Shown here: one piece after another, positions 1-42,495 of the stretch
Layout: each line of letters opens with the position of its first letter
Position numbering within the stretch: the first letter of the stretch is position 1
Virus record (IMG/VR): IMGVR_UViG_3300045988_027069
From: a virus
Reading direction: 5' to 3' (one strand)
Length of the DNA: 42,495 nt
The notes under the pieces: generated by a model
Told to the model about the DNA's origin: nothing
What the model saw: only the letters and a program-made list of their open reading frames with translations
Databases searched by the model: none
Made by a program: the position numbers and the translations under genes

Positions 1-99
1 ATGATTTGGAGCTGGAACTGCAAGCCTCCGGCTCCATCGACAAGACCGTAACGGTCTATTGCCACAAATACAAGCGTAAAGAAACCGTCTTTTTTGTCC
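1..99. repeat. Terminal overlap copy 1 (identical to 42397-42495)
   Basis: Read directly: atgatttggagctggaactgcaag...gaaaccgtcttttttgtcc is present at both ends, 99/99 identical. Confidence 0.95.
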
Positions 100-251
100 T
101 CACGCAGCATCCTCAGCCCTTCGGCTATGTGTTCAACGCCTGCGAGCAGAATTGCCCTTCTGCCTGCATGGAACAGTGCCGTCTGCGTGCGGAGGCTGAA
201 TTTAAGGAACACTATTCGCAGTTGCCCCTTCTCAGCCCCTCTTCGGGCTGA
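1..251 (+). CDS. 3' part of a wrap-around small CDS (87 aa in total, Cys-rich hypothetical) that starts at 42384
   Basis: ORF 6..251 is in frame with ATG 42384 across the overlap, giving MTFLNDLELELQASGSIDKTVTVYCHKYKRKE.... The stop TGA is at 249-251. Confidence 0.6.
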   Translation, partial: DLELELQASGSIDKTVTVYCHKYKRKETVFFVLTQHPQPFGYVFNACEQNCPSACMEQCRLRAEAEFKEHYSQLPLLSPSSG

Positions 252-594
252 CCCCGTTCGCCCACTGATAGATACAGCGCATCGCTTCCTTCAGCGCTTC
301 CGCATACGGGTCTGCGCACCTCGGCCATGCGTGCCCGCCGTAATACGCGGGGATCAAATCCCGGTGCGTCTGGATGAGCCCCCCAAGCTTTGACATACCG
401 TCAGCCGCCGGATCGCTATGCGCGATCGCTTCCAGCAGCTCCGACTGAAGCCCGTGGACCTCGATCATGCAGAGCAGCCCGCGCTTGAGCGCCGCGTTGC
501 ACTCGTCGATCTGCGGCACCCTGTATCCGCACTTCACGGCTTCGTTGTGCCCGATCAGACTTGCGATCATCATCGCCTGCTCCATGTGTGTCAT
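232..594 (-). CDS. Hypothetical protein (120 aa), first gene of the leftward transcript divergent from the repressor gene
   Basis: ORF 232..603. ATG at 594 follows GGGGGTGAGAGG. It occupies the Cro/antirepressor position, but I recognise no HTH or other motif. Confidence 0.6.
   Translation of the reverse strand: MTHMEQAMMIASLIGHNEAVKCGYRVPQIDECNAALKRGLLCMIEVHGLQSELLEAIAHSDPAADGMSKLGGLIQTHRDLIPAYYGGHAWPRCADPYAEALKEAMRCIYQWANGVSPKRG
233..250. other. Hairpin shared by the overlapping 3' ends of two convergent CDSs
   Basis: CAGCCC-ctcttc-GGGCTG. There is no U-run on either strand, so it is not a clear intrinsic terminator. Confidence 0.4.
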
Positions 595-670
595 ACCTCT
601 CACCCCCTTCCCATCGACATTTCTTTTCTTGGATTCGTCTCCTGTAACTTCTAATTCATTCCTCGGTTAT

Positions 671-699
671 ACGTTAGCATACCTCAGAACCGTTGTCAA
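671..699 (-). promoter_or_regulatory. Candidate leftward sigma-A-type promoter (early/lytic direction)
   Basis: On the minus strand: TTGACA (699..694), 17 nt, then TGcTAACGT (extended -10; -10 at 676..671). Confidence 0.5.
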
Positions 700-730
700 G
701 CATTATTTCATTTCTGGGTTATGTTTCTTC

Positions 731-759
731 TTGACATTTTATTTCCGACGTGTTACCTT
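731..759 (+). promoter_or_regulatory. Candidate rightward promoter for the XRE repressor gene
   Basis: TTGACA (731-736), 17 nt, then TGtTACCTT (extended -10; -10 at 754-759). It lies back-to-back with the leftward promoter. Confidence 0.5.
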
Positions 760-770
760 GTGGATAGAAG

Positions 771-1157
771 GTGGTGAAAAGTGTGAGCACAATCAATGAT
801 CGAATCGCTTATTTAATCAAAGATCTCGGCATTACAAAAACAAAATTTGCCGAAACCATCAATTTAAGTCAGCCGTTCGTCTCCGCTATTTGTTCTGGCT
901 CAAAGGTTCCGAGCGACCGCACGATTGCAGACATCTGCCGCGAGTTCAACGTATCTCTTGCATGGCTGGAGACCGGAGAAGGGGAGATGTACGTCCAGCG
1001 CAGTGAGAACGAGCGCATGGCCCTGATGTTTGCCGACGTTCTGGCCGAGGCCGACGAATCTGTCCGCAAGCGCTGCATCGCTGCGGCAATGGAAATGCCC
1101 CCTGAGTTCTGGGACAACATCTACGAGTACGCGAAAAAAATCACCGGAAGCGAATGA
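771..1157 (+). CDS. XRE/cI-type helix-turn-helix repressor without a peptidase domain
   Basis: IAYLIKDLGITKTKFAETINLSQPFVSAICSGSKVPSDRTIADICREFNVSLAWLETGEG is a classic HTH_XRE pattern. In-frame GTG at 783 has the better SD (AAGGTGGTG, 6-nt spacer), so the true start may be 783. Confidence 0.85.
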   Translation: MVKSVSTINDRIAYLIKDLGITKTKFAETINLSQPFVSAICSGSKVPSDRTIADICREFNVSLAWLETGEGEMYVQRSENERMALMFADVLAEADESVRKRCIAAAMEMPPEFWDNIYEYAKKITGSE

Positions 1158-1177
1158 CCGCTTCCGGTGATTTCTTA
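1134..1177. terminator. Bidirectional rho-independent terminator
   Basis: 13-bp perfect stem ATCACCGGAAGCG / CGCTTCCGGTGAT (1140-1152 / 1159-1171), with an A7 run before and TTTCTT after. It sits between two convergent CDSs. Confidence 0.85.
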
Positions 1178-1273
1178 TCGAAGGATCTTTTCTGCCAGCC
1201 GCAGCAGCAGCCATACCTGCTCATCAGTCGCCCGCTCAAGGATGTTTTTCAGTCTTTCTCTTGCCTTTTCCAT
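1175..1273 (-). CDS. Small ORF (32 aa) MEKARERLKNILERATDEQVWLLLRLAEKILR
   Basis: Not in the ORF track because it is under 60 aa. Strong SD GGGAGGAA lies 5 nt upstream of the ATG, and the ORF ends at the bidirectional terminator. Confidence 0.4.
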   Translation of the reverse strand: MEKARERLKNILERATDEQVWLLLRLAEKILR

Positions 1274-1328
1274 CATTTCCTCCCTTTCTCAACAAAAACG
1301 CCGTTCATTTTTCGTTCATATTTCCATC

Positions 1329-1357
1329 TTGCACCAGTCACCGCTGTGGCGTAATCT
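1329..1357 (+). promoter_or_regulatory. Possible promoter for the AT-rich moron genes
   Basis: TTGCAC, 17 nt, then TAATCT, followed by the AT-rich stretch ataaatat. Confidence 0.3.
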
Positions 1358-1382
1358 ATAAATATCATAGTAACAGTGGGAT

Positions 1383-1904
1383 GTGGTATCCATAGAAGCG
1401 ATAATCGGTTTGTTGGACTTATTCTGTGACAATTTGGTTGTACTGAAAATACTTGCCCTCATAGGTGCCGAATTGCTCTTGGGTCTTCTTTTCTATTTTT
1501 TGCTATTCTTTCTTTCAGACAAGAATGAACGGGTTTTTACGTTCATTTTGACACCTATCGGTATAATCGGTGTTATTGGGGTCTGTATTGTCGGAGGCCT
1601 TTTCACTCTTTACAGAAACAGGGCCTGCAAAAAACACAATCAAGAAAAACTGGATGTCCACAATCGTACAAAAGCGTTCTATAATTCAAGAGCCTGTATG
1701 TATCATAGATTCCCAGCTATGGACCCGGATATGTGGCGTCCACTGGTTGAGGAAGCATTGTCCGAAAAAGGCTATCTTTTTTGCCTTCGATCTTTGAGCC
1801 ATGAGGATGAACGATACGAGAAAGTATATAAAAAATACTGTGATTTTTTGAATGATTATGGCCTTCCTAATGATCCCGGATTATTTTGGAGCGAGGATGT
1901 TTGA
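1383..1904 (+). CDS. Membrane protein (about 3 TM helices plus a soluble C-terminal domain), lysogeny-side moron
   Basis: Hydrophobic segments LKILALIGAELLLGLLFYFLLFFL and FILTPIGIIGVIGVCIVGGLF. The region is AT-rich. The start codon is uncertain (GTG 1383). Confidence 0.6.
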   Translation: MVSIEAIIGLLDLFCDNLVVLKILALIGAELLLGLLFYFLLFFLSDKNERVFTFILTPIGIIGVIGVCIVGGLFTLYRNRACKKHNQEKLDVHNRTKAFYNSRACMYHRFPAMDPDMWRPLVEEALSEKGYLFCLRSLSHEDERYEKVYKKYCDFLNDYGLPNDPGLFWSEDV

Positions 1905-1937
1905 TTCTAGTTCCCATGAAAAGGACTGAGTTTCCCA

Positions 1938-2354
1938 ATGCAAAGACGCTTTTTCCGGGCGATGGCACTACTAACCGTTTTTCAATTGCTTGTGTTCTTT
2001 CCTGTTTTCGCGCATTCCGGTCGCACAGATTCCAGCGGCGGGCATCGTGACAGCAGTACTGGCACCTACCATTACCACCACGGCCATCCTGCGCACCAGC
2101 ACACAGACCTTGACGGCGACGGAAAACCGGATTGCCCCTATAAATTCGACGATCAAACAAGCCACGGTGATTCCTCTTCCGGTTCGGACGTGCTCGTCGA
2201 ATCCATCAAAAAACAGAAAGCCGAATCTGAGCCGAAGCCCACGACATTTTATGACATTCTTTCTGTAGTTCTGGAAAGCGTCTTTCTCACTTGGTGGATT
2301 CCGCTTCTTGTTTATTACGGAGTATGTCAGCACCGGCGAAAGCGCCGTAAGTAA
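1938..2354 (+). CDS. Secreted, C-terminally anchored YHYH-motif protein
   Basis: Signal-like N-terminus MALLTVFQLLVFFPVFAHS. The motif HSGRTDSSGGHRDSSTGTYHYHHGHPAH is as in YHYH-domain proteins. C-terminal TM segment plus RRKRRK. Confidence 0.7.
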   Translation: MQRRFFRAMALLTVFQLLVFFPVFAHSGRTDSSGGHRDSSTGTYHYHHGHPAHQHTDLDGDGKPDCPYKFDDQTSHGDSSSGSDVLVESIKKQKAESEPKPTTFYDILSVVLESVFLTWWIPLLVYYGVCQHRRKRRK

Positions 2355-2557
2355 GATTTTTGAAAGGACTTGATTCAATGCCGCCTGTCGCCTCCGCCCC
2401 GTGACAGCGTGCCGTCGCTGCCTCGGGGCTTCGGTCTGCAAGCGATTGGGAGCCGCCTGTGCTTACAGCCTACCCCTTTTGCAATGTATTTGTAAAGATA
2501 TGGTTGCTTCTATTTGCGATCAGACGTCTGACTATTTCGGAAAGGAGGCGTACTTTT

Positions 2558-2980
2558 ATGGAAAAACTATCTGATTTGTGCCGCGATCAGAAGCAGACGA
2601 TCACGCCGCACAAGACGAATCAGGATATCGCCGAAAGTACTGATCTTTCCGTTGGTACCGTCGCCCAATTCTTTCGCGGCGACATCAAAAATCCTTCTGT
2701 GTACACTGCCGGGCCGATCTGCCGGGAGATGGGCGTATCGATGGATGCTTACTTTGATATTCCGCGCGAGGCTTCTCCGCCCGATCCGGACGCCGTTTCG
2801 GCAGAGGCCGACAATCTCCGCATTGAAAACGCAGCTCTTCATGAGCAGCTGAGGCAGCAGCAGAAATCCCTGCGTATGCACCGGCTTGTGACGCTTATCC
2901 TGCTCAGCATCGTCGCGCTTTGCGCTTTTGCTCTGGTGGTGGATATCCTGAGCCCCACCCTCGGTTGGTTCCGTGCATAA
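2558..2980 (+). CDS. Membrane-anchored helix-turn-helix protein (140 aa)
   Basis: SD GAAAGGAGG lies 9 nt before ATG 2558. HTH QDIAESTDLSVGTVAQFFRG, a coiled segment, and a C-terminal TM segment LVTLILLSIVALCAFALVVDIL. Confidence 0.7.
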   Translation: MEKLSDLCRDQKQTITPHKTNQDIAESTDLSVGTVAQFFRGDIKNPSVYTAGPICREMGVSMDAYFDIPREASPPDPDAVSAEADNLRIENAALHEQLRQQQKSLRMHRLVTLILLSIVALCAFALVVDILSPTLGWFRA

Positions 2981-2988
2981 AAAAATAG

Positions 2989-3020
2989 CCGCCCCGGCGC
3001 ACTGCCGGAGCGGTATTCTG
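2989..3020 (+). terminator. Weak terminator-like hairpin
   Basis: CCGCcCCGGC-gcact-GCCGGaGCGG followed by TATTCTGTAT, which is a poor U-run. Confidence 0.3.
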
Positions 3021-3040
3021 TATCCCTTGGAGGTGTCCCC

Positions 3041-4081
3041 ATGAAAGTCCCCGAGCCTCGCAAACTGAAATCCGGCACATGGTTCATCCAGCTCCGCCTC
3101 GGCGGCGAGAGCATCCCCGTCTCTGCCCTCACGCGCTCCGACTGCATCAAGCAGGCGCAGCTCATCAAGGCCCAGCACCGCGCCGACCAGCGCGAAGTCA
3201 AATATAAGACGGACAAGACCGTCCGTGACATTATACAGGATTATATTGACGCACTGCCCGCCGGTACGTCTCCATCGACAGTGCGAGGCTACTTAAGCGT
3301 TGCTTCGACGCGATTCGCAACGGTCATGGATAAGGCCCCGTCGAGCGTGCGTGACTGGCAGTCCGTGATCGATGCCGAAGCAAAGTCTGTCTCTCCGAAA
3401 ACCGTAAAAAATGCGTGGGGCCTGCTTTCGTCTTCCCTGCGCAGCGCAGAGATCCCCGTCCCACGCATCCGCCTGCCGCAGCCTCACAAGGCGGAGAAGC
3501 TTTGGCTGGAGCCGGAGCAGCTTCCGGAATTCGTCCGACTCATTCACGGCGACCGTTTTGAAATTCCTATGCTTTTGGCTCTGCACGGCCTCCGGCGCTC
3601 CGAGATCCTCGCCATGACCTACGACAAGATCGACCTTAAACGCGGCACCATCACCGTCCACGGTGCGGCAGTCCTCGACCGTGACGGCGCAATGGTGCAA
3701 AAGGCCGAAAATAAGAATGCCAGCTCCCGCCGCGTTATCCCGATCATGATTCCAGCCCTTGCGGCAGCCATCGAAGCCGTGCCTCCTGAGCGGCGCACCG
3801 GCTTGATCTACGACGCCAATCCCACAACGTTGTATTGGCGCATCAATACCATCTGCAAAAACAACGGTCTCCCGGCGGTCGGCGTCCACGGCCTGCGTCA
3901 CAGCTTCGCGTCGCTGGCTTATCATCTTGGCTTGTCTGCGCAGGAAACAATGGAGCTTGGCGGCTGGGCCGACAGCGATACCATGCTCAAGATTTATACG
4001 CACCTCGCGCAGGCCGACCGACTCAAGAGTCAGAATAAAATCGCCGCCTTTTTTGCAGAAAATGCTAACCAAAATGCTTAA
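3041..4081 (+). CDS. int: Tyrosine recombinase / phage integrase
   Basis: 346 aa. Catalytic signature LALHGLRRSEIL ... HGLRHSFAS ... GWADSDTMLKIYTH (R..HxxR..Y). SD GGAGGTG. Adjacent to attP. Confidence 0.92.
   Translation: MKVPEPRKLKSGTWFIQLRLGGESIPVSALTRSDCIKQAQLIKAQHRADQREVKYKTDKTVRDIIQDYIDALPAGTSPSTVRGYLSVASTRFATVMDKAPSSVRDWQSVIDAEAKSVSPKTVKNAWGLLSSSLRSAEIPVPRIRLPQPHKAEKLWLEPEQLPEFVRLIHGDRFEIPMLLALHGLRRSEILAMTYDKIDLKRGTITVHGAAVLDRDGAMVQKAENKNASSRRVIPIMIPALAAAIEAVPPERRTGLIYDANPTTLYWRINTICKNNGLPAVGVHGLRHSFASLAYHLGLSAQETMELGGWADSDTMLKIYTHLAQADRLKSQNKIAAFFAENANQNA
4059..4081 (+). repeat. Two direct copies of AAAATGCT(A/T)A(C/A), candidate integrase arm-type sites (left arm)
   Basis: AAAATGCTAAC at 4059-4069 and AAAATGCTTAA at 4071-4081. 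The same 11-mer recurs twice at 4287-4310 on the other side of the core. Confidence 0.45.
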
Positions 4082-4127
4082 TTTTCAAAAAGTCATTGTG
4101 TCCCAACGCTTTTTCGTTTCATTTCTT

Positions 4128-4153
4128 GGGTTCGATTCCCGTACGGGTCACCA
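4128..4153 (+). other. attP core: 3' end of a tRNA (T-arm, acceptor 3' strand and CCA), not a complete tRNA gene
   Basis: GGGTTCGATTCCCGTACGGGTCACCA contains the GTTCGATTC T-loop, a 7-nt acceptor strand, discriminator A and CCA. No D or anticodon arm lies upstream. Confidence 0.7.
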
Positions 4154-4161
4154 AAAAGAGA

Positions 4162-4198
4162 AAACCCGCAATCCATTGAGATTGCGGGTTTTTCTTTA
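4162..4198 (+). terminator. Rho-independent terminator directly after the tRNA-like fragment
   Basis: AAACCCGCAATC-cattga-GATTGCGGGTTT followed by TTTCTTT. Confidence 0.8.
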
Positions 4199-4236
4199 TA
4201 TACCAATGCTTTCCGCGTTCTTGTGCGTTGTAATAT

Positions 4237-4267
4237 CTGACGCATTCTTGCATTGCCTGACGCATTC
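4237..4267 (+). repeat. Direct repeat CTGACGCATTC x2 with 20-bp periodicity
   Basis: 4237-4247 and 4257-4267 are identical 11-mers in the right arm of attP. Confidence 0.5.
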
Positions 4268-4286
4268 GGGATGCGATTTTCAACAC

Positions 4287-4310
4287 AAAATGCTAACGAA
4301 AAATGCTAAC
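4287..4310 (+). repeat. Two direct copies of AAAATGCTAAC, candidate arm-type sites (right arm)
   Basis: 4287-4297 and 4300-4310, in the same orientation as the copies at 4059-4081. Confidence 0.45.
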
Positions 4311-4794
4311 GATTTTGCTTCACAATGCACCTGTAATACGCGCAAAGCTTTTCCTCCGGTCCTGGTCCGTCCTTGTCCATCAAGAACGCCCGCGCCAGCT
4401 CCGCGTAGAACTCCGGCACGTTTACGCCGAACTTCCGCGCCACGTCGTAGTAGTCCGAGTACATCATGTTCATCGTCACGCCGAAAACCCAGTGTGGGAT
4501 ATCGCGCCCGGCTCCGCTTGCATCTGCGACGGCGGACGTCTGATCCATCGTCCAGTGCGGCCCGGTAGTACCGTCGGCATTCTGCATCTTCGCCGCCCAT
4601 GCCTCCGCGTCCTCGCGGGTGAAATTCATCATTTTCGTGGACTCACGAAAATGGTCTCCACCCATTTCGTCGAGCTTATGCAGGCGGCACAGGAGGCCCG
4701 CCACGGCGTCAGCCTCTTCGATGTGTCCCAGCGTCAGCGGCTTTTCGGAAAGCTCCTCCAGCCGCGCGTACAGTCCGTTGATGTAGTCTTTCAT
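4306..4794 (-). CDS. Hypothetical protein (162 aa), last gene before attP
   Basis: SD AGGAGG lies 7 nt before ATG 4794. Contains NADGTTGPHWTMDQT and MNMMYSDYY segments, with no family I can name. Confidence 0.7.
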   Translation of the reverse strand: MKDYINGLYARLEELSEKPLTLGHIEEADAVAGLLCRLHKLDEMGGDHFRESTKMMNFTREDAEAWAAKMQNADGTTGPHWTMDQTSAVADASGAGRDIPHWVFGVTMNMMYSDYYDVARKFGVNVPEFYAELARAFLMDKDGPGPEEKLCAYYRCIVKQNR

Positions 4795-4796
4795 GC

Positions 4797-5135
4797 TCAC
4801 GCCTCCTGTATGTATCTGTAAAGCTTGTCTATGTCATTTACATCAAATCGCATATCTTTGTCCTTGAACGAAAACAACGTAATTTTTTTACCGTTGATCT
4901 CCTCCCGAGCGTGCTTGTATAGCCGATCAATGTCAACGTTCCCTTGTTCGTCGAGTGCTCCAGTCATCTGCACAAAGAAATTATCCTTCATTGCAAGCAA
5001 TCGCTCTTTTCCGCCGTCCATTGCCATCCGAATGAGTACGGATACAGCATAGCCAATACCTTGCGACAACCGCGGAATAAGCTCGCTATTTGCAAATCGC
5101 TCGAAGCCATTTAATGCCTGATCTATCGTTACCAT
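4797..5135 (-). CDS. Hypothetical protein (112 aa), AT-rich
   Basis: SD ACGGAGGT precedes ATG 5135. No recognisable motif. Confidence 0.7.
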   Translation of the reverse strand: MVTIDQALNGFERFANSELIPRLSQGIGYAVSVLIRMAMDGGKERLLAMKDNFFVQMTGALDEQGNVDIDRLYKHAREEINGKKITLFSFKDKDMRFDVNDIDKLYRYIQEA

Positions 5136-5158
5136 AGGGATACCTCCGTATTAAGGGT

Positions 5159-5178
5159 GGGGCGGCTATTGCCGCCCC
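5159..5178. other. 8-bp GC hairpin after the stop of the 5185..5766 CDS
   Basis: GGGGCGGC-tatt-GCCGCCCC. The U-run is only on the + side (TTTGGTTT). Confidence 0.4.
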
Positions 5179-5184
5179 TTTGGT

Positions 5185-5766
5185 TTACTTGTTGCAGCAC
5201 CCGCACTTCGGAAGCGGGTTGTAGAGCGTCTGCGCCGTGGTCGCGGTGCCGGTGGTGACGTCTGCGACCTGCTTCGGATAAAAGGTTGCGTTGGCATAGG
5301 TCACGATGGCGTTGTCGCCGCAGCAGCGCCGTTCGGCCTCCATCTCGATCTCGCGGTGCAGCTCGTCCTTGACGGATGCGATGTCCTGGCGGGCCAGCAC
5401 GAAGCTGTCCTCGGTGCGCTGGTTGTGGACTGCCTGATCGCACATGGACTTCCGAACGTCCTTGAGCTGGCCGTCGATGTAAGTGTACATCTCCAGCATC
5501 TTCTGATCGTTGTAGGTGTTGGCCTTGAGCAGCGCGATCTCGCTGTCCTTCTGCGCGAGCTGCTGTTCACGATCCAGCTCATAGCGCGTTACCGGCATAT
5601 TCTCGCTGCACGTGCCCGCCGCTACAGCCGCAACAGCCGGATTTGCGCAGATACCGCCCCAGCCTCCGCCGAGCAGATTGCCAAGCAGGCCGAGGCCGAC
5701 GCCCGCCGTTCCGATGATACCAGTGGTCAGGGCCGCATTGGCCTTGCCATTGCTTGCGTATTCCAT
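5185..5766 (-). CDS. Hypothetical protein (193 aa): Gly-rich hydrophobic N-terminus, coiled coil, Cys-rich C-terminus (...PLPKCGCCNK)
   Basis: SD GGAGGT lies 6 nt before ATG 5766. The track ORF extends to 5985 but runs through terminators. Contains TTGIIGTAGVGLGLLGNLLGGGWGG. Confidence 0.7.
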   Translation of the reverse strand: MEYASNGKANAALTTGIIGTAGVGLGLLGNLLGGGWGGICANPAVAAVAAGTCSENMPVTRYELDREQQLAQKDSEIALLKANTYNDQKMLEMYTYIDGQLKDVRKSMCDQAVHNQRTEDSFVLARQDIASVKDELHREIEMEAERRCCGDNAIVTYANATFYPKQVADVTTGTATTAQTLYNPLPKCGCCNK

Positions 5767-5875
5767 AGTAGTACCTCCGATAAAAATAGTAAGCTGGCCA
5801 GCTCCTATCCTCATTATGAGGCATCCCAGCGGAACAAAAAACCAACGCCTCGGCCACTTTTCGGGCGCAAAAGGT

Positions 5876-5907
5876 ATAAAAAACAGCCACCCCTTACGGA
5901 GTGGCTG
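5876..5907 (-). terminator. Rho-independent terminator (second of a tandem pair)
   Basis: Minus strand: CAGCCACTCC-gtaa-GGGGTGGCTG followed by TTTTTTAT. Confidence 0.8.
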
Positions 5908-5917
5908 CCTTGTATAT

Positions 5918-5948
5918 AGAAAAACGGGGCCGGTGCAGGCACCAGCCC
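5918..5948 (-). terminator. Rho-independent terminator (first of a tandem pair)
   Basis: Minus strand: GGGCTGGTGC-ct-GCACCGGCCC followed by CGTTTTTCT. Confidence 0.8.
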
Positions 5949-5981
5949 TTGGAAAGAATACCGAGTATCCTTTTGTGCTAC
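5920..5981 (-). ncRNA. Candidate ~60-nt small RNA or attenuator leader between a consensus promoter and the first terminator
   Basis: The inferred transcript start is about 7 nt after the -10 box. It contains a GGATAC-tcg-GTATTC hairpin plus the terminator hairpin. No ORF or SD lies inside. Confidence 0.3.
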
Positions 5982-5987
5982 ACACAT

Positions 5988-6016
5988 ATTATATACGCTC
6001 AGTAGTCAACTGTCAA
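5988..6016 (-). promoter_or_regulatory. Perfect-consensus sigma-A-type promoter
   Basis: Minus strand: TTGACA (6016..6011), 17 nt, TATAAT (5993..5988). It starts immediately after the stop codon at 6017-6019. Confidence 0.65.
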
Positions 6017-6274
6017 TTACTGCATAACTACTTTCTCAGCGTCATGCAGCACATTTCGGATGCTCTTTGAAAATGCAGGAAGTTTATTTTCGATATACTT
6101 CTTCTTAAAATTCATGATCGTTATCCCGGTCAATTCATCCGTGTCAATGTCTTTCAGATAGATCACATTCCCGTCGGAATCATCACCATAAGAATTACTG
6201 CGGTCACCGAGGGCAATGTACAGGACGTCGAATTTCTTGTCGTAGTCAAATACGATGCTATTCTTCTGCAACAT
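6017..6274 (-). CDS. DUF2283-like small protein (85 aa), putative antitoxin
   Basis: SD AAGGTGAGG lies 6 nt before ATG 6274. FDYDKKFDVLYIALGD...VIYLKDIDTDELTGITIMNF resembles DUF2283/YuzE proteins. Overlaps the upstream gene by 17 nt. Confidence 0.6.
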   Translation of the reverse strand: MLQKNSIVFDYDKKFDVLYIALGDRSNSYGDDSDGNVIYLKDIDTDELTGITIMNFKKKYIENKLPAFSKSIRNVLHDAEKVVMQ

Positions 6275-6617
6275 ATATCGCCTCACCTTCTCCACAGCCA
6301 CTTTTCTTGTTGTTATTAGGATATGCGGTTACAACTTCGCCTGATCCGCCGCAGACAGACACAACGACGTGCGTATATTTGAGTTTCGGGTAGTATGTAG
6401 CACTTTTCGATTCTTTTGTATATATCCGACGTTCATCTAGCGGAGGGTTCGTGTCATGACTTGGCAAAATTAGTTCCGGCTCCCGAATCGTCTCCACGAT
6501 TGCGTCTACGTTTGAAACCATGATGCTGTGGTTAAGCGCCACATGAGAATCCCACTGCTCTTTTGTGCAGAATACTTTTATCCCGCTTCTGTCAACAACT
6601 TCGAAAAAATTAGGCAT
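6258..6617 (-). CDS. Putative toxin (119 aa), DUF4258 / RelE-barnase-like pattern
   Basis: IKVFCTKEQWDSHVALNHSIM...VETIREPELI...THVVVSVCGGSGEVVTAYPN is a pattern I associate with DUF4258/PBECR-type nuclease toxins. The start overlaps the upstream stop (TGATG). Confidence 0.45.
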   Translation of the reverse strand: MPNFFEVVDRSGIKVFCTKEQWDSHVALNHSIMVSNVDAIVETIREPELILPSHDTNPPLDERRIYTKESKSATYYPKLKYTHVVVSVCGGSGEVVTAYPNNNKKSGCGEGEAIYVAEE

Positions 6618-6835
6618 CAATCCACCTGCTCACTCAGGATTTTGGACATCATTGCAGGGAGTGCCTCTGCTAACTGCTCATTCACAATCACTGCAGCTAC
6701 CGTTTCTTCCTGGTCGCTGTACACAACGCCATTCGCTCCAACTACTGGATATTTATGCTTAAATGTAAAAACAAACTCGTTCTTTGCCTCGTTCGCAGTA
6801 ACAGTCAGCGAATTTGCGTAAATAGGCTTGCACAT
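6617..6835 (-). CDS. DUF3467-like small protein (72 aa)
   Basis: PIYANSLTVTANEAKNEFVFTF...AVIVNEQLAEALPAMM resembles DUF3467. SD GAAGGAGA lies upstream of ATG 6835. Confidence 0.5.
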   Translation of the reverse strand: MCKPIYANSLTVTANEAKNEFVFTFKHKYPVVGANGVVYSDQEETVAAVIVNEQLAEALPAMMSKILSEQVD

Positions 6836-6868
6836 TGTAGTATAATCTCCTTCTCTGTTTTTTATTTC

Positions 6869-6897
6869 ATTATAGAACAAATTAAGCTCATTGTAAA
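6869..6897 (-). promoter_or_regulatory. Sigma-A-type promoter of the three-gene AT-rich operon
   Basis: Minus strand: TTTACA (6897..6892), 17 nt, TATAAT (6874..6869). Confidence 0.6.
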
Positions 6898-6932
6898 TGC
6901 AACAGAATATTAAATTTGCAATTTTGCCACAA

Positions 6933-6955
6933 GAGCCGCCCTATCCGGGCGGCTC
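6933..6955 (-). terminator. Terminator hairpin overlapping the stop of the 6941..7165 CDS
   Basis: GAGCCGCCC-tatcc-GGGCGGCTC. On the minus strand it is followed by TTGTGGCAAAATT, a weak U-run. Confidence 0.55.
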
Positions 6956-7165
6956 CTTTAGATGCTCCCGCAGTACATTCATGCACCGCGCTATGATCTT
7001 CTTGACGCCGTTTACGCTCAAGCCCTCGCGCTCGGCAATGCGCTCATGGCTCCAATCGTCAAGGATCTTCCGTTTCAGGATTCCCCGGTATCGCTCCGAA
7101 AGAATCCATTCGTCGATCAAATGCTCCCAATCGCTGCGGCCCAGACTCGGAAGCCCCCGCAGCAT
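6941..7165 (-). CDS. Sigma-70 region-4-like HTH protein (74 aa)
   Basis: WEHLIDEWILSERYRGILKRKILDDWSHERIAEREGLSVNGVKKIIARCMNVL matches the pattern of small sigma-r4/LuxR-type phage and ICE regulators. SD AAGGAGGG. Confidence 0.6.
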   Translation of the reverse strand: MLRGLPSLGRSDWEHLIDEWILSERYRGILKRKILDDWSHERIAEREGLSVNGVKKIIARCMNVLREHLKEPPG

Positions 7166-7174
7166 ATGCCCTCC

Positions 7175-7870
7175 TTACTTGCTATCCAGCACGGCGATAT
7201 TGCCCTTATTGCTGACCTTCAGGCCCAGCGCGGCGGCGATATCGCGCACCTTGACATAGTTCGTGCCGTTTTTCAGGATGCGTTCGACGGCGACCTCCTT
7301 GCCGTCCACGATCATTTTCGACTTTTCTACCACTTCGTCCTCAAACCTTTCCAAGAATTTTTCCCACTGTTCGTTGCCAGTGGTGTGATAGTAGGTGTTC
7401 ATGTCCGTGCCGACGAACGGGCGCGGGCAAAATTTCCCGGACACATCGTAATGCCGGATGATGTGATCCGCCGGAATATTGTGCTCCTCCATGAGCTTGC
7501 GGATGAGCCACTCGGCATTATCGAGTACCTTTTTCTCGAAGAACCAGTCGGCATCGTAAGCGCCCATGCGCTTCGGATTGACCTTCTTCGGCCGCAGCTC
7601 CACGCCGATAGAGTTCCAGTTCCGGCACTCCGGATGCAGCGTACCGTCTCCGCAGTGCCACGCCACATCCGTATCCTTGACGCACCGGTAAATGATATCG
7701 CCCTCGTCCACGGCGTAGTGTGCGCTGGCTCTGGCCTGCGGATTTTTGAACCACGCGGCCACGCTGGCAGCAGAGCCGAGCGCGCCGAAGTAGTGCACGA
7801 CGATCCATTTCGGCGTGCAGCCGCCCGCTCGATGGTTGATCGGCGTGAGCGCATCTTTAATTACCGGCAT
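7175..7870 (-). CDS. Endolysin: N-acetylmuramoyl-L-alanine amidase (Amidase_2/PGRP type) with a C-terminal binding domain
   Basis: PKWIVVHYFG...SAHYAVDEGDIIYRCV...VAWHCG...NSIGVEL...IIRHYDVSGKFCP are amidase_2 signatures. SD GGAGG lies 8 nt before ATG 7870. Confidence 0.88.
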   Translation of the reverse strand: MPVIKDALTPINHRAGGCTPKWIVVHYFGALGSAASVAAWFKNPQARASAHYAVDEGDIIYRCVKDTDVAWHCGDGTLHPECRNWNSIGVELRPKKVNPKRMGAYDADWFFEKKVLDNAEWLIRKLMEEHNIPADHIIRHYDVSGKFCPRPFVGTDMNTYYHTTGNEQWEKFLERFEDEVVEKSKMIVDGKEVAVERILKNGTNYVKVRDIAAALGLKVSNKGNIAVLDSK

Positions 7871-8072
7871 TGTTCGCGCCTCCATCCACTGCGTCCTGCA
7901 CCTTCTGGCTCTGCGTTCCGAAGTAGAATGCGATCACGACGGCATACACCGTCATAAAGTCCTGGCTGATCTTGCCCACCACGGCCATGTACGCAAATAC
8001 CGCCGTCAGCGTCAGCGTCACAAGGCTTTTCACGCTCAGGAGATTCCCGAGCCGCTTGATGATCTTATCCAT
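7857..8072 (-). CDS. Putative holin (71 aa, 2 TM)
   Basis: MDKIIKRLGNLLSVKSLVTLTLTAVFAYMAVVG...VYAVVIAFYFG with a polar C-terminus. SD GGAGGT. Immediately upstream of the amidase. Confidence 0.7.
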   Translation of the reverse strand: MDKIIKRLGNLLSVKSLVTLTLTAVFAYMAVVGKISQDFMTVYAVVIAFYFGTQSQKVQDAVDGGANNAGN

Positions 8073-8325
8073 CGTATGTACCTCCATCATCTTTATCATT
8101 TGGTTTTGCAAATACTCTCTTGAGCAGGAGCAAAAGCAGCTCCCCGCCGAAGGCCGCGCCCGCGAATACCAGCACGTCGCTGAGATCGCACGTCCTGTCC
8201 AGCAGTACGGCAGCCGTTTTCAGAATCATCGCCCATGTGGCCACTGCCGTGAGCATCCACAGGCAGTAGTACACAAGCTCGCGGGCCATGCGGCCCTTTG
8301 TCCATCGTTTCTTGTCTCTGCGCAT
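8065..8325 (-). CDS. Small membrane protein (86 aa, 2 TM), holin-associated
   Basis: Basic N-terminus and two hydrophobic helices. Translationally coupled on both sides (TGATG overlap at 8325). Confidence 0.6.
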   Translation of the reverse strand: MRRDKKRWTKGRMARELVYYCLWMLTAVATWAMILKTAAVLLDRTCDLSDVLVFAGAAFGGELLLLLLKRVFAKPNDKDDGGTYDG

Positions 8326-8717
8326 CAGCCCAGCCCCAGTTTCGCCAGTGCAAAGCCGATCAGCCCTGCGAGGATTGCCGTGATAAGGCCCTTTACGACC
8401 GTCTCCCAGCGGCTTCCCGGCAGCGCCTTGAGGCTCTTTACGTCGTCCTTGATCTCAGTCACGTTCGCCTCGATCGTCTCCTGCTTCGTAGCAAGGACTT
8501 CGACCGAGGTCGCCAGCTGGTGCAGCGCCTTGTTGTCCGCCTCTAGCTCGTCGATTCTGTGCGTGTTGCTCTTGCATCGCGCCTCCACGGAGGCGATCTG
8601 CGCCTGAATTCCATCATCCATCTTGATACTCCTTTCAAAGCTTTCTATTTCGCACTCCGGGCAAACCATCCTGCCCTCCGGCACGGCCCGCCCGCAGCAT
8701 ACGCATGTATCCATCAT
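8325..8717 (-). CDS. XhlA-like lysis-associated protein with an N-terminal zinc ribbon (130 aa)
   Basis: CVCCG..x9..CPEC, then a coiled coil (ASVEARCKSNTHRIDELEADNKALHQL...) and a C-terminal TM segment LITAILAGLIGFALAKLG. This is the XhlA architecture, positioned upstream of the holin and amidase. Confidence 0.6.
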   Translation of the reverse strand: MMDTCVCCGRAVPEGRMVCPECEIESFERSIKMDDGIQAQIASVEARCKSNTHRIDELEADNKALHQLATSVEVLATKQETIEANVTEIKDDVKSLKALPGSRWETVVKGLITAILAGLIGFALAKLGLG

Positions 8718-8861
8718 TCAATCTTCTCGTCTTTGGTTGATTATATCAACGGTTGTGTTCTGGGTTATCCGCCGTGCCGACATTGGCCTCCTGCTCTACA
8801 TAAACCTTTCGAACTACAACATCAATAATTACAACTTATCAATTGCCCATGGCGGTTGCTC

Positions 8862-9137
8862 TTATTTTGCCAGATTATCCATGATGGACATAGCATCAAG
8901 ATAGCTGACCTCACCGTCGCCGTTAACGTCCGCACGCTTCAGTGCGTCCTCGTCCAGTGGCGCTGTACCTGCCAGATGATCCATGATAGCCGTGGCATCA
9001 TTCTTGTCCACCTGGCCGTCCCCGTTCACGTCCCCAACTGCAAGGGGATATTCCACGACCAGCGTACTGACCAACTCAGCGGGAATCTCTAGCTTTAACT
9101 TAATACCATTCTTCAGTTCCATATTTAATTTGTACAT
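8862..9137 (-). CDS. Stand-alone dockerin-domain protein (91 aa)
   Basis: Two dockerin type-I Ca-binding repeats: GDVNGDGQVDKNDATAIMDHL and ADVNGDGEVSYLDAMSIMDNL. SD AAGGAGA lies 5 nt before ATG 9137. Confidence 0.8.
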   Translation of the reverse strand: MYKLNMELKNGIKLKLEIPAELVSTLVVEYPLAVGDVNGDGQVDKNDATAIMDHLAGTAPLDEDALKRADVNGDGEVSYLDAMSIMDNLAK

Positions 9138-9156
9138 AATAATCTCCTTTCAAAAA

Positions 9157-9780
9157 TCATGCTGTAGTAGTGGTCAGCGACAGCTCTCCTGCCGTGATTA
9201 TGATAGGCGCGTTAATCGCACCGCTAAGGTAATCCATGATGTTTAACTTCGCAGTCTCTACTTTCAGTACAGCAGCACCGGCAGAATCTGTGGCGATCTC
9301 GGAACGGAAAAATACAGTAACTGCGTAGGTCCCAGACCCTTGCATAGATGGAGGCTCCTCAAAACCTACACACTGATATGTCTTGTGGTCATAGATCAGT
9401 AAGGCGTTGCCATAGTCAACAAGCGCAATGGCCGTCACCATAGATACCTCTTGTGTGCAGGCCGCGTCGGTATATGCCTTGATATTGCCGTCAGCGTCCG
9501 CCTTACCATAGATCTTCTTACCCGGCAGAGCGGCGATTTGGGTTCTCCAAGTATCCATCGCGCTGGTAGGGATATTGCTCCCGTCCGCTTTGGCCAGCAC
9601 CGCCGTTTCCCACGCTGTAGGCTTACCGTTTTCATCTATGGTATTGATGATGGGGGACTGCCCCGTGCTAGCGCCAGTGATACCGAGCGATTCATCCGTC
9701 CCGCCGCCGGGTACGTCCACCTTCAATGTTTTCCCGCCATATACCAGCGGCTTCCCGTCCATGTAAAGCTGTTTTTCCAT
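9157..9780 (-). CDS. Tail-fibre-module hypothetical protein (207 aa)
   Basis: Good SD (GAGGTGAGGA). Lies between the fibre and dockerin genes. No recognisable motif. Confidence 0.7.
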   Translation of the reverse strand: MEKQLYMDGKPLVYGGKTLKVDVPGGGTDESLGITGASTGQSPIINTIDENGKPTAWETAVLAKADGSNIPTSAMDTWRTQIAALPGKKIYGKADADGNIKAYTDAACTQEVSMVTAIALVDYGNALLIYDHKTYQCVGFEEPPSMQGSGTYAVTVFFRSEIATDSAGAAVLKVETAKLNIMDYLSGAINAPIIITAGELSLTTTTA

Positions 9781-9791
9781 GTATCCTCACC

Positions 9792-11714
9792 TCACGTTGC
9801 GCTTCCATATACGCTGTCGTTGCCATCGGTCACACGCACGGTCTCGATCTGGCGCAGTCCGCAGACGGAGATGATCTGCCGGATCTTGTCGATCATGGAT
9901 TCCGCCACGCATTTGTGCGCATCGCCGGTAATATGCACGCCGTCGCGGAAGAATTTGCTGCGCACATCGGTATCGTCGTAATTGAGGAACCACTTGTCGA
10001 ACAGATCCAGCACCCAGCAGCGCGTATGCATCTGGCAGAGAATTTTCAGCGCGATCAGATAATCCACCATCTTGACCGTACTGGTTTTCCATTTCTGATT
10101 TTTGAACGGCAGCAGCCACAGGATCTGCGCGCTGGGGAACGTCTCCTCCAGCAGCGCCAGCGTCTTTTCGACCGCGCCGTAGAAATTCGTATCCTCCGTC
10201 AGATCGGTCGCAGCGCCCAGCGCCGCCTGCTCCCAATGATCGTTTGTCCCCAGCTCGACGACCGCAATATCGACCGCATCCGCCCACATTTTGAGAGACA
10301 GATTCGTCTTGTACTCCGCTAGCTTCTGCGCCAGCCCGGAGTAGCCCGACATCGCCGCGTCATAGGACTCGTCGGTGTTCTGCTTCCCGTTCCAGTCAAA
10401 GCTGCCGCTGCCCGTCGTCACCGACGCGCCGCTCTGGCACAGCGCCATGGACTGCGCCCGCAGGTTCATCGGCACATATTTGCGGAATGCGTTCTGCAAT
10501 CCAGCGTTGGATGCCGCGTAGGTGATGGAGTCGCCTATAAAATGGATGTTCAGCGTTCTGTCGCGCGGAACGTCTCTGGACATGGCCGCATACGCGCGTT
10601 CATTTTCTGCGTTTGCCGTTTTGGATACAAAAATCTGCTGCAAATAACCTTCGTCTCTTGCGAAGCCGTTCCCAAGGTCTTTCTTGAAAACATACCAGCT
10701 CTGTCCATGCATCCCATTCCCGAGATCACTCATTCCCGCCTGAACTTCTGCCACGAAGCAATTGTTGATGCGTTTACCGGCATCCGGCTTTACGCTTGCC
10801 CGGAGCAGATACCAGTCCTGTTTTACCGTGAAATACGCAGGGAGCGGACCCAGCGTCTGTCCGGAGATCGCAGGCTCGATGTAGCCCTTGGTGACCATGG
10901 TTTTCATGATCGTGTTAATGATGCCCGCCGCAACTCTCCCGTTCTCCAAAGCCTCTGCTGCGTCCGGCAGTGACGGGTAGGCATGATACCAGCCGAAAGT
11001 TGCAATATCCGACGGGTCTGTCACAAATTCATTCGTATTCACCGGATACGGAAGCTGCGTGAGGCAGTAGGTTTTTCCAGCCTCGAACTTGACCGAGTAG
11101 ATCGCGCAGTTTGCGTTTTCTGCCTTGACTCCGCCGGTTGTGCCGTACCCGTCCAAAAACAGTGTCCATGGGATATCCCTGCATTCCGTGCTGTAGCCCG
11201 CCAGTTTCTGTGCGGAAACGCTGCCGTCCTGTACGGTCGTCGTCGCCTCCGGATGCTCCGTCAGCCAAGTCGATACTGCCGAGGACACCTGCGCGTCCGT
11301 GGGGCCGGAAATGGGATCGCCGAGCGTTGCTTCTACGCCGCCCGCGATCACATCTGCCGCGATTTCCTCCTTGTCCGCATCCGTCAGCACATAATCGTCA
11401 CCGGCAGGCCCCTGCGGTCCAGTCGCACCCTGCGGGCCAGTCGCACCCTGTGGGCCGGTCGCACCCTGTGGGCCAGTCGCACCCTGCGGGCCAGTCGCGC
11501 CCTGCGGTCCGGTTGCACCTTTATCACCCTTCTCGCCGGTCGCACCCCGCGACGGCTTCCCGGTGTCCTCGTCCCCGAGATACCAATTGCCGTTTTCGCC
11601 GATCGTCGGCGTAATGCCGTCCTTGCCGTCTTTCCCAGTGCCGCCCGAGCCTCCCGCTGGAATCTTGTATACATCCTCCAGCCCGGGGAATTTAATGCTT
11701 TTCAGTTCCTTCAC
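9792..11714 (-). CDS. Tail fibre/spike protein: collagen-like Gly-X-Y region plus an SGNH/GDSL hydrolase domain
   Basis: (GATGPQ)x6 within an approximately 90-aa G-X-Y run. SGNH blocks IHFIGDSITYA, ELGTNDHW and FRDGVHITGDAH. GTG start overlaps the upstream stop (GTGA). Confidence 0.8.
   Translation of the reverse strand: MKELKSIKFPGLEDVYKIPAGGSGGTGKDGKDGITPTIGENGNWYLGDEDTGKPSRGATGEKGDKGATGPQGATGPQGATGPQGATGPQGATGPQGATGPQGPAGDDYVLTDADKEEIAADVIAGGVEATLGDPISGPTDAQVSSAVSTWLTEHPEATTTVQDGSVSAQKLAGYSTECRDIPWTLFLDGYGTTGGVKAENANCAIYSVKFEAGKTYCLTQLPYPVNTNEFVTDPSDIATFGWYHAYPSLPDAAEALENGRVAAGIINTIMKTMVTKGYIEPAISGQTLGPLPAYFTVKQDWYLLRASVKPDAGKRINNCFVAEVQAGMSDLGNGMHGQSWYVFKKDLGNGFARDEGYLQQIFVSKTANAENERAYAAMSRDVPRDRTLNIHFIGDSITYAASNAGLQNAFRKYVPMNLRAQSMALCQSGASVTTGSGSFDWNGKQNTDESYDAAMSGYSGLAQKLAEYKTNLSLKMWADAVDIAVVELGTNDHWEQAALGAATDLTEDTNFYGAVEKTLALLEETFPSAQILWLLPFKNQKWKTSTVKMVDYLIALKILCQMHTRCWVLDLFDKWFLNYDDTDVRSKFFRDGVHITGDAHKCVAESMIDKIRQIISVCGLRQIETVRVTDGNDSVYGSAT
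11411..11518 (-). repeat. 18-bp tandem repeat x6 encoding GATGPQ
   Basis: cctgcggtccagtcgcac and near-identical units are read directly. They are in frame within the fibre CDS. Confidence 0.9.
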
Positions 11715-12490
11715 CAGCTACCACCTCCCAAAATCAGAATCTCATACGGCACACTTGCGAACGTCGCCGTGATCGTATTCGGCAGTGCAAAAATTGCGCG
11801 TCCAGTGCTGTTGTAGGCCACCCCTCCATATGCGCCCTTCTCCGCCTTTGCGTTGAATGCGCTCATAGACATATACGCGCTGAAATATTCACTGCTGAAT
11901 GCGTACACGAGATTATCCCCTGTGACCGTGCTTGTCGTGTAGACCAGTGCAAAAGAAGGCGGGCTTGCTGAGATCAACTGCGTCTCCGCCTCGCTCAGCA
12001 CCAGCATTTTCTTGTCGCTGGACGCCTCCGCTGCCGTCATGGTTCTTTTGACGAGTACGGGGTACTGGACGCCCTTCACGAGCACCGACGCCAGCGCATC
12101 ATATGCCGCATCCTTCGTCACGGAGATATCCGAAGCGCCCGGTGTTACCGTCTTGCTCTGCAATTTCATTGCCTGAATGGTCTGCGCGCCCGCGAGATAC
12201 TTCCCGGCGGGGATGGTCTGCGGCCGTGTGGACGGCGCGTAGGTCTGTGCGTCAAGGCTCTGCATCGTGCCGGTCGTTTTGCCGCCGTTGATGTATGCGG
12301 TGTACGGGCTGAGGATCTGCGCGGCAGTCGCTGTCGCGTCGGAAATATCCGGCCTCGGATCATAATGCCCGGCCTCCTCGGTCAGCTGCTCGATGGTTTT
12401 CTTTCCGGTAAACCCGAAGATCGTCCGCAGCGCCGATGCCAGCGCGTCGAGCTTGCTCTTTGTGACTAATACCTTATCGTTCTCAGCCAT
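11711..12490 (-). CDS. Tail-associated hypothetical protein (259 aa)
   Basis: The ATG overlaps the upstream gene end. Lies within the fibre cluster. No diagnostic motif. Confidence 0.7.
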   Translation of the reverse strand: MAENDKVLVTKSKLDALASALRTIFGFTGKKTIEQLTEEAGHYDPRPDISDATATAAQILSPYTAYINGGKTTGTMQSLDAQTYAPSTRPQTIPAGKYLAGAQTIQAMKLQSKTVTPGASDISVTKDAAYDALASVLVKGVQYPVLVKRTMTAAEASSDKKMLVLSEAETQLISASPPSFALVYTTSTVTGDNLVYAFSSEYFSAYMSMSAFNAKAEKGAYGGVAYNSTGRAIFALPNTITATFASVPYEILILGGGSW

Positions 12491-13079
12491 ATGTCGCCTC
12501 GTCTCCGTCCGGCAGCGCGGTCAATACCGCCTGTACCAGCTCCGCCTTGTCGGCGTCCGTGAAATAATCCGTCCCCTTGACGGGCGTCTTGCCGTCCGCA
12601 CCCTTCGCGCCCGTGGCTCCTGTCGCGCCCTGAGCGCCCGCAGGGCCTTTGATGTTGACCGGCGTCGGATTCTCCAAGCCTCCGTCGTTCGTCCAGCTGA
12701 TAACGCCCTCCGCGCTGACGGACGGCGTGAACGTGTATCCGTTCTGTCCGCTCGTTCCGTCTCCTTCGGTCGTCAGCGCCCGGATCGTGATGTTTCCGTT
12801 CCCATCGTCCTCGACCACGGTCTGGAAGCTGTCGCCCTTCGGCCCCTGCTTGCCCTGCGGGCCGGTCGCGCCGTCCTTGCCGTCTGCGCCTGCGGGGCCG
12901 GGCGGCCCCTGCTGGCCCTCCGGGCCTGCCGGTCCCCGGATGTCTCCGAGGTCGATGGTGCTCCCATCCGTCAGCGTAAAGATCAGATGTCCTGTGTCAG
13001 AAATGGACACCGCCTTGATGCCTCTGGAAATGAGGCCGTGGATCGTCACCATCACGCTTTCCGGAATTTCGATTTTCAT
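12483..13079 (-). CDS. Collagen-like tail fibre protein (198 aa)
   Basis: Two G-X-Y runs: GPAGPEGQQGPPGPAGADGKDGATGPQGKQGPKGD and GPAGAQGATGATGAKGADG. SD AAGGAGG. Confidence 0.8.
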   Translation of the reverse strand: MKIEIPESVMVTIHGLISRGIKAVSISDTGHLIFTLTDGSTIDLGDIRGPAGPEGQQGPPGPAGADGKDGATGPQGKQGPKGDSFQTVVEDDGNGNITIRALTTEGDGTSGQNGYTFTPSVSAEGVISWTNDGGLENPTPVNIKGPAGAQGATGATGAKGADGKTPVKGTDYFTDADKAELVQAVLTALPDGDEATYG

Positions 13080-13091
13080 ACCCTCGCCTCC

Positions 13092-13448
13092 TTACTCCAC
13101 GCGCGCCACGTTCCCGCTCGCAAGCGTGGTCCGGTTGCCGTGCGTGTACAAAATGTCATACCGGTAGACGCCGCGCGGGAACTTGGCCGTCACCTCGTCC
13201 GTGAACGCCAGCGTGACCGTGTTCTCGTCCGCGCCCGTGAAGGAGAACTCCTGCACGGCCTTCTTCGTCCAGTCGTAGAACGTCACCTTGATCGTGTCCG
13301 TCTGCCCGATGGTCACGTCCGCGCCGTCCTGGTCCTCCAGCTCCATCCGGAGCCGGAGGGAGAACGTGTCTCCCTCATACCAGCAAATGCACCCGTTCGC
13401 AATGCGCGGGCTGACCCGCGCGCCGGGGATCGTGTTTGCCGCGCTCAT
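13092..13448 (-). CDS. Hypothetical structural protein (118 aa)
   Basis: ATG 13448 overlaps the stop of the giant gene (ATGA). The remainder of track ORF 13092..14516 is an out-of-frame shadow. Confidence 0.7.
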   Translation of the reverse strand: MSAANTIPGARVSPRIANGCICWYEGDTFSLRLRMELEDQDGADVTIGQTDTIKVTFYDWTKKAVQEFSFTGADENTVTLAFTDEVTAKFPRGVYRYDILYTHGNRTTLASGNVARVE

Positions 13449-16400
13449 TTCTTGTCTCCTTTCCTTTTGTTGGCCTCCTGCCGCCACTTGATGATGTTGT
13501 CCCGCGCCTTGTCTGCGTCGCCTCCAATAGCCTTGTACGCGCTGATGTAGGCATTCTTGAGCCGTGTCGCCTCGTCTCCGGTCGCTGCCAGCCAAGCTTC
13601 CTTGAAGTGCGTCGTGAGCTGTGAGGACAGGTCGCCCTTGTCCACGCCGTGCTTCATATACTCCCTGGCGACCTTCCGCGTATCGGCCAGCACGCCCTTG
13701 TCCACTGCGTCGAGGAACTTCCCGTACTTCTTCCAGCCCTCGCCGCCCTTCCACTCTTCGAGCGTCCAGTAAACGTCGTGCTCGTCCTCCGCCCCGCAGT
13801 ACTCTTTCAGGAACGCGGCGGCGGTTTCCTCGTCTGCCAGCCCGTCTTGGAAATCCTGCTTCATCTGGCTCCGGAGGCTGCTGTTTACCGAGCTTTCCGC
13901 CTGCGCCTTTGTTTTTCCTCCGGCCATTTCTGCCGCAATGGCGTCCGCGCGAAGTGTCTCGTATTCCGACACGCCCTCTGTCGCTGCCTGATAAAGCTCC
14001 GTATGCCCTCCGCCCTCCATGATGATCTGGGCAAATTTGAACGCATCCAGAACACCGCGCTTCTGCGCGGCGCTGTAGCCCTGCTGATTTGCCCACTGCC
14101 GGAAGGCGTCCGCCTTTTCCGATGCCTTCATGCTTTCGTCTGCGTCTATCTGAAGCTTTTTCTGCGAAGCCTTGAGGTATTCGTCCATCCCGAGCACGCC
14201 GTTTTCTCCGGTCAGTGCGTCTATGCGTTCGCGCTCCTTGTCTCCGGCCATCATGAGGTAGTAGTACGCGCCCTGACCGGCCGTGGATACCTTGGAGGAA
14301 AGCAGCATATTCAGTTTGTCCAGCTTCGAATCCTCGCCGTCTCCGAGCTTGGAGATCCTGCGGATAAGCCTGTAGCTCTCCTCCTTGTCCGCGCCTGCCG
14401 CGATCATGGCTTGATATGCGGTCGTCTGCTTTTCTCCGATGGCCCGCTCTTCTCCGGCGTAATAGCGCCCGGTCTCGCTCAGACCGTTCGGGCCGAATAC
14501 GACCGCCTGTATCCACTTTCCGATGTTCTTATTGTCTACCGGATAACGAAGCTTCGTCTGCTCTCCGTAGCCCTGATACACGCCGCCTCGAAGCATCGCG
14601 TCGATACCCCGCGCTGTTTTCTTGATCTGGCTGCCGCCGGGTATCATTTCAGTCCCGACGTCGAACGTCGCCTTTGCGATGTCCTGCGCGCTTTTGCCGC
14701 CCTTGACGGCATTGATCCACTTGTCGAGTGCTTTCGTCGGGATCGCCGCCGGAAGGGAATTGTCGCCCCAGCCGATCAGCGCGGAAGCATTCTGCAAATA
14801 GGGGATATCGTTTGCGATATCGCCGCCTGCGGCCTCCAGCGCTTTCCACCCGTCAAAGCTGCGCTCTTCGTTTTCTGTCCCGAAGAGCCGTTCGCCCGTG
14901 AGCTTTTCCCATCCGTCGTCCATGACCGTCCGCAGCGCGTCGTTGACTGGCAGGCCGTACCCGCTCGCAACGAAATTCGACGTGATCCCCAGCACATCGA
15001 ACTGCGCCGGTGTTCCTCCGTATGTCTCATCCGAGAGCCTGTTCATAATAAACGCCGCGATCAGATATTTGACAATGACGCCCGCGAGCGCCTTGATCGC
15101 CTTGTCCTTGCCGTACTTCTTCGCCATCATCCGGAAGTCGAAGCCCGCCGTGTCCTGTGTCAGGTGCTCCCACGAGTTGGCAACTTCAAGCTGGAAGGTG
15201 TTCACAAGCTGCATGACCGGACTTTTGGAGTTGAACGCGACCGGCTTTGCGCCCTTCGAGCGGTCGCCCATGACCGCCGCGCCGTATTTGTCGGCGTAGC
15301 GCATGGCCTGCTCGTGCGTCATGCCCTTCTGGATGCCCTCCAGATAGGCCGCCCGCACTGCGATCGTCGATACCATGGCGTCCGCGAACTCCTGGGCCTG
15401 TCCCACCTTGTCGAGCGCCCACTCGTACATATTCTTTTCATCCGTGACAAGAAAGTGTACGCCCTTCTTGCTGGTCAGATAGTCGCTTTCCATTGCGAAG
15501 TCCGCCTTGCGGAGCTGTCCGGTCACCATGTCCTTGACGGCTGCCGCCGTGTTCCGGACGCCCTTTTCCGCGACAATGACCGGCAGCTGCGCCGTCTGGT
15601 TGAGGATCGTTGCAATGTTTCCCGCGACCTTCGCCGCTCCGAACCCTCGTGTGAGCCGGTTTCCGAAATTCAGGGCCTTTCGCCCGAAGTCTGCTTCCGT
15701 GGAGCGGTCTCCCATGGTCTGCTTCCCAGCGAGAATATTTGCGTAGTTGTCCAGCCACACGACAAGGTTAGAGTAAGTGCTTTTGTTTTTTGCGTCCTCG
15801 TACAGCTTGTCCAGCTCCGCTTCGATCATCGTGTCCAGCTCCGCCTGATCTGCGATTGTCCCGTGCGGAAGCTTTCCTTCCTGCTGCAAATAAAGAAGCT
15901 GTTCGTCCGGAAGCTTTTCCCGCAGCCATGTATACCGGTCAATGTCGAAGCTGATATCTTCCGACGAATACCGGCGGCGCAGGTAGTCGCTCAGCGCGCG
16001 CACCGTCATGATATCGTCCGTGTGATAGAACACCTCGGACATATACGCAACGTAGCTTTCAAAGCCCTTGGCTGCGTCAAAGTTGTATGTCTCGCTTGTT
16101 CTGTGCAGGAAATACGGATTCCAGCGCTTGTTTGGCTTGAAGTTCGCGGTCAATCCGGCAATGCTGGTAGGCAGCGTCACCGTATCCTCGTTGAGGCCCA
16201 GCGCTTTCAGTGCCGAGTCGAGCGCGCCACGGCTCTCTTCCGACTGCATATGCGGCGCGTAGTTTTGAATGAATCCGATCGGCTCGTATCCGTGCGCCAC
16301 GAGGAAGTCGTTAATTGCCGCGTAAAATTCGTTGTATTTCTGCGTGTATGCCTTTGCGGCGTTGTCGATCTTCACCGCGTCGATCTTGCCGTCTGCCATC

Positions 16401-19400
16401 ATGCGCAGCGCCCCGACCCACGAGGCATACATCTTCGCAAGCTGCTTTTCGTTCTTGTTGAGGTGCTCGCTCTTCGCCGCCTCGCTGGCCTTCATACCAT
16501 CCGCAATCTTCAAGCCTGCCTTGGTGATCTGTGGATTTCCCGGCATATCCCCGAGCAGTGCCTCCGTTGCCTTGCCCTCCATCACGAGCTGTACAAGAAT
16601 GCTCTCCTCATGTGTCAGCTCCGACTTCCTGCCCGTTGAATCCGCGAATTCTCGCACATCGTCAAACTGCCGGTTGATAAACCGTATCCTCTCAGATTCG
16701 TTCCCCTTGATCGGGTCGAAGATCGCCTTGTTGATCTTCTCGCCGGTCTCGTCTCCGAAGATTTTCAGCATGTTCCGCTGCGCTGTCCGGTGGTTGAGCG
16801 TGAACATATCCTGCACTTTATTGTCCTTGACGTCCTTGAACAGCGTCTCCAGCACTGCCGTCGTGTCCTGCCGGATGGATTTCCGCTGCGCTGCAAGCCG
16901 ATCCTCTCCCAGCGCCGCTTCGGCGTTCATGTAATCCACCAGACTGAGCACGACGCGCTTGCTGAACCCTTGCGGGATGTCCTGCATATCAAACACGCCG
17001 TCCGCGATCTGCCTTGCAAACGCGACTTCCTTTGCGGTAGCGCCCAGCCGGTCTATCGCGCGGTTGACCTCCTTTTTGGCCTGCTTGAACGCCTTGTCCA
17101 TCTCAATGAGCGTCTGCGTTTTCCCGTATCTGCCTACGGAGCGTTCGACCTTCACGCCCATTTTTTCGAGCGCGCCCGTACTCTTGAAGTCATTCCGGCT
17201 GCTTTCCTGCCAAGCCTGACCCTTTGCCTCTGCGCTCATGGCTTGAATTCTTGCCGGGATGCTTCCCTCGGCAAGCTTTCTCCGCATCATCCAGAATGTC
17301 GCCTCGTCAAGCCGCTGTCCCTCCGGCACAGTCTCGGCATAATACTTGTATACATCCTGCATGAACTTCGTGTTCTGGACAGTCTCCGCCCGGTACGTTC
17401 CGTCTGCATTTGGGAATTGCAGCGTCAGCGTCTTTGTGGATCGATCCGGCTTTGTCACGAAATCCAGCAGCGCCTTGGTGTACGCCTTTCCGTTTCCGGC
17501 CCAGTCCGCAGCGCGTGCGCCCTGCGTCACGATGCCGACCCTTACGCCCGGCGGCGTAATGCCCATCAGCCGGTAAAACGGATTTGGATCACTGCTGTAC
17601 GCCCAGTCTGCCTTTGCGTCAAAATTGAAGATCGGCACGCCCGCCGCCGCTTTCTTCGCCGCATCCTCCGTCGCCGTGCCTGCCTCTGCATCCGTCTCCG
17701 TATCAGCAGGGGAGTAGCGCTGTTTCTGCTGCGCCTCTTCATATGCCTTTGCGAATGTGGTTTTCCCGTCGGCTGCCCCCGATGTGTAGCTTGACGCTCC
17801 CGATTTTTCCCACTTGACACCTGCTATAAAGTTGCGTATATTGGTAGTGAAGTCACCGCCTTGTATGGCTGCCAGCGAATTGGCCGCTGGTACCCCAGCA
17901 AGCGCGGCTTGGCTTCTTTTTTTATCCAGATACAGAAGCCGCCCGTCCGATGCTGCTGCCTCAAGGTCACTGATCAGAGCTGCACGGTCATAGCTGGTGA
18001 TTACCTTGTTCGCGTCGATGCGCTTCCCATTCAGTGTGCCCTTTGTGTTAAGCGTCTCAATGACGACAATCGGGCCGCCTTTCCCAGCCTCTCCAGTGAC
18101 CAGAACGATATTGCTGGCACGTTTCCCGTTTGCCCCGGCGGTGTCGGCAAATGCGGCAACGGGGTTTTCCGATGCGTTCAGCACCCGCTGCAGGCCATCT
18201 GCGCCGAGTCCGTGGTAGTTGACGTTCTGCCTGTACCGGCCATCTTTCTTTGCCTGTGCCTCGGTCGCCATCGCAGAATATGCCTTGTTCGCTGGCATTG
18301 TGACGTGCAGTGCATCTGCGCCGATCACATCCGTCAGAAAGTTCGACGTCTCCCCGATGTAGACTTCCCCGCTTTCCGCCTTGTATGTCCCGTCGAACAC
18401 CTTCCGTAGATCTTCGCCCAGTCTGTCGCTTATAGAATATCTCTGATTCTTCGTCGGCTTCTCTGCATCCGGTTCCGCTATGCTTTCTCCCAAAATTGCC
18501 CGCACCGTCTCTGTGAACTTTGTCGCGTCCGCATCCGTATACCGGAGCATTCTTCCGGCGGCGTCTGCAAGGACTTCCTCCGTAGCGATGTTGAAAAGCG
18601 CTTCCTCGCTCATGCCCTCATAGACGCCGCGCATCCGCTTGACGTACTGCCCGGCAATCGCCATCAGCTCCGATTCGCTGAAACGGTCAGCCACCGCCTG
18701 CGCAGCTGCGTTCCTCTGCTCCGTACTCAGATCATGGAAAAGCGCATGATCGATCAGATTTTCCATCGCCCACTTTGTGCAGTCCGCGCGCACAGTGATC
18801 TGCCGCGTTCCGGTGTCTATGAACTCATCCACCGCCGTTCCGTTCGCAAGCCGAATTCTTCCCATGACGATATTGAGCGACGCTCCACGGGCCTCCACGG
18901 CCTTCTGGAGCGCTTTTTCATGCTCCCCATACGCTTCCACCGGGATTTTCAGCAGCGACTTTGTGGTGTCTCCGCCTTTCAGCCCCGCTTCTGCCGGGCT
19001 GATGTTTTCTGCGCCAAGATCCCGCGCACGATTGCGGAGGCGAACTGTCTCTCCTTGTCGCTCAAGGGTGCGTTCGATTTCTGAGCCTGCGCCCATGCGT
19101 CTACTCTGTCCTCCGGAATATACGCTTTCTGTCCGTCCTTCGCCGTTACGGCGACTAGCTTCCTGCTGTCCATACTGTTCCGTACCCCTTTCTGTATCCT
19201 CCTGAATTACCGTCTGCGCAGCTTTCTGCTGCGGCATTGCCGCCTCCTGTGCTGCCTGCATGGTTCCCTGCTGCTGGGCTTCTCTCGCTGCCTGCCGCGC
19301 ATCCCGTTCGTCCGCATACTGGTTGTACGTCTGAAAAGCCGCCTCTTCCTGCGCGGCCTGATCTGCCTTTGCCGCCGCGTCAATGACCGCCTGCACCTCT

Positions 19401-21325
19401 GCCGTATCCGGCATCTGACCGGCATTGACCTTCTCCATGACCGCCTGTGCGGCCTCTGCGGTCGCCTGATCCCCGCGCTCCTTTGCCATCGACTCAACGG
19501 CGTCCATGACCTGTCCGATCACGTTCAGCTGTTCGCCCTTGTTGTATGCCTCTGTGAGCTTGTTCGTCCCCGCATACGCGCCGGACATGGCAAGACCGGA
19601 GATACCGCCCGCTAGGAACGAAAGCCCGTCCTCTTTCAGCATATCGGCCAGCGTCAGCGCAAGCGCCTTTTCCTTCGTATTGCCCTTCGAAAGATACTCC
19701 GCATACGCGCCCATGACCTCGCCCCGGTCGTGCTTTGCCGCAACGTCGTAGATGCGGTTGAGCCAGTTGGACGCGATCTCTTCCGCGCCCTCGGACGCGA
19801 AGGCACGCAGCGCTTTTTTCCACACCTGTTTTCCGCTGAGCATGGTCTCAATGATGTCGCCCACGGAGTATTTCTCCGTGAATCCCTCGATAGCGCCCTC
19901 TACGATGCCGTCAATAAGCGCCTCCTGATTGGACTTGCCGCGCTGAATGCCCTCATAGACGGAATCTGCTGCGACCTGCGACCCCATCACCCAGTTCATC
20001 GTCTCTGCCACCGCCGAGGACGCCGCTTCTCCGCTGAGTCCTGTCGTTCCGACGAGCGCTGTCGAGACGGCCATGTTGACCGCGCTGTCCAGCGCGGATG
20101 TTCCTGCCTGATACAAAAACTGTCCGACCGGCCCCATGCCCTCCATGACGCCGCTGCGGATACCGCTCGAGACGTGCGTCGCTGCGTACATTGGGCTGTA
20201 GATGTTCGTCGGCATATCTGCGTTCTGATATCCGCCGAGTCCCTTCGGCAGAATGCCGCGAAGCGATTCGATGTTTCCAAGCGCCTTGAACGGCGCCATC
20301 ATCGACGACGTTACCGTCGAGAAAACAGGCGCATCCTGTCCGAACTGCTGCGCACCCGACATGCGCATCTGATAGTCCTCGAAATCCTCTAAGTACTTTT
20401 CGTATTCTGCCAGCCGTCCGATCTGATCCTCAGAATACCCCTTCTGCTGGAGCCTGTGCTTCGCGTCCGTTTTTTTCAGAAGATTCGTCCCGTTGATGTC
20501 TTTCAGCAGATTTCGCGTCTCTGTATCCAGCGTGCCGACGGCGTTCTCCGCCTGTCCAAGCGCTCGTGTGGAATCCAGCGCCGCTTTTTGGGTCTCCAGC
20601 GTGTCGATCTCGCTCTGTATGTCCATGACCCCTCGAGCCTGCCTGCGCGTCCCGTTTTCATCGGTGTACCAAGCCGTCCCGTTCTCGTCAAACTGATAGT
20701 CTCGGAAATGCTCGTCGGATTTCTGCTCATATAGCTGATCCAGTTGCTTCTGCATTTCTGCCGAAGTCCGCTTCATGCCGCGCAGTTGATCCGGAAGGAC
20801 CGTCTCCCTGTATCGCTTTTCCTGCTCCGCAGCCCGTCTTTCCAGCTCTCCGTCGAACTGATTCAGGCCGATCAGGCGGCTGTAGTCCTGCCCGGCATTC
20901 GTCGCCGCCTTCTGGGCCGCCGTGCCGGTCTGCACCTTGCGCTGCTGCTGACGTTCCTTTTCCTGCAATGTCCGCCGGTACCCGCTCATCTGGTCGTGGT
21001 TGATGGAGCCAATGATCTGGTTCTGCCGCTCCTGCATCGTCCTGAGGTACCCGCTCAGCTGGTCATGGTTGATCGAATCCGCGATCTGCTTGTACTGCTG
21101 ATACGCCGCCTCATAGCTCTGCGGCGTCGCTTTCTTGGTGCTCGTCCGGTAATCCGGATTATACGGGCCGTTCTTGACGTTCTGCCCGCCGCCGTTGCGC
21201 AGATAATCGTCAAGCAGTGCCTGACCGTTTGTGTTTCCGCTGCTGGACTGTCTCGAAATGCCGTATCCTGTCTCCTGCTTATACTGATCGAGAAGGTCCC
21301 GCCCTGTTTGTTTCTTCTTCGCCAT
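13445..21325 (-). CDS. Giant multidomain virion protein (2,626 aa): tape-measure/ejection-protein-like with polyvalent-protein-like architecture
   Basis: Single uninterrupted ORF with SD GAGGA. Q/Y/R-rich coiled N-terminus with an internal repeat SINHDQ(L/M)SGY.RT.QE, Gly-rich hydrophobic segments and several globular-looking blocks. Confidence 0.8.
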   Translation of the reverse strand: MAKKKQTGRDLLDQYKQETGYGISRQSSSGNTNGQALLDDYLRNGGGQNVKNGPYNPDYRTSTKKATPQSYEAAYQQYKQIADSINHDQLSGYLRTMQERQNQIIGSINHDQMSGYRRTLQEKERQQQRKVQTGTAAQKAATNAGQDYSRLIGLNQFDGELERRAAEQEKRYRETVLPDQLRGMKRTSAEMQKQLDQLYEQKSDEHFRDYQFDENGTAWYTDENGTRRQARGVMDIQSEIDTLETQKAALDSTRALGQAENAVGTLDTETRNLLKDINGTNLLKKTDAKHRLQQKGYSEDQIGRLAEYEKYLEDFEDYQMRMSGAQQFGQDAPVFSTVTSSMMAPFKALGNIESLRGILPKGLGGYQNADMPTNIYSPMYAATHVSSGIRSGVMEGMGPVGQFLYQAGTSALDSAVNMAVSTALVGTTGLSGEAASSAVAETMNWVMGSQVAADSVYEGIQRGKSNQEALIDGIVEGAIEGFTEKYSVGDIIETMLSGKQVWKKALRAFASEGAEEIASNWLNRIYDVAAKHDRGEVMGAYAEYLSKGNTKEKALALTLADMLKEDGLSFLAGGISGLAMSGAYAGTNKLTEAYNKGEQLNVIGQVMDAVESMAKERGDQATAEAAQAVMEKVNAGQMPDTAEVQAVIDAAAKADQAAQEEAAFQTYNQYADERDARQAAREAQQQGTMQAAQEAAMPQQKAAQTVIQEDTERGTEQYGQQEASRRNGEGRTESVYSGGQSRRMGAGSEIERTLERQGETVRLRNRARDLGAENISPAEAGLKGGDTTKSLLKIPVEAYGEHEKALQKAVEARGASLNIVMGRIRLANGTAVDEFIDTGTRQITVRADCTKWAMENLIDHALFHDLSTEQRNAAAQAVADRFSESELMAIAGQYVKRMRGVYEGMSEEALFNIATEEVLADAAGRMLRYTDADATKFTETVRAILGESIAEPDAEKPTKNQRYSISDRLGEDLRKVFDGTYKAESGEVYIGETSNFLTDVIGADALHVTMPANKAYSAMATEAQAKKDGRYRQNVNYHGLGADGLQRVLNASENPVAAFADTAGANGKRASNIVLVTGEAGKGGPIVVIETLNTKGTLNGKRIDANKVITSYDRAALISDLEAAASDGRLLYLDKKRSQAALAGVPAANSLAAIQGGDFTTNIRNFIAGVKWEKSGASSYTSGAADGKTTFAKAYEEAQQKQRYSPADTETDAEAGTATEDAAKKAAAGVPIFNFDAKADWAYSSDPNPFYRLMGITPPGVRVGIVTQGARAADWAGNGKAYTKALLDFVTKPDRSTKTLTLQFPNADGTYRAETVQNTKFMQDVYKYYAETVPEGQRLDEATFWMMRRKLAEGSIPARIQAMSAEAKGQAWQESSRNDFKSTGALEKMGVKVERSVGRYGKTQTLIEMDKAFKQAKKEVNRAIDRLGATAKEVAFARQIADGVFDMQDIPQGFSKRVVLSLVDYMNAEAALGEDRLAAQRKSIRQDTTAVLETLFKDVKDNKVQDMFTLNHRTAQRNMLKIFGDETGEKINKAIFDPIKGNESERIRFINRQFDDVREFADSTGRKSELTHEESILVQLVMEGKATEALLGDMPGNPQITKAGLKIADGMKASEAAKSEHLNKNEKQLAKMYASWVGALRMMADGKIDAVKIDNAAKAYTQKYNEFYAAINDFLVAHGYEPIGFIQNYAPHMQSEESRGALDSALKALGLNEDTVTLPTSIAGLTANFKPNKRWNPYFLHRTSETYNFDAAKGFESYVAYMSEVFYHTDDIMTVRALSDYLRRRYSSEDISFDIDRYTWLREKLPDEQLLYLQQEGKLPHGTIADQAELDTMIEAELDKLYEDAKNKSTYSNLVVWLDNYANILAGKQTMGDRSTEADFGRKALNFGNRLTRGFGAAKVAGNIATILNQTAQLPVIVAEKGVRNTAAAVKDMVTGQLRKADFAMESDYLTSKKGVHFLVTDEKNMYEWALDKVGQAQEFADAMVSTIAVRAAYLEGIQKGMTHEQAMRYADKYGAAVMGDRSKGAKPVAFNSKSPVMQLVNTFQLEVANSWEHLTQDTAGFDFRMMAKKYGKDKAIKALAGVIVKYLIAAFIMNRLSDETYGGTPAQFDVLGITSNFVASGYGLPVNDALRTVMDDGWEKLTGERLFGTENEERSFDGWKALEAAGGDIANDIPYLQNASALIGWGDNSLPAAIPTKALDKWINAVKGGKSAQDIAKATFDVGTEMIPGGSQIKKTARGIDAMLRGGVYQGYGEQTKLRYPVDNKNIGKWIQAVVFGPNGLSETGRYYAGEERAIGEKQTTAYQAMIAAGADKEESYRLIRRISKLGDGEDSKLDKLNMLLSSKVSTAGQGAYYYLMMAGDKERERIDALTGENGVLGMDEYLKASQKKLQIDADESMKASEKADAFRQWANQQGYSAAQKRGVLDAFKFAQIIMEGGGHTELYQAATEGVSEYETLRADAIAAEMAGGKTKAQAESSVNSSLRSQMKQDFQDGLADEETAAAFLKEYCGAEDEHDVYWTLEEWKGGEGWKKYGKFLDAVDKGVLADTRKVAREYMKHGVDKGDLSSQLTTHFKEAWLAATGDEATRLKNAYISAYKAIGGDADKARDNIIKWRQEANKRKGDKK

Positions 21326-21334
21326 ACTCTATCC

Positions 21335-22471
21335 TCATACGCGCGGGATTCCAAATCCGGCTTTGTTCAGGATACTGACCAGCTCGTTGTACTGCTTCTT
21401 GCCGGTCGCGGTGCTTGTGTCGATCTGAGCGGACATGGTATAGAACAGGTCAAATGCCTTATCCTTCTGTCCCGCCATGATCCACTCGGTCATACCGCGC
21501 TTGAGCTGGTTGTACGTCTGTGCCGTCGCGCCGCCCGCACCGCCTCTGTTGTAGGTGTTGTCGATATAGCCCTTTCCGTTTCCGGTGCCGGAGCTGCCCG
21601 CGCTTCCGCCGCCGCTGCCGCCGCTTCCGCCTGCGGCCTTCTGCTGCGACTGCCAATAGGCCTGCTCCTGCGCGGCCTTCTGCTGCCAGTAGCTGAGCTG
21701 GTCCGACCACTGCGTGTAATCTTTGTTCCACTCGGAGTCGTAGGCGCTCCGCGCGTCGGCAAGATCGTTGTAGTAGTCCGATACCGTATCCCGGTACTTG
21801 CTGTAGTCCATGCTCTCCCGGTCGCTCACGAGGCCGTACCGGTTGTAGAGATCCTGTCCCTCGTCCTGATACCGTCCATACGCCCGGTCGTAGAGATCCG
21901 GCACGATATCGTTCAGACTCTGGAGGTATGCGTTGTAGGTCTGCTGGCCGACCTGCTCTGCGTAGGTCGAGCCGTAGCCGCCCGTGAGGCTGGCCGCCTG
22001 ACCCATCGTGTCCTGCATGGCCGTCCTGCCGAGCCTCTGATACTGCTCCTTGTACTGCTGGTACAGCGCGTCCTGGTTGAGATCGTATTGGAACGGCTTT
22101 CGGTTGGTGATCTGGTCGTACAGGCTGTCCAGCTCCGCATCCCACCGCGACTGGTACGCGCCCGGCCTCCGGCTCTGCACCTGCTGGAGATACGCCTTTG
22201 CCTGCGAGACTGCGCCGGAAGGGGAGTAGCCCCGTTCCAGATTCCCGAGCCTGCCCGCCGTGTAGTCGGAATAGCCCGGCAGCGTGTTCCGCGTGGAATA
22301 GCTGCCCTTGTAGTTCTGTGTGGTCTGGCCCTTGTTGACGAGCGTGGACTTGTACTGCCCGTCGGCCCCTACGCTGTCGATGCGGTAAGTGCCTCCCGCC
22401 GTGACCACCTCGTCGCCGACGCCGAGGCCGGACGGCGCGCGTCCGTCGTCATTTACTCTGTACAGCGCCAT
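21335..22471 (-). CDS. Internal virion/tail protein (378 aa), Q/Y-rich with a Gly-Ser linker
   Basis: Repeated YxxQY/YNxY motifs and a GGSGGSGGGSAGSSGTGNG linker. Directly upstream of the giant gene. Confidence 0.7.
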   Translation of the reverse strand: MALYRVNDDGRAPSGLGVGDEVVTAGGTYRIDSVGADGQYKSTLVNKGQTTQNYKGSYSTRNTLPGYSDYTAGRLGNLERGYSPSGAVSQAKAYLQQVQSRRPGAYQSRWDAELDSLYDQITNRKPFQYDLNQDALYQQYKEQYQRLGRTAMQDTMGQAASLTGGYGSTYAEQVGQQTYNAYLQSLNDIVPDLYDRAYGRYQDEGQDLYNRYGLVSDRESMDYSKYRDTVSDYYNDLADARSAYDSEWNKDYTQWSDQLSYWQQKAAQEQAYWQSQQKAAGGSGGSGGGSAGSSGTGNGKGYIDNTYNRGGAGGATAQTYNQLKRGMTEWIMAGQKDKAFDLFYTMSAQIDTSTATGKKQYNELVSILNKAGFGIPRV

Positions 22472-22652
22472 CTTTCGTCTCTCCCTTCTCGGGCGGCGTT
22501 GCTGCCTCTGCCGCCTCCTGCATCTCCACGAGCCTCTGAAGCTCCGCCCGGTAGCTGTCGAGCACGAGCGCTGCCACGACCGGCGGCAGCCTCGACCCGT
22601 TCAGCGCCTCGGCGATCTTCCTTCTCAGCTCGTTAACTTCTTTTACCATCAT
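22449..22652 (-). CDS. Small structural-module protein (67 aa)
   Basis: SD GAGGAGGG. Overlaps both neighbours, consistent with translational coupling. Confidence 0.6.
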   Translation of the reverse strand: MMVKEVNELRRKIAEALNGSRLPPVVAALVLDSYRAELQRLVEMQEAAEAATPPEKGETKDGAVQSK

Positions 22653-23917
22653 GTACCCTCCTCGGTATCCTCCGTGGCGTTGCCGGAGGTGTTGATGCTG
22701 GCCCCGTTAAAGGTGAGGCTCGTTCCCTTGATGCTGACGGCTCCGCTGCCCGCGATCTGGACGTGTGCGCTGTCGTCGCCGTTCTGTATGTACACGTCGC
22801 CCGACCCCGCAATGATGCGCACTGCGCCGTAGCTGTACAGCTCCACTGCCGACGCCGCCGAGCTTGCGCCCGTGATGCTGATCCATCCCTTGTTGCCGAT
22901 GTTCAGATCCAGCGACGCCAGCGCGCCGGATGCGTTTGTGCTGACCGATGCGGCCAGCGCCGTCAGCTCCTGCACGTCCGCGATCAGCGACGAAAGCTGC
23001 ATCTGAATGCTGGTGTAGCTGCCGTTCTGGTTGAGCAGCAGATCGCTTGCCTTGATGGAGCCTGTGATATCCGCGCCCGTCGCGGTCAGCTTGCCGGTCG
23101 AATCCACCTTAAATGCACTTCCGATGGAAAGCCCGTCCGTTCCGAAGTAAAGTCCGGCCCCGCCCCATGTGTTGTCGGTGCGGTAGATGCTGCTCTCGGA
23201 GATGCTCCACGGGCCGAAGCTCGACCCGGCAGCCGCCGTGACTGTTCCGGTCAGCTTCGCGTCGAATGCCTCCAGCGTCCCGGAAGGGAAGTGCAGCTTC
23301 TTTTCCGACAGGTACGCGACCTCGTCGCCGCCCTGCCAGAAGCTGACCCTGCCGGACGTGACGGTCAGCAGCTCGTTCTTTGTCTTGTCGATGACTTCGT
23401 TTTCGTTGGACACGGTCGTCTCGATGTTGCCCACGCCCACGCCGTACACGGGCTTCACCCCGTCGTAGTACAGAAGACCCGTCTTCACATACTGCTTCGA
23501 GTTCACTGTGAACGCGTTGTTGACGCCCGCCGAGAATTCATACAGCTGCCGGATTCCGAACTCGTTTCCGTCAATGGTCATGCTGGCCTCCCGCCAGTAC
23601 TTTCCGAAGTCCGACACGGCAACATAATTTCCGCTGAGCTTGAGCTTGAATGCCTCGGAGTTCTCCGCCGCGAAATCCGCCGTCTTGATGATGAGCGTCT
23701 TGAGCGCGGCAAATCCGCTCAGCTCCGTCAGCCGCTCCTCCTTCGACAGTGCGCTTGCATCGATGGCCTGCGAGATCTGCGTGAGCACCGCGCCCGCCGA
23801 CCAGTCCGCGCCGTTCAGCTCATCCGTCAGCTGCACCAGATACCGCCGCAGCCCGTCCAGCTGCTGCGCGGCGTCTCCGCCGGTCATGGGCGGATACTGT
23901 AAAGTCAGACTTCCCAT
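22649..23917 (-). CDS. Tail protein (422 aa)
   Basis: Beta-rich, Ser/Thr/Gly-rich C-terminal half (SITGASSAASAVELYSYGAVRIIAGSGDVYIQNG...), typical of tail or spike proteins. Confidence 0.65.
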   Translation of the reverse strand: MGSLTLQYPPMTGGDAAQQLDGLRRYLVQLTDELNGADWSAGAVLTQISQAIDASALSKEERLTELSGFAALKTLIIKTADFAAENSEAFKLKLSGNYVAVSDFGKYWREASMTIDGNEFGIRQLYEFSAGVNNAFTVNSKQYVKTGLLYYDGVKPVYGVGVGNIETTVSNENEVIDKTKNELLTVTSGRVSFWQGGDEVAYLSEKKLHFPSGTLEAFDAKLTGTVTAAAGSSFGPWSISESSIYRTDNTWGGAGLYFGTDGLSIGSAFKVDSTGKLTATGADITGSIKASDLLLNQNGSYTSIQMQLSSLIADVQELTALAASVSTNASGALASLDLNIGNKGWISITGASSAASAVELYSYGAVRIIAGSGDVYIQNGDDSAHVQIAGSGAVSIKGTSLTFNGASINTSGNATEDTEEGT

Positions 23918-23924
23918 GCGCGCC

Positions 23925-24380
23925 TCACAGATGGATGAACGGGGCCGTCATTTTCGGCATGTTCGTCCGGTTGTAAAAATCCTGATACGCCGTGTAGTAG
24001 GCGTTGTACTTGGTCATTGCGTTGTTGTACCGCGTCATTTCTCCGTTCGCGTCGGAGATCTTCATTTCCAGATACCAGCGGTATATCTCGTCATACGGCC
24101 ACGGAATGCGCAGCTTCGTGTCGAGATCGACCGTTTCCGGGTACCCCTCGAACGTCTGTTCGTTTGGCTTCTCCTGCGGCACACAGCCGCACCATTCGCG
24201 GTCGAGCGGATCGCGCGTCCGCACCCACGGCTCGCAGACCGGATTCCCGCTTCCATGTGTTTTTTCTATTTCCAGATAGACTACGCCGTCCAGCTCGCTG
24301 AGCCAGCGCACCTTATCGATGTTCTCATATTGATTTGGCGTGAGCCGGTCAACGGCTTCAATCGCCTCTCGGATGGTCAT
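23925..24380 (-). CDS. Head-tail connector-like protein (151 aa)
   Basis: SD AAGGAGG lies before ATG 24380. The call rests on its position after the capsid cluster. No diagnostic motif. Confidence 0.55.
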   Translation of the reverse strand: MTIREAIEAVDRLTPNQYENIDKVRWLSELDGVVYLEIEKTHGSGNPVCEPWVRTRDPLDREWCGCVPQEKPNEQTFEGYPETVDLDTKLRIPWPYDEIYRWYLEMKISDANGEMTRYNNAMTKYNAYYTAYQDFYNRTNMPKMTAPFIHL

Positions 24381-24442
24381 GCTCACTGCCTCCTTTTCAT
24401 TTTCCGTATTCGATAAAAGGGCCGCTTGCGCGGCCCTCTTTA

Positions 24443-24754
24443 TCACTGCTGCTGCATTTCGTGGACGCGCTCAAAGAGCTCCGTCTCCTGCATCTGTGCG
24501 TGCTCCAGCACCTCGGCCACCGCCAGCGGCACCTCCACGGGCTTACCGCGCGGCACCTGATATGCCTTACCGTTGATGCAGACAAATTCGAACTGCTGCT
24601 CTGTCTCCGATGCGCGCGGCAGGAAGATGTTCTTCGTTGCCTGCGCTTCGGCCTTGGTTTCTACCTCTGCCATTTCGGCCTTGGTTTCTACCTCTGCCAT
24701 TTCGGTCTTGGTTTCTACCTCTGCCATTTCGGTCTTGGTTTTTACCTCTGCCAT
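24443..24754 (-). CDS. Small head-associated protein (103 aa) with an N-terminal MAEVETKTE x4 repeat
   Basis: SD AAGGAGGT. The C-terminal part FEFVCINGKAYQVPRGKPVEVPLAVAEVL is a block I associate with genes that follow N4-gp56-type capsid genes. Confidence 0.7.
   Translation of the reverse strand: MAEVKTKTEMAEVETKTEMAEVETKAEMAEVETKAEAQATKNIFLPRASETEQQFEFVCINGKAYQVPRGKPVEVPLAVAEVLEHAQMQETELFERVHEMQQQ
24648..24754 (-). repeat. 27-bp tandem repeat x4
   Basis: tcggccttggtttctacctctgccatt units at 24648, 24675, 24702 and 24729. Each encodes an in-frame Met. Confidence 0.9.
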
Positions 24755-24765
24755 GCTGTACCTCC

Positions 24766-25869
24766 TTAGTTGGCCTCGTCCGTGCCGGAGTACTCCGACA
24801 GGCTCTCCACGCGGACCATGCGATCCTGATAGAGGATCTTCGTCGCGGTGGAGAACTTATAGCCGAGCGTGCTGAACTGGTTCAGCGGGCCGCCCGCCTG
24901 CTCCTTGCTCTTGACGATCATTTCCAGACCGCCGCCCTCCGGATCGATCATGCCGAAGGCGTCCTTGCCGAGGAAGAGCGTGGAATACACGCTGTAGTAG
25001 GTCGCCGCAGGCGTACCGCCCGTACCGGCTGCCGTCTTGACGGGGCAGGTGTTGTTGTTCCAGATCTTCGCCTCGGTCGTCTCGATGAAGCGAACGCCGT
25101 GCAGCTCGCCGATCTCGCCGGTAAACAGCGGCGTGACCGCCGCATACTTGTGCGCCTCAATCCACTCCTTGTTCTCGCGCAGGTCATAGGAGACCGACGG
25201 ATGGATGATCGCAACGTACTTGCCGTTGATCGTCGGCGCCTTGAGCTTTTTCAGCGTGGTCACGGCCTTGTTGACCTCGGTCGGGGTCAGCTTGGACGTG
25301 GTGTCCATGCCCGCTCTGGTATCGACGGCGGTATGCGCGCCCGCCGTGCTCACCTTGTCGCAGTACTGGACGGTCTGTCCAGCTGCGAGGGTGTCCCGCA
25401 CAAGCTTGTCCTGCGTGGTGCCCGCCGAAGCGCCCAGCTCCTCGGTCGCGTTGAGGATCACGTTGTCGATGGCGTGCAGCTCCAGCTGATCGGATACCGT
25501 CAGGTAGGTGCCGTACTGCAGGATGCTTGCCGTCATGCTCGACTGTCCGAACTTCTGGCCGGTCGGGATGACGCCCTCGGTCAGTGCCGAAGCGTCCGCG
25601 AGGGTGTTGAACTTGCGCCATTCGACCTTCTTGCCTCTGCCCTTCGGCAGCGGCTGCTTCCTGGCGAACTGCGCGTGGATCAGATTCGGACGCGCGTTTT
25701 CCAGCAGCTCCGTGTCGTAGTAGGTCTTCATCAGCGACGACAGGTCGTTGGGCGCTGCGAACGCCGTGGTCGAGCCGTCGTATGCGTTTACATAGTTCTG
25801 CGTGGTGTTGACCAGCGTACCGGCGTCCGGTGCGTGGCATACCTGCATGATCTCAGAAAGTGTCTTCAA
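24766..25869 (-). CDS. Major capsid protein, N4-gp56-like family
   Basis: YYDTELLENARPNLIHAQFARKQPLPKGRGKKVEWRKF...ALTEGVIPTG...QYGTYLTVSD matches my memory of the N4-gp56 capsid family. TTG start with SD GGGAAGGGAG. Confidence 0.8.
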   Translation of the reverse strand: MKTLSEIMQVCHAPDAGTLVNTTQNYVNAYDGSTTAFAAPNDLSSLMKTYYDTELLENARPNLIHAQFARKQPLPKGRGKKVEWRKFNTLADASALTEGVIPTGQKFGQSSMTASILQYGTYLTVSDQLELHAIDNVILNATEELGASAGTTQDKLVRDTLAAGQTVQYCDKVSTAGAHTAVDTRAGMDTTSKLTPTEVNKAVTTLKKLKAPTINGKYVAIIHPSVSYDLRENKEWIEAHKYAAVTPLFTGEIGELHGVRFIETTEAKIWNNNTCPVKTAAGTGGTPAATYYSVYSTLFLGKDAFGMIDPEGGGLEMIVKSKEQAGGPLNQFSTLGYKFSTATKILYQDRMVRVESLSEYSGTDEAN

Positions 25870-25900
25870 AATTTAGCTCCCTTCCCGGGGCTAAAGATGC

Positions 25901-26806
25901 TTAGAAGGTGATCTTCTCGCCCCGATTGACTCGTGCGCGAATTTCGTCGCGCTGTTGTTTCGTGAGCTTTCGAGGGTCAAACTGTACGGGCATGCCGTTT
26001 CCTGCGTTGGCCGCGCCCTCCGGAGGACGCATCCCGTTCGCCTGGATACCGGCTACGATCTGCTGCTGTGTTGCCTGCGCGACGGCGCGCGTCCGCGCTG
26101 CCGCCAGCTCCGCCTTGTGGACGACCTCATAGGCCGTCAGCGCCGGGACGCCGTTGGAGACCAGCCGCCCAAAGTCCGGGTTTGCCAGCTCCTGCGACAG
26201 ATCCGCCTGCGGGTACATCGCCTGCACCTCCGCGAACTGCCCGACGATGCGGTCGAATTCCGCCCGCCGCTGCATTTCGCCCTGCGCCGCTGCGTTCTCG
26301 CGCTGGAGCGCGGCGTTCTGCCGCTCCAACTGCTTCGTGTGCATCAGCGTTTCCAGCGGGATGCCCTTCTCCATGGCCTCGGCCTCGTAAAGCCGCTTGT
26401 CGTCGGTCAGCTTTCTGGTCAGCGCGTCATAGTCGATCTTGTCCGGATCGGAGACGTCGATGCCGTACTGCTGGCCCAGCACATCGAGGATGGGGGAGAA
26501 CTTGCTGATCGTTGCCTTCGAGTTCTTGAGGCGTTCCATAACTGCCTCTTTTACTTTCCGGCCATACTCTGCCTTGTACTTGCCCTTGATGAGACTCTCG
26601 AAAGTTTCTTCCTGCTGCACCTGAGCGCCGGGTGCGGTCTGCGCGGCTGCGGCGGGGCCGGGGGCTCCTTCCGGGCCGTTTGGACAACCGGTCGTGCCTA
26701 CAAGGGCTGTGGCCGGACTGCTCGTGTTCGGCTGGGCGTTGGCCGTCATACCGCCCATGCCGCCAGCGTCGGCGGCGAAAAATGGGATAAACGATTTGTA
26801 AAACAT
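25901..26806 (-). CDS. Scaffolding protein (301 aa)
   Basis: Lies between the portal and capsid genes. Ala/Gln/Glu-rich helical sequence. SD AAAGGAA. Confidence 0.65.
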   Translation of the reverse strand: MFYKSFIPFFAADAGGMGGMTANAQPNTSSPATALVGTTGCPNGPEGAPGPAAAAQTAPGAQVQQEETFESLIKGKYKAEYGRKVKEAVMERLKNSKATISKFSPILDVLGQQYGIDVSDPDKIDYDALTRKLTDDKRLYEAEAMEKGIPLETLMHTKQLERQNAALQRENAAAQGEMQRRAEFDRIVGQFAEVQAMYPQADLSQELANPDFGRLVSNGVPALTAYEVVHKAELAAARTRAVAQATQQQIVAGIQANGMRPPEGAANAGNGMPVQFDPRKLTKQQRDEIRARVNRGEKITF

Positions 26807-26887
26807 ATAGTTCCTTTCAGCCCGTCGGTGGGCGATCCCTTGAATTTATCTCGTCGCGCTGTGCGCGGTCGATACGTTTTCTTCCGG

Positions 26888-28771
26888 TCAATCCGGCTGT
26901 GTGCTCTTCTGCGACTGCTCCCGCGCATCCGTCACGGTCTTTGCCTCCGTGCCCGCTTCTTCGCCGGGCATTTCTGCCTTTGCGTTTCCGGCCGCCGGAG
27001 CCTGCGCCTGCGCATCCGCGCCAAGGATCTGCTGTGCCAGCCCGTCCGCCATGGCCGGGTCGAAGCGCTCCGCCAGTGCCAGCGCCATCTGCTGCCAGCT
27101 GGCCAGCTCCTGCTGGAGCGTTCCGTTCTGTGCGATCTTCTGGCTGATCTCGTCCTTGCCGTCAAAGTCCATCATGTCGAGCGTCGCCAGCGCCTGATCC
27201 GCCCTTGTCGGGTCGAAGAATCCGAGCTGATAGAATTGCAGCGCCAGTTCGTTCTGGCTGAGCCTCGTATACTCGGAGGATTTCTGCGCCGATACCTCGA
27301 TATCGAATACCGGCTTGCGCCATGTCACGTCTCCGCCAAGGCCCAGCAGCTCCTGCTGCTTGAGATTCTGGTTCGAGTAGGTTACATATTCCTCCGTCCC
27401 GAGCTGGCCCCGGATGCGGAACTTGCGCGGCAGATCGTAGAACTGCCGTATCCGCTCGATCACCATGCGGATGAGCCGCGCGTATGCCCGGTATGCCGAG
27501 CGTGTCGCGTCCTTGGAGCTGCGCCCGGACGCCTCCTGCAAGGCGGCAATGGCGCTGGCCGCCGTCACGCCGGAGCTTACCGAGCCGTTGTTGACGTCCG
27601 TGTTGCCGGTCGTCCATTTCAGCTCCTCGATCTTGTTCTGAATGACGTTTATGTAGTTTGCCGACAGGGGACTGACCGTGATCGGCATCACCGAGTCCTG
27701 TCCCAGATTGCCGTCCGCGTGGACGAACGGCTTTCGCCAGTCGGCGTATTCCTTTTCGTTGATACTTCCGTCGCTGCGGATGAACCAGCGCGGCGTGGAC
27801 GCCATCACGGAGTTTTTCAGGATCGCCTGATTGAGCAGGTCGATCTGCTCCTGTGCGCTCTTGCCGATGTCGATATAGCCGTATCCGGCAATCGATCCCT
27901 TCACCGGGAAGAGCGCGTCGATCACGAACGGATAATCTCCGTCCTCGTAAAGCCCGCTCTGCATATTCGGATCGTTCTCGGTTGCAGAAAGCACCGTCTC
28001 GCCCACGAATTTGCAGAAGTGGAGCACGCTCTTTCCGTTCTCGATCTTCTTGTAGTACCAGTCCACCACGAGCGATTTGTCCGTCGTATCCACCTGATCG
28101 TCCGTTTCGTACTTGCTGACAAAGGTGTTGTCGCTGCGCAGCGTGTCGCCGACCTGCGGATACCGCTGCTTGAGCACGTCGTTGTCCACCAGCTCCGCGT
28201 AGAAAAGGTTTTTGCTCTTCTGAATGTCGGTCACGCCCGGCTCCCAGAAGAGGTTGAGCAGATCGATCTCCCGGATGGATACATCCCCGAGTCCGTTGAG
28301 CTTGGAGCTGTCCCAGAACACGCCCCATGCCAGCGTTCCCTGCTTCATCTTCGTCCAGCATGAGTCGGAATACGTCTCCTCGAAGTCGTTCTGTTCGAGG
28401 ATCACCGGCACAATGCTGGTGAGCATCGCCGCCTCGGAGCGGTCGTCCGGCTCTCTTGGCCGGATGGCAGGCTCCGGAAACGCCGCCACGGCGTCCGCGT
28501 GCTTGCCCATAATGACGTTGAAGAGCCACGCCGACCGCCACTGCGGGTCGTATGGATTCCCACTCGGACTCATTTCCTGCCAGTGCTGGAGCTTCCACCA
28601 CTGCTCGCAGGCGACGAGCCGATTTTCAAGCGCCTTCTTTCCGGACTTGTACTTGGTCAGCGTATCCATAGCCGTCCGGATCTGCGCCACGCCGATGGGC
28701 TGCATCGTTTCGCCCGCTTCAATGTCGCCCAGCACGTCCTGTATCGTCGTCATGTTCGTGTTTTCGTCCAT
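26888..28771 (-). CDS. Portal protein (627 aa)
   Basis: Size and position, N-terminal KYKSGKKALENRLVACEQWWKLQHW block, and an acidic/Ala-rich C-terminus. SD AAAGGAGAG. Confidence 0.8.
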   Translation of the reverse strand: MDENTNMTTIQDVLGDIEAGETMQPIGVAQIRTAMDTLTKYKSGKKALENRLVACEQWWKLQHWQEMSPSGNPYDPQWRSAWLFNVIMGKHADAVAAFPEPAIRPREPDDRSEAAMLTSIVPVILEQNDFEETYSDSCWTKMKQGTLAWGVFWDSSKLNGLGDVSIREIDLLNLFWEPGVTDIQKSKNLFYAELVDNDVLKQRYPQVGDTLRSDNTFVSKYETDDQVDTTDKSLVVDWYYKKIENGKSVLHFCKFVGETVLSATENDPNMQSGLYEDGDYPFVIDALFPVKGSIAGYGYIDIGKSAQEQIDLLNQAILKNSVMASTPRWFIRSDGSINEKEYADWRKPFVHADGNLGQDSVMPITVSPLSANYINVIQNKIEELKWTTGNTDVNNGSVSSGVTAASAIAALQEASGRSSKDATRSAYRAYARLIRMVIERIRQFYDLPRKFRIRGQLGTEEYVTYSNQNLKQQELLGLGGDVTWRKPVFDIEVSAQKSSEYTRLSQNELALQFYQLGFFDPTRADQALATLDMMDFDGKDEISQKIAQNGTLQQELASWQQMALALAERFDPAMADGLAQQILGADAQAQAPAAGNAKAEMPGEEAGTEAKTVTDAREQSQKSTQPD

Positions 28772-28807
28772 GTTTCTCTCCTTTCGGTGTCCAAGTCTGA
28801 CACCGCG

Positions 28808-30565
28808 TCAGGCGTCGCTTCCGGTTTCCAGAACGCGTCCGATGCTGTAGAGCTTAAACGGCCCTGTGCCGGTGATCTTGAATCGCAGATGGTCGCATCG
28901 CTGCGGGCGGATCGGCAGCAGGAACGTCCGCAGTCCGTGTCCGTCCATGTGTCCGGCGTGCCGGAACTCCCCGCAGGAGTCGTACTCGATCCAGAAGTCG
29001 CACGCGCTTCCGATCGGCAGCTGCATCCGCAGATTCAGCCGTGAGATGTATTTCTTCCCGACGAGGCCGCACGTCATGATCCCGGTCGTCGCCGACCACT
29101 GGATCTCCGGCTCGACATTTCCGCCGCCGGAGCCGTAGGCCGTGATAAGCATCCCGTTTACGTGGAGCATATAAAGCTCATCGTCGAGCGCGGCGAACTG
29201 CGTCACATGTAGTCCGTCCTCCCGGTGCCAAAGCCCCTTGAGCGTGTCATATACGAAAAGCTGCCATGCATCTTTGCTGTCCTGCATTGAGATGAAATAC
29301 TTCCCGCGCACGCCTCCGGCAGCCGCCTTGCGGTAAAGCTCCGGCCCGAAGGCGTCCGAGATCAGATAGGGGAGAGAGCCGTCATAGACGCACACGCCGT
29401 CCCGCGCCTTGTAATAGAGCTTATCGGCGATAACGGTCAGGCTCTGTTCGCTTCCGCGCTGCACGCCTCGGGCCTTGATCTCCTTTACCTGATGCGCGCC
29501 CTGCGCGCTCGGATAAATGCGGTGAAAGCAGTCCTCCTTGAAGAAGATCGGACTGTCTGCCAGCGTCGCGGCTCCTGTGAAGCGTCCGTCCGTGCCGCAG
29601 CTTGCGCGCCATGAGTCGGTCGAAATGCCCTGATAGCACTCCCAGTTCTTGAAATCGCCCAGCTTGCAGCAGTACAGCTCGTTGACGGTTTTCCCGTCGG
29701 ATACGCCGTACCGGCAGCCCCAGAGCCGGTTACCGCTCTCGGTGATGTAGTCCATCTTCGGCACACGCCGGGCGGCCTTGACCTCGCCGGTGCTCTGGCT
29801 CGCGTCCGCGTCCACGATCCCGACGATCACAAGGTAGTTGTCGCCGACGTCCTGCAAAACGTGGGAGCCGTTGAGCTTTTCGACCTGATTCGTCCCGTCG
29901 AGGCCGCTGATCTGCACGCCGTCATACTTCTTGAAGCCCGCTCCGATGCCGTTTGCCTCCAGCTTGACGTATACCGTCGGGATGCTCACCCACTGGCTCT
30001 GGACGGAGCTCCACTGTTTCAGCTCATGCTTTCCCGTGTCCAGCCAGTAGGCGTCGTTCGCGGCGTCCTCCGGCATCGCCTGCTGCCGGTATGTGATCGT
30101 GATAACGGCTCCGTCCACGGTGCAGACCTTGATGGAAAGCGCCGTCTGCGTGCAATCCACAAGGTTTTCATGGCCCATGTAGCCGTTGTCCGTGTAGTCC
30201 TCGGTGTTGAAATACCATCCGTCCGGGAAAACGCAGATGTACGCGCCCATGGATACCATCTGTTTTTCTCCCTCGGAGAGCAGCACCCCGCCCATGTAGG
30301 GGGACATGGACAGTGCGTTGTACCACAGCACGCCGTCCTCGATCCATGCCAGCGCGTCCTTTGCCAGCAGCCCCTGAATGCCGGAGAAATCGCCGACCAT
30401 TGCGCGGGCCGCGCGCTGAGACAGCAGGGGATAGTAATCCGAGGTGAGATTCTGCATCTCGTAGAATTCGCCGTCGGCAATGCGCAGGTTGTGGTTGTAG
30501 CCCGCGAAGGTCTCTGTCACCATCTGTTCCTGCGCAGGCGCGCTCAGTTCGGGGTATCGCATCAT
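28808..30565 (-). CDS. Large structural-module protein (585 aa) between TerL and portal, possibly beta-propeller-like
   Basis: SD GGAGGAAAG before ATGATG at 30565/30562. Repetitive YxxxDG / LYxxxxDG strands. No named family. Confidence 0.7.
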   Translation of the reverse strand: MMRYPELSAPAQEQMVTETFAGYNHNLRIADGEFYEMQNLTSDYYPLLSQRAARAMVGDFSGIQGLLAKDALAWIEDGVLWYNALSMSPYMGGVLLSEGEKQMVSMGAYICVFPDGWYFNTEDYTDNGYMGHENLVDCTQTALSIKVCTVDGAVITITYRQQAMPEDAANDAYWLDTGKHELKQWSSVQSQWVSIPTVYVKLEANGIGAGFKKYDGVQISGLDGTNQVEKLNGSHVLQDVGDNYLVIVGIVDADASQSTGEVKAARRVPKMDYITESGNRLWGCRYGVSDGKTVNELYCCKLGDFKNWECYQGISTDSWRASCGTDGRFTGAATLADSPIFFKEDCFHRIYPSAQGAHQVKEIKARGVQRGSEQSLTVIADKLYYKARDGVCVYDGSLPYLISDAFGPELYRKAAAGGVRGKYFISMQDSKDAWQLFVYDTLKGLWHREDGLHVTQFAALDDELYMLHVNGMLITAYGSGGGNVEPEIQWSATTGIMTCGLVGKKYISRLNLRMQLPIGSACDFWIEYDSCGEFRHAGHMDGHGLRTFLLPIRPQRCDHLRFKITGTGPFKLYSIGRVLETGSDA

Positions 30566-30777
30566 CTTTCCTCCATCATGTTCAGCGGATCGATCCACTG
30601 CGGCTTTTCCGGCACGGCCAGCATCGGCTTCACCGGCCTCGACATGCAGAAATACCGCCATTCGTCCGCGCAGTTGTGGGAGATCACGCCGCCTTGTATT
30701 ACAAAATCGTGCGTTTCCTCCACTTCCATGTTGTATACATCTGCGCATCCTGCACGCCTAACCGATTTGACCTTCAT
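30562..30777 (-). CDS. terL: Split-intein C-fragment (35 aa) fused to the TerL C-extein (36 aa)
   Basis: SD GGAGGAGGA lies 6 nt before ATG 30777. MKVKSVRRAGCADVYNMEVEETHDFVIQGGVISHN carries intein blocks F/G, then CADEWRYFCMSRP... carries the conserved TerL nuclease motif. Confidence 0.75.
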   Translation of the reverse strand: MKVKSVRRAGCADVYNMEVEETHDFVIQGGVISHNCADEWRYFCMSRPVKPMLAVPEKPQWIDPLNMMEER

Positions 30778-31538
30778 CCCGGATCCTCCTCCGCCGAAAT
30801 GCCGCCTTGCAGTTCGGCCCACAGAAATGATTCGAGCCTTGCGGGTAAACGAACTTGGTCTGATATGTCTTTCCGCAGAAGCTGCAAACGTATGTTTGAA
30901 CCTTCCGCTTTTCCCAATTTTCAAGCCCCAGCTTTGCGTGGAAGCCCCTTCCTGCATCCGAGCCGTGCCACACGCGGGCGGCCTCTCTGGCTGCACCGAT
31001 GCAGGCCGCGCTTTCTGCGCGCCTTTCCGGCGTGCTCATGTGCCCGCTCAAATGCTCGTGTCCTTCCAGCAGCTCAAGATTCGAAATGTCGTTGTTGCTC
31101 CGATCTCCGTCCTTGTGGTGAATGTGATATCCTTCCGGTATCTCTCCGTTGTGATACTCCCACACGGCTCTGTGGAGTCGGTGTCCCTTTCGCTGGAAAT
31201 ACGTTCCGCACAGGTAATACGTCACTCCGTCAAACTTCTGCGCCGTCGCGCTGATCTTCTGAATTTCCATATGTTTTTACCTCCATCCCTGCCGACAGAT
31301 CCCCGGCGCGTATCCAATCGCCGTTTGGAAGCATGAATCTGTGGTCATCGGTGCATTGAATGATCGTTCCGTCCTCCAACTCGATTTCCAGAAGCTCCGC
31401 GTCTTTTCGCGTTCTTCGCACATCTCCGTATCTGTGGAGCTGCCCGTCCGAGGACATCACCCGCCCCGTTGTCCCGACGAGGCTTTCCATCGTCCTGTAT
31501 CCATTTTCCGTGAGCACCAACGTGTCCCCCACGAGGCA
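30673..31538 (-). mobile_element. Intein/homing-endonuclease insertion in terL (IntN 31233-31538, HNH gene, IntC 30673-30777)
   Basis: The boundaries are set by Cys1 (TGC 31538..31536, after ...LEDH) and by the HN|C junction at 30673/30672. Confidence 0.75.
30758..31270 (-). CDS. Free-standing HNH homing endonuclease (170 aa)
   Basis: HIHHKDGDRSNNDISNLELLEGHEH is an HNH motif, and there is a C-terminal CxxC...CxxC zinc ribbon. It has its own SD GGAGGT 8 nt before ATG 31270, in a different frame from both intein halves. Confidence 0.85.
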   Translation of the reverse strand: MEIQKISATAQKFDGVTYYLCGTYFQRKGHRLHRAVWEYHNGEIPEGYHIHHKDGDRSNNDISNLELLEGHEHLSGHMSTPERRAESAACIGAAREAARVWHGSDAGRGFHAKLGLENWEKRKVQTYVCSFCGKTYQTKFVYPQGSNHFCGPNCKAAFRRRRIRDEGQIG

Positions 31539-32792
31539 ATGATCCTCAAGGCTCGTATCCAGATCTTCCGGCTTGTGTTCATCGTACATGAGCAGCGGGA
31601 TCGTCCGGAGGAACGCCTTGCAGGTGTTGAAAACGTACATACGCGGGTATCCGTTCTCGTCGAATTGCAGCCGGTAGTGGCATTGCATCCAGCCCGGAAT
31701 GCGTTTGTTGTCGCCCGGCGTGAAATATACGCGGTATCTGGCCGCTGTCTGCGCCACGCTTTCTCCGCGCGAAGCGTCCCAGATCGACGGGTCTGCCACT
31801 CCGGTGATCTGCTTTCCGGCCAGCCATGGATGCTCTCGCTCCATCTTCGCGATCTCCTGAAACTGCACGTCCGGCGACCACTTGACGCCGGTGTTCGGCT
31901 CGCGTGTGCATCCGTAAAGCTCCAGAATGCGGTAGATCACGCCGTCGTAATCGACGGCCCACCACGCGCAGGAGAACGGCTTCCCGTATCCGAAGTCGTA
32001 GCTCCGGCAGATCGTCCAGCCCGGATCGGGCGTGAACGGCTCGATCACATGGGTGTTCTGCCGTGTCTGATAGCCCTCCGGGTTGTTGATAAAATCCTCG
32101 AAGAACTGGCCCTCGTAAATGTCCCACCGGCCCTCCAGCCATGCCTGCCGGAGCTTTTCCGGCAGCTTTTGCAGCGTCTGGACGTACTCCGGCTGCGTCT
32201 CCATGAGCGCCTTGTTGTCGGTCACCAGCGCCTGGATGAACGTGTAGTTCTCCGGCTTTTCGCCTTCCTCAAAAATGCGATCGATGAACAGCCGCTTGAA
32301 ATATCCGTGGCTCTGACCGCCCGGATTGAGCGTGTAATAGGTGCGCTTCGGGAATCCGTTCGTACCGCGTACCGTGGTGTCGATGGCATCGAGCCACTCC
32401 TTTTTGAGCTGCGCGGCCTCGTCGATGAATACCACATCGTACTCCGCGCCCTGATACTGGAGCATATCGTTATCGTTTGCGCAGTAGCCGAACTTGATCG
32501 TCGAGCCGTTTCGGAATGTCAGGAGCTTCTTGTCCTGCGCATACCGCGCAACGCCGTTCAGCTCCTGCCTGAGCTGGTTGATGTGGTTGTTGAGCAGCTC
32601 CGGATACGTCCGGCGCACGATGAGGATCTTGATCCCCGGCCAGCTGAGCGCCAGCAGCTTCGACTTTGCGCGGACGGACCAGCTTTTTCCGCCGCCTCTG
32701 GCCCCTCCGTAGGCCACATAGCGCGTCAGCGCTTCCATGAAGCGCCTCTGCTTGTCGGAGATGCGCGAAAAGTCGAGCGTTACCTTCGCCAT
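31230..32792 (-). CDS. terL: Terminase large subunit N-extein (418 aa) fused to the split-intein N-fragment (102 aa)
   Basis: Walker A GGARGGGKS and Walker B VVFIDEA. After ...DTSLEDH comes CLVGDTLVLTENG (block A) and IQCTDDHRFMLPNGDWIRAGDL (block B), then a TGA stop. Confidence 0.85.
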   Translation of the reverse strand: MAKVTLDFSRISDKQRRFMEALTRYVAYGGARGGGKSWSVRAKSKLLALSWPGIKILIVRRTYPELLNNHINQLRQELNGVARYAQDKKLLTFRNGSTIKFGYCANDNDMLQYQGAEYDVVFIDEAAQLKKEWLDAIDTTVRGTNGFPKRTYYTLNPGGQSHGYFKRLFIDRIFEEGEKPENYTFIQALVTDNKALMETQPEYVQTLQKLPEKLRQAWLEGRWDIYEGQFFEDFINNPEGYQTRQNTHVIEPFTPDPGWTICRSYDFGYGKPFSCAWWAVDYDGVIYRILELYGCTREPNTGVKWSPDVQFQEIAKMEREHPWLAGKQITGVADPSIWDASRGESVAQTAARYRVYFTPGDNKRIPGWMQCHYRLQFDENGYPRMYVFNTCKAFLRTIPLLMYDEHKPEDLDTSLEDHCLVGDTLVLTENGYRTMESLVGTTGRVMSSDGQLHRYGDVRRTRKDAELLEIELEDGTIIQCTDDHRFMLPNGDWIRAGDLSAGMEVKTYGNSEDQRDGAEV

Positions 32793-33289
32793 TGCGCGAT
32801 CTCCTCCGGAAGTTCGATCTCCGTCTCCGTCGTACCGCCTGCCTTTTCATCCCATCCGAACTTTCGTTCCAGATGGAACTTTGCGCCGTTCGCGGCGGAG
32901 CTGTCGAGGCGCTGGATGTTGTAGATCTCGATTCGCGCCCCTGCGCGCGCGCAAGTCCTGGCGAATTCCTCCGATGTGCGCATCGCATCCCATTGCTTTT
33001 CGTCCAGGCCCAGCGCGCCCAGCAGCTCCGGCATGCACGGAGGCCGTATCCATATCTCGCGCATGAGCGGCTTTTTCCCGCGCATCACCGGCACGACCGC
33101 CGTCTGCGTGTGTCCGTATTTGTCGAGCGCGGGGCATTGCATCACGATCCGTTCTCCGTTTTTGATAAACTCCCGATCCTCCAGCACCGGCTCCGTCCTT
33201 GTCACCGGCTCCCTGTAGCAGATCGATGTGAAATACCGGTCGATCGCGGAGCGAAGCTCCCGCGCGCTCTTGTACACCTTTTCGTTCAG
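32780..33289 (-). CDS. terS: Terminase small subunit (about 169 aa), start uncertain (possible CTG)
   Basis: The N-terminal YKSARELRSAIDRYF block is typical of this TerS type. The only SD (AAGGAAGGGGG) lies 8 nt before CTG 33289. The track ORF extends to 33490 through a terminator. Confidence 0.65.
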   Translation of the reverse strand: MNEKVYKSARELRSAIDRYFTSICYREPVTRTEPVLEDREFIKNGERIVMQCPALDKYGHTQTAVVPVMRGKKPLMREIWIRPPCMPELLGALGLDEKQWDAMRTSEEFARTCARAGARIEIYNIQRLDSSAANGAKFHLERKFGWDEKAGGTTETEIELPEEIAQWRR

Positions 33290-33418
33290 GCTCTTCGCCC
33301 CCTTCCTTTTTCGGAGACTCTGCCAGGCGCGGAGGTTCCCAACTCCGCGCCCAGTAGGAAGGAAAGAACATGGCTCGTACCGCCTCGGGCCTTCGCCCGG
33401 CACAGCCTCCGAAATATG

Positions 33419-33455
33419 CAAAAAAATCCGGACCCCCGCTTTCGCGGAGATCCGG
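33419..33455 (-). terminator. Rho-independent terminator separating the early/middle genes from the packaging operon
   Basis: Minus strand: CCGGAtcTCCGC-gaaa-GCGGGggTCCGG followed by ATTTTTTTGC. Confidence 0.8.
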
Positions 33456-33521
33456 CTTTCGCTCGTCCATATTGCCCTTCGGATGCACAAGCAGCCGACG
33501 ACCTCCGCAGCAGCGGACAGA

Positions 33522-33773
33522 TCATCGGCTCAGGCTCATAGGCTCAGGCTCAGTATTCACGATCGAGGTTTTCCTACAATTTTTGCAGTACAGTGGGAAG
33601 TCCCGGAGCCGCGTGGACTCCAGCAATCGGATCGGCGTCCGTCTGCCGCATATCGGGCAGACGACGCGATCTCCTTCCCTCACTAGCACCTTACCACACT
33701 TTTGTTCGCATTGCAAGTACTTTTTTCGCCTCCCCTCGGCATCGTCGCAAAACCCTACACATTTACAAGGCAA
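33522..33773 (-). CDS. Cysteine-rich KTR-type zinc-ribbon protein
   Basis: VVCPICGRRTPIRLLESTRLRDFPLYCKNCRKTSIV matches the cysteine-rich KTR pattern. There is an extra Cys-rich N-terminal extension. The start is uncertain (TTG 33773). Confidence 0.6.
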   Translation of the reverse strand: MPCKCVGFCDDAEGRRKKYLQCEQKCGKVLVREGDRVVCPICGRRTPIRLLESTRLRDFPLYCKNCRKTSIVNTEPEPMSLSR

Positions 33774-33796
33774 GATTTAAGCGGCTCCCGTCCGCT

Positions 33797-34543
33797 TCAA
33801 TTTTTCATCCTTTGGGGATCGAATACATATTTATAGTATTGGTATCCGTACTGTGTGGCTCTGGCCTCAACAAGTACATAGCCGCGCGGGGCGACCGGCG
33901 GATGCTCCGGGCTGTACTCCCGGACGGCCTCGGTGGCAGGCTCCGGCTCCGGCTTTGTGCAGGTGCGGCTTGCCTTGTATCTGTGGCCTCCGAACTCCTT
34001 CCGCCAGTGGCCGTGCAGGTAGTTCGCCAGCGCGGTGTAGTCCTGCCCGTGATCTATCTTTTCTCCATTCTGGTTTACATAATAGTTGTGCTTGCGAAGG
34101 TGCTTGCTCTCGACCACGCTTCCGAGGCCCCACAGCTTCGCAATGGCGTCCTCCGGGATGCCGTCGGAGATCATGTGGATGTGGAAGCGGTTCGTAGATT
34201 TTCCGCGCCCGTATACCATCACGATCTTTGCCTCCGGGTATCGGTATGTAAGTCTGCGCCAGAATCTATCACGGATACACTTGATCTCTCCCACGGTATG
34301 CACCTCAAACTCCGCGCTGAGCGTAAGCGTGGAGTAGAGGCTGGTCGGGCCGAAATTTGCGTTGATAAGCGCCGCGAACTTGCCCTCTGAAATTTTGGAG
34401 TTGAATTCGTCGCGCTCTGCCTGTGTGGCGAAGCGCGGCTTTCTCGGCTTGCTGCTCTTGATATCCGCCTGCTCGCTCACGTTGTATACGATCTGGGTGC
34501 ATACCGCCCCGGCGAAAAGCCGCCGCTTGTGCCTCTTTGTCAT
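33797..34543 (-). CDS. HUH-type Rep-like (rolling-circle initiator) endonuclease candidate (248 aa)
   Basis: Ordered motifs YSTLTL (motif 1), NRFHIHMI (HUH) and DYTALANYLHGHWRKE (Tyr motif). Confidence 0.5.
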   Translation of the reverse strand: MTKRHKRRLFAGAVCTQIVYNVSEQADIKSSKPRKPRFATQAERDEFNSKISEGKFAALINANFGPTSLYSTLTLSAEFEVHTVGEIKCIRDRFWRRLTYRYPEAKIVMVYGRGKSTNRFHIHMISDGIPEDAIAKLWGLGSVVESKHLRKHNYYVNQNGEKIDHGQDYTALANYLHGHWRKEFGGHRYKASRTCTKPEPEPATEAVREYSPEHPPVAPRGYVLVEARATQYGYQYYKYVFDPQRMKN

Positions 34544-34561
34544 AATTTCTCCCGCCCTGCC

Positions 34562-35383
34562 TTATTTTCCGAGGCTTGCGACAATTTGCCGTTCGCGCTC
34601 TGATAACTCCCATATATGTGCTGCGGCCTTCTCTGCTGCGGCCTTCTCTGCTGCTGCCTTCTCTGCTGCGGCCTTCTCTGCTGCGGCTTTCTCGGATAGC
34701 AGTAGGCCTCCGCCGAAAATCGCTTTCCCCATCTGGCACTGGCTGTCCAGCTTTGCAATCTGTGTGCAGTCCTTGCGCTTAACCGCAAGCTCTATACCGT
34801 AGTGCGCATATTTCTGCAGCATGGCTGCCGTAAGCACATGATCTGGGTATGTATATTTCGGCAACTCCCGTTTCGTCTCCGACTTTATCTTCCGCATCGC
34901 CCGCTCGATTGCCTTTCTCAGTTCTGGTGCAGTTTGCGCGACGTTCCCGCCATAGCTTGTAATAAATGCTGTGCGAACGACTGCGCCATTCTCGTATGTG
35001 ATATCTGCATCGCAAATGATATGATTCGTCCGCATCACAACTGATCGGCCGGAGAACGCCGTGAGCGACGGCGCAAAGAGAAAAAATGAGATCCCTCTAT
35101 CCAGATAAAATTCGCAGATTTTTGATAAGATCGAAAACGGCGGGTTATCCAGCACTGTGCATCCGTCCGGATATTCAAAGCGTTCATAGTCCCCACCCGG
35201 GTAGAACGGCCGCACGATGCAGGCAGGATCGATTCCATACTCACTGCACGCCCAATCCAGGATTGCATCATAAACGAGCGGTGGCGTGTAGCAGTCATCC
35301 GTTGTCTTTTTGGGTTTGAATTTCTCCGTGAACGCATCGTATTCCGGGTTGTCGCCGAATAAGCATCCTTGTTCCCATTGCAT
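34562..35383 (-). CDS. Putative DNA methyltransferase (NPPF motif IV, amino-MTase type) with a (EKAAA)x5 helical repeat
   Basis: DDCYTPP and TVLDNPPFS motifs. SD AAGGAGGG before ATG 35383. C-terminal LSEKAAAEKAAAEKAAAEKAAAEKAAAH. Confidence 0.55.
   Translation of the reverse strand: MQWEQGCLFGDNPEYDAFTEKFKPKKTTDDCYTPPLVYDAILDWACSEYGIDPACIVRPFYPGGDYERFEYPDGCTVLDNPPFSILSKICEFYLDRGISFFLFAPSLTAFSGRSVVMRTNHIICDADITYENGAVVRTAFITSYGGNVAQTAPELRKAIERAMRKIKSETKRELPKYTYPDHVLTAAMLQKYAHYGIELAVKRKDCTQIAKLDSQCQMGKAIFGGGLLLSEKAAAEKAAAEKAAAEKAAAEKAAAHIWELSERERQIVASLGK
34621..34695 (-). repeat. 15-bp tandem repeat x5 encoding EKAAA
   Basis: ctgcggccttctctg units are read directly, with two variant copies. 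Confidence 0.9.
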
Positions 35384-35447
35384 ACCGAAGCCCTCCTTTG
35401 TGTTTCTCTGCCCGTTCAAAACGTGGCCGGATCTTCCGGCCATGCGT

Positions 35448-35678
35448 TCAGCGTACAGCGCCGCTGTCGCTTACTTTAATTCCTGCTTCTTCCAGTAAAT
35501 CGTCGATATCCATCCATTGGCTATCCCCGATGTATTCTCCGTCGGCATCGTAAAATTGGTACTCGGTGTAAGGCTTTGCATTTATTCCCGTGTACTCTTT
35601 CAGCAGCTCTCTGTATCTGTTCCCATACTGCTCTTCTAAAATTTCGTCGCGCTGCTCACTTGTAATGTATTTATCCAT
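35448..35678 (-). CDS. Hypothetical acidic protein (76 aa)
   Basis: SD GGAGGTGA. The ATG overlaps the upstream stop (TGATG). Confidence 0.6.
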   Translation of the reverse strand: MDKYITSEQRDEILEEQYGNRYRELLKEYTGINAKPYTEYQFYDADGEYIGDSQWMDIDDLLEEAGIKVSDSGAVR

Positions 35679-36034
35679 CACGTCACCTCCACGGCCTCAT
35701 CCAGCCGCACATTGATCTTCTTCCCGCCGGACTCGATCACATATCCTCCATGCCCGCCGTACCTTGCCTCGAATTTCAGCGCATCGTACACCGCGCCCAC
35801 CTTGGGCTGCAGCTTCGGGAATACCGGTATCCTTGTCGTGATCCGGATGCGCGTCTGCGTTGGGTGAATTTTCTTTTTGAAAATCCCTTCACCTTCTCGT
35901 TCGCAATTTTCCGCCGCCGTTACCGCCGAGCAACGTTTGCTGCAATAAAACTTTTCCGCATTCTTCATCCTGTACGGCGCGCGCTGGAATACCTTCCCGC
36001 ATCGCGCGCACTGCATCGTTACCATCGTTGGCAT
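35678..36034 (-). CDS. Zinc-ribbon hypothetical protein (118 aa)
   Basis: SD AAAGGAGTGG before ATG 36034. CARCGK...x17...CSKRC. Confidence 0.6.
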   Translation of the reverse strand: MPTMVTMQCARCGKVFQRAPYRMKNAEKFYCSKRCSAVTAAENCEREGEGIFKKKIHPTQTRIRITTRIPVFPKLQPKVGAVYDALKFEARYGGHGGYVIESGGKKINVRLDEAVEVT

Positions 36035-36154
36035 ACTGTCCACTCCTTTTTTACCCGGACGCGGCCTTTGCAGCTGCCGCGCCCGGCGCCTTAAGCCGGG
36101 TCTCCCTCCTGCGCACCTCATGGCACAGTGCGCAGGCATAAGTCCATCGAAAAA

Positions 36155-36514
36155 TCAGTTCTCCCGGCTGTTTGCCGCTTCTATCTCCTTGCGTTCCTGC
36201 ATAAAGCCGTGCAGAAACAGCTCCAGCAGATTCGCCGCGCCGTTTACCATCTTGGTAAGATCCTTTTTGCTGATCTGGAGCTTGCCGGTCGTCACGACCT
36301 GCAAGTCCGGCCTGCCGATGATCTGTACCGTCGGATTCGGCTCGATCGTCCGTTTTCCATCCTCCTCGATCTTATAGAGAGGCGGCGTTTCCTGCTTCAT
36401 CACGATCCTCGGGGGATACTCCGTCCCAACGAAATCCACAGCCCAATGCTTGCCGTTGTACTCATTTCCAAACGAAACCAGCTCTACTGCAAAATATTGC
36501 ATGATCTCAGCCAT
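36155..36514 (-). CDS. Hypothetical protein (119 aa)
   Basis: SD AAGGAG lies 7 nt before the ATG. Confidence 0.6.
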   Translation of the reverse strand: MAEIMQYFAVELVSFGNEYNGKHWAVDFVGTEYPPRIVMKQETPPLYKIEEDGKRTIEPNPTVQIIGRPDLQVVTTGKLQISKKDLTKMVNGAANLLELFLHGFMQERKEIEAANSREN

Positions 36515-36701
36515 CTGTTTGCTCCTTTCCTACGTGCTTCCTCCGCACGCCGTTTTCATCCTCCGTGAGCGGCAGCGCCTTTCTGCGCGTCTGCTCCTCC
36601 AGCTGCCATCCGCAGTGTGCGCAGGTCTCGTCGCCCGCGTACTCCATCATGCAGCACCGCGCCGACTTCGGCAGCAGGCAGCGCTTTTCATCCTCTGCCA
36701 T
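36507..36701 (-). CDS. Small Cys-containing hypothetical protein (64 aa)
   Basis: SD AGGAGGTG lies 5 nt before the ATG. Confidence 0.55.
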   Translation of the reverse strand: MAEDEKRCLLPKSARCCMMEYAGDETCAHCGWQLEEQTRRKALPLTEDENGVRRKHVGKEQTDG

Positions 36702-36703
36702 CC

Positions 36704-37135
36704 CTACACCTCCTGTATGTCGATCCCGTACTTGGATCGCATCATTTTCTTGTTGCGCAGGTACTCCTTTGTGCGCGTGGCCGTTGATTTCACGTCCTCC
36801 ACCACCAGCTTCCCTCCGAAGCGATAGGAGAAATCCGCCGTGTAGCGGATCGCGCGGATGCGCTGTCCGACCTCGGTTATGTAGCTCTCCTGCAGCGTAA
36901 ACTGCGGCTGGAGCCGAAGATCTGTAATGATCTCCGCGCGGAGCATCGCCATCAGCTCGTCGTACCGCCGCGCCTCTTTCTGGCTATCGAATTTGATTCC
37001 CGCCCGCTCTGCCGGAGCATTTCGGTACTTCGCGGTGCGCTTCTTTGCCTGCTCCTCCTGGAGCGCCTGCCGCGAGTAAAGCTCCCGCATTCTCGGCGGC
37101 ATGTCCGCCATCGATTCAAATCTCAGCCCGCTCAT
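36704..37135 (-). CDS. DUF1064-like protein (putative nuclease/resolvase fold)
   Basis: IKFDSQKEARRYDEL...RYTADFSY...VVEDVKSTATRTKEYLRNKKMM matches the DUF1064 pattern. SD GGAGGAAAGA. Confidence 0.65.
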   Translation of the reverse strand: MSGLRFESMADMPPRMRELYSRQALQEEQAKKRTAKYRNAPAERAGIKFDSQKEARRYDELMAMLRAEIITDLRLQPQFTLQESYITEVGQRIRAIRYTADFSYRFGGKLVVEDVKSTATRTKEYLRNKKMMRSKYGIDIQEV

Positions 37136-37686
37136 TCTTTCCTCCATCCATCTTTGCACCGCAGCTCGGGCAATGCATTGTACCTCCTTTTTCGTAACCC
37201 GTAACTGCAAAAATCGTCTACATCCCTCACCGGCGTAAAAGTGTTCTCGTTCGCGTATTTAAAAATCGAATTTGAGCAATTACAATAAACGCCAGTCTCT
37301 CCATCATTCCTTTCATACAATTCTCCGTGTTTACAGTCCTTGCAGCGCACTACCGATACCACATCAACGGTTGGTGCATCTTCAATTTCAAATTCTTCCG
37401 ATAGCCACTTGAATACATTCGCAAGGCAAAACGAGCCGAACCCAACGTGATATTTTTTATCTGTCGGATCAAAATACAAAATGTTGTAATACGGTTTTTC
37501 AGCCGATCCACAAACAAAGATTTTGGCAAAGTTGGTCTTTACCTTACTGAAACTCACTTCGCAGCCTCCATTTCCTGCAGCGCCCGCTTGGCCTTCTCGC
37601 GGGTCAAAAATACGGTTTCCCTTAAAACAGCGCGGATAATAGGCGTGTTTATGCGATGATTCGTTCCATTTAGTCAGTCTTTCCAT
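37132..37686 (-). CDS. Hypothetical protein (184 aa), AT-rich, Cys-rich C-terminus
   Basis: MERLTKW... start with an upstream GAAGGAAAGGA. ATGA overlap with the next gene. Confidence 0.6.
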   Translation of the reverse strand: MERLTKWNESSHKHAYYPRCFKGNRIFDPREGQAGAAGNGGCEVSFSKVKTNFAKIFVCGSAEKPYYNILYFDPTDKKYHVGFGSFCLANVFKWLSEEFEIEDAPTVDVVSVVRCKDCKHGELYERNDGETGVYCNCSNSIFKYANENTFTPVRDVDDFCSYGLRKRRYNALPELRCKDGWRKE

Positions 37687-37691
37687 TCTGT

Positions 37692-38159
37692 CTACATCCT
37701 TTCCTTCAGAATCGTAATGTGGAGTTGGCGTCCAAGCCATTTCAACCCATTTTCCGTGAGCGTGTACCATGTGCTGACTATTCCTACTTTTTTCTGGACA
37801 ACGTCACGCGGCAGTTTGTCTAAAACTCGATTCCCGGAAAGTGTGTCTTCATAGTAATTCCTGTATGGACGGTAAAACGCCTTTCCATGCCGGTGATACG
37901 GTCGCTTATGGTCAAGCCCGACCATGTGCTTGCAGATTTCAAGCAATCTTGCGTATTCTTCCACCGTAAAGTTCATCTCGATGCCCATATCCAACCCCAT
38001 AACGCCAATCGCGCCCGTGTGTTCTCTGTCTCGTTTTTCCACCCAACTCCGAGGATGCTTGCAGCCGAGCCGACCGTCGCTTGTTTCATAACCGTATTTA
38101 CCCTCACTTTCTGGGCAGACATCTTCCGGATCAGAAAGTGGGCAACATTCGCAAATCAT
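37692..38159 (-). CDS. Hypothetical protein (155 aa)
   Basis: SD GGAAGGAGA lies 7 nt before the ATG. Confidence 0.6.
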   Translation of the reverse strand: MICECCPLSDPEDVCPESEGKYGYETSDGRLGCKHPRSWVEKRDREHTGAIGVMGLDMGIEMNFTVEEYARLLEICKHMVGLDHKRPYHRHGKAFYRPYRNYYEDTLSGNRVLDKLPRDVVQKKVGIVSTWYTLTENGLKWLGRQLHITILKERM

Positions 38160-38621
38160 TCAGATTTCTCCTTCCTCCGGCGTTTCCGGCAAGCCGCGCC
38201 ATTCCCACGCATTCTTGTCGAGATGACACTCACTGCATTTGCACGTCTTTGATTTACAGTTGGAGCAGTCGCGCGTATCGCACGCATACTTGCAAGTCTT
38301 GCAGCTCCGCGCATCCGCGAGGTCTGCTAACGCCGCGTCCCTCTCGGCTTCTGCCTCCGCCTGCTTCCGCTGAGCAAGAGCAATCACCATATCCTTCCAC
38401 TCAATTTCTTTGCGAAGGGATTCAAGCGCACTTGCTTGTCCATCCGGAAGCACCACGTTCTCGGCGGTCAGGCGCTCGATCACGTTAGCAGCCGCAAACT
38501 CGATGTATTCCCGCCGATCTTGGATTTCTCCGACCTTGCAGTTTTCGCACGCGTCGTCGTGTCCAAGCCCCTTCGCGCAGCACCGCAGCGCCTGCACGAT
38601 TTCCTTTTCCTTGTCTGTCAT
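38160..38621 (-). CDS. Cys-rich coiled-coil hypothetical protein (153 aa)
   Basis: SD GGATGGAGGA before ATG 38621. C-terminal CKTCKYACDTRDCSNCKSKTCKCSEC. Confidence 0.6.
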   Translation of the reverse strand: MTDKEKEIVQALRCCAKGLGHDDACENCKVGEIQDRREYIEFAAANVIERLTAENVVLPDGQASALESLRKEIEWKDMVIALAQRKQAEAEAERDAALADLADARSCKTCKYACDTRDCSNCKSKTCKCSECHLDKNAWEWRGLPETPEEGEI

Positions 38622-38669
38622 ATATCCTCCATCCCGCGGCCACCTTGAGCCGCTCAATCGCGGTTTGTT

Positions 38670-39653
38670 CTAAGTCCATCGGTTCAGCTCCTCCATCAAT
38701 GCCTTAAAAATCGGGTATGCCTGCTGCGGCACTACGGCGTTTCCGAGGCATTTAAGTCTGTCCACCCTGGCGGGAATCCCATGAGCCACTCTACCCACGT
38801 CGGGTTCAGCTGCCCAGCAACGTCCGTCCGCAAGCTCCTGTGATTTCCCCCACCGTGCGTCCCCTGCGCATCCGCTGCACATGGTGTCGTAAACAGCTTC
38901 ATTGCCACTCTCTGCGTCAGATTGCATTTGCCCGGATCTTTCTGCCGGCTTGGCGGCACAGATTTCAGCGTGTCTTTGTATTCGTTCGCACGCGGCGGCG
39001 GCCACAGCCCTTTCGTCCGGGCTAACACGTGCTCCCGCAGATTGCTCACCCCCCCATGTACGCCCTGATTGCTCGTAAATGTCGTTTTCCCGGCTGCGAG
39101 CAGGTTGACCTTCTTTTCTGTTGCTATCGTGCAGCCAGCCACCGTCGGTGTCGGCCACATCTGCGATGCCGACGAAGAACACCCTCGATCTTCTGTGCCA
39201 AGCTCCGACAGCCGCAGCCTCAAAATTAAACACGACGACGTGATAGCCAGCACGCTCCAGATCCTTGACCACCTGCCCGGCGGCAATCTTGATGATTCCA
39301 GGAACGTTCTCGCCGACAACGCAACGCGGGCGCAGCTCGGTGATAACTCGGAGCATCTCCGGCCAGAGGTATCGATCATCCCTTTTGCCCTTTTGCTTTC
39401 CAGCCACGGAGAAGGGCTGGCAGGGGAATCCGCCGGAAATAACGTCAACTGTTCGCATGCCTGTCCGCTCATAAAAACTCTCCTTTGTCAGCGTCCGGAC
39501 GTCGCGCCAGCGCGGCACGTCCGGCCAGTGCTTTTCCAGCACTTTCGTCGGGTAATCGGCAAACTCGCATTGCCCGACGGTCGTAAATCCTGCCCACTCG
39601 GCAGCTAGATCCAGCCCGCCGATCCCGGTAAACAGGCTCAGATGCGTCAGCAT
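38670..39653 (-). CDS. DNA (cytosine-5) methyltransferase, uninterrupted frame-A ORF of 327 aa with an anomalous central segment
   Basis: Motif I FTGIGG, motif [11 protein letters not shown], motif VI GENV, motif [14 protein letters not shown], motif [10 protein letters not shown]. The segment between VIII and X is low-complexity and uses atypical codons (see findings). Confidence 0.8.
38732..39472 (-). CDS. Alternative-frame ORF (246 aa) nested in the C5-MTase gene; its 3' 135 codons carry MTase TRD/motif-IX-like sequence
   Basis: SD AAAGGAG lies 7 nt before ATG 39472. MWPTPTVAG..., LWPPPRANE..., [12 protein letters not shown]... and [19 protein letters not shown] are all in this frame. Confidence 0.35.
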
Positions 39654-39771
39654 CGTGCCTCATCCCTCCCCGTCGTCAGCGCGAATGATCTCCGTCGCCT
39701 CTTGCAAATATGGATTTTCATGGTATACTCTCCTTGTACTTAACTTGTTACGGGGAAGTGTAGACCTCTCC

Positions 39772-39808
39772 GCCCTCGTCCGGCTGCAACCGGTCGAGGG
39801 CATTTTTT
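39772..39808 (+). terminator. Terminator-shaped hairpin oriented for the + strand, antisense to the operon
   Basis: GCCCTCG-tccggctgcaaccggt-CGAGGGC followed by ATTTTTT on the + strand. There is no U-run on the - strand. Confidence 0.4.
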
Positions 39809-40064
39809 ATCCGATCAGGAACTCCGGCTTATGGTGGAGCTTCATCGCCTTGGCGTTCTGGTGGTACTCCGGCGCGCTCCACTTATAGCCCCAGTATTTG
39901 GCCGCCGTAAAGATCGCGGCCAGCTCGTCTCCCGCGCGTACCGTGACGCTCTGATCCCGGTACACGACTGTGTAGTAGTTCTTCCCGGTATACCCGGCCT
40001 GTGCGATCACGTTCGGCCTGCGCGGTGCCCGCTCTCCCGGGTAATCGACGCTATTTTGCCGCAT
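39807..40064 (-). CDS. Hypothetical protein (85 aa)
   Basis: SD GGAAGGGG lies 7 nt before the ATG. Confidence 0.6.
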   Translation of the reverse strand: MRQNSVDYPGERAPRRPNVIAQAGYTGKNYYTVVYRDQSVTVRAGDELAAIFTAAKYWGYKWSAPEYHQNAKAMKLHHKPEFLIG

Positions 40065-40290
40065 ACAAATGCCCCTTCCTTACTTTCCTCCCGGCGTGCG
40101 CGATCTCCCGCTGCGCCACGAAATTCAGCTCCTGCGCGTGCTTCTCTGCGAGCTGCTTTTGATAGATGTGCTCCCGGATGGACTGATACGGCATCCACGA
40201 GCAGCACATCGCACTGCATCCCGGCGCACGTCCCGGACAGTCTCTCCCGCAGGGAGGCGGGATCGGCTTTGTTTTCGGTGCGTACCGCAT
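40051..40290 (-). CDS. Cys-rich hypothetical protein (79 aa)
   Basis: The ATG overlaps the upstream stop (TAATG). Contains PPCGRDCPGRAPGCSAMCC. Confidence 0.55.
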   Translation of the reverse strand: MRYAPKTKPIPPPCGRDCPGRAPGCSAMCCSWMPYQSIREHIYQKQLAEKHAQELNFVAQREIAHAGRKVRKGHLYAAK

Positions 40291-40523
40291 TATTCGTCCA
40301 CGGCCTCCTCCCACAAATGCTGCATCCACGCCGCCAGCGTCAGCAGCCGCTTGCGCGTCTCCAGCAGCTCCCCGACGGTCTCCCGGTCGATGCGCGGCTG
40401 ACTGCTCAGTATCTCCGCGTCCTCCTGATCCTGTTCAGCGGCCCGTGTGGCCGCATCGATCAGGTCTGCCAGCTGCTCCGGCGTCAGCTCCACTGGAATT
40501 TTCCCGTCGTCCTCACAGCTCAT
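40290..40523 (-). CDS. Acidic hypothetical protein (77 aa)
   Basis: SD GGGGAG lies 8 nt before ATG 40523. The track ORF's upstream extension overlaps the preceding gene. Confidence 0.55.
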   Translation of the reverse strand: MSCEDDGKIPVELTPEQLADLIDAATRAAEQDQEDAEILSSQPRIDRETVGELLETRKRLLTLAAWMQHLWEEAVDE

Positions 40524-40779
40524 ACAGCACACTCCCCAATGCAGCGCTGATCGCCGCCGCGCCTCCGAAGGCCAGCGCCGCACCGGCCAGCTCCAAGGCC
40601 AGCAGCACCAGCGCCATGCCGGACAAAAACGCCCCTGCAAGCCAGCAGACGGAGAGCGCCGTCCGGCGCACCCGCTCTCTCTTTTCCCGCAGGCCATCCC
40701 TCTCGGCTCTGCGTGCTTCCCATTCTCGCTCCCGCGCTCTCTGGTGATTGATCCCCGTGATAAACTCCACGTCGCTCAT
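40513..40779 (-). CDS. Small membrane protein (88 aa): charged N-terminus plus two Ala/Gly/Leu-rich TM helices
   Basis: SD GAGGGAGGAAAG. Hydrophobic tail LSVCWLAGAFLSGMALVLLALELAGAALAFGGAAAISAALG. Confidence 0.6.
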   Translation of the reverse strand: MSDVEFITGINHQRAREREWEARRAERDGLREKRERVRRTALSVCWLAGAFLSGMALVLLALELAGAALAFGGAAAISAALGSVLYEL

Positions 40780-40792
40780 GTTCTTTCCTCCC

Positions 40793-41032
40793 TCAGTATG
40801 GATAACAGATCGTCTCCCGCACCCTTTCGATCGGCACGGACAGCTTCCGCATCAGCGGCAGCACCTTGTCAAAGTACGCGGTCGGCTGCTCGAAAACGCG
40901 GTAGAGCGTCTTTTCGCTGCATCCTGCGTACCGGCTCGCCACTTCGATGGTGACGCCCTGCGCGGCCATTTCCCCCCGGATCATCGCCCGCAGGCGGTAA
41001 TCCGTCGTCCGCTCGACTCGCATCTTCGGCAT
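40793..41032 (-). CDS. Small putative DNA-binding protein (79 aa; HTH-like, possible regulator or excisionase)
   Basis: SD AAGGGAGG. VTIEVASRYAGCSEKTLYRVF has helix-turn-helix character. Confidence 0.5.
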   Translation of the reverse strand: MPKMRVERTTDYRLRAMIRGEMAAQGVTIEVASRYAGCSEKTLYRVFEQPTAYFDKVLPLMRKLSVPIERVRETICYPY

Positions 41033-41047
41033 ATGCTCACGCCTCCC

Positions 41048-41350
41048 TTAAAACTTCCTCTTCTCGAACGCGCGGTTTTTCAGGATATCAAGGATTTCCG
41101 ACTGTGCATCCTCTCCCGCCGCGTGGAAGCTCTTCACCACGAAGGCGTCCACGCTGTTCATGCCCCACGCGACCACGCTGTTCTCCGGCGGCTCCGCATG
41201 CTCCGGCATCCCGATTTCATGCAAAATCTTGATGCAGCGTTCCGCATTGCCGCGCGCCTCCGCGTACTCAGCCGCACCGCTGTCCTCGTCAAAAAGCACC
41301 CCAATCTCTTCCAGCAGCGCACGAAGCGTCGCCCGTTTCAGTTTTTCCAT
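41048..41350 (-). CDS. Hypothetical protein (100 aa)
   Basis: SD GGAAGGAGGTG lies 6 nt before the ATG. Confidence 0.6.
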   Translation of the reverse strand: MEKLKRATLRALLEEIGVLFDEDSGAAEYAEARGNAERCIKILHEIGMPEHAEPPENSVVAWGMNSVDAFVVKSFHAAGEDAQSEILDILKNRAFEKRKF

Positions 41351-41353
41351 GTC

Positions 41354-41620
41354 TTACACCTCCTTCCGTCCCGCCTGCATCAGCTTTGCCGCCGTTGCCA
41401 TACCCTGCATATATGTGATCATGACCTCGATCTGCTGCGGATTCATATGCTTCATCTCGTGCAGCACGCCGTCGATCTTCTTCTTCTGTTCCTCGGACAT
41501 CTCTTCACCTTCTTCCTTGACACTTCCTGTTCCTGCCTGTAAAATTGAGTCACCCGGGCAGCTCGGGGATCCTTCACGGAAAGGGGGGTGTTGCCTTATG
41601 GAGACTCTGATTTCTTCCAT
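41354..41620 (-). CDS. Hypothetical protein (88 aa)
   Basis: SD GAGGGAGG lies 4-5 nt before ATG 41620. An alternative internal start MSEEQKKK also has an SD. The track ORF extends to 41884 without support. Confidence 0.5.
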   Translation of the reverse strand: MEEIRVSIRQHPPFREGSPSCPGDSILQAGTGSVKEEGEEMSEEQKKKIDGVLHEMKHMNPQQIEVMITYMQGMATAAKLMQAGRKEV

Positions 41621-41900
41621 AATGCCTCCCTCGATCTGTGTGCGCCGTAAGCTTCTCACAGTCGCCGCCAAGCCATAGCGCCATGGCGGCCGGGTCGCTC
41701 CGTAAGTGAGAGGGTCGGACAAAGCAGCCGTCGCCTCGGCTGGCTGCCGTCGTGGTCGCCCCACGTTAAAAACGCGGAAAACGGCATCCTTTGTCCGGTG
41801 CGCACAAACTGGCAGAGGTGGCGCGTTCGCAGGCGAGCGCTCACGCCATCTCGCCGCCCCCGGGTTACTCAATTTTGCAGGCAAGAAGGAGGTGAGATAA

Positions 41901-42140
41901 ATGGATCAATCTTTTTCCCTCAATGAGCTTGAATTCTTGTACTCCATCACACATCAGTGCATTTTCCTCAATAACCATCAGCTCGACAACGACGCCTCCA
42001 TTACTGCGGATACCAGAAACAGCATCGTTGACGAGATCAAAGTCGCCATGAAGTGCTTGCGTAAACTCCGATCCGCTATTTCGGATGCTTCCCCGGATAC
42101 TCTCAAAGTTCTGGATGCCGCGCTTCCGCCTCTCCGCTAA
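41901..42140 (+). CDS. Hypothetical protein (79 aa), AT-rich, antisense to the early operon
   Basis: Very strong SD AAGAAGGAGGTGA lies 6 nt before the ATG. It has its own downstream terminator. Confidence 0.65.
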   Translation: MDQSFSLNELEFLYSITHQCIFLNNHQLDNDASITADTRNSIVDEIKVAMKCLRKLRSAISDASPDTLKVLDAALPPLR

Positions 42141-42312
42141 AGTGCAAGGTCACATTTCCCGCGCCGTCCTGCTCCGGCAGTTCGGCGCTTTTTAATGCCT
42201 GCCTGTACTTTCCTCGGATTTCCGTTTCCTGCTGCCATCTCGTTCTTCGTTCCAGACTTCGCTTTGCGAAAGCTGCTATTCTTTTTTCAGTTTTCAGTGT
42301 CTTTTCATCCAT
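42103..42312 (-). CDS. Basic helical hypothetical protein (69 aa)
   Basis: SD GGGGGTGA lies 5 nt before ATG 42312. Its 3' third overlaps the convergent gene and its terminator, so the true C-terminus and its expression are uncertain. Confidence 0.45.
   Translation of the reverse strand: MDEKTLKTEKRIAAFAKRSLERRTRWQQETEIRGKYRQALKSAELPEQDGAGNVTLHFSGEAEARHPEL
42161..42194 (+). terminator. Rho-independent terminator of the 41901..42140 gene
   Basis: GCGCCGtcCTGC-tccg-GCAGttCGGCGC followed by TTTTTAAT. Confidence 0.7.
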
Positions 42313-42325
42313 GCTTCTCACCCCC

Positions 42326-42354
42326 TTGACGCCTCCTGCCGCACCTGCTATCCT
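42326..42354 (+). promoter_or_regulatory. Candidate promoter for the wrap-around + strand gene
   Basis: TTGACG (42326-42331), 17 nt, TATCCT (42349-42354). SD GGGAGGTG and ATG 42384 follow. Confidence 0.5.
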
Positions 42355-42383
42355 GAACTTGGAAGCGATGCGCGGGAGGTGTC

Positions 42384-42495
42384 ATGACATTTTTGAATGA
42401 TTTGGAGCTGGAACTGCAAGCCTCCGGCTCCATCGACAAGACCGTAACGGTCTATTGCCACAAATACAAGCGTAAAGAAACCGTCTTTTTTGTCC
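42384..42495 (+). CDS. 5' part of the wrap-around small CDS (continues at base 100 of the window, ends at 251)
   Basis: ATG 42384 follows GGGAGGTG and is in frame with ORF 6..251 through the 99-bp overlap. Confidence 0.6.
   Translation, partial: MTFLNDLELELQASGSIDKTVTVYCHKYKRKETVFFV
42397..42495. repeat. Terminal overlap copy 2 (identical to 1-99)
   Basis: Direct comparison of both ends. Confidence 0.95.

Follow-up and report, generated by a model that had tools for sequence, protein, structure and literature searches.

A stand-alone dockerin protein paired with the fibre-tip gene of uncultured gut phages: a candidate clip-on adhesin

Why a bacteriophage should encode a dockerin on its own, next to its tail fibre genes, is the question raised by the DNA considered here, IMG/VR virus record IMGVR_UViG_3300045988_027069 (42,495 nucleotides; "the window" below means this whole stretch). 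Few protein-protein interactions are as tight and as specific as those of cohesins with dockerins, which have so far been linked with the building of extracellular enzyme complexes. An earlier note, made from the letters alone, had read a 91-aa open reading frame of the window as a free-standing dockerin lying between the fibre genes and the lysis cassette, and had offered three roles for it: a fibre-associated adaptor that docks virions onto host cohesins, a decoy that occupies those cohesins, or a tether for lysin or progeny. The coordinates of the features discussed are collected in Table 1.

Table 1. Features of the dockerin locus and its surroundings. Positions are those of the window unless another contig is named.
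Feature	Position	Strand	Basis or remark
91-aa hairpin-dockerin gene	8862..9137 (including stop codon)	-	ORF list, ATG start, Pfam, homologues, AF2
N-terminal beta-hairpin and linker, residues 1-33	9039..9137	-	AF2 secondary structure, conserved pattern
Dockerin module, residues 35-89	8871..9035	-	Pfam, PDB profile matches, Foldseek, calcium ligands
Shine-Dalgarno AAGGAG	9144..9149	-	read from sequence; 6 nt 5' of ATG
207-aa partner, proposed fibre-tip/receptor-binding protein	9157..9780	-	109 homologous clusters
Minimal horizontally exchanged block: dockerin gene and C-terminal part of 207-aa gene	~8857..9690	-	blastn, four other backbones
640-aa fibre: collagen-like repeats, C-terminal SGNH/GDSL hydrolase	9792..11714	-	Pfam Collagen, Lipase_GDSL_2; PHROG tail fibre
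Lysis cassette	7175..8717	-	Pfam and PHROG matches
XhlA-like	8325-8717	-	lysis cassette
86-aa ORF	8065-8325	-	lysis cassette
Holin-like ORF	7857-8111	-	lysis cassette
Amidase_2 endolysin	7175-7885	-	lysis cassette
Amidase_3-Dockerin_1 endolysins of other contigs	L086 9428-10180, L095 1010-1753, L090 3944-4675, L096 4481-5197

The two ends of the window overlap by 99 bases (1-99 equal 42397-42495), which shows that the assembly, of about 42.4 kb, is closed into a circle and is a complete phage genome. The phage is temperate, with an integrase at 3041-4081, and its structural genes include a P22-like portal, a capsid protein and a large terminase. Two regions away from the dockerin gene may be recorded in passing. 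On the minus strand at 28808-32792, the large terminase ORF (31230-32792) carries Terminase_6N and a weak intein-splicing match, and next come an ORF for an HNH_3 endonuclease (30758-31270) and one of 646 aa (28808-30748) that has no annotation; an intein or a homing endonuclease could thus interrupt the packaging genes. The lysis genes are separated from the integrase side by an island of lower GC content (6017-6880, minus strand, 0.43 vs about 0.57), whose ORFs at 6017-6301, 6258-6620 and 6617-6880 are small and overlap; the island may represent a moron or an insert of the toxin-antitoxin kind.

The 91-aa protein is a hairpin segment followed by a complete dockerin, and nothing more. Residues 35-89 match Dockerin_1 (PF00404) with an E value of 4e-13 and 49.8 bits, where the Pfam gathering score is 22.9 bits, and cover positions 2-56 of the 57 in the profile, a result that bears out the dockerin reading of the earlier note. 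The two canonical calcium-binding repeats claimed there are both present (residues 36-57 and 70-91); each spans about 22 residues and follows the pattern of a D-x-N/D-x-D...D loop, with the last aspartate at position 12, and then a helix. Their calcium ligands (D36, D40 and D47 in the first repeat; D70, D74 and D81 in the second) are 98-100% conserved in the 97 family members. Structure prediction for the protein alone, with a 30-sequence alignment as the AF2 input, gave a model of mean pLDDT 92.4 with strands at residues 2-7 and 13-18 and helices at 45-56, 63-69 and 79-90, and AF2 and Foldseek agree on the three-helix dockerin fold. All 22 of the best Foldseek matches in the PDB are dockerins from cohesin-dockerin complexes, 20 of them with a TM score on the target of 0.56-0.89 and the remaining two (0.38-0.42) belonging to the longer double-dockerin chain 8x39; the rmsd is mostly 1.1-1.7 Å and reaches 3.9 Å. 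When the family profile was compared with PDB sequences, the first matches were likewise the double dockerin 8x39 of C. thermocellum, ScaB of A. cellulolyticus (4uyq) and Xyn10B (1ohz). Neither Pfam nor AF2 revealed a second domain, catalytic or other, just as the earlier note had held, and no PHROG family matched the protein. An EF-hand identity was considered and ruled out: EF-hand_1 alone passes its cut-off, and barely so (27.1 vs 25.4 bits), no EF-hand model comes near the score of Dockerin_1, and the significant fold matches are all dockerins.

The gene lies close behind its upstream neighbour. Its start lies 19 nt beyond the stop codon of the 207-aa gene, and the strong Shine-Dalgarno sequence that had been noted stands 6 nt before the ATG. 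Promoter- and terminator-like sites were found neither 5' of the dockerin gene nor in the flanking intergenic gaps on the minus strand; the sole minus-strand regulatory match nearby is a promoter-like stretch inside the coding sequence (9010-8983), and a moron with its own promoter or terminator was rejected for this gene. No hydrophobic signal peptide was found in the first 33 residues (N-terminus MYKLNMELKNGIKLKLEIPAELV), so the protein cannot reach the cell surface as cellulosomal dockerin proteins do.

The 97 clusters of full-length homologues (89-101 aa) all derive from assembled gut metagenomes, and none has a name; the identical 91-aa protein occurs in 102 indexed blocks of the assembly collection, so the ORF is not a chance one. 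Conservation runs over the whole 91-aa length, the hairpin included, which follows the pattern M-x-K-I/L..NG..L/I...P..L in the family alignment. In a search of the representative library with the family profile, multi-dockerin proteins dominated; among the best 150 matches, five 50%-identity representatives have the full-length hairpin-dockerin architecture and none fuses it to another domain. The cassette was found on a single contig in IMG/VR (L082, which is the same as L129) and is common in assemblies of the human and pig gut. No close relative of the 91-aa protein was found in GTDB species genomes, where the best match, from a Ruminococcus MAG, reaches 54% identity and covers the dockerin only. 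One relative of irregular build, the 104-aa protein P0098 from one Logan (lgn) contig of 7124 bp, is a chimera of an N-terminal Amidase_2 fragment and the last 28 residues of the dockerin (ALKRADVNGDGEVSYLDAMSIMDNLAK); it may have arisen either by a deletion that fused lysin and dockerin or as an assembly artefact.

With type I dockerins of cellulosomes (C. thermocellum Xyn10B, 1ohz/2ccl; A. cellulolyticus ScaB, 4uyp), the protein shares the Pfam family, the duplicated repeat and the three-helix fold. Unlike them, it has no signal peptide, enzyme or scaffoldin, sits in a phage late operon, and carries the 33-aa hairpin segment where a cargo domain would be. Furthermore, positions 10 and 11 of its repeats are variable in the first repeat and a fixed Y-L in the second, which again sets it apart from the cellulosomal dockerins. 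Because it lacks a signal peptide, a cargo domain and a cohesin in cis, it is not a usual component of a cellulosome.

What the dockerin gene is reliably found with is the gene of the 207-aa protein. The earlier note had placed the gene correctly between fibre genes and lysis cassette; upstream are the 207-aa and 640-aa fibre genes and downstream the XhlA-like, holin-like and Amidase_2 genes, yet the two sides do not hold equally well across relatives. In every contig read, the identical 91-aa protein is preceded by a protein of 206 or 207 aa, and in more distant dockerin members (L120, L002 and L082) the preceding protein has 324-382 aa and a C-terminus with homology to the 207-aa protein. 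A gap of 19-20 nt separates the two genes in the window, in L082 and in L120-L133. Approached from the other side, three members of the 207-aa family chosen blind to the presence of a dockerin (P0196, P0249 and P0185) were all followed, 19-20 nt later, by a Dockerin_1 gene of 91-101 aa. The identical dockerin with its 206/207-aa partner recurs in at least three different tail architectures, namely the window type with its MuF_C giant protein (L125 and L126), a tape-measure type (L123 and L128) and an SPbeta-like type with YomW, YomU and YomN families (L124); a further copy, L127, is an integrated prophage between host ddl and feoAB, with a tail module that resembles the tape-measure type. Ahead of the same cassette in other backbones, the 640-aa fibre is replaced by proteins of 810, 916 or 578 aa. 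In L124, L130 and L132 the cassette lies within the tail module, far from any lysis gene, so the position in the window beside the XhlA, holin and amidase genes is incidental. The constant neighbour of the dockerin gene is thus the 207-aa protein, not the lysis cassette.

Two proteins of these tail modules deserve a brief description. The 640-aa fibre of the window contains seven copies of GATGPQ and may be a receptor-modifying esterase. The giant 2626-aa ORF (13445-21325, minus strand) has a single Pfam match, MuF_C at residues 1033-1139, and its counterpart in the related phage L132 is a 2981-aa version with an added ART-PolyVal domain; the protein may be an internal virion protein that is ejected.

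The loss of lysis adjacency bears directly on those readings in which the dockerin is non-structural and released at lysis, as a cohesin decoy or exclusion factor or as a tether for the endolysin or for progeny virions. They could draw on the window itself, where the XhlA-like, holin-like and amidase genes follow directly on the dockerin gene, and on the dockerins carried by endolysins of other phages. However, adjacency to the lysis genes is not conserved, so the decoy and lysin-tether roles that the earlier note had listed lose support, and the adaptor role is the one of its three that best fits the context, with its constant pairing, its co-movement with the fibre-tip gene and its missing signal peptide. 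Nor does Pfam find a cohesin in the endolysin of the window to which a dockerin could be tethered, and the block exchanged between phages ends at the dockerin stop codon and leaves the lysis genes outside. We regard a lysis-time role as very unlikely.

That exchanged block is visible in nucleotide comparisons with four other backbones. By blastn, window positions 8857-9645 are shared with L130 at 87%, 8844-9690 with L132 at 86%, 8857-9681 with L082 at 85% and 8863-9675 with L120 at 76%, so the dockerin gene has moved together with the part of the 207-aa gene that encodes the C-terminus. The 207-aa family comprises 109 clusters, in which the last ~175 aa are conserved and the N-terminal part differs (collagen, Mtd_N and others), a layout that is usual for modular receptor-binding proteins. 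The AF2 model of the 207-aa protein has a pLDDT of 83.9, with residues 88-201 above 90, and this confident C-terminal domain has a mixed alpha/beta fold for which Foldseek found no significant PDB match and, among the weak matches, no cohesin. Receptor-binding tips and their accessory proteins travel as cassettes in other phages, as with gp37/gp38 of T2 and with the distal fibre C-terminus plus gp38 or Tfa in T-even phages, lambda, Mu and P2. By analogy with these, the co-transferred block would be the signature of a horizontally exchanged host-range cassette consisting of a receptor-binding tip and its accessory protein, and it is probable that the 91-aa protein is a fibre-tip accessory of some kind.

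The residues through which dockerins recognize cohesins are distributed unevenly in the 97 members. In repeat 1 the canonical recognition positions 10 and 11 (K45 and N46) are hypervariable, with 9-11 residue types, and in repeat 2 they are Y79-L80, conserved at 92-93% within an S/T-Y-L-D-A-M motif. From this asymmetry we infer one dominant binding face, on helix 3; it could mean that binding occurs in one mode, or that one face is under diversifying selection. By mean pairwise distance the dockerin (0.20) is the most conserved of the three parts compared, followed by the hairpin (0.29) and the fibre tip (0.42). In a Mantel/mirror-tree test on members with the type-A hairpin, hairpin, dockerin and fibre tip all co-diverge (r 0.60-0.65, p about 2e-4), and the test does not separate hairpin from dockerin in their coupling to the fibre tip.

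A second hairpin type is more telling. In P0080, P0091, P0095, P0505 and P0522 the hairpin (type B, beginning MEIKIQ...) is recognisably related and strongly diverged, and in the loci with a complete upstream gene the protein encoded there is one of ~193 aa that is not homologous to the 207-aa family. P0080 combines this type-B hairpin with a dockerin identical to that of the window, which indicates a modular design of clip plus payload. Hairpins that differ according to the upstream protein, joined to a dockerin that may remain the same, are what would be expected of a tip-specific clip with an independent payload. It may be added that the ~193-aa upstream protein has an internal Dockerin_1 of its own (L001 9405-9986 and L117 672-1256; also L118), so the fibre locus of type-B phages encodes two dockerin proteins in tandem, and that L002 has a further Dockerin_1 protein of 145 aa two genes downstream (10883-11320).

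A model of how the protein may act is proposed on this basis. The 91-aa protein would be made late, in the cytoplasm, and its N-terminal hairpin would clip it to the 207-aa fibre-tip protein, at the C-terminal domain of the latter. The calcium-loaded dockerin would then be displayed on the fibre tip of the virion, probably in several copies per fibre, where its partner would be a module of cohesin or cohesin-like type on a surface protein of the host; this cohesin-type contact would contribute to adsorption and host range. For this reading as a whole, a fibre-tip dockerin held by its hairpin that binds a surface cohesin of the host and aids adsorption, we put the probability at roughly one half (0.5). 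Presence in the virion, binding of hairpin to fibre and the nature of the host partner are its conditional parts, deduced as they are from gene context, sequence and predicted structure.

The same gene order can be read in another way, which the earlier note had not considered. A small gene directly 3' of the fibre-tip gene that is co-transferred with its C-terminal part is the hallmark of fibre/chaperone pairs, such as stf-tfa of lambda, S-U of Mu and gp37-gp38 of T4, and the 91-aa protein might accordingly be a tail fibre assembly chaperone, similar to Tfa or T4 gp38, that serves folding or trimerisation of the 207-aa C-terminal domain, with the dockerin as a calcium-stabilised scaffold and no adhesin function. 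The likeness to gp38 of T2, T6 and S16 and to Tfa of lambda, Mu and P2 is real as to position immediately behind the distal fibre gene and exchange with the fibre C-terminus, and extends to the proposed division into an N-terminal fibre-binding and a C-terminal host-facing part. However, the 91-aa protein has no Pfam or PHROG similarity to the Tfa or gp38 families, it has a dockerin as payload where those proteins have a glycine-rich or a Tfa fold, and its attachment to the fibre is, unlike theirs, a deduction. Moreover, conservation is higher in the dockerin than in the hairpin or in the fibre tip, and the same dockerin recurs unaltered where hairpin and upstream protein are both different, which suggests a separate partner for the dockerin. 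Nor does a chaperone role apply to the dockerins found on Dit proteins and endolysins of phages. We therefore consider a chaperone unlikely, although it is the strongest of the alternatives to a fibre-tip dockerin that binds a host cohesin.

Those other phage dockerins are of interest in themselves. Dockerin matches were present on 34 IMG/VR contigs. In four of them (L086, L090, L095 and L096), Amidase_3 endolysins without a signal peptide carry a C-terminal Dockerin_1 (Table 1), and in L104 (7517-8158) a distal tail protein (Dit, PHROG 33) does the same; L101 encodes a 257-aa protein with an N-terminal dockerin and no PHROG match, which we take to be fibre-like from a sequence motif in its C-terminal part alone. 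The C-terminus of an endolysin is the normal site of wall-binding domains, and "evolved" Dits carry carbohydrate-binding modules in the position that the dockerin has in the Dit of L104. That Dockerin_1 holds the very positions of these decoration and wall-binding modules points, by analogy, to a surface-targeting role for phage dockerins, with the difference that the dockerin of the window is a separate polypeptide and those of the Dit and the endolysins are fused domains. Viral dockerin folds are already in databases: a few proteins in BFVD, from uncultured phages of the gut, have been given the automatic name "Dockerin type 1", such as A0A8S5M688 of Myoviridae sp. ctCL221. These share the fold and differ in their size (211-400 aa), in lacking the hairpin architecture and in having nothing but the automatic name; the literature search turned up no work on their function.

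A second alternative keeps the 91-aa protein at the fibre tip and changes its ligand: the dockerin might bind a cell-wall glycan or a surface protein other than a cohesin, or only sense calcium. Its case begins with the host. The ddl protein in the flank of the L127 prophage is identical to NCBI entries labelled "[Firmicutes bacterium]" and "[Oscillospiraceae bacterium]" (CDB87496.1 / MBS1408808.1), and its closest named relative, at 80%, is from Ca. Avoscillospira; the host of L127 is thus likely an uncultured member of the Oscillospiraceae, and from the shared cassette we infer the same host for the phage of the window. To our knowledge, this Oscillospiraceae/Ca. Avoscillospira clade is not one known for cellulosomes. 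Consistent with a ligand of another kind, dockerins are also abundant in genomes not known for cohesins, among them many Bacteroidales MAGs, and the Cohesin models of Pfam had no match in the 28 window proteins scanned, mainly structural and lysis proteins. Against it, all structurally characterised close matches of the protein are dockerins that bind cohesins, and the conservation of Y79 and L80 at 92-93% is what would be expected of a protein-protein interface. A ligand other than a cohesin is, in our view, quite unlikely.

The host was also sought through cultured phages. A megablast search with the fibre-lysis region gave no match, and the tblastn matches of the portal and of the dockerin protein were limited to unannotated "Bacteriophage sp." records from human faeces.

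The last alternative, that the dockerin docks onto a cohesin-like module encoded by the phage and serves virion assembly rather than host binding, could appeal to divergent cohesins that the Pfam models miss and to several unannotated structural proteins of the window, but the sole phage protein that stays constant across backbones is the 207-aa partner, whose fold has neither a cohesin nor any PDB match, and sequence searches of the PDB found no cohesin similarity in the 207-, 259- and 640-aa fibre proteins, so that we hold it to be the least probable of all. A phage-encoded cohesin was accordingly rejected on the Pfam scan of 28 proteins, the AF2/Foldseek analysis of the 207-aa protein and the three PDB sequence searches, with the proviso that divergent cohesins may escape these methods.

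As far as the literature could be searched in full text, no work on phage dockerins in either adsorption or lysis was found, nor any description of dockerin-targeted endolysins, and a stand-alone, unsecreted dockerin that acts as a clip-on module of phage fibres is to that extent undescribed. The nearest paper notes that a contig of a putative ANME virus has dockerin domains, for which it suggests a part in adhesion (ISME J 2026; PMC13452462).

In sum, a complete dockerin without a signal peptide is paired with, and exchanged together with, the fibre-tip gene of gut phages, and its display on the fibre tip by way of the hairpin, as a ligand for host cohesins, is the reading that we prefer. A wider proposal, which we advance tentatively and think possible though somewhat doubtful, is that phages of gut Clostridia have co-opted the cohesin-dockerin interaction for host targeting in several ways, with dockerins on fibre tips and Dit proteins that meet surface cohesins as receptors, dockerins on endolysins that direct these to the wall, and the hairpin-dockerin protein as a portable clip-on adhesin. 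If the preferred reading is true, dockerin-mediated attachment, which the literature that we could find does not describe for phages, would add a new class to the interactions of phages with protein receptors, in gut Firmicutes that are abundant and uncultured. Cohesin-bearing surface proteins would then be under phage selection, and host range would become predictable by matching the dockerins of phages to the cohesins of hosts. Finally, the natural combination of a 33-aa clip and a dockerin could be adopted as a template for attaching cargo to the fibres of phages.

Follow-up and report, generated by a model that had tools for sequence, protein, structure and literature searches.

The sole DNA-packaging enzyme gene of a human-gut phage (IMG/VR record IMGVR_UViG_3300045988_027069; the 42,495 nucleotides analysed are hereafter the window) is an interrupted terL. 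Our analysis indicates, with good probability, that this only terL carries an 866-bp mobile element composed of a split intein and an HNH endonuclease gene, with the large terminase subunit (TerL) made by trans-splicing and the HNH protein acting in homing. Another terL copy was looked for across the window and none was found. With terL divided between two genes, complete TerL would have to be joined at the protein level. Both fractured genes (Dassa 2009, PMC2677866) and split inteins in TerL (GOS-TerL, AceL-TerL; PMC11766414) are already known. New here are an endonuclease of HNH type, a canonical 102/35 split and the complete set of states at one site.

In the open reading frames of the window, the main part of terL, the HNH gene and the C-terminal piece of terL form three consecutive minus-strand translation units, with the following features:

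32780..33490, minus strand: small terminase subunit gene, directly upstream of terL and overlapping its start (phrog_606, 1e-8)
31230..32792, minus strand: TerL N-extein and IntN ORF, 520 aa (TerL 1-418 plus the 102-aa IntN)
31539..32792, minus strand: TerL N-extein, aa 1-418, ending ...EDLDTSLEDH; contains the ATPase domain and the greater part of the nuclease domain
32682..32708, minus strand: Walker A GGARGGGKS, aa 29-37, from the translation; nearly invariant in alignment A2
32415..32435, minus strand: Walker B VVFIDEA, aa 120-126, from the translation; D124, E125 and A126 invariant in A2
31230..31538, minus strand: IntN, 102 codons and TGA stop; Cys1 CLVGDTLVLT is block A and CTDDHRF is block B (T-x-x-H)
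31279..31284, minus strand: SD GGAGGT of the HNH gene, 8 nt before its ATG (31268..31270); kept in all main-family loci
30758..31270, minus strand: HNH_3 endonuclease gene, 170 aa, free-standing (PF13392, phrog_15471)
30784..30792, minus strand: SD GGAGGAGGA of the IntC ORF, 6 nt before its ATG (30775..30777); kept across loci
30562..30777, minus strand: IntC and C-extein ORF, 71 aa (35-aa IntC and the last 36 TerL residues)
30673..30777, minus strand: IntC, 35 codons MKVKSVRRAGCADVYNMEVEETHDFVIQGGVISHN, ending ...GGVISHN; blocks F and G, terminal His-Asn
30562..30672, minus strand: TerL C-extein, Cys+1 then ADEWRYFCMSRPVKPMLAVPEKPQWIDPLNMMEER, 36 aa and stop; aligns to intein-less TerL
30673..31538, minus strand: entire inserted element, 866 nt (not a multiple of 3), from BLASTN breakpoints against empty-site genomes
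26888..30565, minus strand: 585-aa internal-virion-protein-like gene (phrog_511, 3e-60) and portal gene (phrog_156, 9e-77), downstream

IntN opens with Cys419 immediately after ...SLEDH and stops 102 aa on. The HNH frame is +1 relative to IntN and overlaps the first ORF by 41 nt; the IntC ORF, after a further +1 shift, has its start inside the HNH gene, 20 nt short of that gene's stop, and its SD GGAGGAGGA doubles as codons for an RRRR stretch of the HNH protein. The C-extein begins CADEWRYF... directly after IntC, and its stop codon shares bases with the start codon of the gene that follows (ATGA). The coordinates, both Walker motifs, the Cys with its 102 aa, the SDs, the starts and the ORF lengths given in a preliminary description of this DNA were all re-derived.

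The N-extein matches Terminase_6N (3e-15), Terminase_3 (6.5e-10) and the phrog_2 terminase large subunit (1.4e-38). The intein-less TerL P0003 aligns with both exteins: its aa 1-419 share 89% identity with the N-extein, and its aa 415-451 align with the C-extein. The intein lies within the nuclease metal-binding H-x-x-D motif (H418-x-x-D421 of spliced TerL), which corresponds to His400/Asp403 of SPP1 G2P, residues that bind Mn2+ and whose replacement (H400A or D403N) abolishes nuclease activity (PMC2685612). The nuclease motif DH..D..RY had been assigned to the C-terminal piece; D..RY is indeed there, whereas DH lies in the N-terminal piece. Neither predicted structure was of good quality (pLDDT 58, joined intein; 41, spliced TerL), and it is therefore sequence motifs alone that point to a HINT fold and place the junction in the active site of the nuclease.

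The element is most likely a class-1 intein, its coding sequence broken by the HNH gene between blocks B and F, where endonucleases are usually inserted. IntN scores 39.2 bits against TIGR01445 intein_Nterm (cutoff 24.5) and IntC 20.7 bits against TIGR01443 intein_Cterm (cutoff 15.6), while the IntC ORF matches positions 2-38 of the split DnaE-C model PRK07373. Neither half alone passes the Pfam Intein_splicing threshold of 35.8; joined, they score 45.5. These matches bear out the intein blocks originally claimed. Against the PDB (phmmer), the joined halves match DnaE inteins (7qil, 2e-8; Npu DnaE 4kl5 and 2keq) and align over their full length with the Spl DnaX mini-intein. Cys1, T-x-x-H, the terminal HN and Cys+1 were found in the window and all relatives inspected. 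The net charge of IntN is -9, and that of the first 12 aa of IntC is +4.

The gene between the halves encodes an HNH endonuclease, as had been proposed (HNH_3 PF13392, E = 1.6e-17; phrog_15471, 8.9e-35), with a zinc-ribbon-like CxxC...CxxxC motif at its C-terminus. All of its best 120 homologues are free-standing (162-207 aa), and the exact protein carries the NCBI name 'homing endonuclease' (DAW18878.1). Its SD may conceivably be sequestered in a hairpin, a possible parallel with the HNH gene mobE of phage Aeh1.

The arrangement is common among related phages. We saw the three-ORF layout directly in 16 distinct sequenced loci, with two others found again in another collection; a distant TerL family (L026/L027) is among them. 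About 28 of the best 120 TerL clusters stop 95-105 aa past the Cys, and the 102-aa length of IntN and its ..EV-stop tail are kept in about 28 protein clusters. Layout, SDs and start codons persist in relatives with TerL merely 58-98% identical, the HNH gene starting with ATG or TTG and the IntC ORF with ATG or GTG across loci. The exact three proteins recur on 15, 25 and 32 independent public contigs, which excludes a sequencing or assembly artefact without reads and settles the earlier concern over indels. Purifying selection acts on IntN, on HNH and on IntC, in each case in the part's own frame (dN/dS 0.03-0.28 overall; IntN 0.09-0.28, HNH about 0.07-0.08, IntC 0.03-0.19). Between the window and locus L009, dN/dS was 0.094 (IntN), 0.084 (HNH), 0.029 (IntC) and 0.070 (extein), and in all remaining pairs pN was far under pS. 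The locus is neither an assembly error nor a decaying gene; the conserved layout, SDs and starts, the own-frame selection and the free-standing homologues uphold the original reading of three translation units rather than one degraded intein.

Uninterrupted terL homologues, which the preliminary description had suggested seeking, exist. Intein-less alleles lack the HNH gene and encode a TerL of 454 aa, equal to the predicted 418+36, within the same 90% cluster as the window TerL; one of them (P0245) is identical to the joined exteins but for V4I and C419V. Three near-isogenic empty-site genomes (L043-L045) share 94-96% nucleotide identity with the window on both flanks, with BLASTN breaks at window positions 31540 and 30670 and an unchanged gene order in the packaging module. 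Within 45 nt on either side of the junction the sole differences are CAC>CAT and GTC>TGC, the latter replacing Val with the Cys+1 nucleophile; of 86 relatives without the intein, 84 have Val at +1. The clade of the window falls within intein-less TerLs, and Fitch parsimony requires at least 4 changes, with gain and loss not fully separable per clade. Element-versus-extein divergence carried no consistent signal of horizontal transfer.

Other states of the element occur in relatives, including cultured phages in which they had gone unrecognised. Lactobacillus phage CL2 has a fractured terL with an HNH gene in the same layout, and Brochothrix phage BL3 retains a split intein with the HNH gene reduced to a remnant; both are evidence that phages with a split terL are viable. 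In Clostridium phage phiCDHM19 and Tetrasphaera phage TJE1 the intein is contiguous and the HNH gene is nested out of frame, as it also is at loci L022-25 and L029-31, where the TerL intein is again contiguous. The HNH gene of L026/L027 begins 32 nt past the IntN stop, with no overlap, and the overlap between the HNH gene and the IntC ORF ranges from 3 to 37 nt across loci.

From these sequences we infer trans-splicing, co-transcription of the packaging operon, the HNH specificity and homing. The late packaging operon would probably yield a single mRNA, on which three independent starts, each with its own SD, would give TerL(1-418)-IntN, HNH and IntC-TerL(419-454). The acidic IntN would bind the basic N-terminus of IntC to form the HINT fold; Cys1 would then make a thioester, Cys+1 would attack it, the terminal Asn of IntC would cyclise, and a peptide bond would form to give a 454-aa TerL (...EDH-CADEWRY...). 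Splicing would restore the H418-x-x-D421 metal site of the RNase-H-like nuclease, which is divided over two polypeptides beforehand. The HNH protein may cut the intein-less terL of co-infecting relatives (GAGGATCAC|GTCGCGGACGAATGG), and repair off the occupied allele would transfer the element, and with it the flanking CAT and TGC (Val>Cys+1) substitutions.

The last bases of the first ORF, ...GTT TGA C, loosely resemble CUU UGA C, where prfB undergoes +1 frameshifting, and two programmed +1 frameshifts (or indels, or gene decay) could in principle make the locus a single intein-HNH polypeptide. We regard this as very improbable: identical frames recur in dozens of independent assemblies, a correctly spaced SD and start codon are conserved for every ORF, the HNH gene is under selection in the frame set by its own start codon, and the yield of two sequential shifts would be negligible. 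The 32-nt gap in L026/L027 and the 3-37 nt range of the second overlap also speak against it. HNH genes adjoining terminase genes can act as packaging cofactors, as does the packaging accessory nuclease gp74 of HK97 in cos phages, and free-standing homologues of the HNH gene adjoin terS or terL in cultured phages such as PAE1, Shemara, Exiguobacterium vB_EauM-23 and Acinetobacter BP10, with no intein detected. That the HNH protein is such an accessory nuclease, its position in the intein being incidental, nevertheless seems improbable: near-isogenic intein-less phages have the same packaging module without the gene, and packaging can therefore proceed in its absence. Moreover, the gene lies physically within the intein wherever an intein is present, fractured or nested, and in BL3 it has decayed although the split intein survives, as is expected of a homing gene once fixed.

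A non-covalent complex of the TerL fragments, with the intein halves dimerising only, is unlikely, though somewhat less so than the foregoing alternatives. It has a precedent in Aeh1 nrdA (mobE), where, as summarised in PMC2677866, an HNH homing-endonuclease gene likewise separates the halves of an essential gene in one operon, but without an intein, and the two separately encoded NrdA chains assemble non-covalently into an active enzyme (Gibb and Edgell, in PMC2677866). Yet at our locus the splicing residues (Cys1, T-x-x-H, His-Asn, Cys+1) are kept at saturating synonymous divergence, the native Val becomes Cys precisely at +1 in occupied alleles, a change needed for splicing chemistry alone, and the nuclease would probably be obstructed by a 137-aa HINT domain remaining next to its H-x-x-D metal site. 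Least probable of all is a group I or II intron with an HNH ORF, removed from RNA, although group I introns carrying endonuclease ORFs commonly break up the terL genes of other gut phages (PMC12880540). No intron family appeared when 30300..32900 was scanned with Rfam at E<=10, the HNH ORF overlaps both intein halves and leaves no non-coding RNA for a ribozyme core, and the flanks are bona fide intein blocks.

The split terL closely resembles the fractured genes of ocean metagenomes, in which a free-standing endonuclease gene lies between the halves of a split intein (Dassa 2009, PMC2677866), a likeness noted at the outset. The sizes, too, are those of natural split inteins, as had been claimed: 102 and 35 aa here, 88-105 (IntN) and 33-54 aa (IntC) in that study, and ~102/36 in cyanobacterial DnaE (Npu, Ssp). 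The endonuclease 3' end overlaps the IntC start by 6-69 bp there and 20 nt here; unlike in those loci, the HNH start here also overlaps IntN, by 41 nt. Their endonucleases were GIY-YIG or Vsr-like only, and HNH or LAGLIDADG enzymes, which the authors held 'could' fracture genes, were not found (PMC2677866). Our locus differs further in coming from a human-gut phage with empty-site alleles of the same phage at hand. The suggestion that a terminase case might be undescribed does not hold: one of the 26 loci, from Lake Gatun, is a gp17-like terminase, though with an atypical break and a 122-aa IntC (PMC2677866), and GOS-TerL and AceL-TerL, from cold or marine metagenomes, are likewise natural split inteins in phage TerL, and trans-splice in vitro (PMC11766414). 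AceL-TerL shares Cys1/Cys+1 with our intein, whereas GOS-TerL has Ser1, and both are split atypically (IntN 25-37, IntC 104-115 aa) rather than in the DnaE-like manner seen here (PMC11766414).

Cyanobacterial DnaE, the best match among solved structures, has the same split point and the same pairing of an acidic IntN with a basic IntC N-terminus, and the NCBIfam split DnaE-n/DnaE-c models are matched by our halves. However, the DnaE halves lie at distant loci, whereas here they share one operon with only the HNH gene between them, and host protein and lineage differ. Free-standing endonuclease genes have been proposed to invade intein coding sequences in actinobacteriophages (Gosselin et al. 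2025, bioRxiv 10.1101/2025.01.02.630785), and the nested HNH genes of phiCDHM19, TJE1, L022-25 and L029-31 fit this proposal, although the out-of-frame case in that study was endonuclease VII-like and its HNH cases were in frame. Unlike those cases, the window intein is truly split, because its frame is closed.

The large terminase gene (terL) of the window is laid out as three overlapping open reading frames:

31230..32792, minus strand: TerL-IntN ORF, 520 aa, of which residues 1-418 are terminase large subunit
30758..31270, minus strand: HNH_3 endonuclease ORF, 170 aa, in the +1 frame
30562..30777, minus strand: IntC + TerL C-extein ORF, 71 aa, shifted by another +1

These ORFs, together with their motifs and profile matches, confirmed the preliminary description, in which terL was interrupted by two intein pieces with an HNH gene between them. 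The TerL part of the first ORF was recognized in profile searches (Terminase_6N, 3e-15; Terminase_3, 6.5e-10; phrog_2, 1.4e-38), and its translation contains the Walker A (GGARGGGKS) and Walker B (VVFIDEA) motifs of an N-terminal ATPase. After ...EDLDTSLEDH, the ORF continues from Cys419 as CLVGDTLVLT..., passes through ...QCTDDHRF... and stops 102 residues past that cysteine. The HNH ORF starts 41 nt ahead of this stop, preceded by GGAGGT and a further 8 nt, and matches HNH_3 (PF13392, 1.6e-17 on aa 31-69, HIHHKDGDRSNNDISNLELL..HEH) and phrog_15471 (8.9e-35). The 71-aa ORF starts 20 nt ahead of the HNH stop, preceded by GGAGGAGGA and 6 nt; its first 35 residues finish ...DVYNMEVEETHDFVIQGGVISHN, CADEWRYF... 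comes next, and the stop codon shares bases with the start (ATG) of the following gene. The operon runs from terS through the three split-terL ORFs to a 585-aa internal-virion-like gene and the portal gene, and a consensus scan for internal promoters or terminators within the element detected none above shuffled expectation. Third-party NCBI annotations of the window proteins read 'Large subunit terminase' and 'homing endonuclease', leaving the connection between the two unremarked.

The preliminary description had also assigned intein blocks to the two flanking pieces, and curated intein models bear this out. TIGR01445 (intein N-terminal region) scored 39.2 bits on residues 419-487 (cutoff 24.5) and TIGR01443 (intein C-terminal region) scored 20.7 on the 71-aa ORF (cutoff 15.6), while the two ORFs also touched the NCBIfam models for split cyanobacterial DnaE-n and DnaE-c. 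Each half alone fell below the threshold of Pfam Intein_splicing (PF14890, 35.8), which the joined IntN and IntC passed at 45.5. In a phmmer search of the PDB, the joined halves retrieved DnaE, DnaX and RecA inteins (best 2e-8, DnaE 7qil; Npu DnaE also matched), and their alignment to the Spl DnaX mini-intein was full-length. The catalytic residues are C419, T481-D-D-H484 (CTDDH, the T-x-x-H of block B), the terminal ...SHN and the +1 cysteine; Cys1, T-x-x-H, His-Asn and Cys+1 were kept in every relative inspected. By these profiles and residues, the flanking pieces qualify as the predicted halves of a class 1 intein (HINT domain). Net charge is -9 for IntN and +4 for the first 12 residues of IntC; an acidic IntN with a basic IntC N-terminus is the polarity of DnaE split inteins. 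AlphaFold2 folded the joined halves, given as a single sequence, into an all-beta model whose mean pLDDT of only 58 made it unsuitable for use.

The intein is inserted directly after the His of an H-x-x-D motif. D266, D334, H418 and D421 vary hardly or not at all in the family alignment. In the SPP1 terminase G2P, His400 and Asp403 bind Mn2+, and the substitutions H400A and D403N abolish nuclease activity (PMC2685612); judged by the spacing of this motif, TerL H418 and D421 would be their equivalents. Since the intein directly follows the His, the metal site would be split over two polypeptides until ligation. This argument rests on the invariant H-x-x-D and the SPP1 literature because sequence searches for the nuclease failed (no Pfam nuclease model matched the spliced protein, and no PDB nuclease domain was hit by sequence) and the AlphaFold2 model of spliced TerL, from a 14-sequence alignment, was unusable (pLDDT 41). 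PDB phmmer and profile searches with TerL aligned the ATPase region only, to Sf6 gp2. The window holds no second terL. We infer trans-splicing of the TerL halves, and splicing should be essential for this phage's TerL: in a common lineage of gut phages, an enzyme that virion assembly requires appears to come into being solely through protein ligation. This terL would then be a clear example from nature of trans-splicing that is obligatory.

Conservation across relatives speaks to whether the layout is real. The 520-aa ORF, used as a query, retrieved relatives of two types, uninterrupted TerLs of ~450-455 aa versus ORFs stopping after the Cys. Among the best 120 TerL clusters, about 28 (58-98% identical) stop 95-105 residues past the same Cys. 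Contigs of several split-TerL clusters carry the same three genes, as do those found by scanning viral contigs with the HNH protein, and all of the best 120 HNH homologues (120/120) are stand-alone proteins of 162-207 aa. Shine-Dalgarno sequences and start codons (ATG or TTG for HNH, ATG or GTG for IntC) are kept across loci with 58-98% TerL identity; the HNH start is TTG in three lineages (L004, L007, L012) and the IntC start is GTG in L011, and such starts may tune expression levels. Two loci from a distant TerL family (L026/L027) have the same organisation with the first overlap absent. Nei-Gojobori dN/dS between the window and the related locus L009 was 0.094 for IntN, 0.084 for HNH, 0.029 for IntC and 0.070 for the extein; in the remaining locus pairs pN was far below pS throughout, with synonymous sites often saturated. 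The three window proteins recur exactly in 15, 25 and 32 independent contigs, and the 71-aa ORF with one residue changed in 662.

The split layout is neither an artefact nor a gene in decay. [quoted passage not shown] Conserved starts in many independent assemblies likewise uphold its proposal of three translation units over one continuous ORF. It is very hard to credit double +1 frameshifting, or an indel error, as the source of the three frames, given that the start signals are conserved, the overlaps are variable or absent, and the assemblies are many and independent. We give almost no credence to an RNA intron that removes the interruption: an Rfam scan of 30300..32900 returned no intron at E<=10, and each intein half shares an overlap with the HNH ORF.

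Near-isogenic relatives define the insertion. Proteins of 454 aa fall into the same 90%-identity cluster as the 520-aa ORF, and one of them (P0245) equals the joined window exteins (418+36 aa) apart from V4I and C419V, as anticipated if the joined exteins make up an intact TerL. Its contigs (L043-L045, 42-43.5 kb), the uninterrupted relatives that locate the insertion site, share 94-96% nucleotide identity with the window on both flanks and are otherwise collinear with it, the alignment stopping exactly at window 31540 and 30670. The empty allele reads GAGGATCAC/GTCGCGGACGAATGG across the junction, and the window reads GAGGATCAT/866 nt/TGCGCGGACGAATGG; the element's length is no multiple of three. 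The empty target site, a putative HNH cleavage target, can be written GAGGATCACGTCGCGGACGAATGG / GAAGATCTGGATACGAGCCTTGAGGATCACGTCGCGGACGAATGGCGGTATTTC. Two junction changes accompany the element, CAC>CAT (synonymous His) and GTC>TGC (Val-to-Cys, creating the +1 nucleophile), and between the window and L044 the rest of the 45 nt on either side is identical; the two changes look like co-conversion. HNH presence or absence tracks this polymorphic insertion, whose target site is defined. The element would thus be polymorphic today among members of one phage species of the human gut, and may still be homing there.

Two further rivals accept the three genes and assign their products other roles. 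That the HNH protein serves as a packaging cofactor is highly improbable, as near-isogenic phages lack its gene yet keep the same packaging genes, and in the cultured Brochothrix phage BL3 it has decayed. Non-covalent assembly of the TerL halves without splicing is unlikely; it would leave unexplained both the retention of all splicing residues and the change from Val to Cys at +1.

The two residues after EDH in 86 intein-less relatives are VC (46), VA (38), IY (1) and CA (1). The TerL P0003 and its contig L006 are further intein-less examples with contiguous exteins and provide the lone CA case, CAT/TGC with the element absent, which looks like a precise-loss scar. In a low-GC relative (L017 2040..3080), the intein lies one codon further downstream (EDHA/C...HN/CDEIRY) with an IntN of only 93 aa, the native Cys of a 'VC'-type TerL apparently serving as +1. 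Another relative, P0005 (466 aa), is a chimeric TerL: its first ~300 residues (through ...EPNTGVKW) are ~98% identical to the window (~5 differences), and its C-terminal nuclease portion derives from a different lineage (DHIYDELRY, with neither Cys nor intein). Recombination may have deleted the homing target in P0005. In a neighbour-joining tree of exteins, from a query-biased sample, the intein-positive window clade is nested among intein-less TerLs, and parsimony requires at least four changes. Horizontal transfer judged from element versus extein divergence was set aside after a mixed outcome, the element being closer for the window versus L011 and L018, but not for L001. To assign a host, species-representative genomes were scanned with the HNH protein, which gave one distant match only, in a Muribaculaceae MAG; one intein-less relative is labelled a Clostridiales MAG.

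Searching GenBank phages by tblastn with the HNH protein and the 71-aa ORF uncovered the element in cultured phages. In Lactobacillus phage CL2 (KR905067), the annotated 'large subunit terminase' ends ...AHDH/CLTGDTIV...VRVR (stop) and is followed by an annotated HNH gene and then by an unannotated ORF, ...VKSVRPIGTADVYNMEVESHHNFAVDGGFIVHN/CMDATRYF..., at about 2537..2774: the fractured layout of the window. The likely start of this ORF is a GTG behind AGGAAG, which would make the IntC about 48 aa long. In BL3 (HM144386, 727..2607), HMMs built in this analysis identified a terminal IntN in gp2 ('putative large terminase', E = 9e-35) and an IntC (E = 9e-25) followed by the TerL C-terminus CIDATRY... 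in the unnamed gp3; the 10-nt gap between them retains only an HNH remnant (tblastn E = 0.002). This split intein appears to be unrecognised in the BL3 record. Since CL2 and BL3 are propagated phages, their genomes indicate that the split layout works in vivo.

In Clostridium phage phiCDHM19 (gp2, L032 443..2842) and Tetrasphaera phage TJE1 (TerL, L034 984..3170), one long ORF contains both intein halves, and seven IMG/VR loci (L022-L025, L029-L031) likewise carry an unbroken TerL intein in the corresponding position. All of these nest an HNH homologue at frame offset 2, and the in-frame translation of the HNH stretch is low-complexity. One of the seven, L030 (3..2783), is a single TerL ORF of 927 aa, cut by the contig end, with two inteins and the HNH gene nested in the second. 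PAE1, Shemara, Exiguobacterium vB_EauM-23 and Acinetobacter BP10 have a free-standing HNH homologue beside their terminase genes, with no intein detected.

In the stepwise model for fractured genes, a free-standing endonuclease gene invades the intein coding sequence, and the intein then stays open in its own frame or turns split (Dassa 2009, PMC2677866; Gosselin 2025, 10.1101/2025.01.02.630785). The states described above, the empty and scar alleles included, match this model. It is a serious possibility, just short of an even one, that a single intein family at one TerL H-x-x-D codon presents all five stages of endonuclease-made split inteins (empty site; contiguous intein with out-of-frame nested HNH; fractured gene; split intein with decayed HNH; precise-loss scar) along with active homing in one gut-phage species.

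The likeness to metagenomic fractured genes noted in the preliminary description stands, but a terminase case, which it could not place, was already known. Dassa et al. defined fractured genes from 26 ocean-metagenome loci, one of them a gp17-like terminase whose break lies in an atypical place (PMC2677866), and trans-splicing has been shown for the GOS-TerL and AceL-TerL split inteins (PMC11766414). The endonucleases of the 2009 loci were GIY-YIG or Vsr-like only, whereas ours is HNH; the same was predicted to be possible for HNH genes (PMC2677866), and HNH-type fractured genes, foreseen by that model yet unobserved there, are now found. Unlike the atypical split of GOS-TerL and AceL-TerL (25-37 / 104-115 aa; PMC11766414), the window split is canonical (102/35). 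Out-of-frame endonuclease genes within actinophage inteins were described by Gosselin et al. (10.1101/2025.01.02.630785). The limited collection of literature searched contained no HNH-fractured terminase. What is new is that the endonuclease is of the HNH type, that the split is canonical (102/35), that the insertion falls within the nuclease H-x-x-D motif, that the arrangement is abundant in gut phages, and that every evolutionary state is available, as are cultured representatives. The result is solid, useful and directly testable, but an expert on inteins would not be surprised by it.

The homing site is fixed to the nucleotide by alleles with and without the element in near-isogenic phages, and CL2 and BL3 carry versions of the arrangement, so the hypothesis can be tested. 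If the five-stage reading is true, the HNH protein would double as a weapon, cutting the sole packaging gene of co-infecting intein-less relatives, and the family would offer new split inteins, mesophilic and of the canonical Cys1/Cys+1 kind, from the culturable phages CL2 and BL3; such inteins, coming from 37 °C habitats, are useful candidates for protein engineering. Truncated or intein-bearing TerL ORFs will distort TerL-based phylogenies and completeness checks. The annotation of the C-terminal TerL fragment should be corrected: CL2 has none for it, BL3 leaves it unnamed, and its label is 'unknown function' in PHROGs, where the window's 71-aa ORF matches phrog_28563 (1.1e-11) and its first 36 aa also phrog_18112 ('recombinase'). 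Because of these two matches, IntC-tagged pieces of split genes are probably hidden in existing phage protein families.

Other features of the window deserve mention. A consensus fold of nine loci pairs UGCUUCC (31327..31333, minus strand, in the IntN codons for FMLP) with the HNH Shine-Dalgarno sequence GGAGGUA (31278..31284); the nine loci show no compensatory changes in these pairs, and coding constrains both arms. There is a hint here of a hairpin that could limit endonuclease translation, as has been reported for mobE. Two genes upstream of terS, a 248-aa ORF (33797..34543, minus strand) matches the replication-initiation family phrog_3584 (7.7e-33) and, weakly, a rolling-circle replication initiator family. 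The 42.5-kb phage genome also contains one very long ORF (13445..21325, minus strand; 2626 aa).

Follow-up and report, generated by a model that had tools for sequence, protein, structure and literature searches.

A phage gene for a DNA (cytosine-5) methyltransferase, judged from its sequence and by comparison with known enzymes, probably specifies two polypeptides, both encoded by the same piece of DNA but in different frames. The gene lies in a DNA stretch of 42,495 nucleotides, IMG/VR record IMGVR_UViG_3300045988_027069, which is analysed here in full and called the window. Its longer open reading frame, ORF A, would encode the catalytic chain, alpha, and a second frame within it, ORF B, would encode a chain, beta, that carries the target recognition region and motif IX. 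The nested alpha/beta architecture is already known among C5 methyltransferases, and the window is a new phage-borne case of it. What appear to be new are the breadth of its occurrence, the placing of the recognition region in beta on the basis of selection, and a segment of about 20 codons that is selected in both frames; the literature searched held no description of any of the three. On a wider claim we are evenly divided, namely that the gene belongs to a very large and ancient family that is marked by a fully nested pair, a small domain in the +1 frame, long stretches that are translated and unselected, and the roughly 20 doubly selected codons.

Table 1 Features of the methyltransferase locus, in coordinates of the window
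Feature	Position	Strand	Description
ORF A (alpha)	38670..39653	-	327 aa + stop; motifs I-VIII, linker, pre-X motif, motif X
ORF B (beta)	38732..39472	-	246 aa + stop; +1 frame of A, fully nested; N-terminal 104 aa unconstrained, then WPTP-type repeats and motif-IX-like block
Alpha catalytic part, aa 1-164	39162..39653	-	Motifs I, IV, VI, VIII; frame A selected, frame B not
Beta N-terminal 104 codons	39161..39472	-	Overlaps alpha motifs IV-VIII; open; own amino acid selection not detectable
Beta selected core, aa 105-239	38756..39160	-	MWPTP / LWPPP / LFTTP repeats and motif IX; frame B selected
Alpha linker, aa 165-279	38817..39161	-	Low-complexity reading of the beta core; stop-free, unselected as protein
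Doubly selected segment, ~20 codons	38753..38812	-	Beta motif-IX region (QLNP to TDL) and alpha pre-X reading
Alpha C-terminus with motif X	38673..38752	-	LGNAVVPQQ at 38747-38721; selection back in frame A
Shine-Dalgarno-like AAAGGAG	39480..39486	-	7-nt spacer, then beta ATG 39472-39470

ORF A runs without an internal stop through motifs I (FTGIGG), IV (GGFPCQPFS), VI (ENV), VIII (RRSRVFFVG) and X (LGNAVVPQQ), and the uninterrupted frame with these five motifs, first described in a sequence-only reading of the window, is borne out by the sequence and by Pfam (Table 1). The Pfam DNA_methylase match covers only aa 3-169 of ORF A, equivalent to profile positions 2-167 of 324. ORF A also matches TIGR00675 (dcm) and the PHROG family phrog_363, 'DNA methyltransferase' (E = 1.8e-80, aa 1-321), and ORF B matches phrog_1008, likewise 'DNA methyltransferase' (E = 1.3e-23), meaning that both frames have PHROG families of this name. 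NCBIfam has no model for beta, and Pfam searches with an A-B-A chimera, the beta core and the C-terminal half of alpha returned nothing beyond the N-terminal DNA_methylase match. AlphaFold2 models were of low confidence and gave no structural support, with a mean pLDDT of 39.6 for beta (58-sequence alignment) and 30.2 for alpha (43 sequences), the latter without recovering the known catalytic fold.

The same reading had placed the repeats and the motif-IX-like segment in the +1 frame, and they are indeed found there, in an ORF that is open from ATG 39472 with the AAAGGAG motif where it had been reported. The frame-B stop upstream of this start is a TGA at 39490-39488, and the beta stop at 38734-38732 falls inside the stretch coding for motif X. 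Within the motif-IX block, L-N-P-x-W-V-E-W-L-M-G is invariant across 18 diverse aligned members. Computed over the central 405 nt, GC3 reaches 68.1% for frame B against 54.1% for frame A, matching the earlier figures of about 68% and 54%. The glutamine codons agree in part: frame B uses CAG exclusively (5 CAG, 0 CAA), as stated, and frame A has 6 CAA and 1 CAG where a hand count had given about 7 CAA of 8.

The pair of ORFs recurs widely. Two human-gut phage scaffolds with approximately 80% nucleotide identity carry it (A of 275 and 317 aa, B of 209 and 247 aa), with central segments that differ in length between these two and the window. In a distant podovirus the gene annotated as a methyltransferase corresponds to the frame-A ORF, with four WPTP repeats and a motif-IX-like block present in its +1 frame. 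Searching a large protein collection with ORF B gave 4973 matches at E <= 0.001 among the 8000 candidates scored, and with ORF A at least 8000 candidates matched. The beta core retrieved 3450 cluster representatives, and nearly all of the 150 matches listed lack motifs I, IV and VI and are B-type ORFs. Taken together, metagenomes supply thousands of alpha and beta ORFs of the family, and species genomes supply 544 loci. In a sample of 80 viral loci from IMG/VR (30-94% identity, 77 untruncated), frame A carries motifs I, IV, VI and X, whereas the WPTP and EWLMG peptides are in frame B, with a handful of exceptions that bear indels or are truncated. Frame A is open from motif I to motif X in about 71 of the 77 untruncated loci, and the exceptions are due to single-base indels or one nonsense codon.

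A second sample was drawn from 185,579 species genomes, one genome per species, and was keyed solely on the peptide WVEWLMGF; it gave 544 confirmed loci, 80 of which were analysed. Motifs IV and X both lie in frame B-1 in 67 of the 80, and 66 of these 67 have no frame-A stop between the two motifs. A query with the whole of B biases the test for stop purging in the upstream stretch of beta, but the loci chosen by WVEWLMGF gave the same result; B reaches 5' of motif IV in every one of the 69 loci whose motif IV could be identified. None of the 80 has a single-frame layout. Their hosts include Bacillota, Actinomycetota, Chloroflexota, Pseudomonadota, spirochaetes, Planctomycetes, Patescibacteria and one archaeal MAG. 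The closest locus is in an Oscillospiraceae MAG (82%), which suggests that the Oscillospiraceae are the host clade of the window's phage. Methyltransferase loci that are almost the same (91-94% beta identity) are present on IMG/VR contigs of 42.0-42.5 kb, which match the window in size, and the window probably represents a complete phage or prophage of gut Clostridia.

Existing annotations treat the pair unevenly. GenBank records of Paenibacillus larvae phages hold nested CDS pairs, both named 'DNA cytosine methyltransferase', whose products are of the alpha and beta types. For the E. coli phage vB_EcoM_SHAK7693 (L173, 1089-1955) the annotation includes alpha but omits a beta ORF of 256 aa, and in a set of metagenome gut contigs (L005-L011) beta is called and the first ~60 codons of alpha are uncalled. 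Around the gene itself, Pfam gave no match for eight neighbouring ORFs, and by this measure no restriction enzyme was detected beside the gene. The downstream ORFs 38160-38657, 37692-38159 and 37132-37770 are without a Pfam match. Many relatives have a PAPS-reductase-family gene (PF01507) adjoining the methyltransferase pair (immediately downstream in L005-L011; 443-1117 in L004).

A few relatives depart from the common layout. Locus L057 (IMGVR_UViG_3300008360_000132) is a clean in-frame fusion that passes from alpha motif VIII to the beta repeats and motif IX, and six others (L033, L034, L054, L055, L072 and L126) contain either indels of a single base in their central part or a nonsense codon in alpha; these could be natural variants, products of decay or assembly errors. 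In three beta-type proteins (P0240, P0228 and P0161), one frame continues through motif IX, a spacer of 30-45 aa, the pre-X motif and motif X, a layout with a single switch that resembles that of M.AquI; the family hence contains both types of split.

Substitutions among relatives reveal which frame is selected where. From motif IV to motif VIII they concentrate at the third positions of frame A, and A exceeds B by far in amino acid identity, B being about level with the third frame. In the centre they fall at the third positions of frame B, and amino acid identity is far higher in B; purifying selection on the frame-A centre, which had been named as evidence that would speak against a displaced segment, was not found in the homologues, where conservation of A does not exceed that of the third frame. 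From the codon that follows '..GWTDL' onwards, the variable position is b2, which is a3, instead of b3. The order of amino acid selection is A (motifs I-VIII), B (repeats and motif IX) and A (pre-X motif and motif X), and this is the canonical order of motifs. A profile of the A-B-A chimera aligns with M.HhaI over residues 12-177 (E = 3e-36), and its IX/X part is collinear with M.HhaI 276-319, of which the motif IX part takes 276-289, at a non-significant 0.4 bits. Both the order of selection and the M.HhaI alignment agree with homologues that run collinearly as A, then B, then A, a possibility raised by the sequence-only reading.

About 20 codons around the motif-IX region are under amino acid selection in both frames. 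In a comparison of 63 different genome sequences drawn from many phyla, no variation occurs at the third positions of the B codons for Leu (CTG) and Asn (AAC), and those for Glu (GAG, 1.88 bits) and Phe (TTC, 1.50 bits) are nearly invariant. These bases are exactly the ones that E, P, V and P in the alpha reading call for. The same double constraint accounts for the 83-85% nucleotide identity of the stretch to unrelated phages. In three loci (L060, L061 and L076) and in phage Bloom, the alpha pre-X motif lies 3' of beta motif IX, past the beta stop and without overlap, and is still conserved as EPxIPRVAxGxxNRVxRLKxLGNAV. Since it is conserved where nothing overlaps it, the motif is functional on its own. 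The separated copy looks like the result of a duplication that parted the two readings.

These patterns are best explained by a two-subunit enzyme. Alpha would provide the catalytic AdoMet-binding domain with motifs I-VIII, then a spacer of ~115 residues, then the pre-X motif and motif X; the spacer would have to stay open because the ribosome has to reach the pre-X motif and motif X. Beta would be translated from its own Shine-Dalgarno sequence and ATG inside alpha, pass through ~104 unselected codons across alpha motifs IV-VIII, and continue into the recognition region and motif IX. Its core would be the counterpart of the canonical small domain, combining variable, modular target recognition by WPTP-type repeats with motif IX, and the two chains would assemble into an active enzyme, as in M.EcoHK31I. 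Sequence evidence and this analogy predict translation of both ORFs, their assembly and their activity. Beta rather than alpha is expected to set the specificity, given where selection acts, and the enzyme may protect phage DNA from restriction. The likely origin, we infer, is a canonical single-frame gene in which the frame moved by +1 past motif VIII and by -1 past motif IX. Such a split could be tolerated, since C5 methyltransferase fragments are able to complement one another.

Alpha might instead be active alone, beta being an accessory modulator or a specificity switch rather than an obligatory subunit. All the catalytic motifs are indeed in alpha, together with a conserved pre-X motif of its own, but nothing in alpha is selected between motif VIII and the pre-X motif, which leaves it without a conserved DNA-recognition region or a canonical motif IX. 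The beta core occupies exactly the place of the canonical TRD and motif IX, and the alpha chain of M.EcoHK31I is inactive by itself. We regard activity of alpha alone as unlikely.

The two-subunit enzyme is also consistent with the absence of stop codons from both frames where they are not selected. The synonymous codons of the selected frame were permuted and stops were counted in the other frame. In the centre of the window, no frame-A stop is seen against 2.5 expected (P ~0.03, for one gene). Across 66 genome loci, frame A has 1 stop in the centre against 197.3 expected and frame B has none from motif IV to motif VIII against 96.9 expected, with openness tested over 41-218 central codons for A and 83-119 codons of IV-VIII for B. 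The number of loci free of stops is 65 for the A centre and 66 for B in IV-VIII, against 7.5 and 13.2 expected. Neighbouring control ORFs had 298 off-frame stops against 310 expected and 333 against 397, and stop-free stretches of 120 codons were rare in them (4/66 and 1/66). Stretches that are open without amino acid selection imply that ribosomes must traverse them, which fits two products and is not needed by recoding.

Motif IV and the end of motif VIII stand 86 codons apart in the large majority of loci, across phyla, and this constant spacing may reflect the difficulty of indels where two ORFs stay open. The N-terminus of beta, which overlaps this region, has no selection beyond that imposed by alpha. 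A recurrent pattern there, QLTLFPxDSPAS...MTVTSGRKC...LTWK..., was considered as a real domain and rejected, its conservation being no better than that of the third frame; it is a by-product of alpha motifs IV-VIII.

Beta has a start signal of its own, which falls between alpha motifs III and IV. Most viral loci have a frame-B ATG 16 codons 5' of the motif IV Pro-Cys, with an AAGGAG-, AGGAG- or GGAGG-type motif 7-9 nt before it, and many have a further ATG 15 codons past motif IV with GAGG or AAGG ahead. Among the genome loci chosen by WVEWLMGF, the -16 ATG is present in 23 of 67, nearly always with AGGAG or a close variant, and nearly every locus has an SD-preceded start 5' of motif IV.

Both the stop counts and the start signal bear on programmed double recoding, in which ribosomes would move +1 once past motif VIII and -1 once past motif IX and so make a single A-B-A polypeptide. 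Such a product would agree with selection in exact A-B-A order, with switches no more than a few codons away from the VIII/TRD and IX/X borders, and with the collinearity of the chimera with M.HhaI. However, recoding would not require openness of either off-frame stretch, and both are purged of stops. Frame A has neither a stop nor a rare-codon pause at the first junction, and this VIII/TRD junction, inspected by eye only, differs in sequence between loci. At the IX/X junction there is no conserved heptamer, and the B codon after '..TDL' is variable. A conserved shift site of the type known from prfB, dnaX and phage tail chaperone genes was not found at these junctions. Beta moreover has its own conserved SD and ATG, and M.EcoHK31I activity is restored from separate alpha and beta genes. 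Given the stop purging, the beta start and the lack of a conserved IX/X slippery site, recoding is very improbable. Of the four options listed by the sequence-only reading, a genuinely overprinted second product is the one that fits.

Two further options from that list fare worse still. In one, a compensated double frameshift has destroyed a canonical methyltransferase, leaving a gene that is decaying or inactive. Two compensating indels would give this layout, and a minority of relatives have further indels or nonsense codons, but purifying selection acts on frame A at both ends and on frame B in the centre, the latter excluding an inactive remnant; both ORFs are preserved across phyla; and relatives swap recognition modules while both frames remain open. 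We give decay hardly any credence. Sequencing or assembly indels in the window are excluded, the identical frame layout being shared by isolate phage genomes and by hundreds of assemblies made independently in different projects.

In prokaryotes and phages, same-strand overlapping genes that are both long and deeply conserved are uncommon and frequently disputed. The pair described here is a clean case of overlapping genes: it is replicated independently hundreds of times, has a precedent in biochemistry, and includes a short, doubly constrained segment. Gene finders forbid long overlaps on the same strand, and consequently only alpha or only beta is kept. Annotations of phages and metagenomes therefore routinely lose half of the enzyme, or call beta 'hypothetical', and a specificity predicted from alpha alone would rest on unselected sequence. 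A natural split into a catalytic core and a recognition subunit with modular repeats is also a possible platform for retargeted methyltransferases, and if the wider family claim is true, recognition modules could be exchanged by swapping the beta core alone. M.EcoHK31I has already been used for methyltransferase retargeting (PMC2836561).

The catalytic part of the phage enzyme is that of canonical monomeric C5 methyltransferases (M.HhaI, M.HaeIII; PF00145), aligning as it does to M.HhaI. In contrast to these, the phage enzyme is not one polypeptide, and its TRD and motif IX are in another frame. ORF A differs from a full-length PF00145 protein, which has motifs I-X and the TRD in one polypeptide, in that its centre is without protein-level selection. 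M.AquI is, like the phage pair, a naturally split C5 methyltransferase; its two subunits come from adjacent ORFs, with the split in the variable region and motifs IX and X in the beta subunit. The subunit ORFs are said to overlap in the 1990 M.AquI paper. M.AquI has one frame switch, whereas in the phage pair motif X is back in the alpha frame and not in the second subunit with motif IX, which gives two switches, and beta is fully nested.

Paenibacillus phage Bloom (BLOOM_56/57; L092, 666-1721) belongs to the same family, with 36.8% tblastn identity over the beta core and the same nested layout. Its alpha pre-X motif lies 3' of the beta stop, whereas that of the window overlaps motif IX. The CDS pair is not discussed in the Paenibacillus larvae phage paper (PMC6070908).

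The likeness to M.EcoHK31I consists of two polypeptides, a nested beta and the same split of motifs, compared by published description. In the window, ORF B lies wholly within ORF A on the same strand and in another frame, alpha carries motifs I-VIII plus X, and beta carries motif IX, which aligns with M.HhaI PRECARVMGYPDSY with a weak score and in a collinear position. The phage beta, at 246 aa, is longer than that of M.EcoHK31I and starts 5' of motif IV; in the 1995 M.EcoHK31I paper beta is reportedly 176 aa and alpha 309 aa. M.EaeI, an isoschizomer of M.EcoHK31I, may be similar. No DNA-level match was found in 5,426 E. coli genomes, and tblastn with the beta core gave no match in plasmids.

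M.EcoHK31I itself comes from E. coli HK31 and has the target YGGCCR (Lee, Kam & Shaw 1995, per PMC2836561 and PMC3404938). Its beta is encoded wholly in another frame within the alpha gene and the chains must associate, alpha having motifs I-VIII and X, with the predicted TRD also placed there, and beta having motif IX (PMC2836561, PMC3404938). Activity in vivo was lost once the start of beta and two of its internal Met codons had been silenced, and the N-terminal part of beta is largely dispensable, with alternative internal starts (PMC2836561, PMC3404938). Alpha alone is inactive, and the alpha and beta genes on two plasmids reconstitute activity (PMC2836561). The enzyme belongs to a restriction-modification pair, whereas no nuclease was detected near the phage gene, whose neighbours are without Pfam matches. 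The published TRD of M.EcoHK31I is in alpha, whereas the region between motifs VIII and IX is here read in the beta frame by selection. If M.EcoHK31I is a member of the family, textbooks would be wrong in assigning its TRD to alpha.
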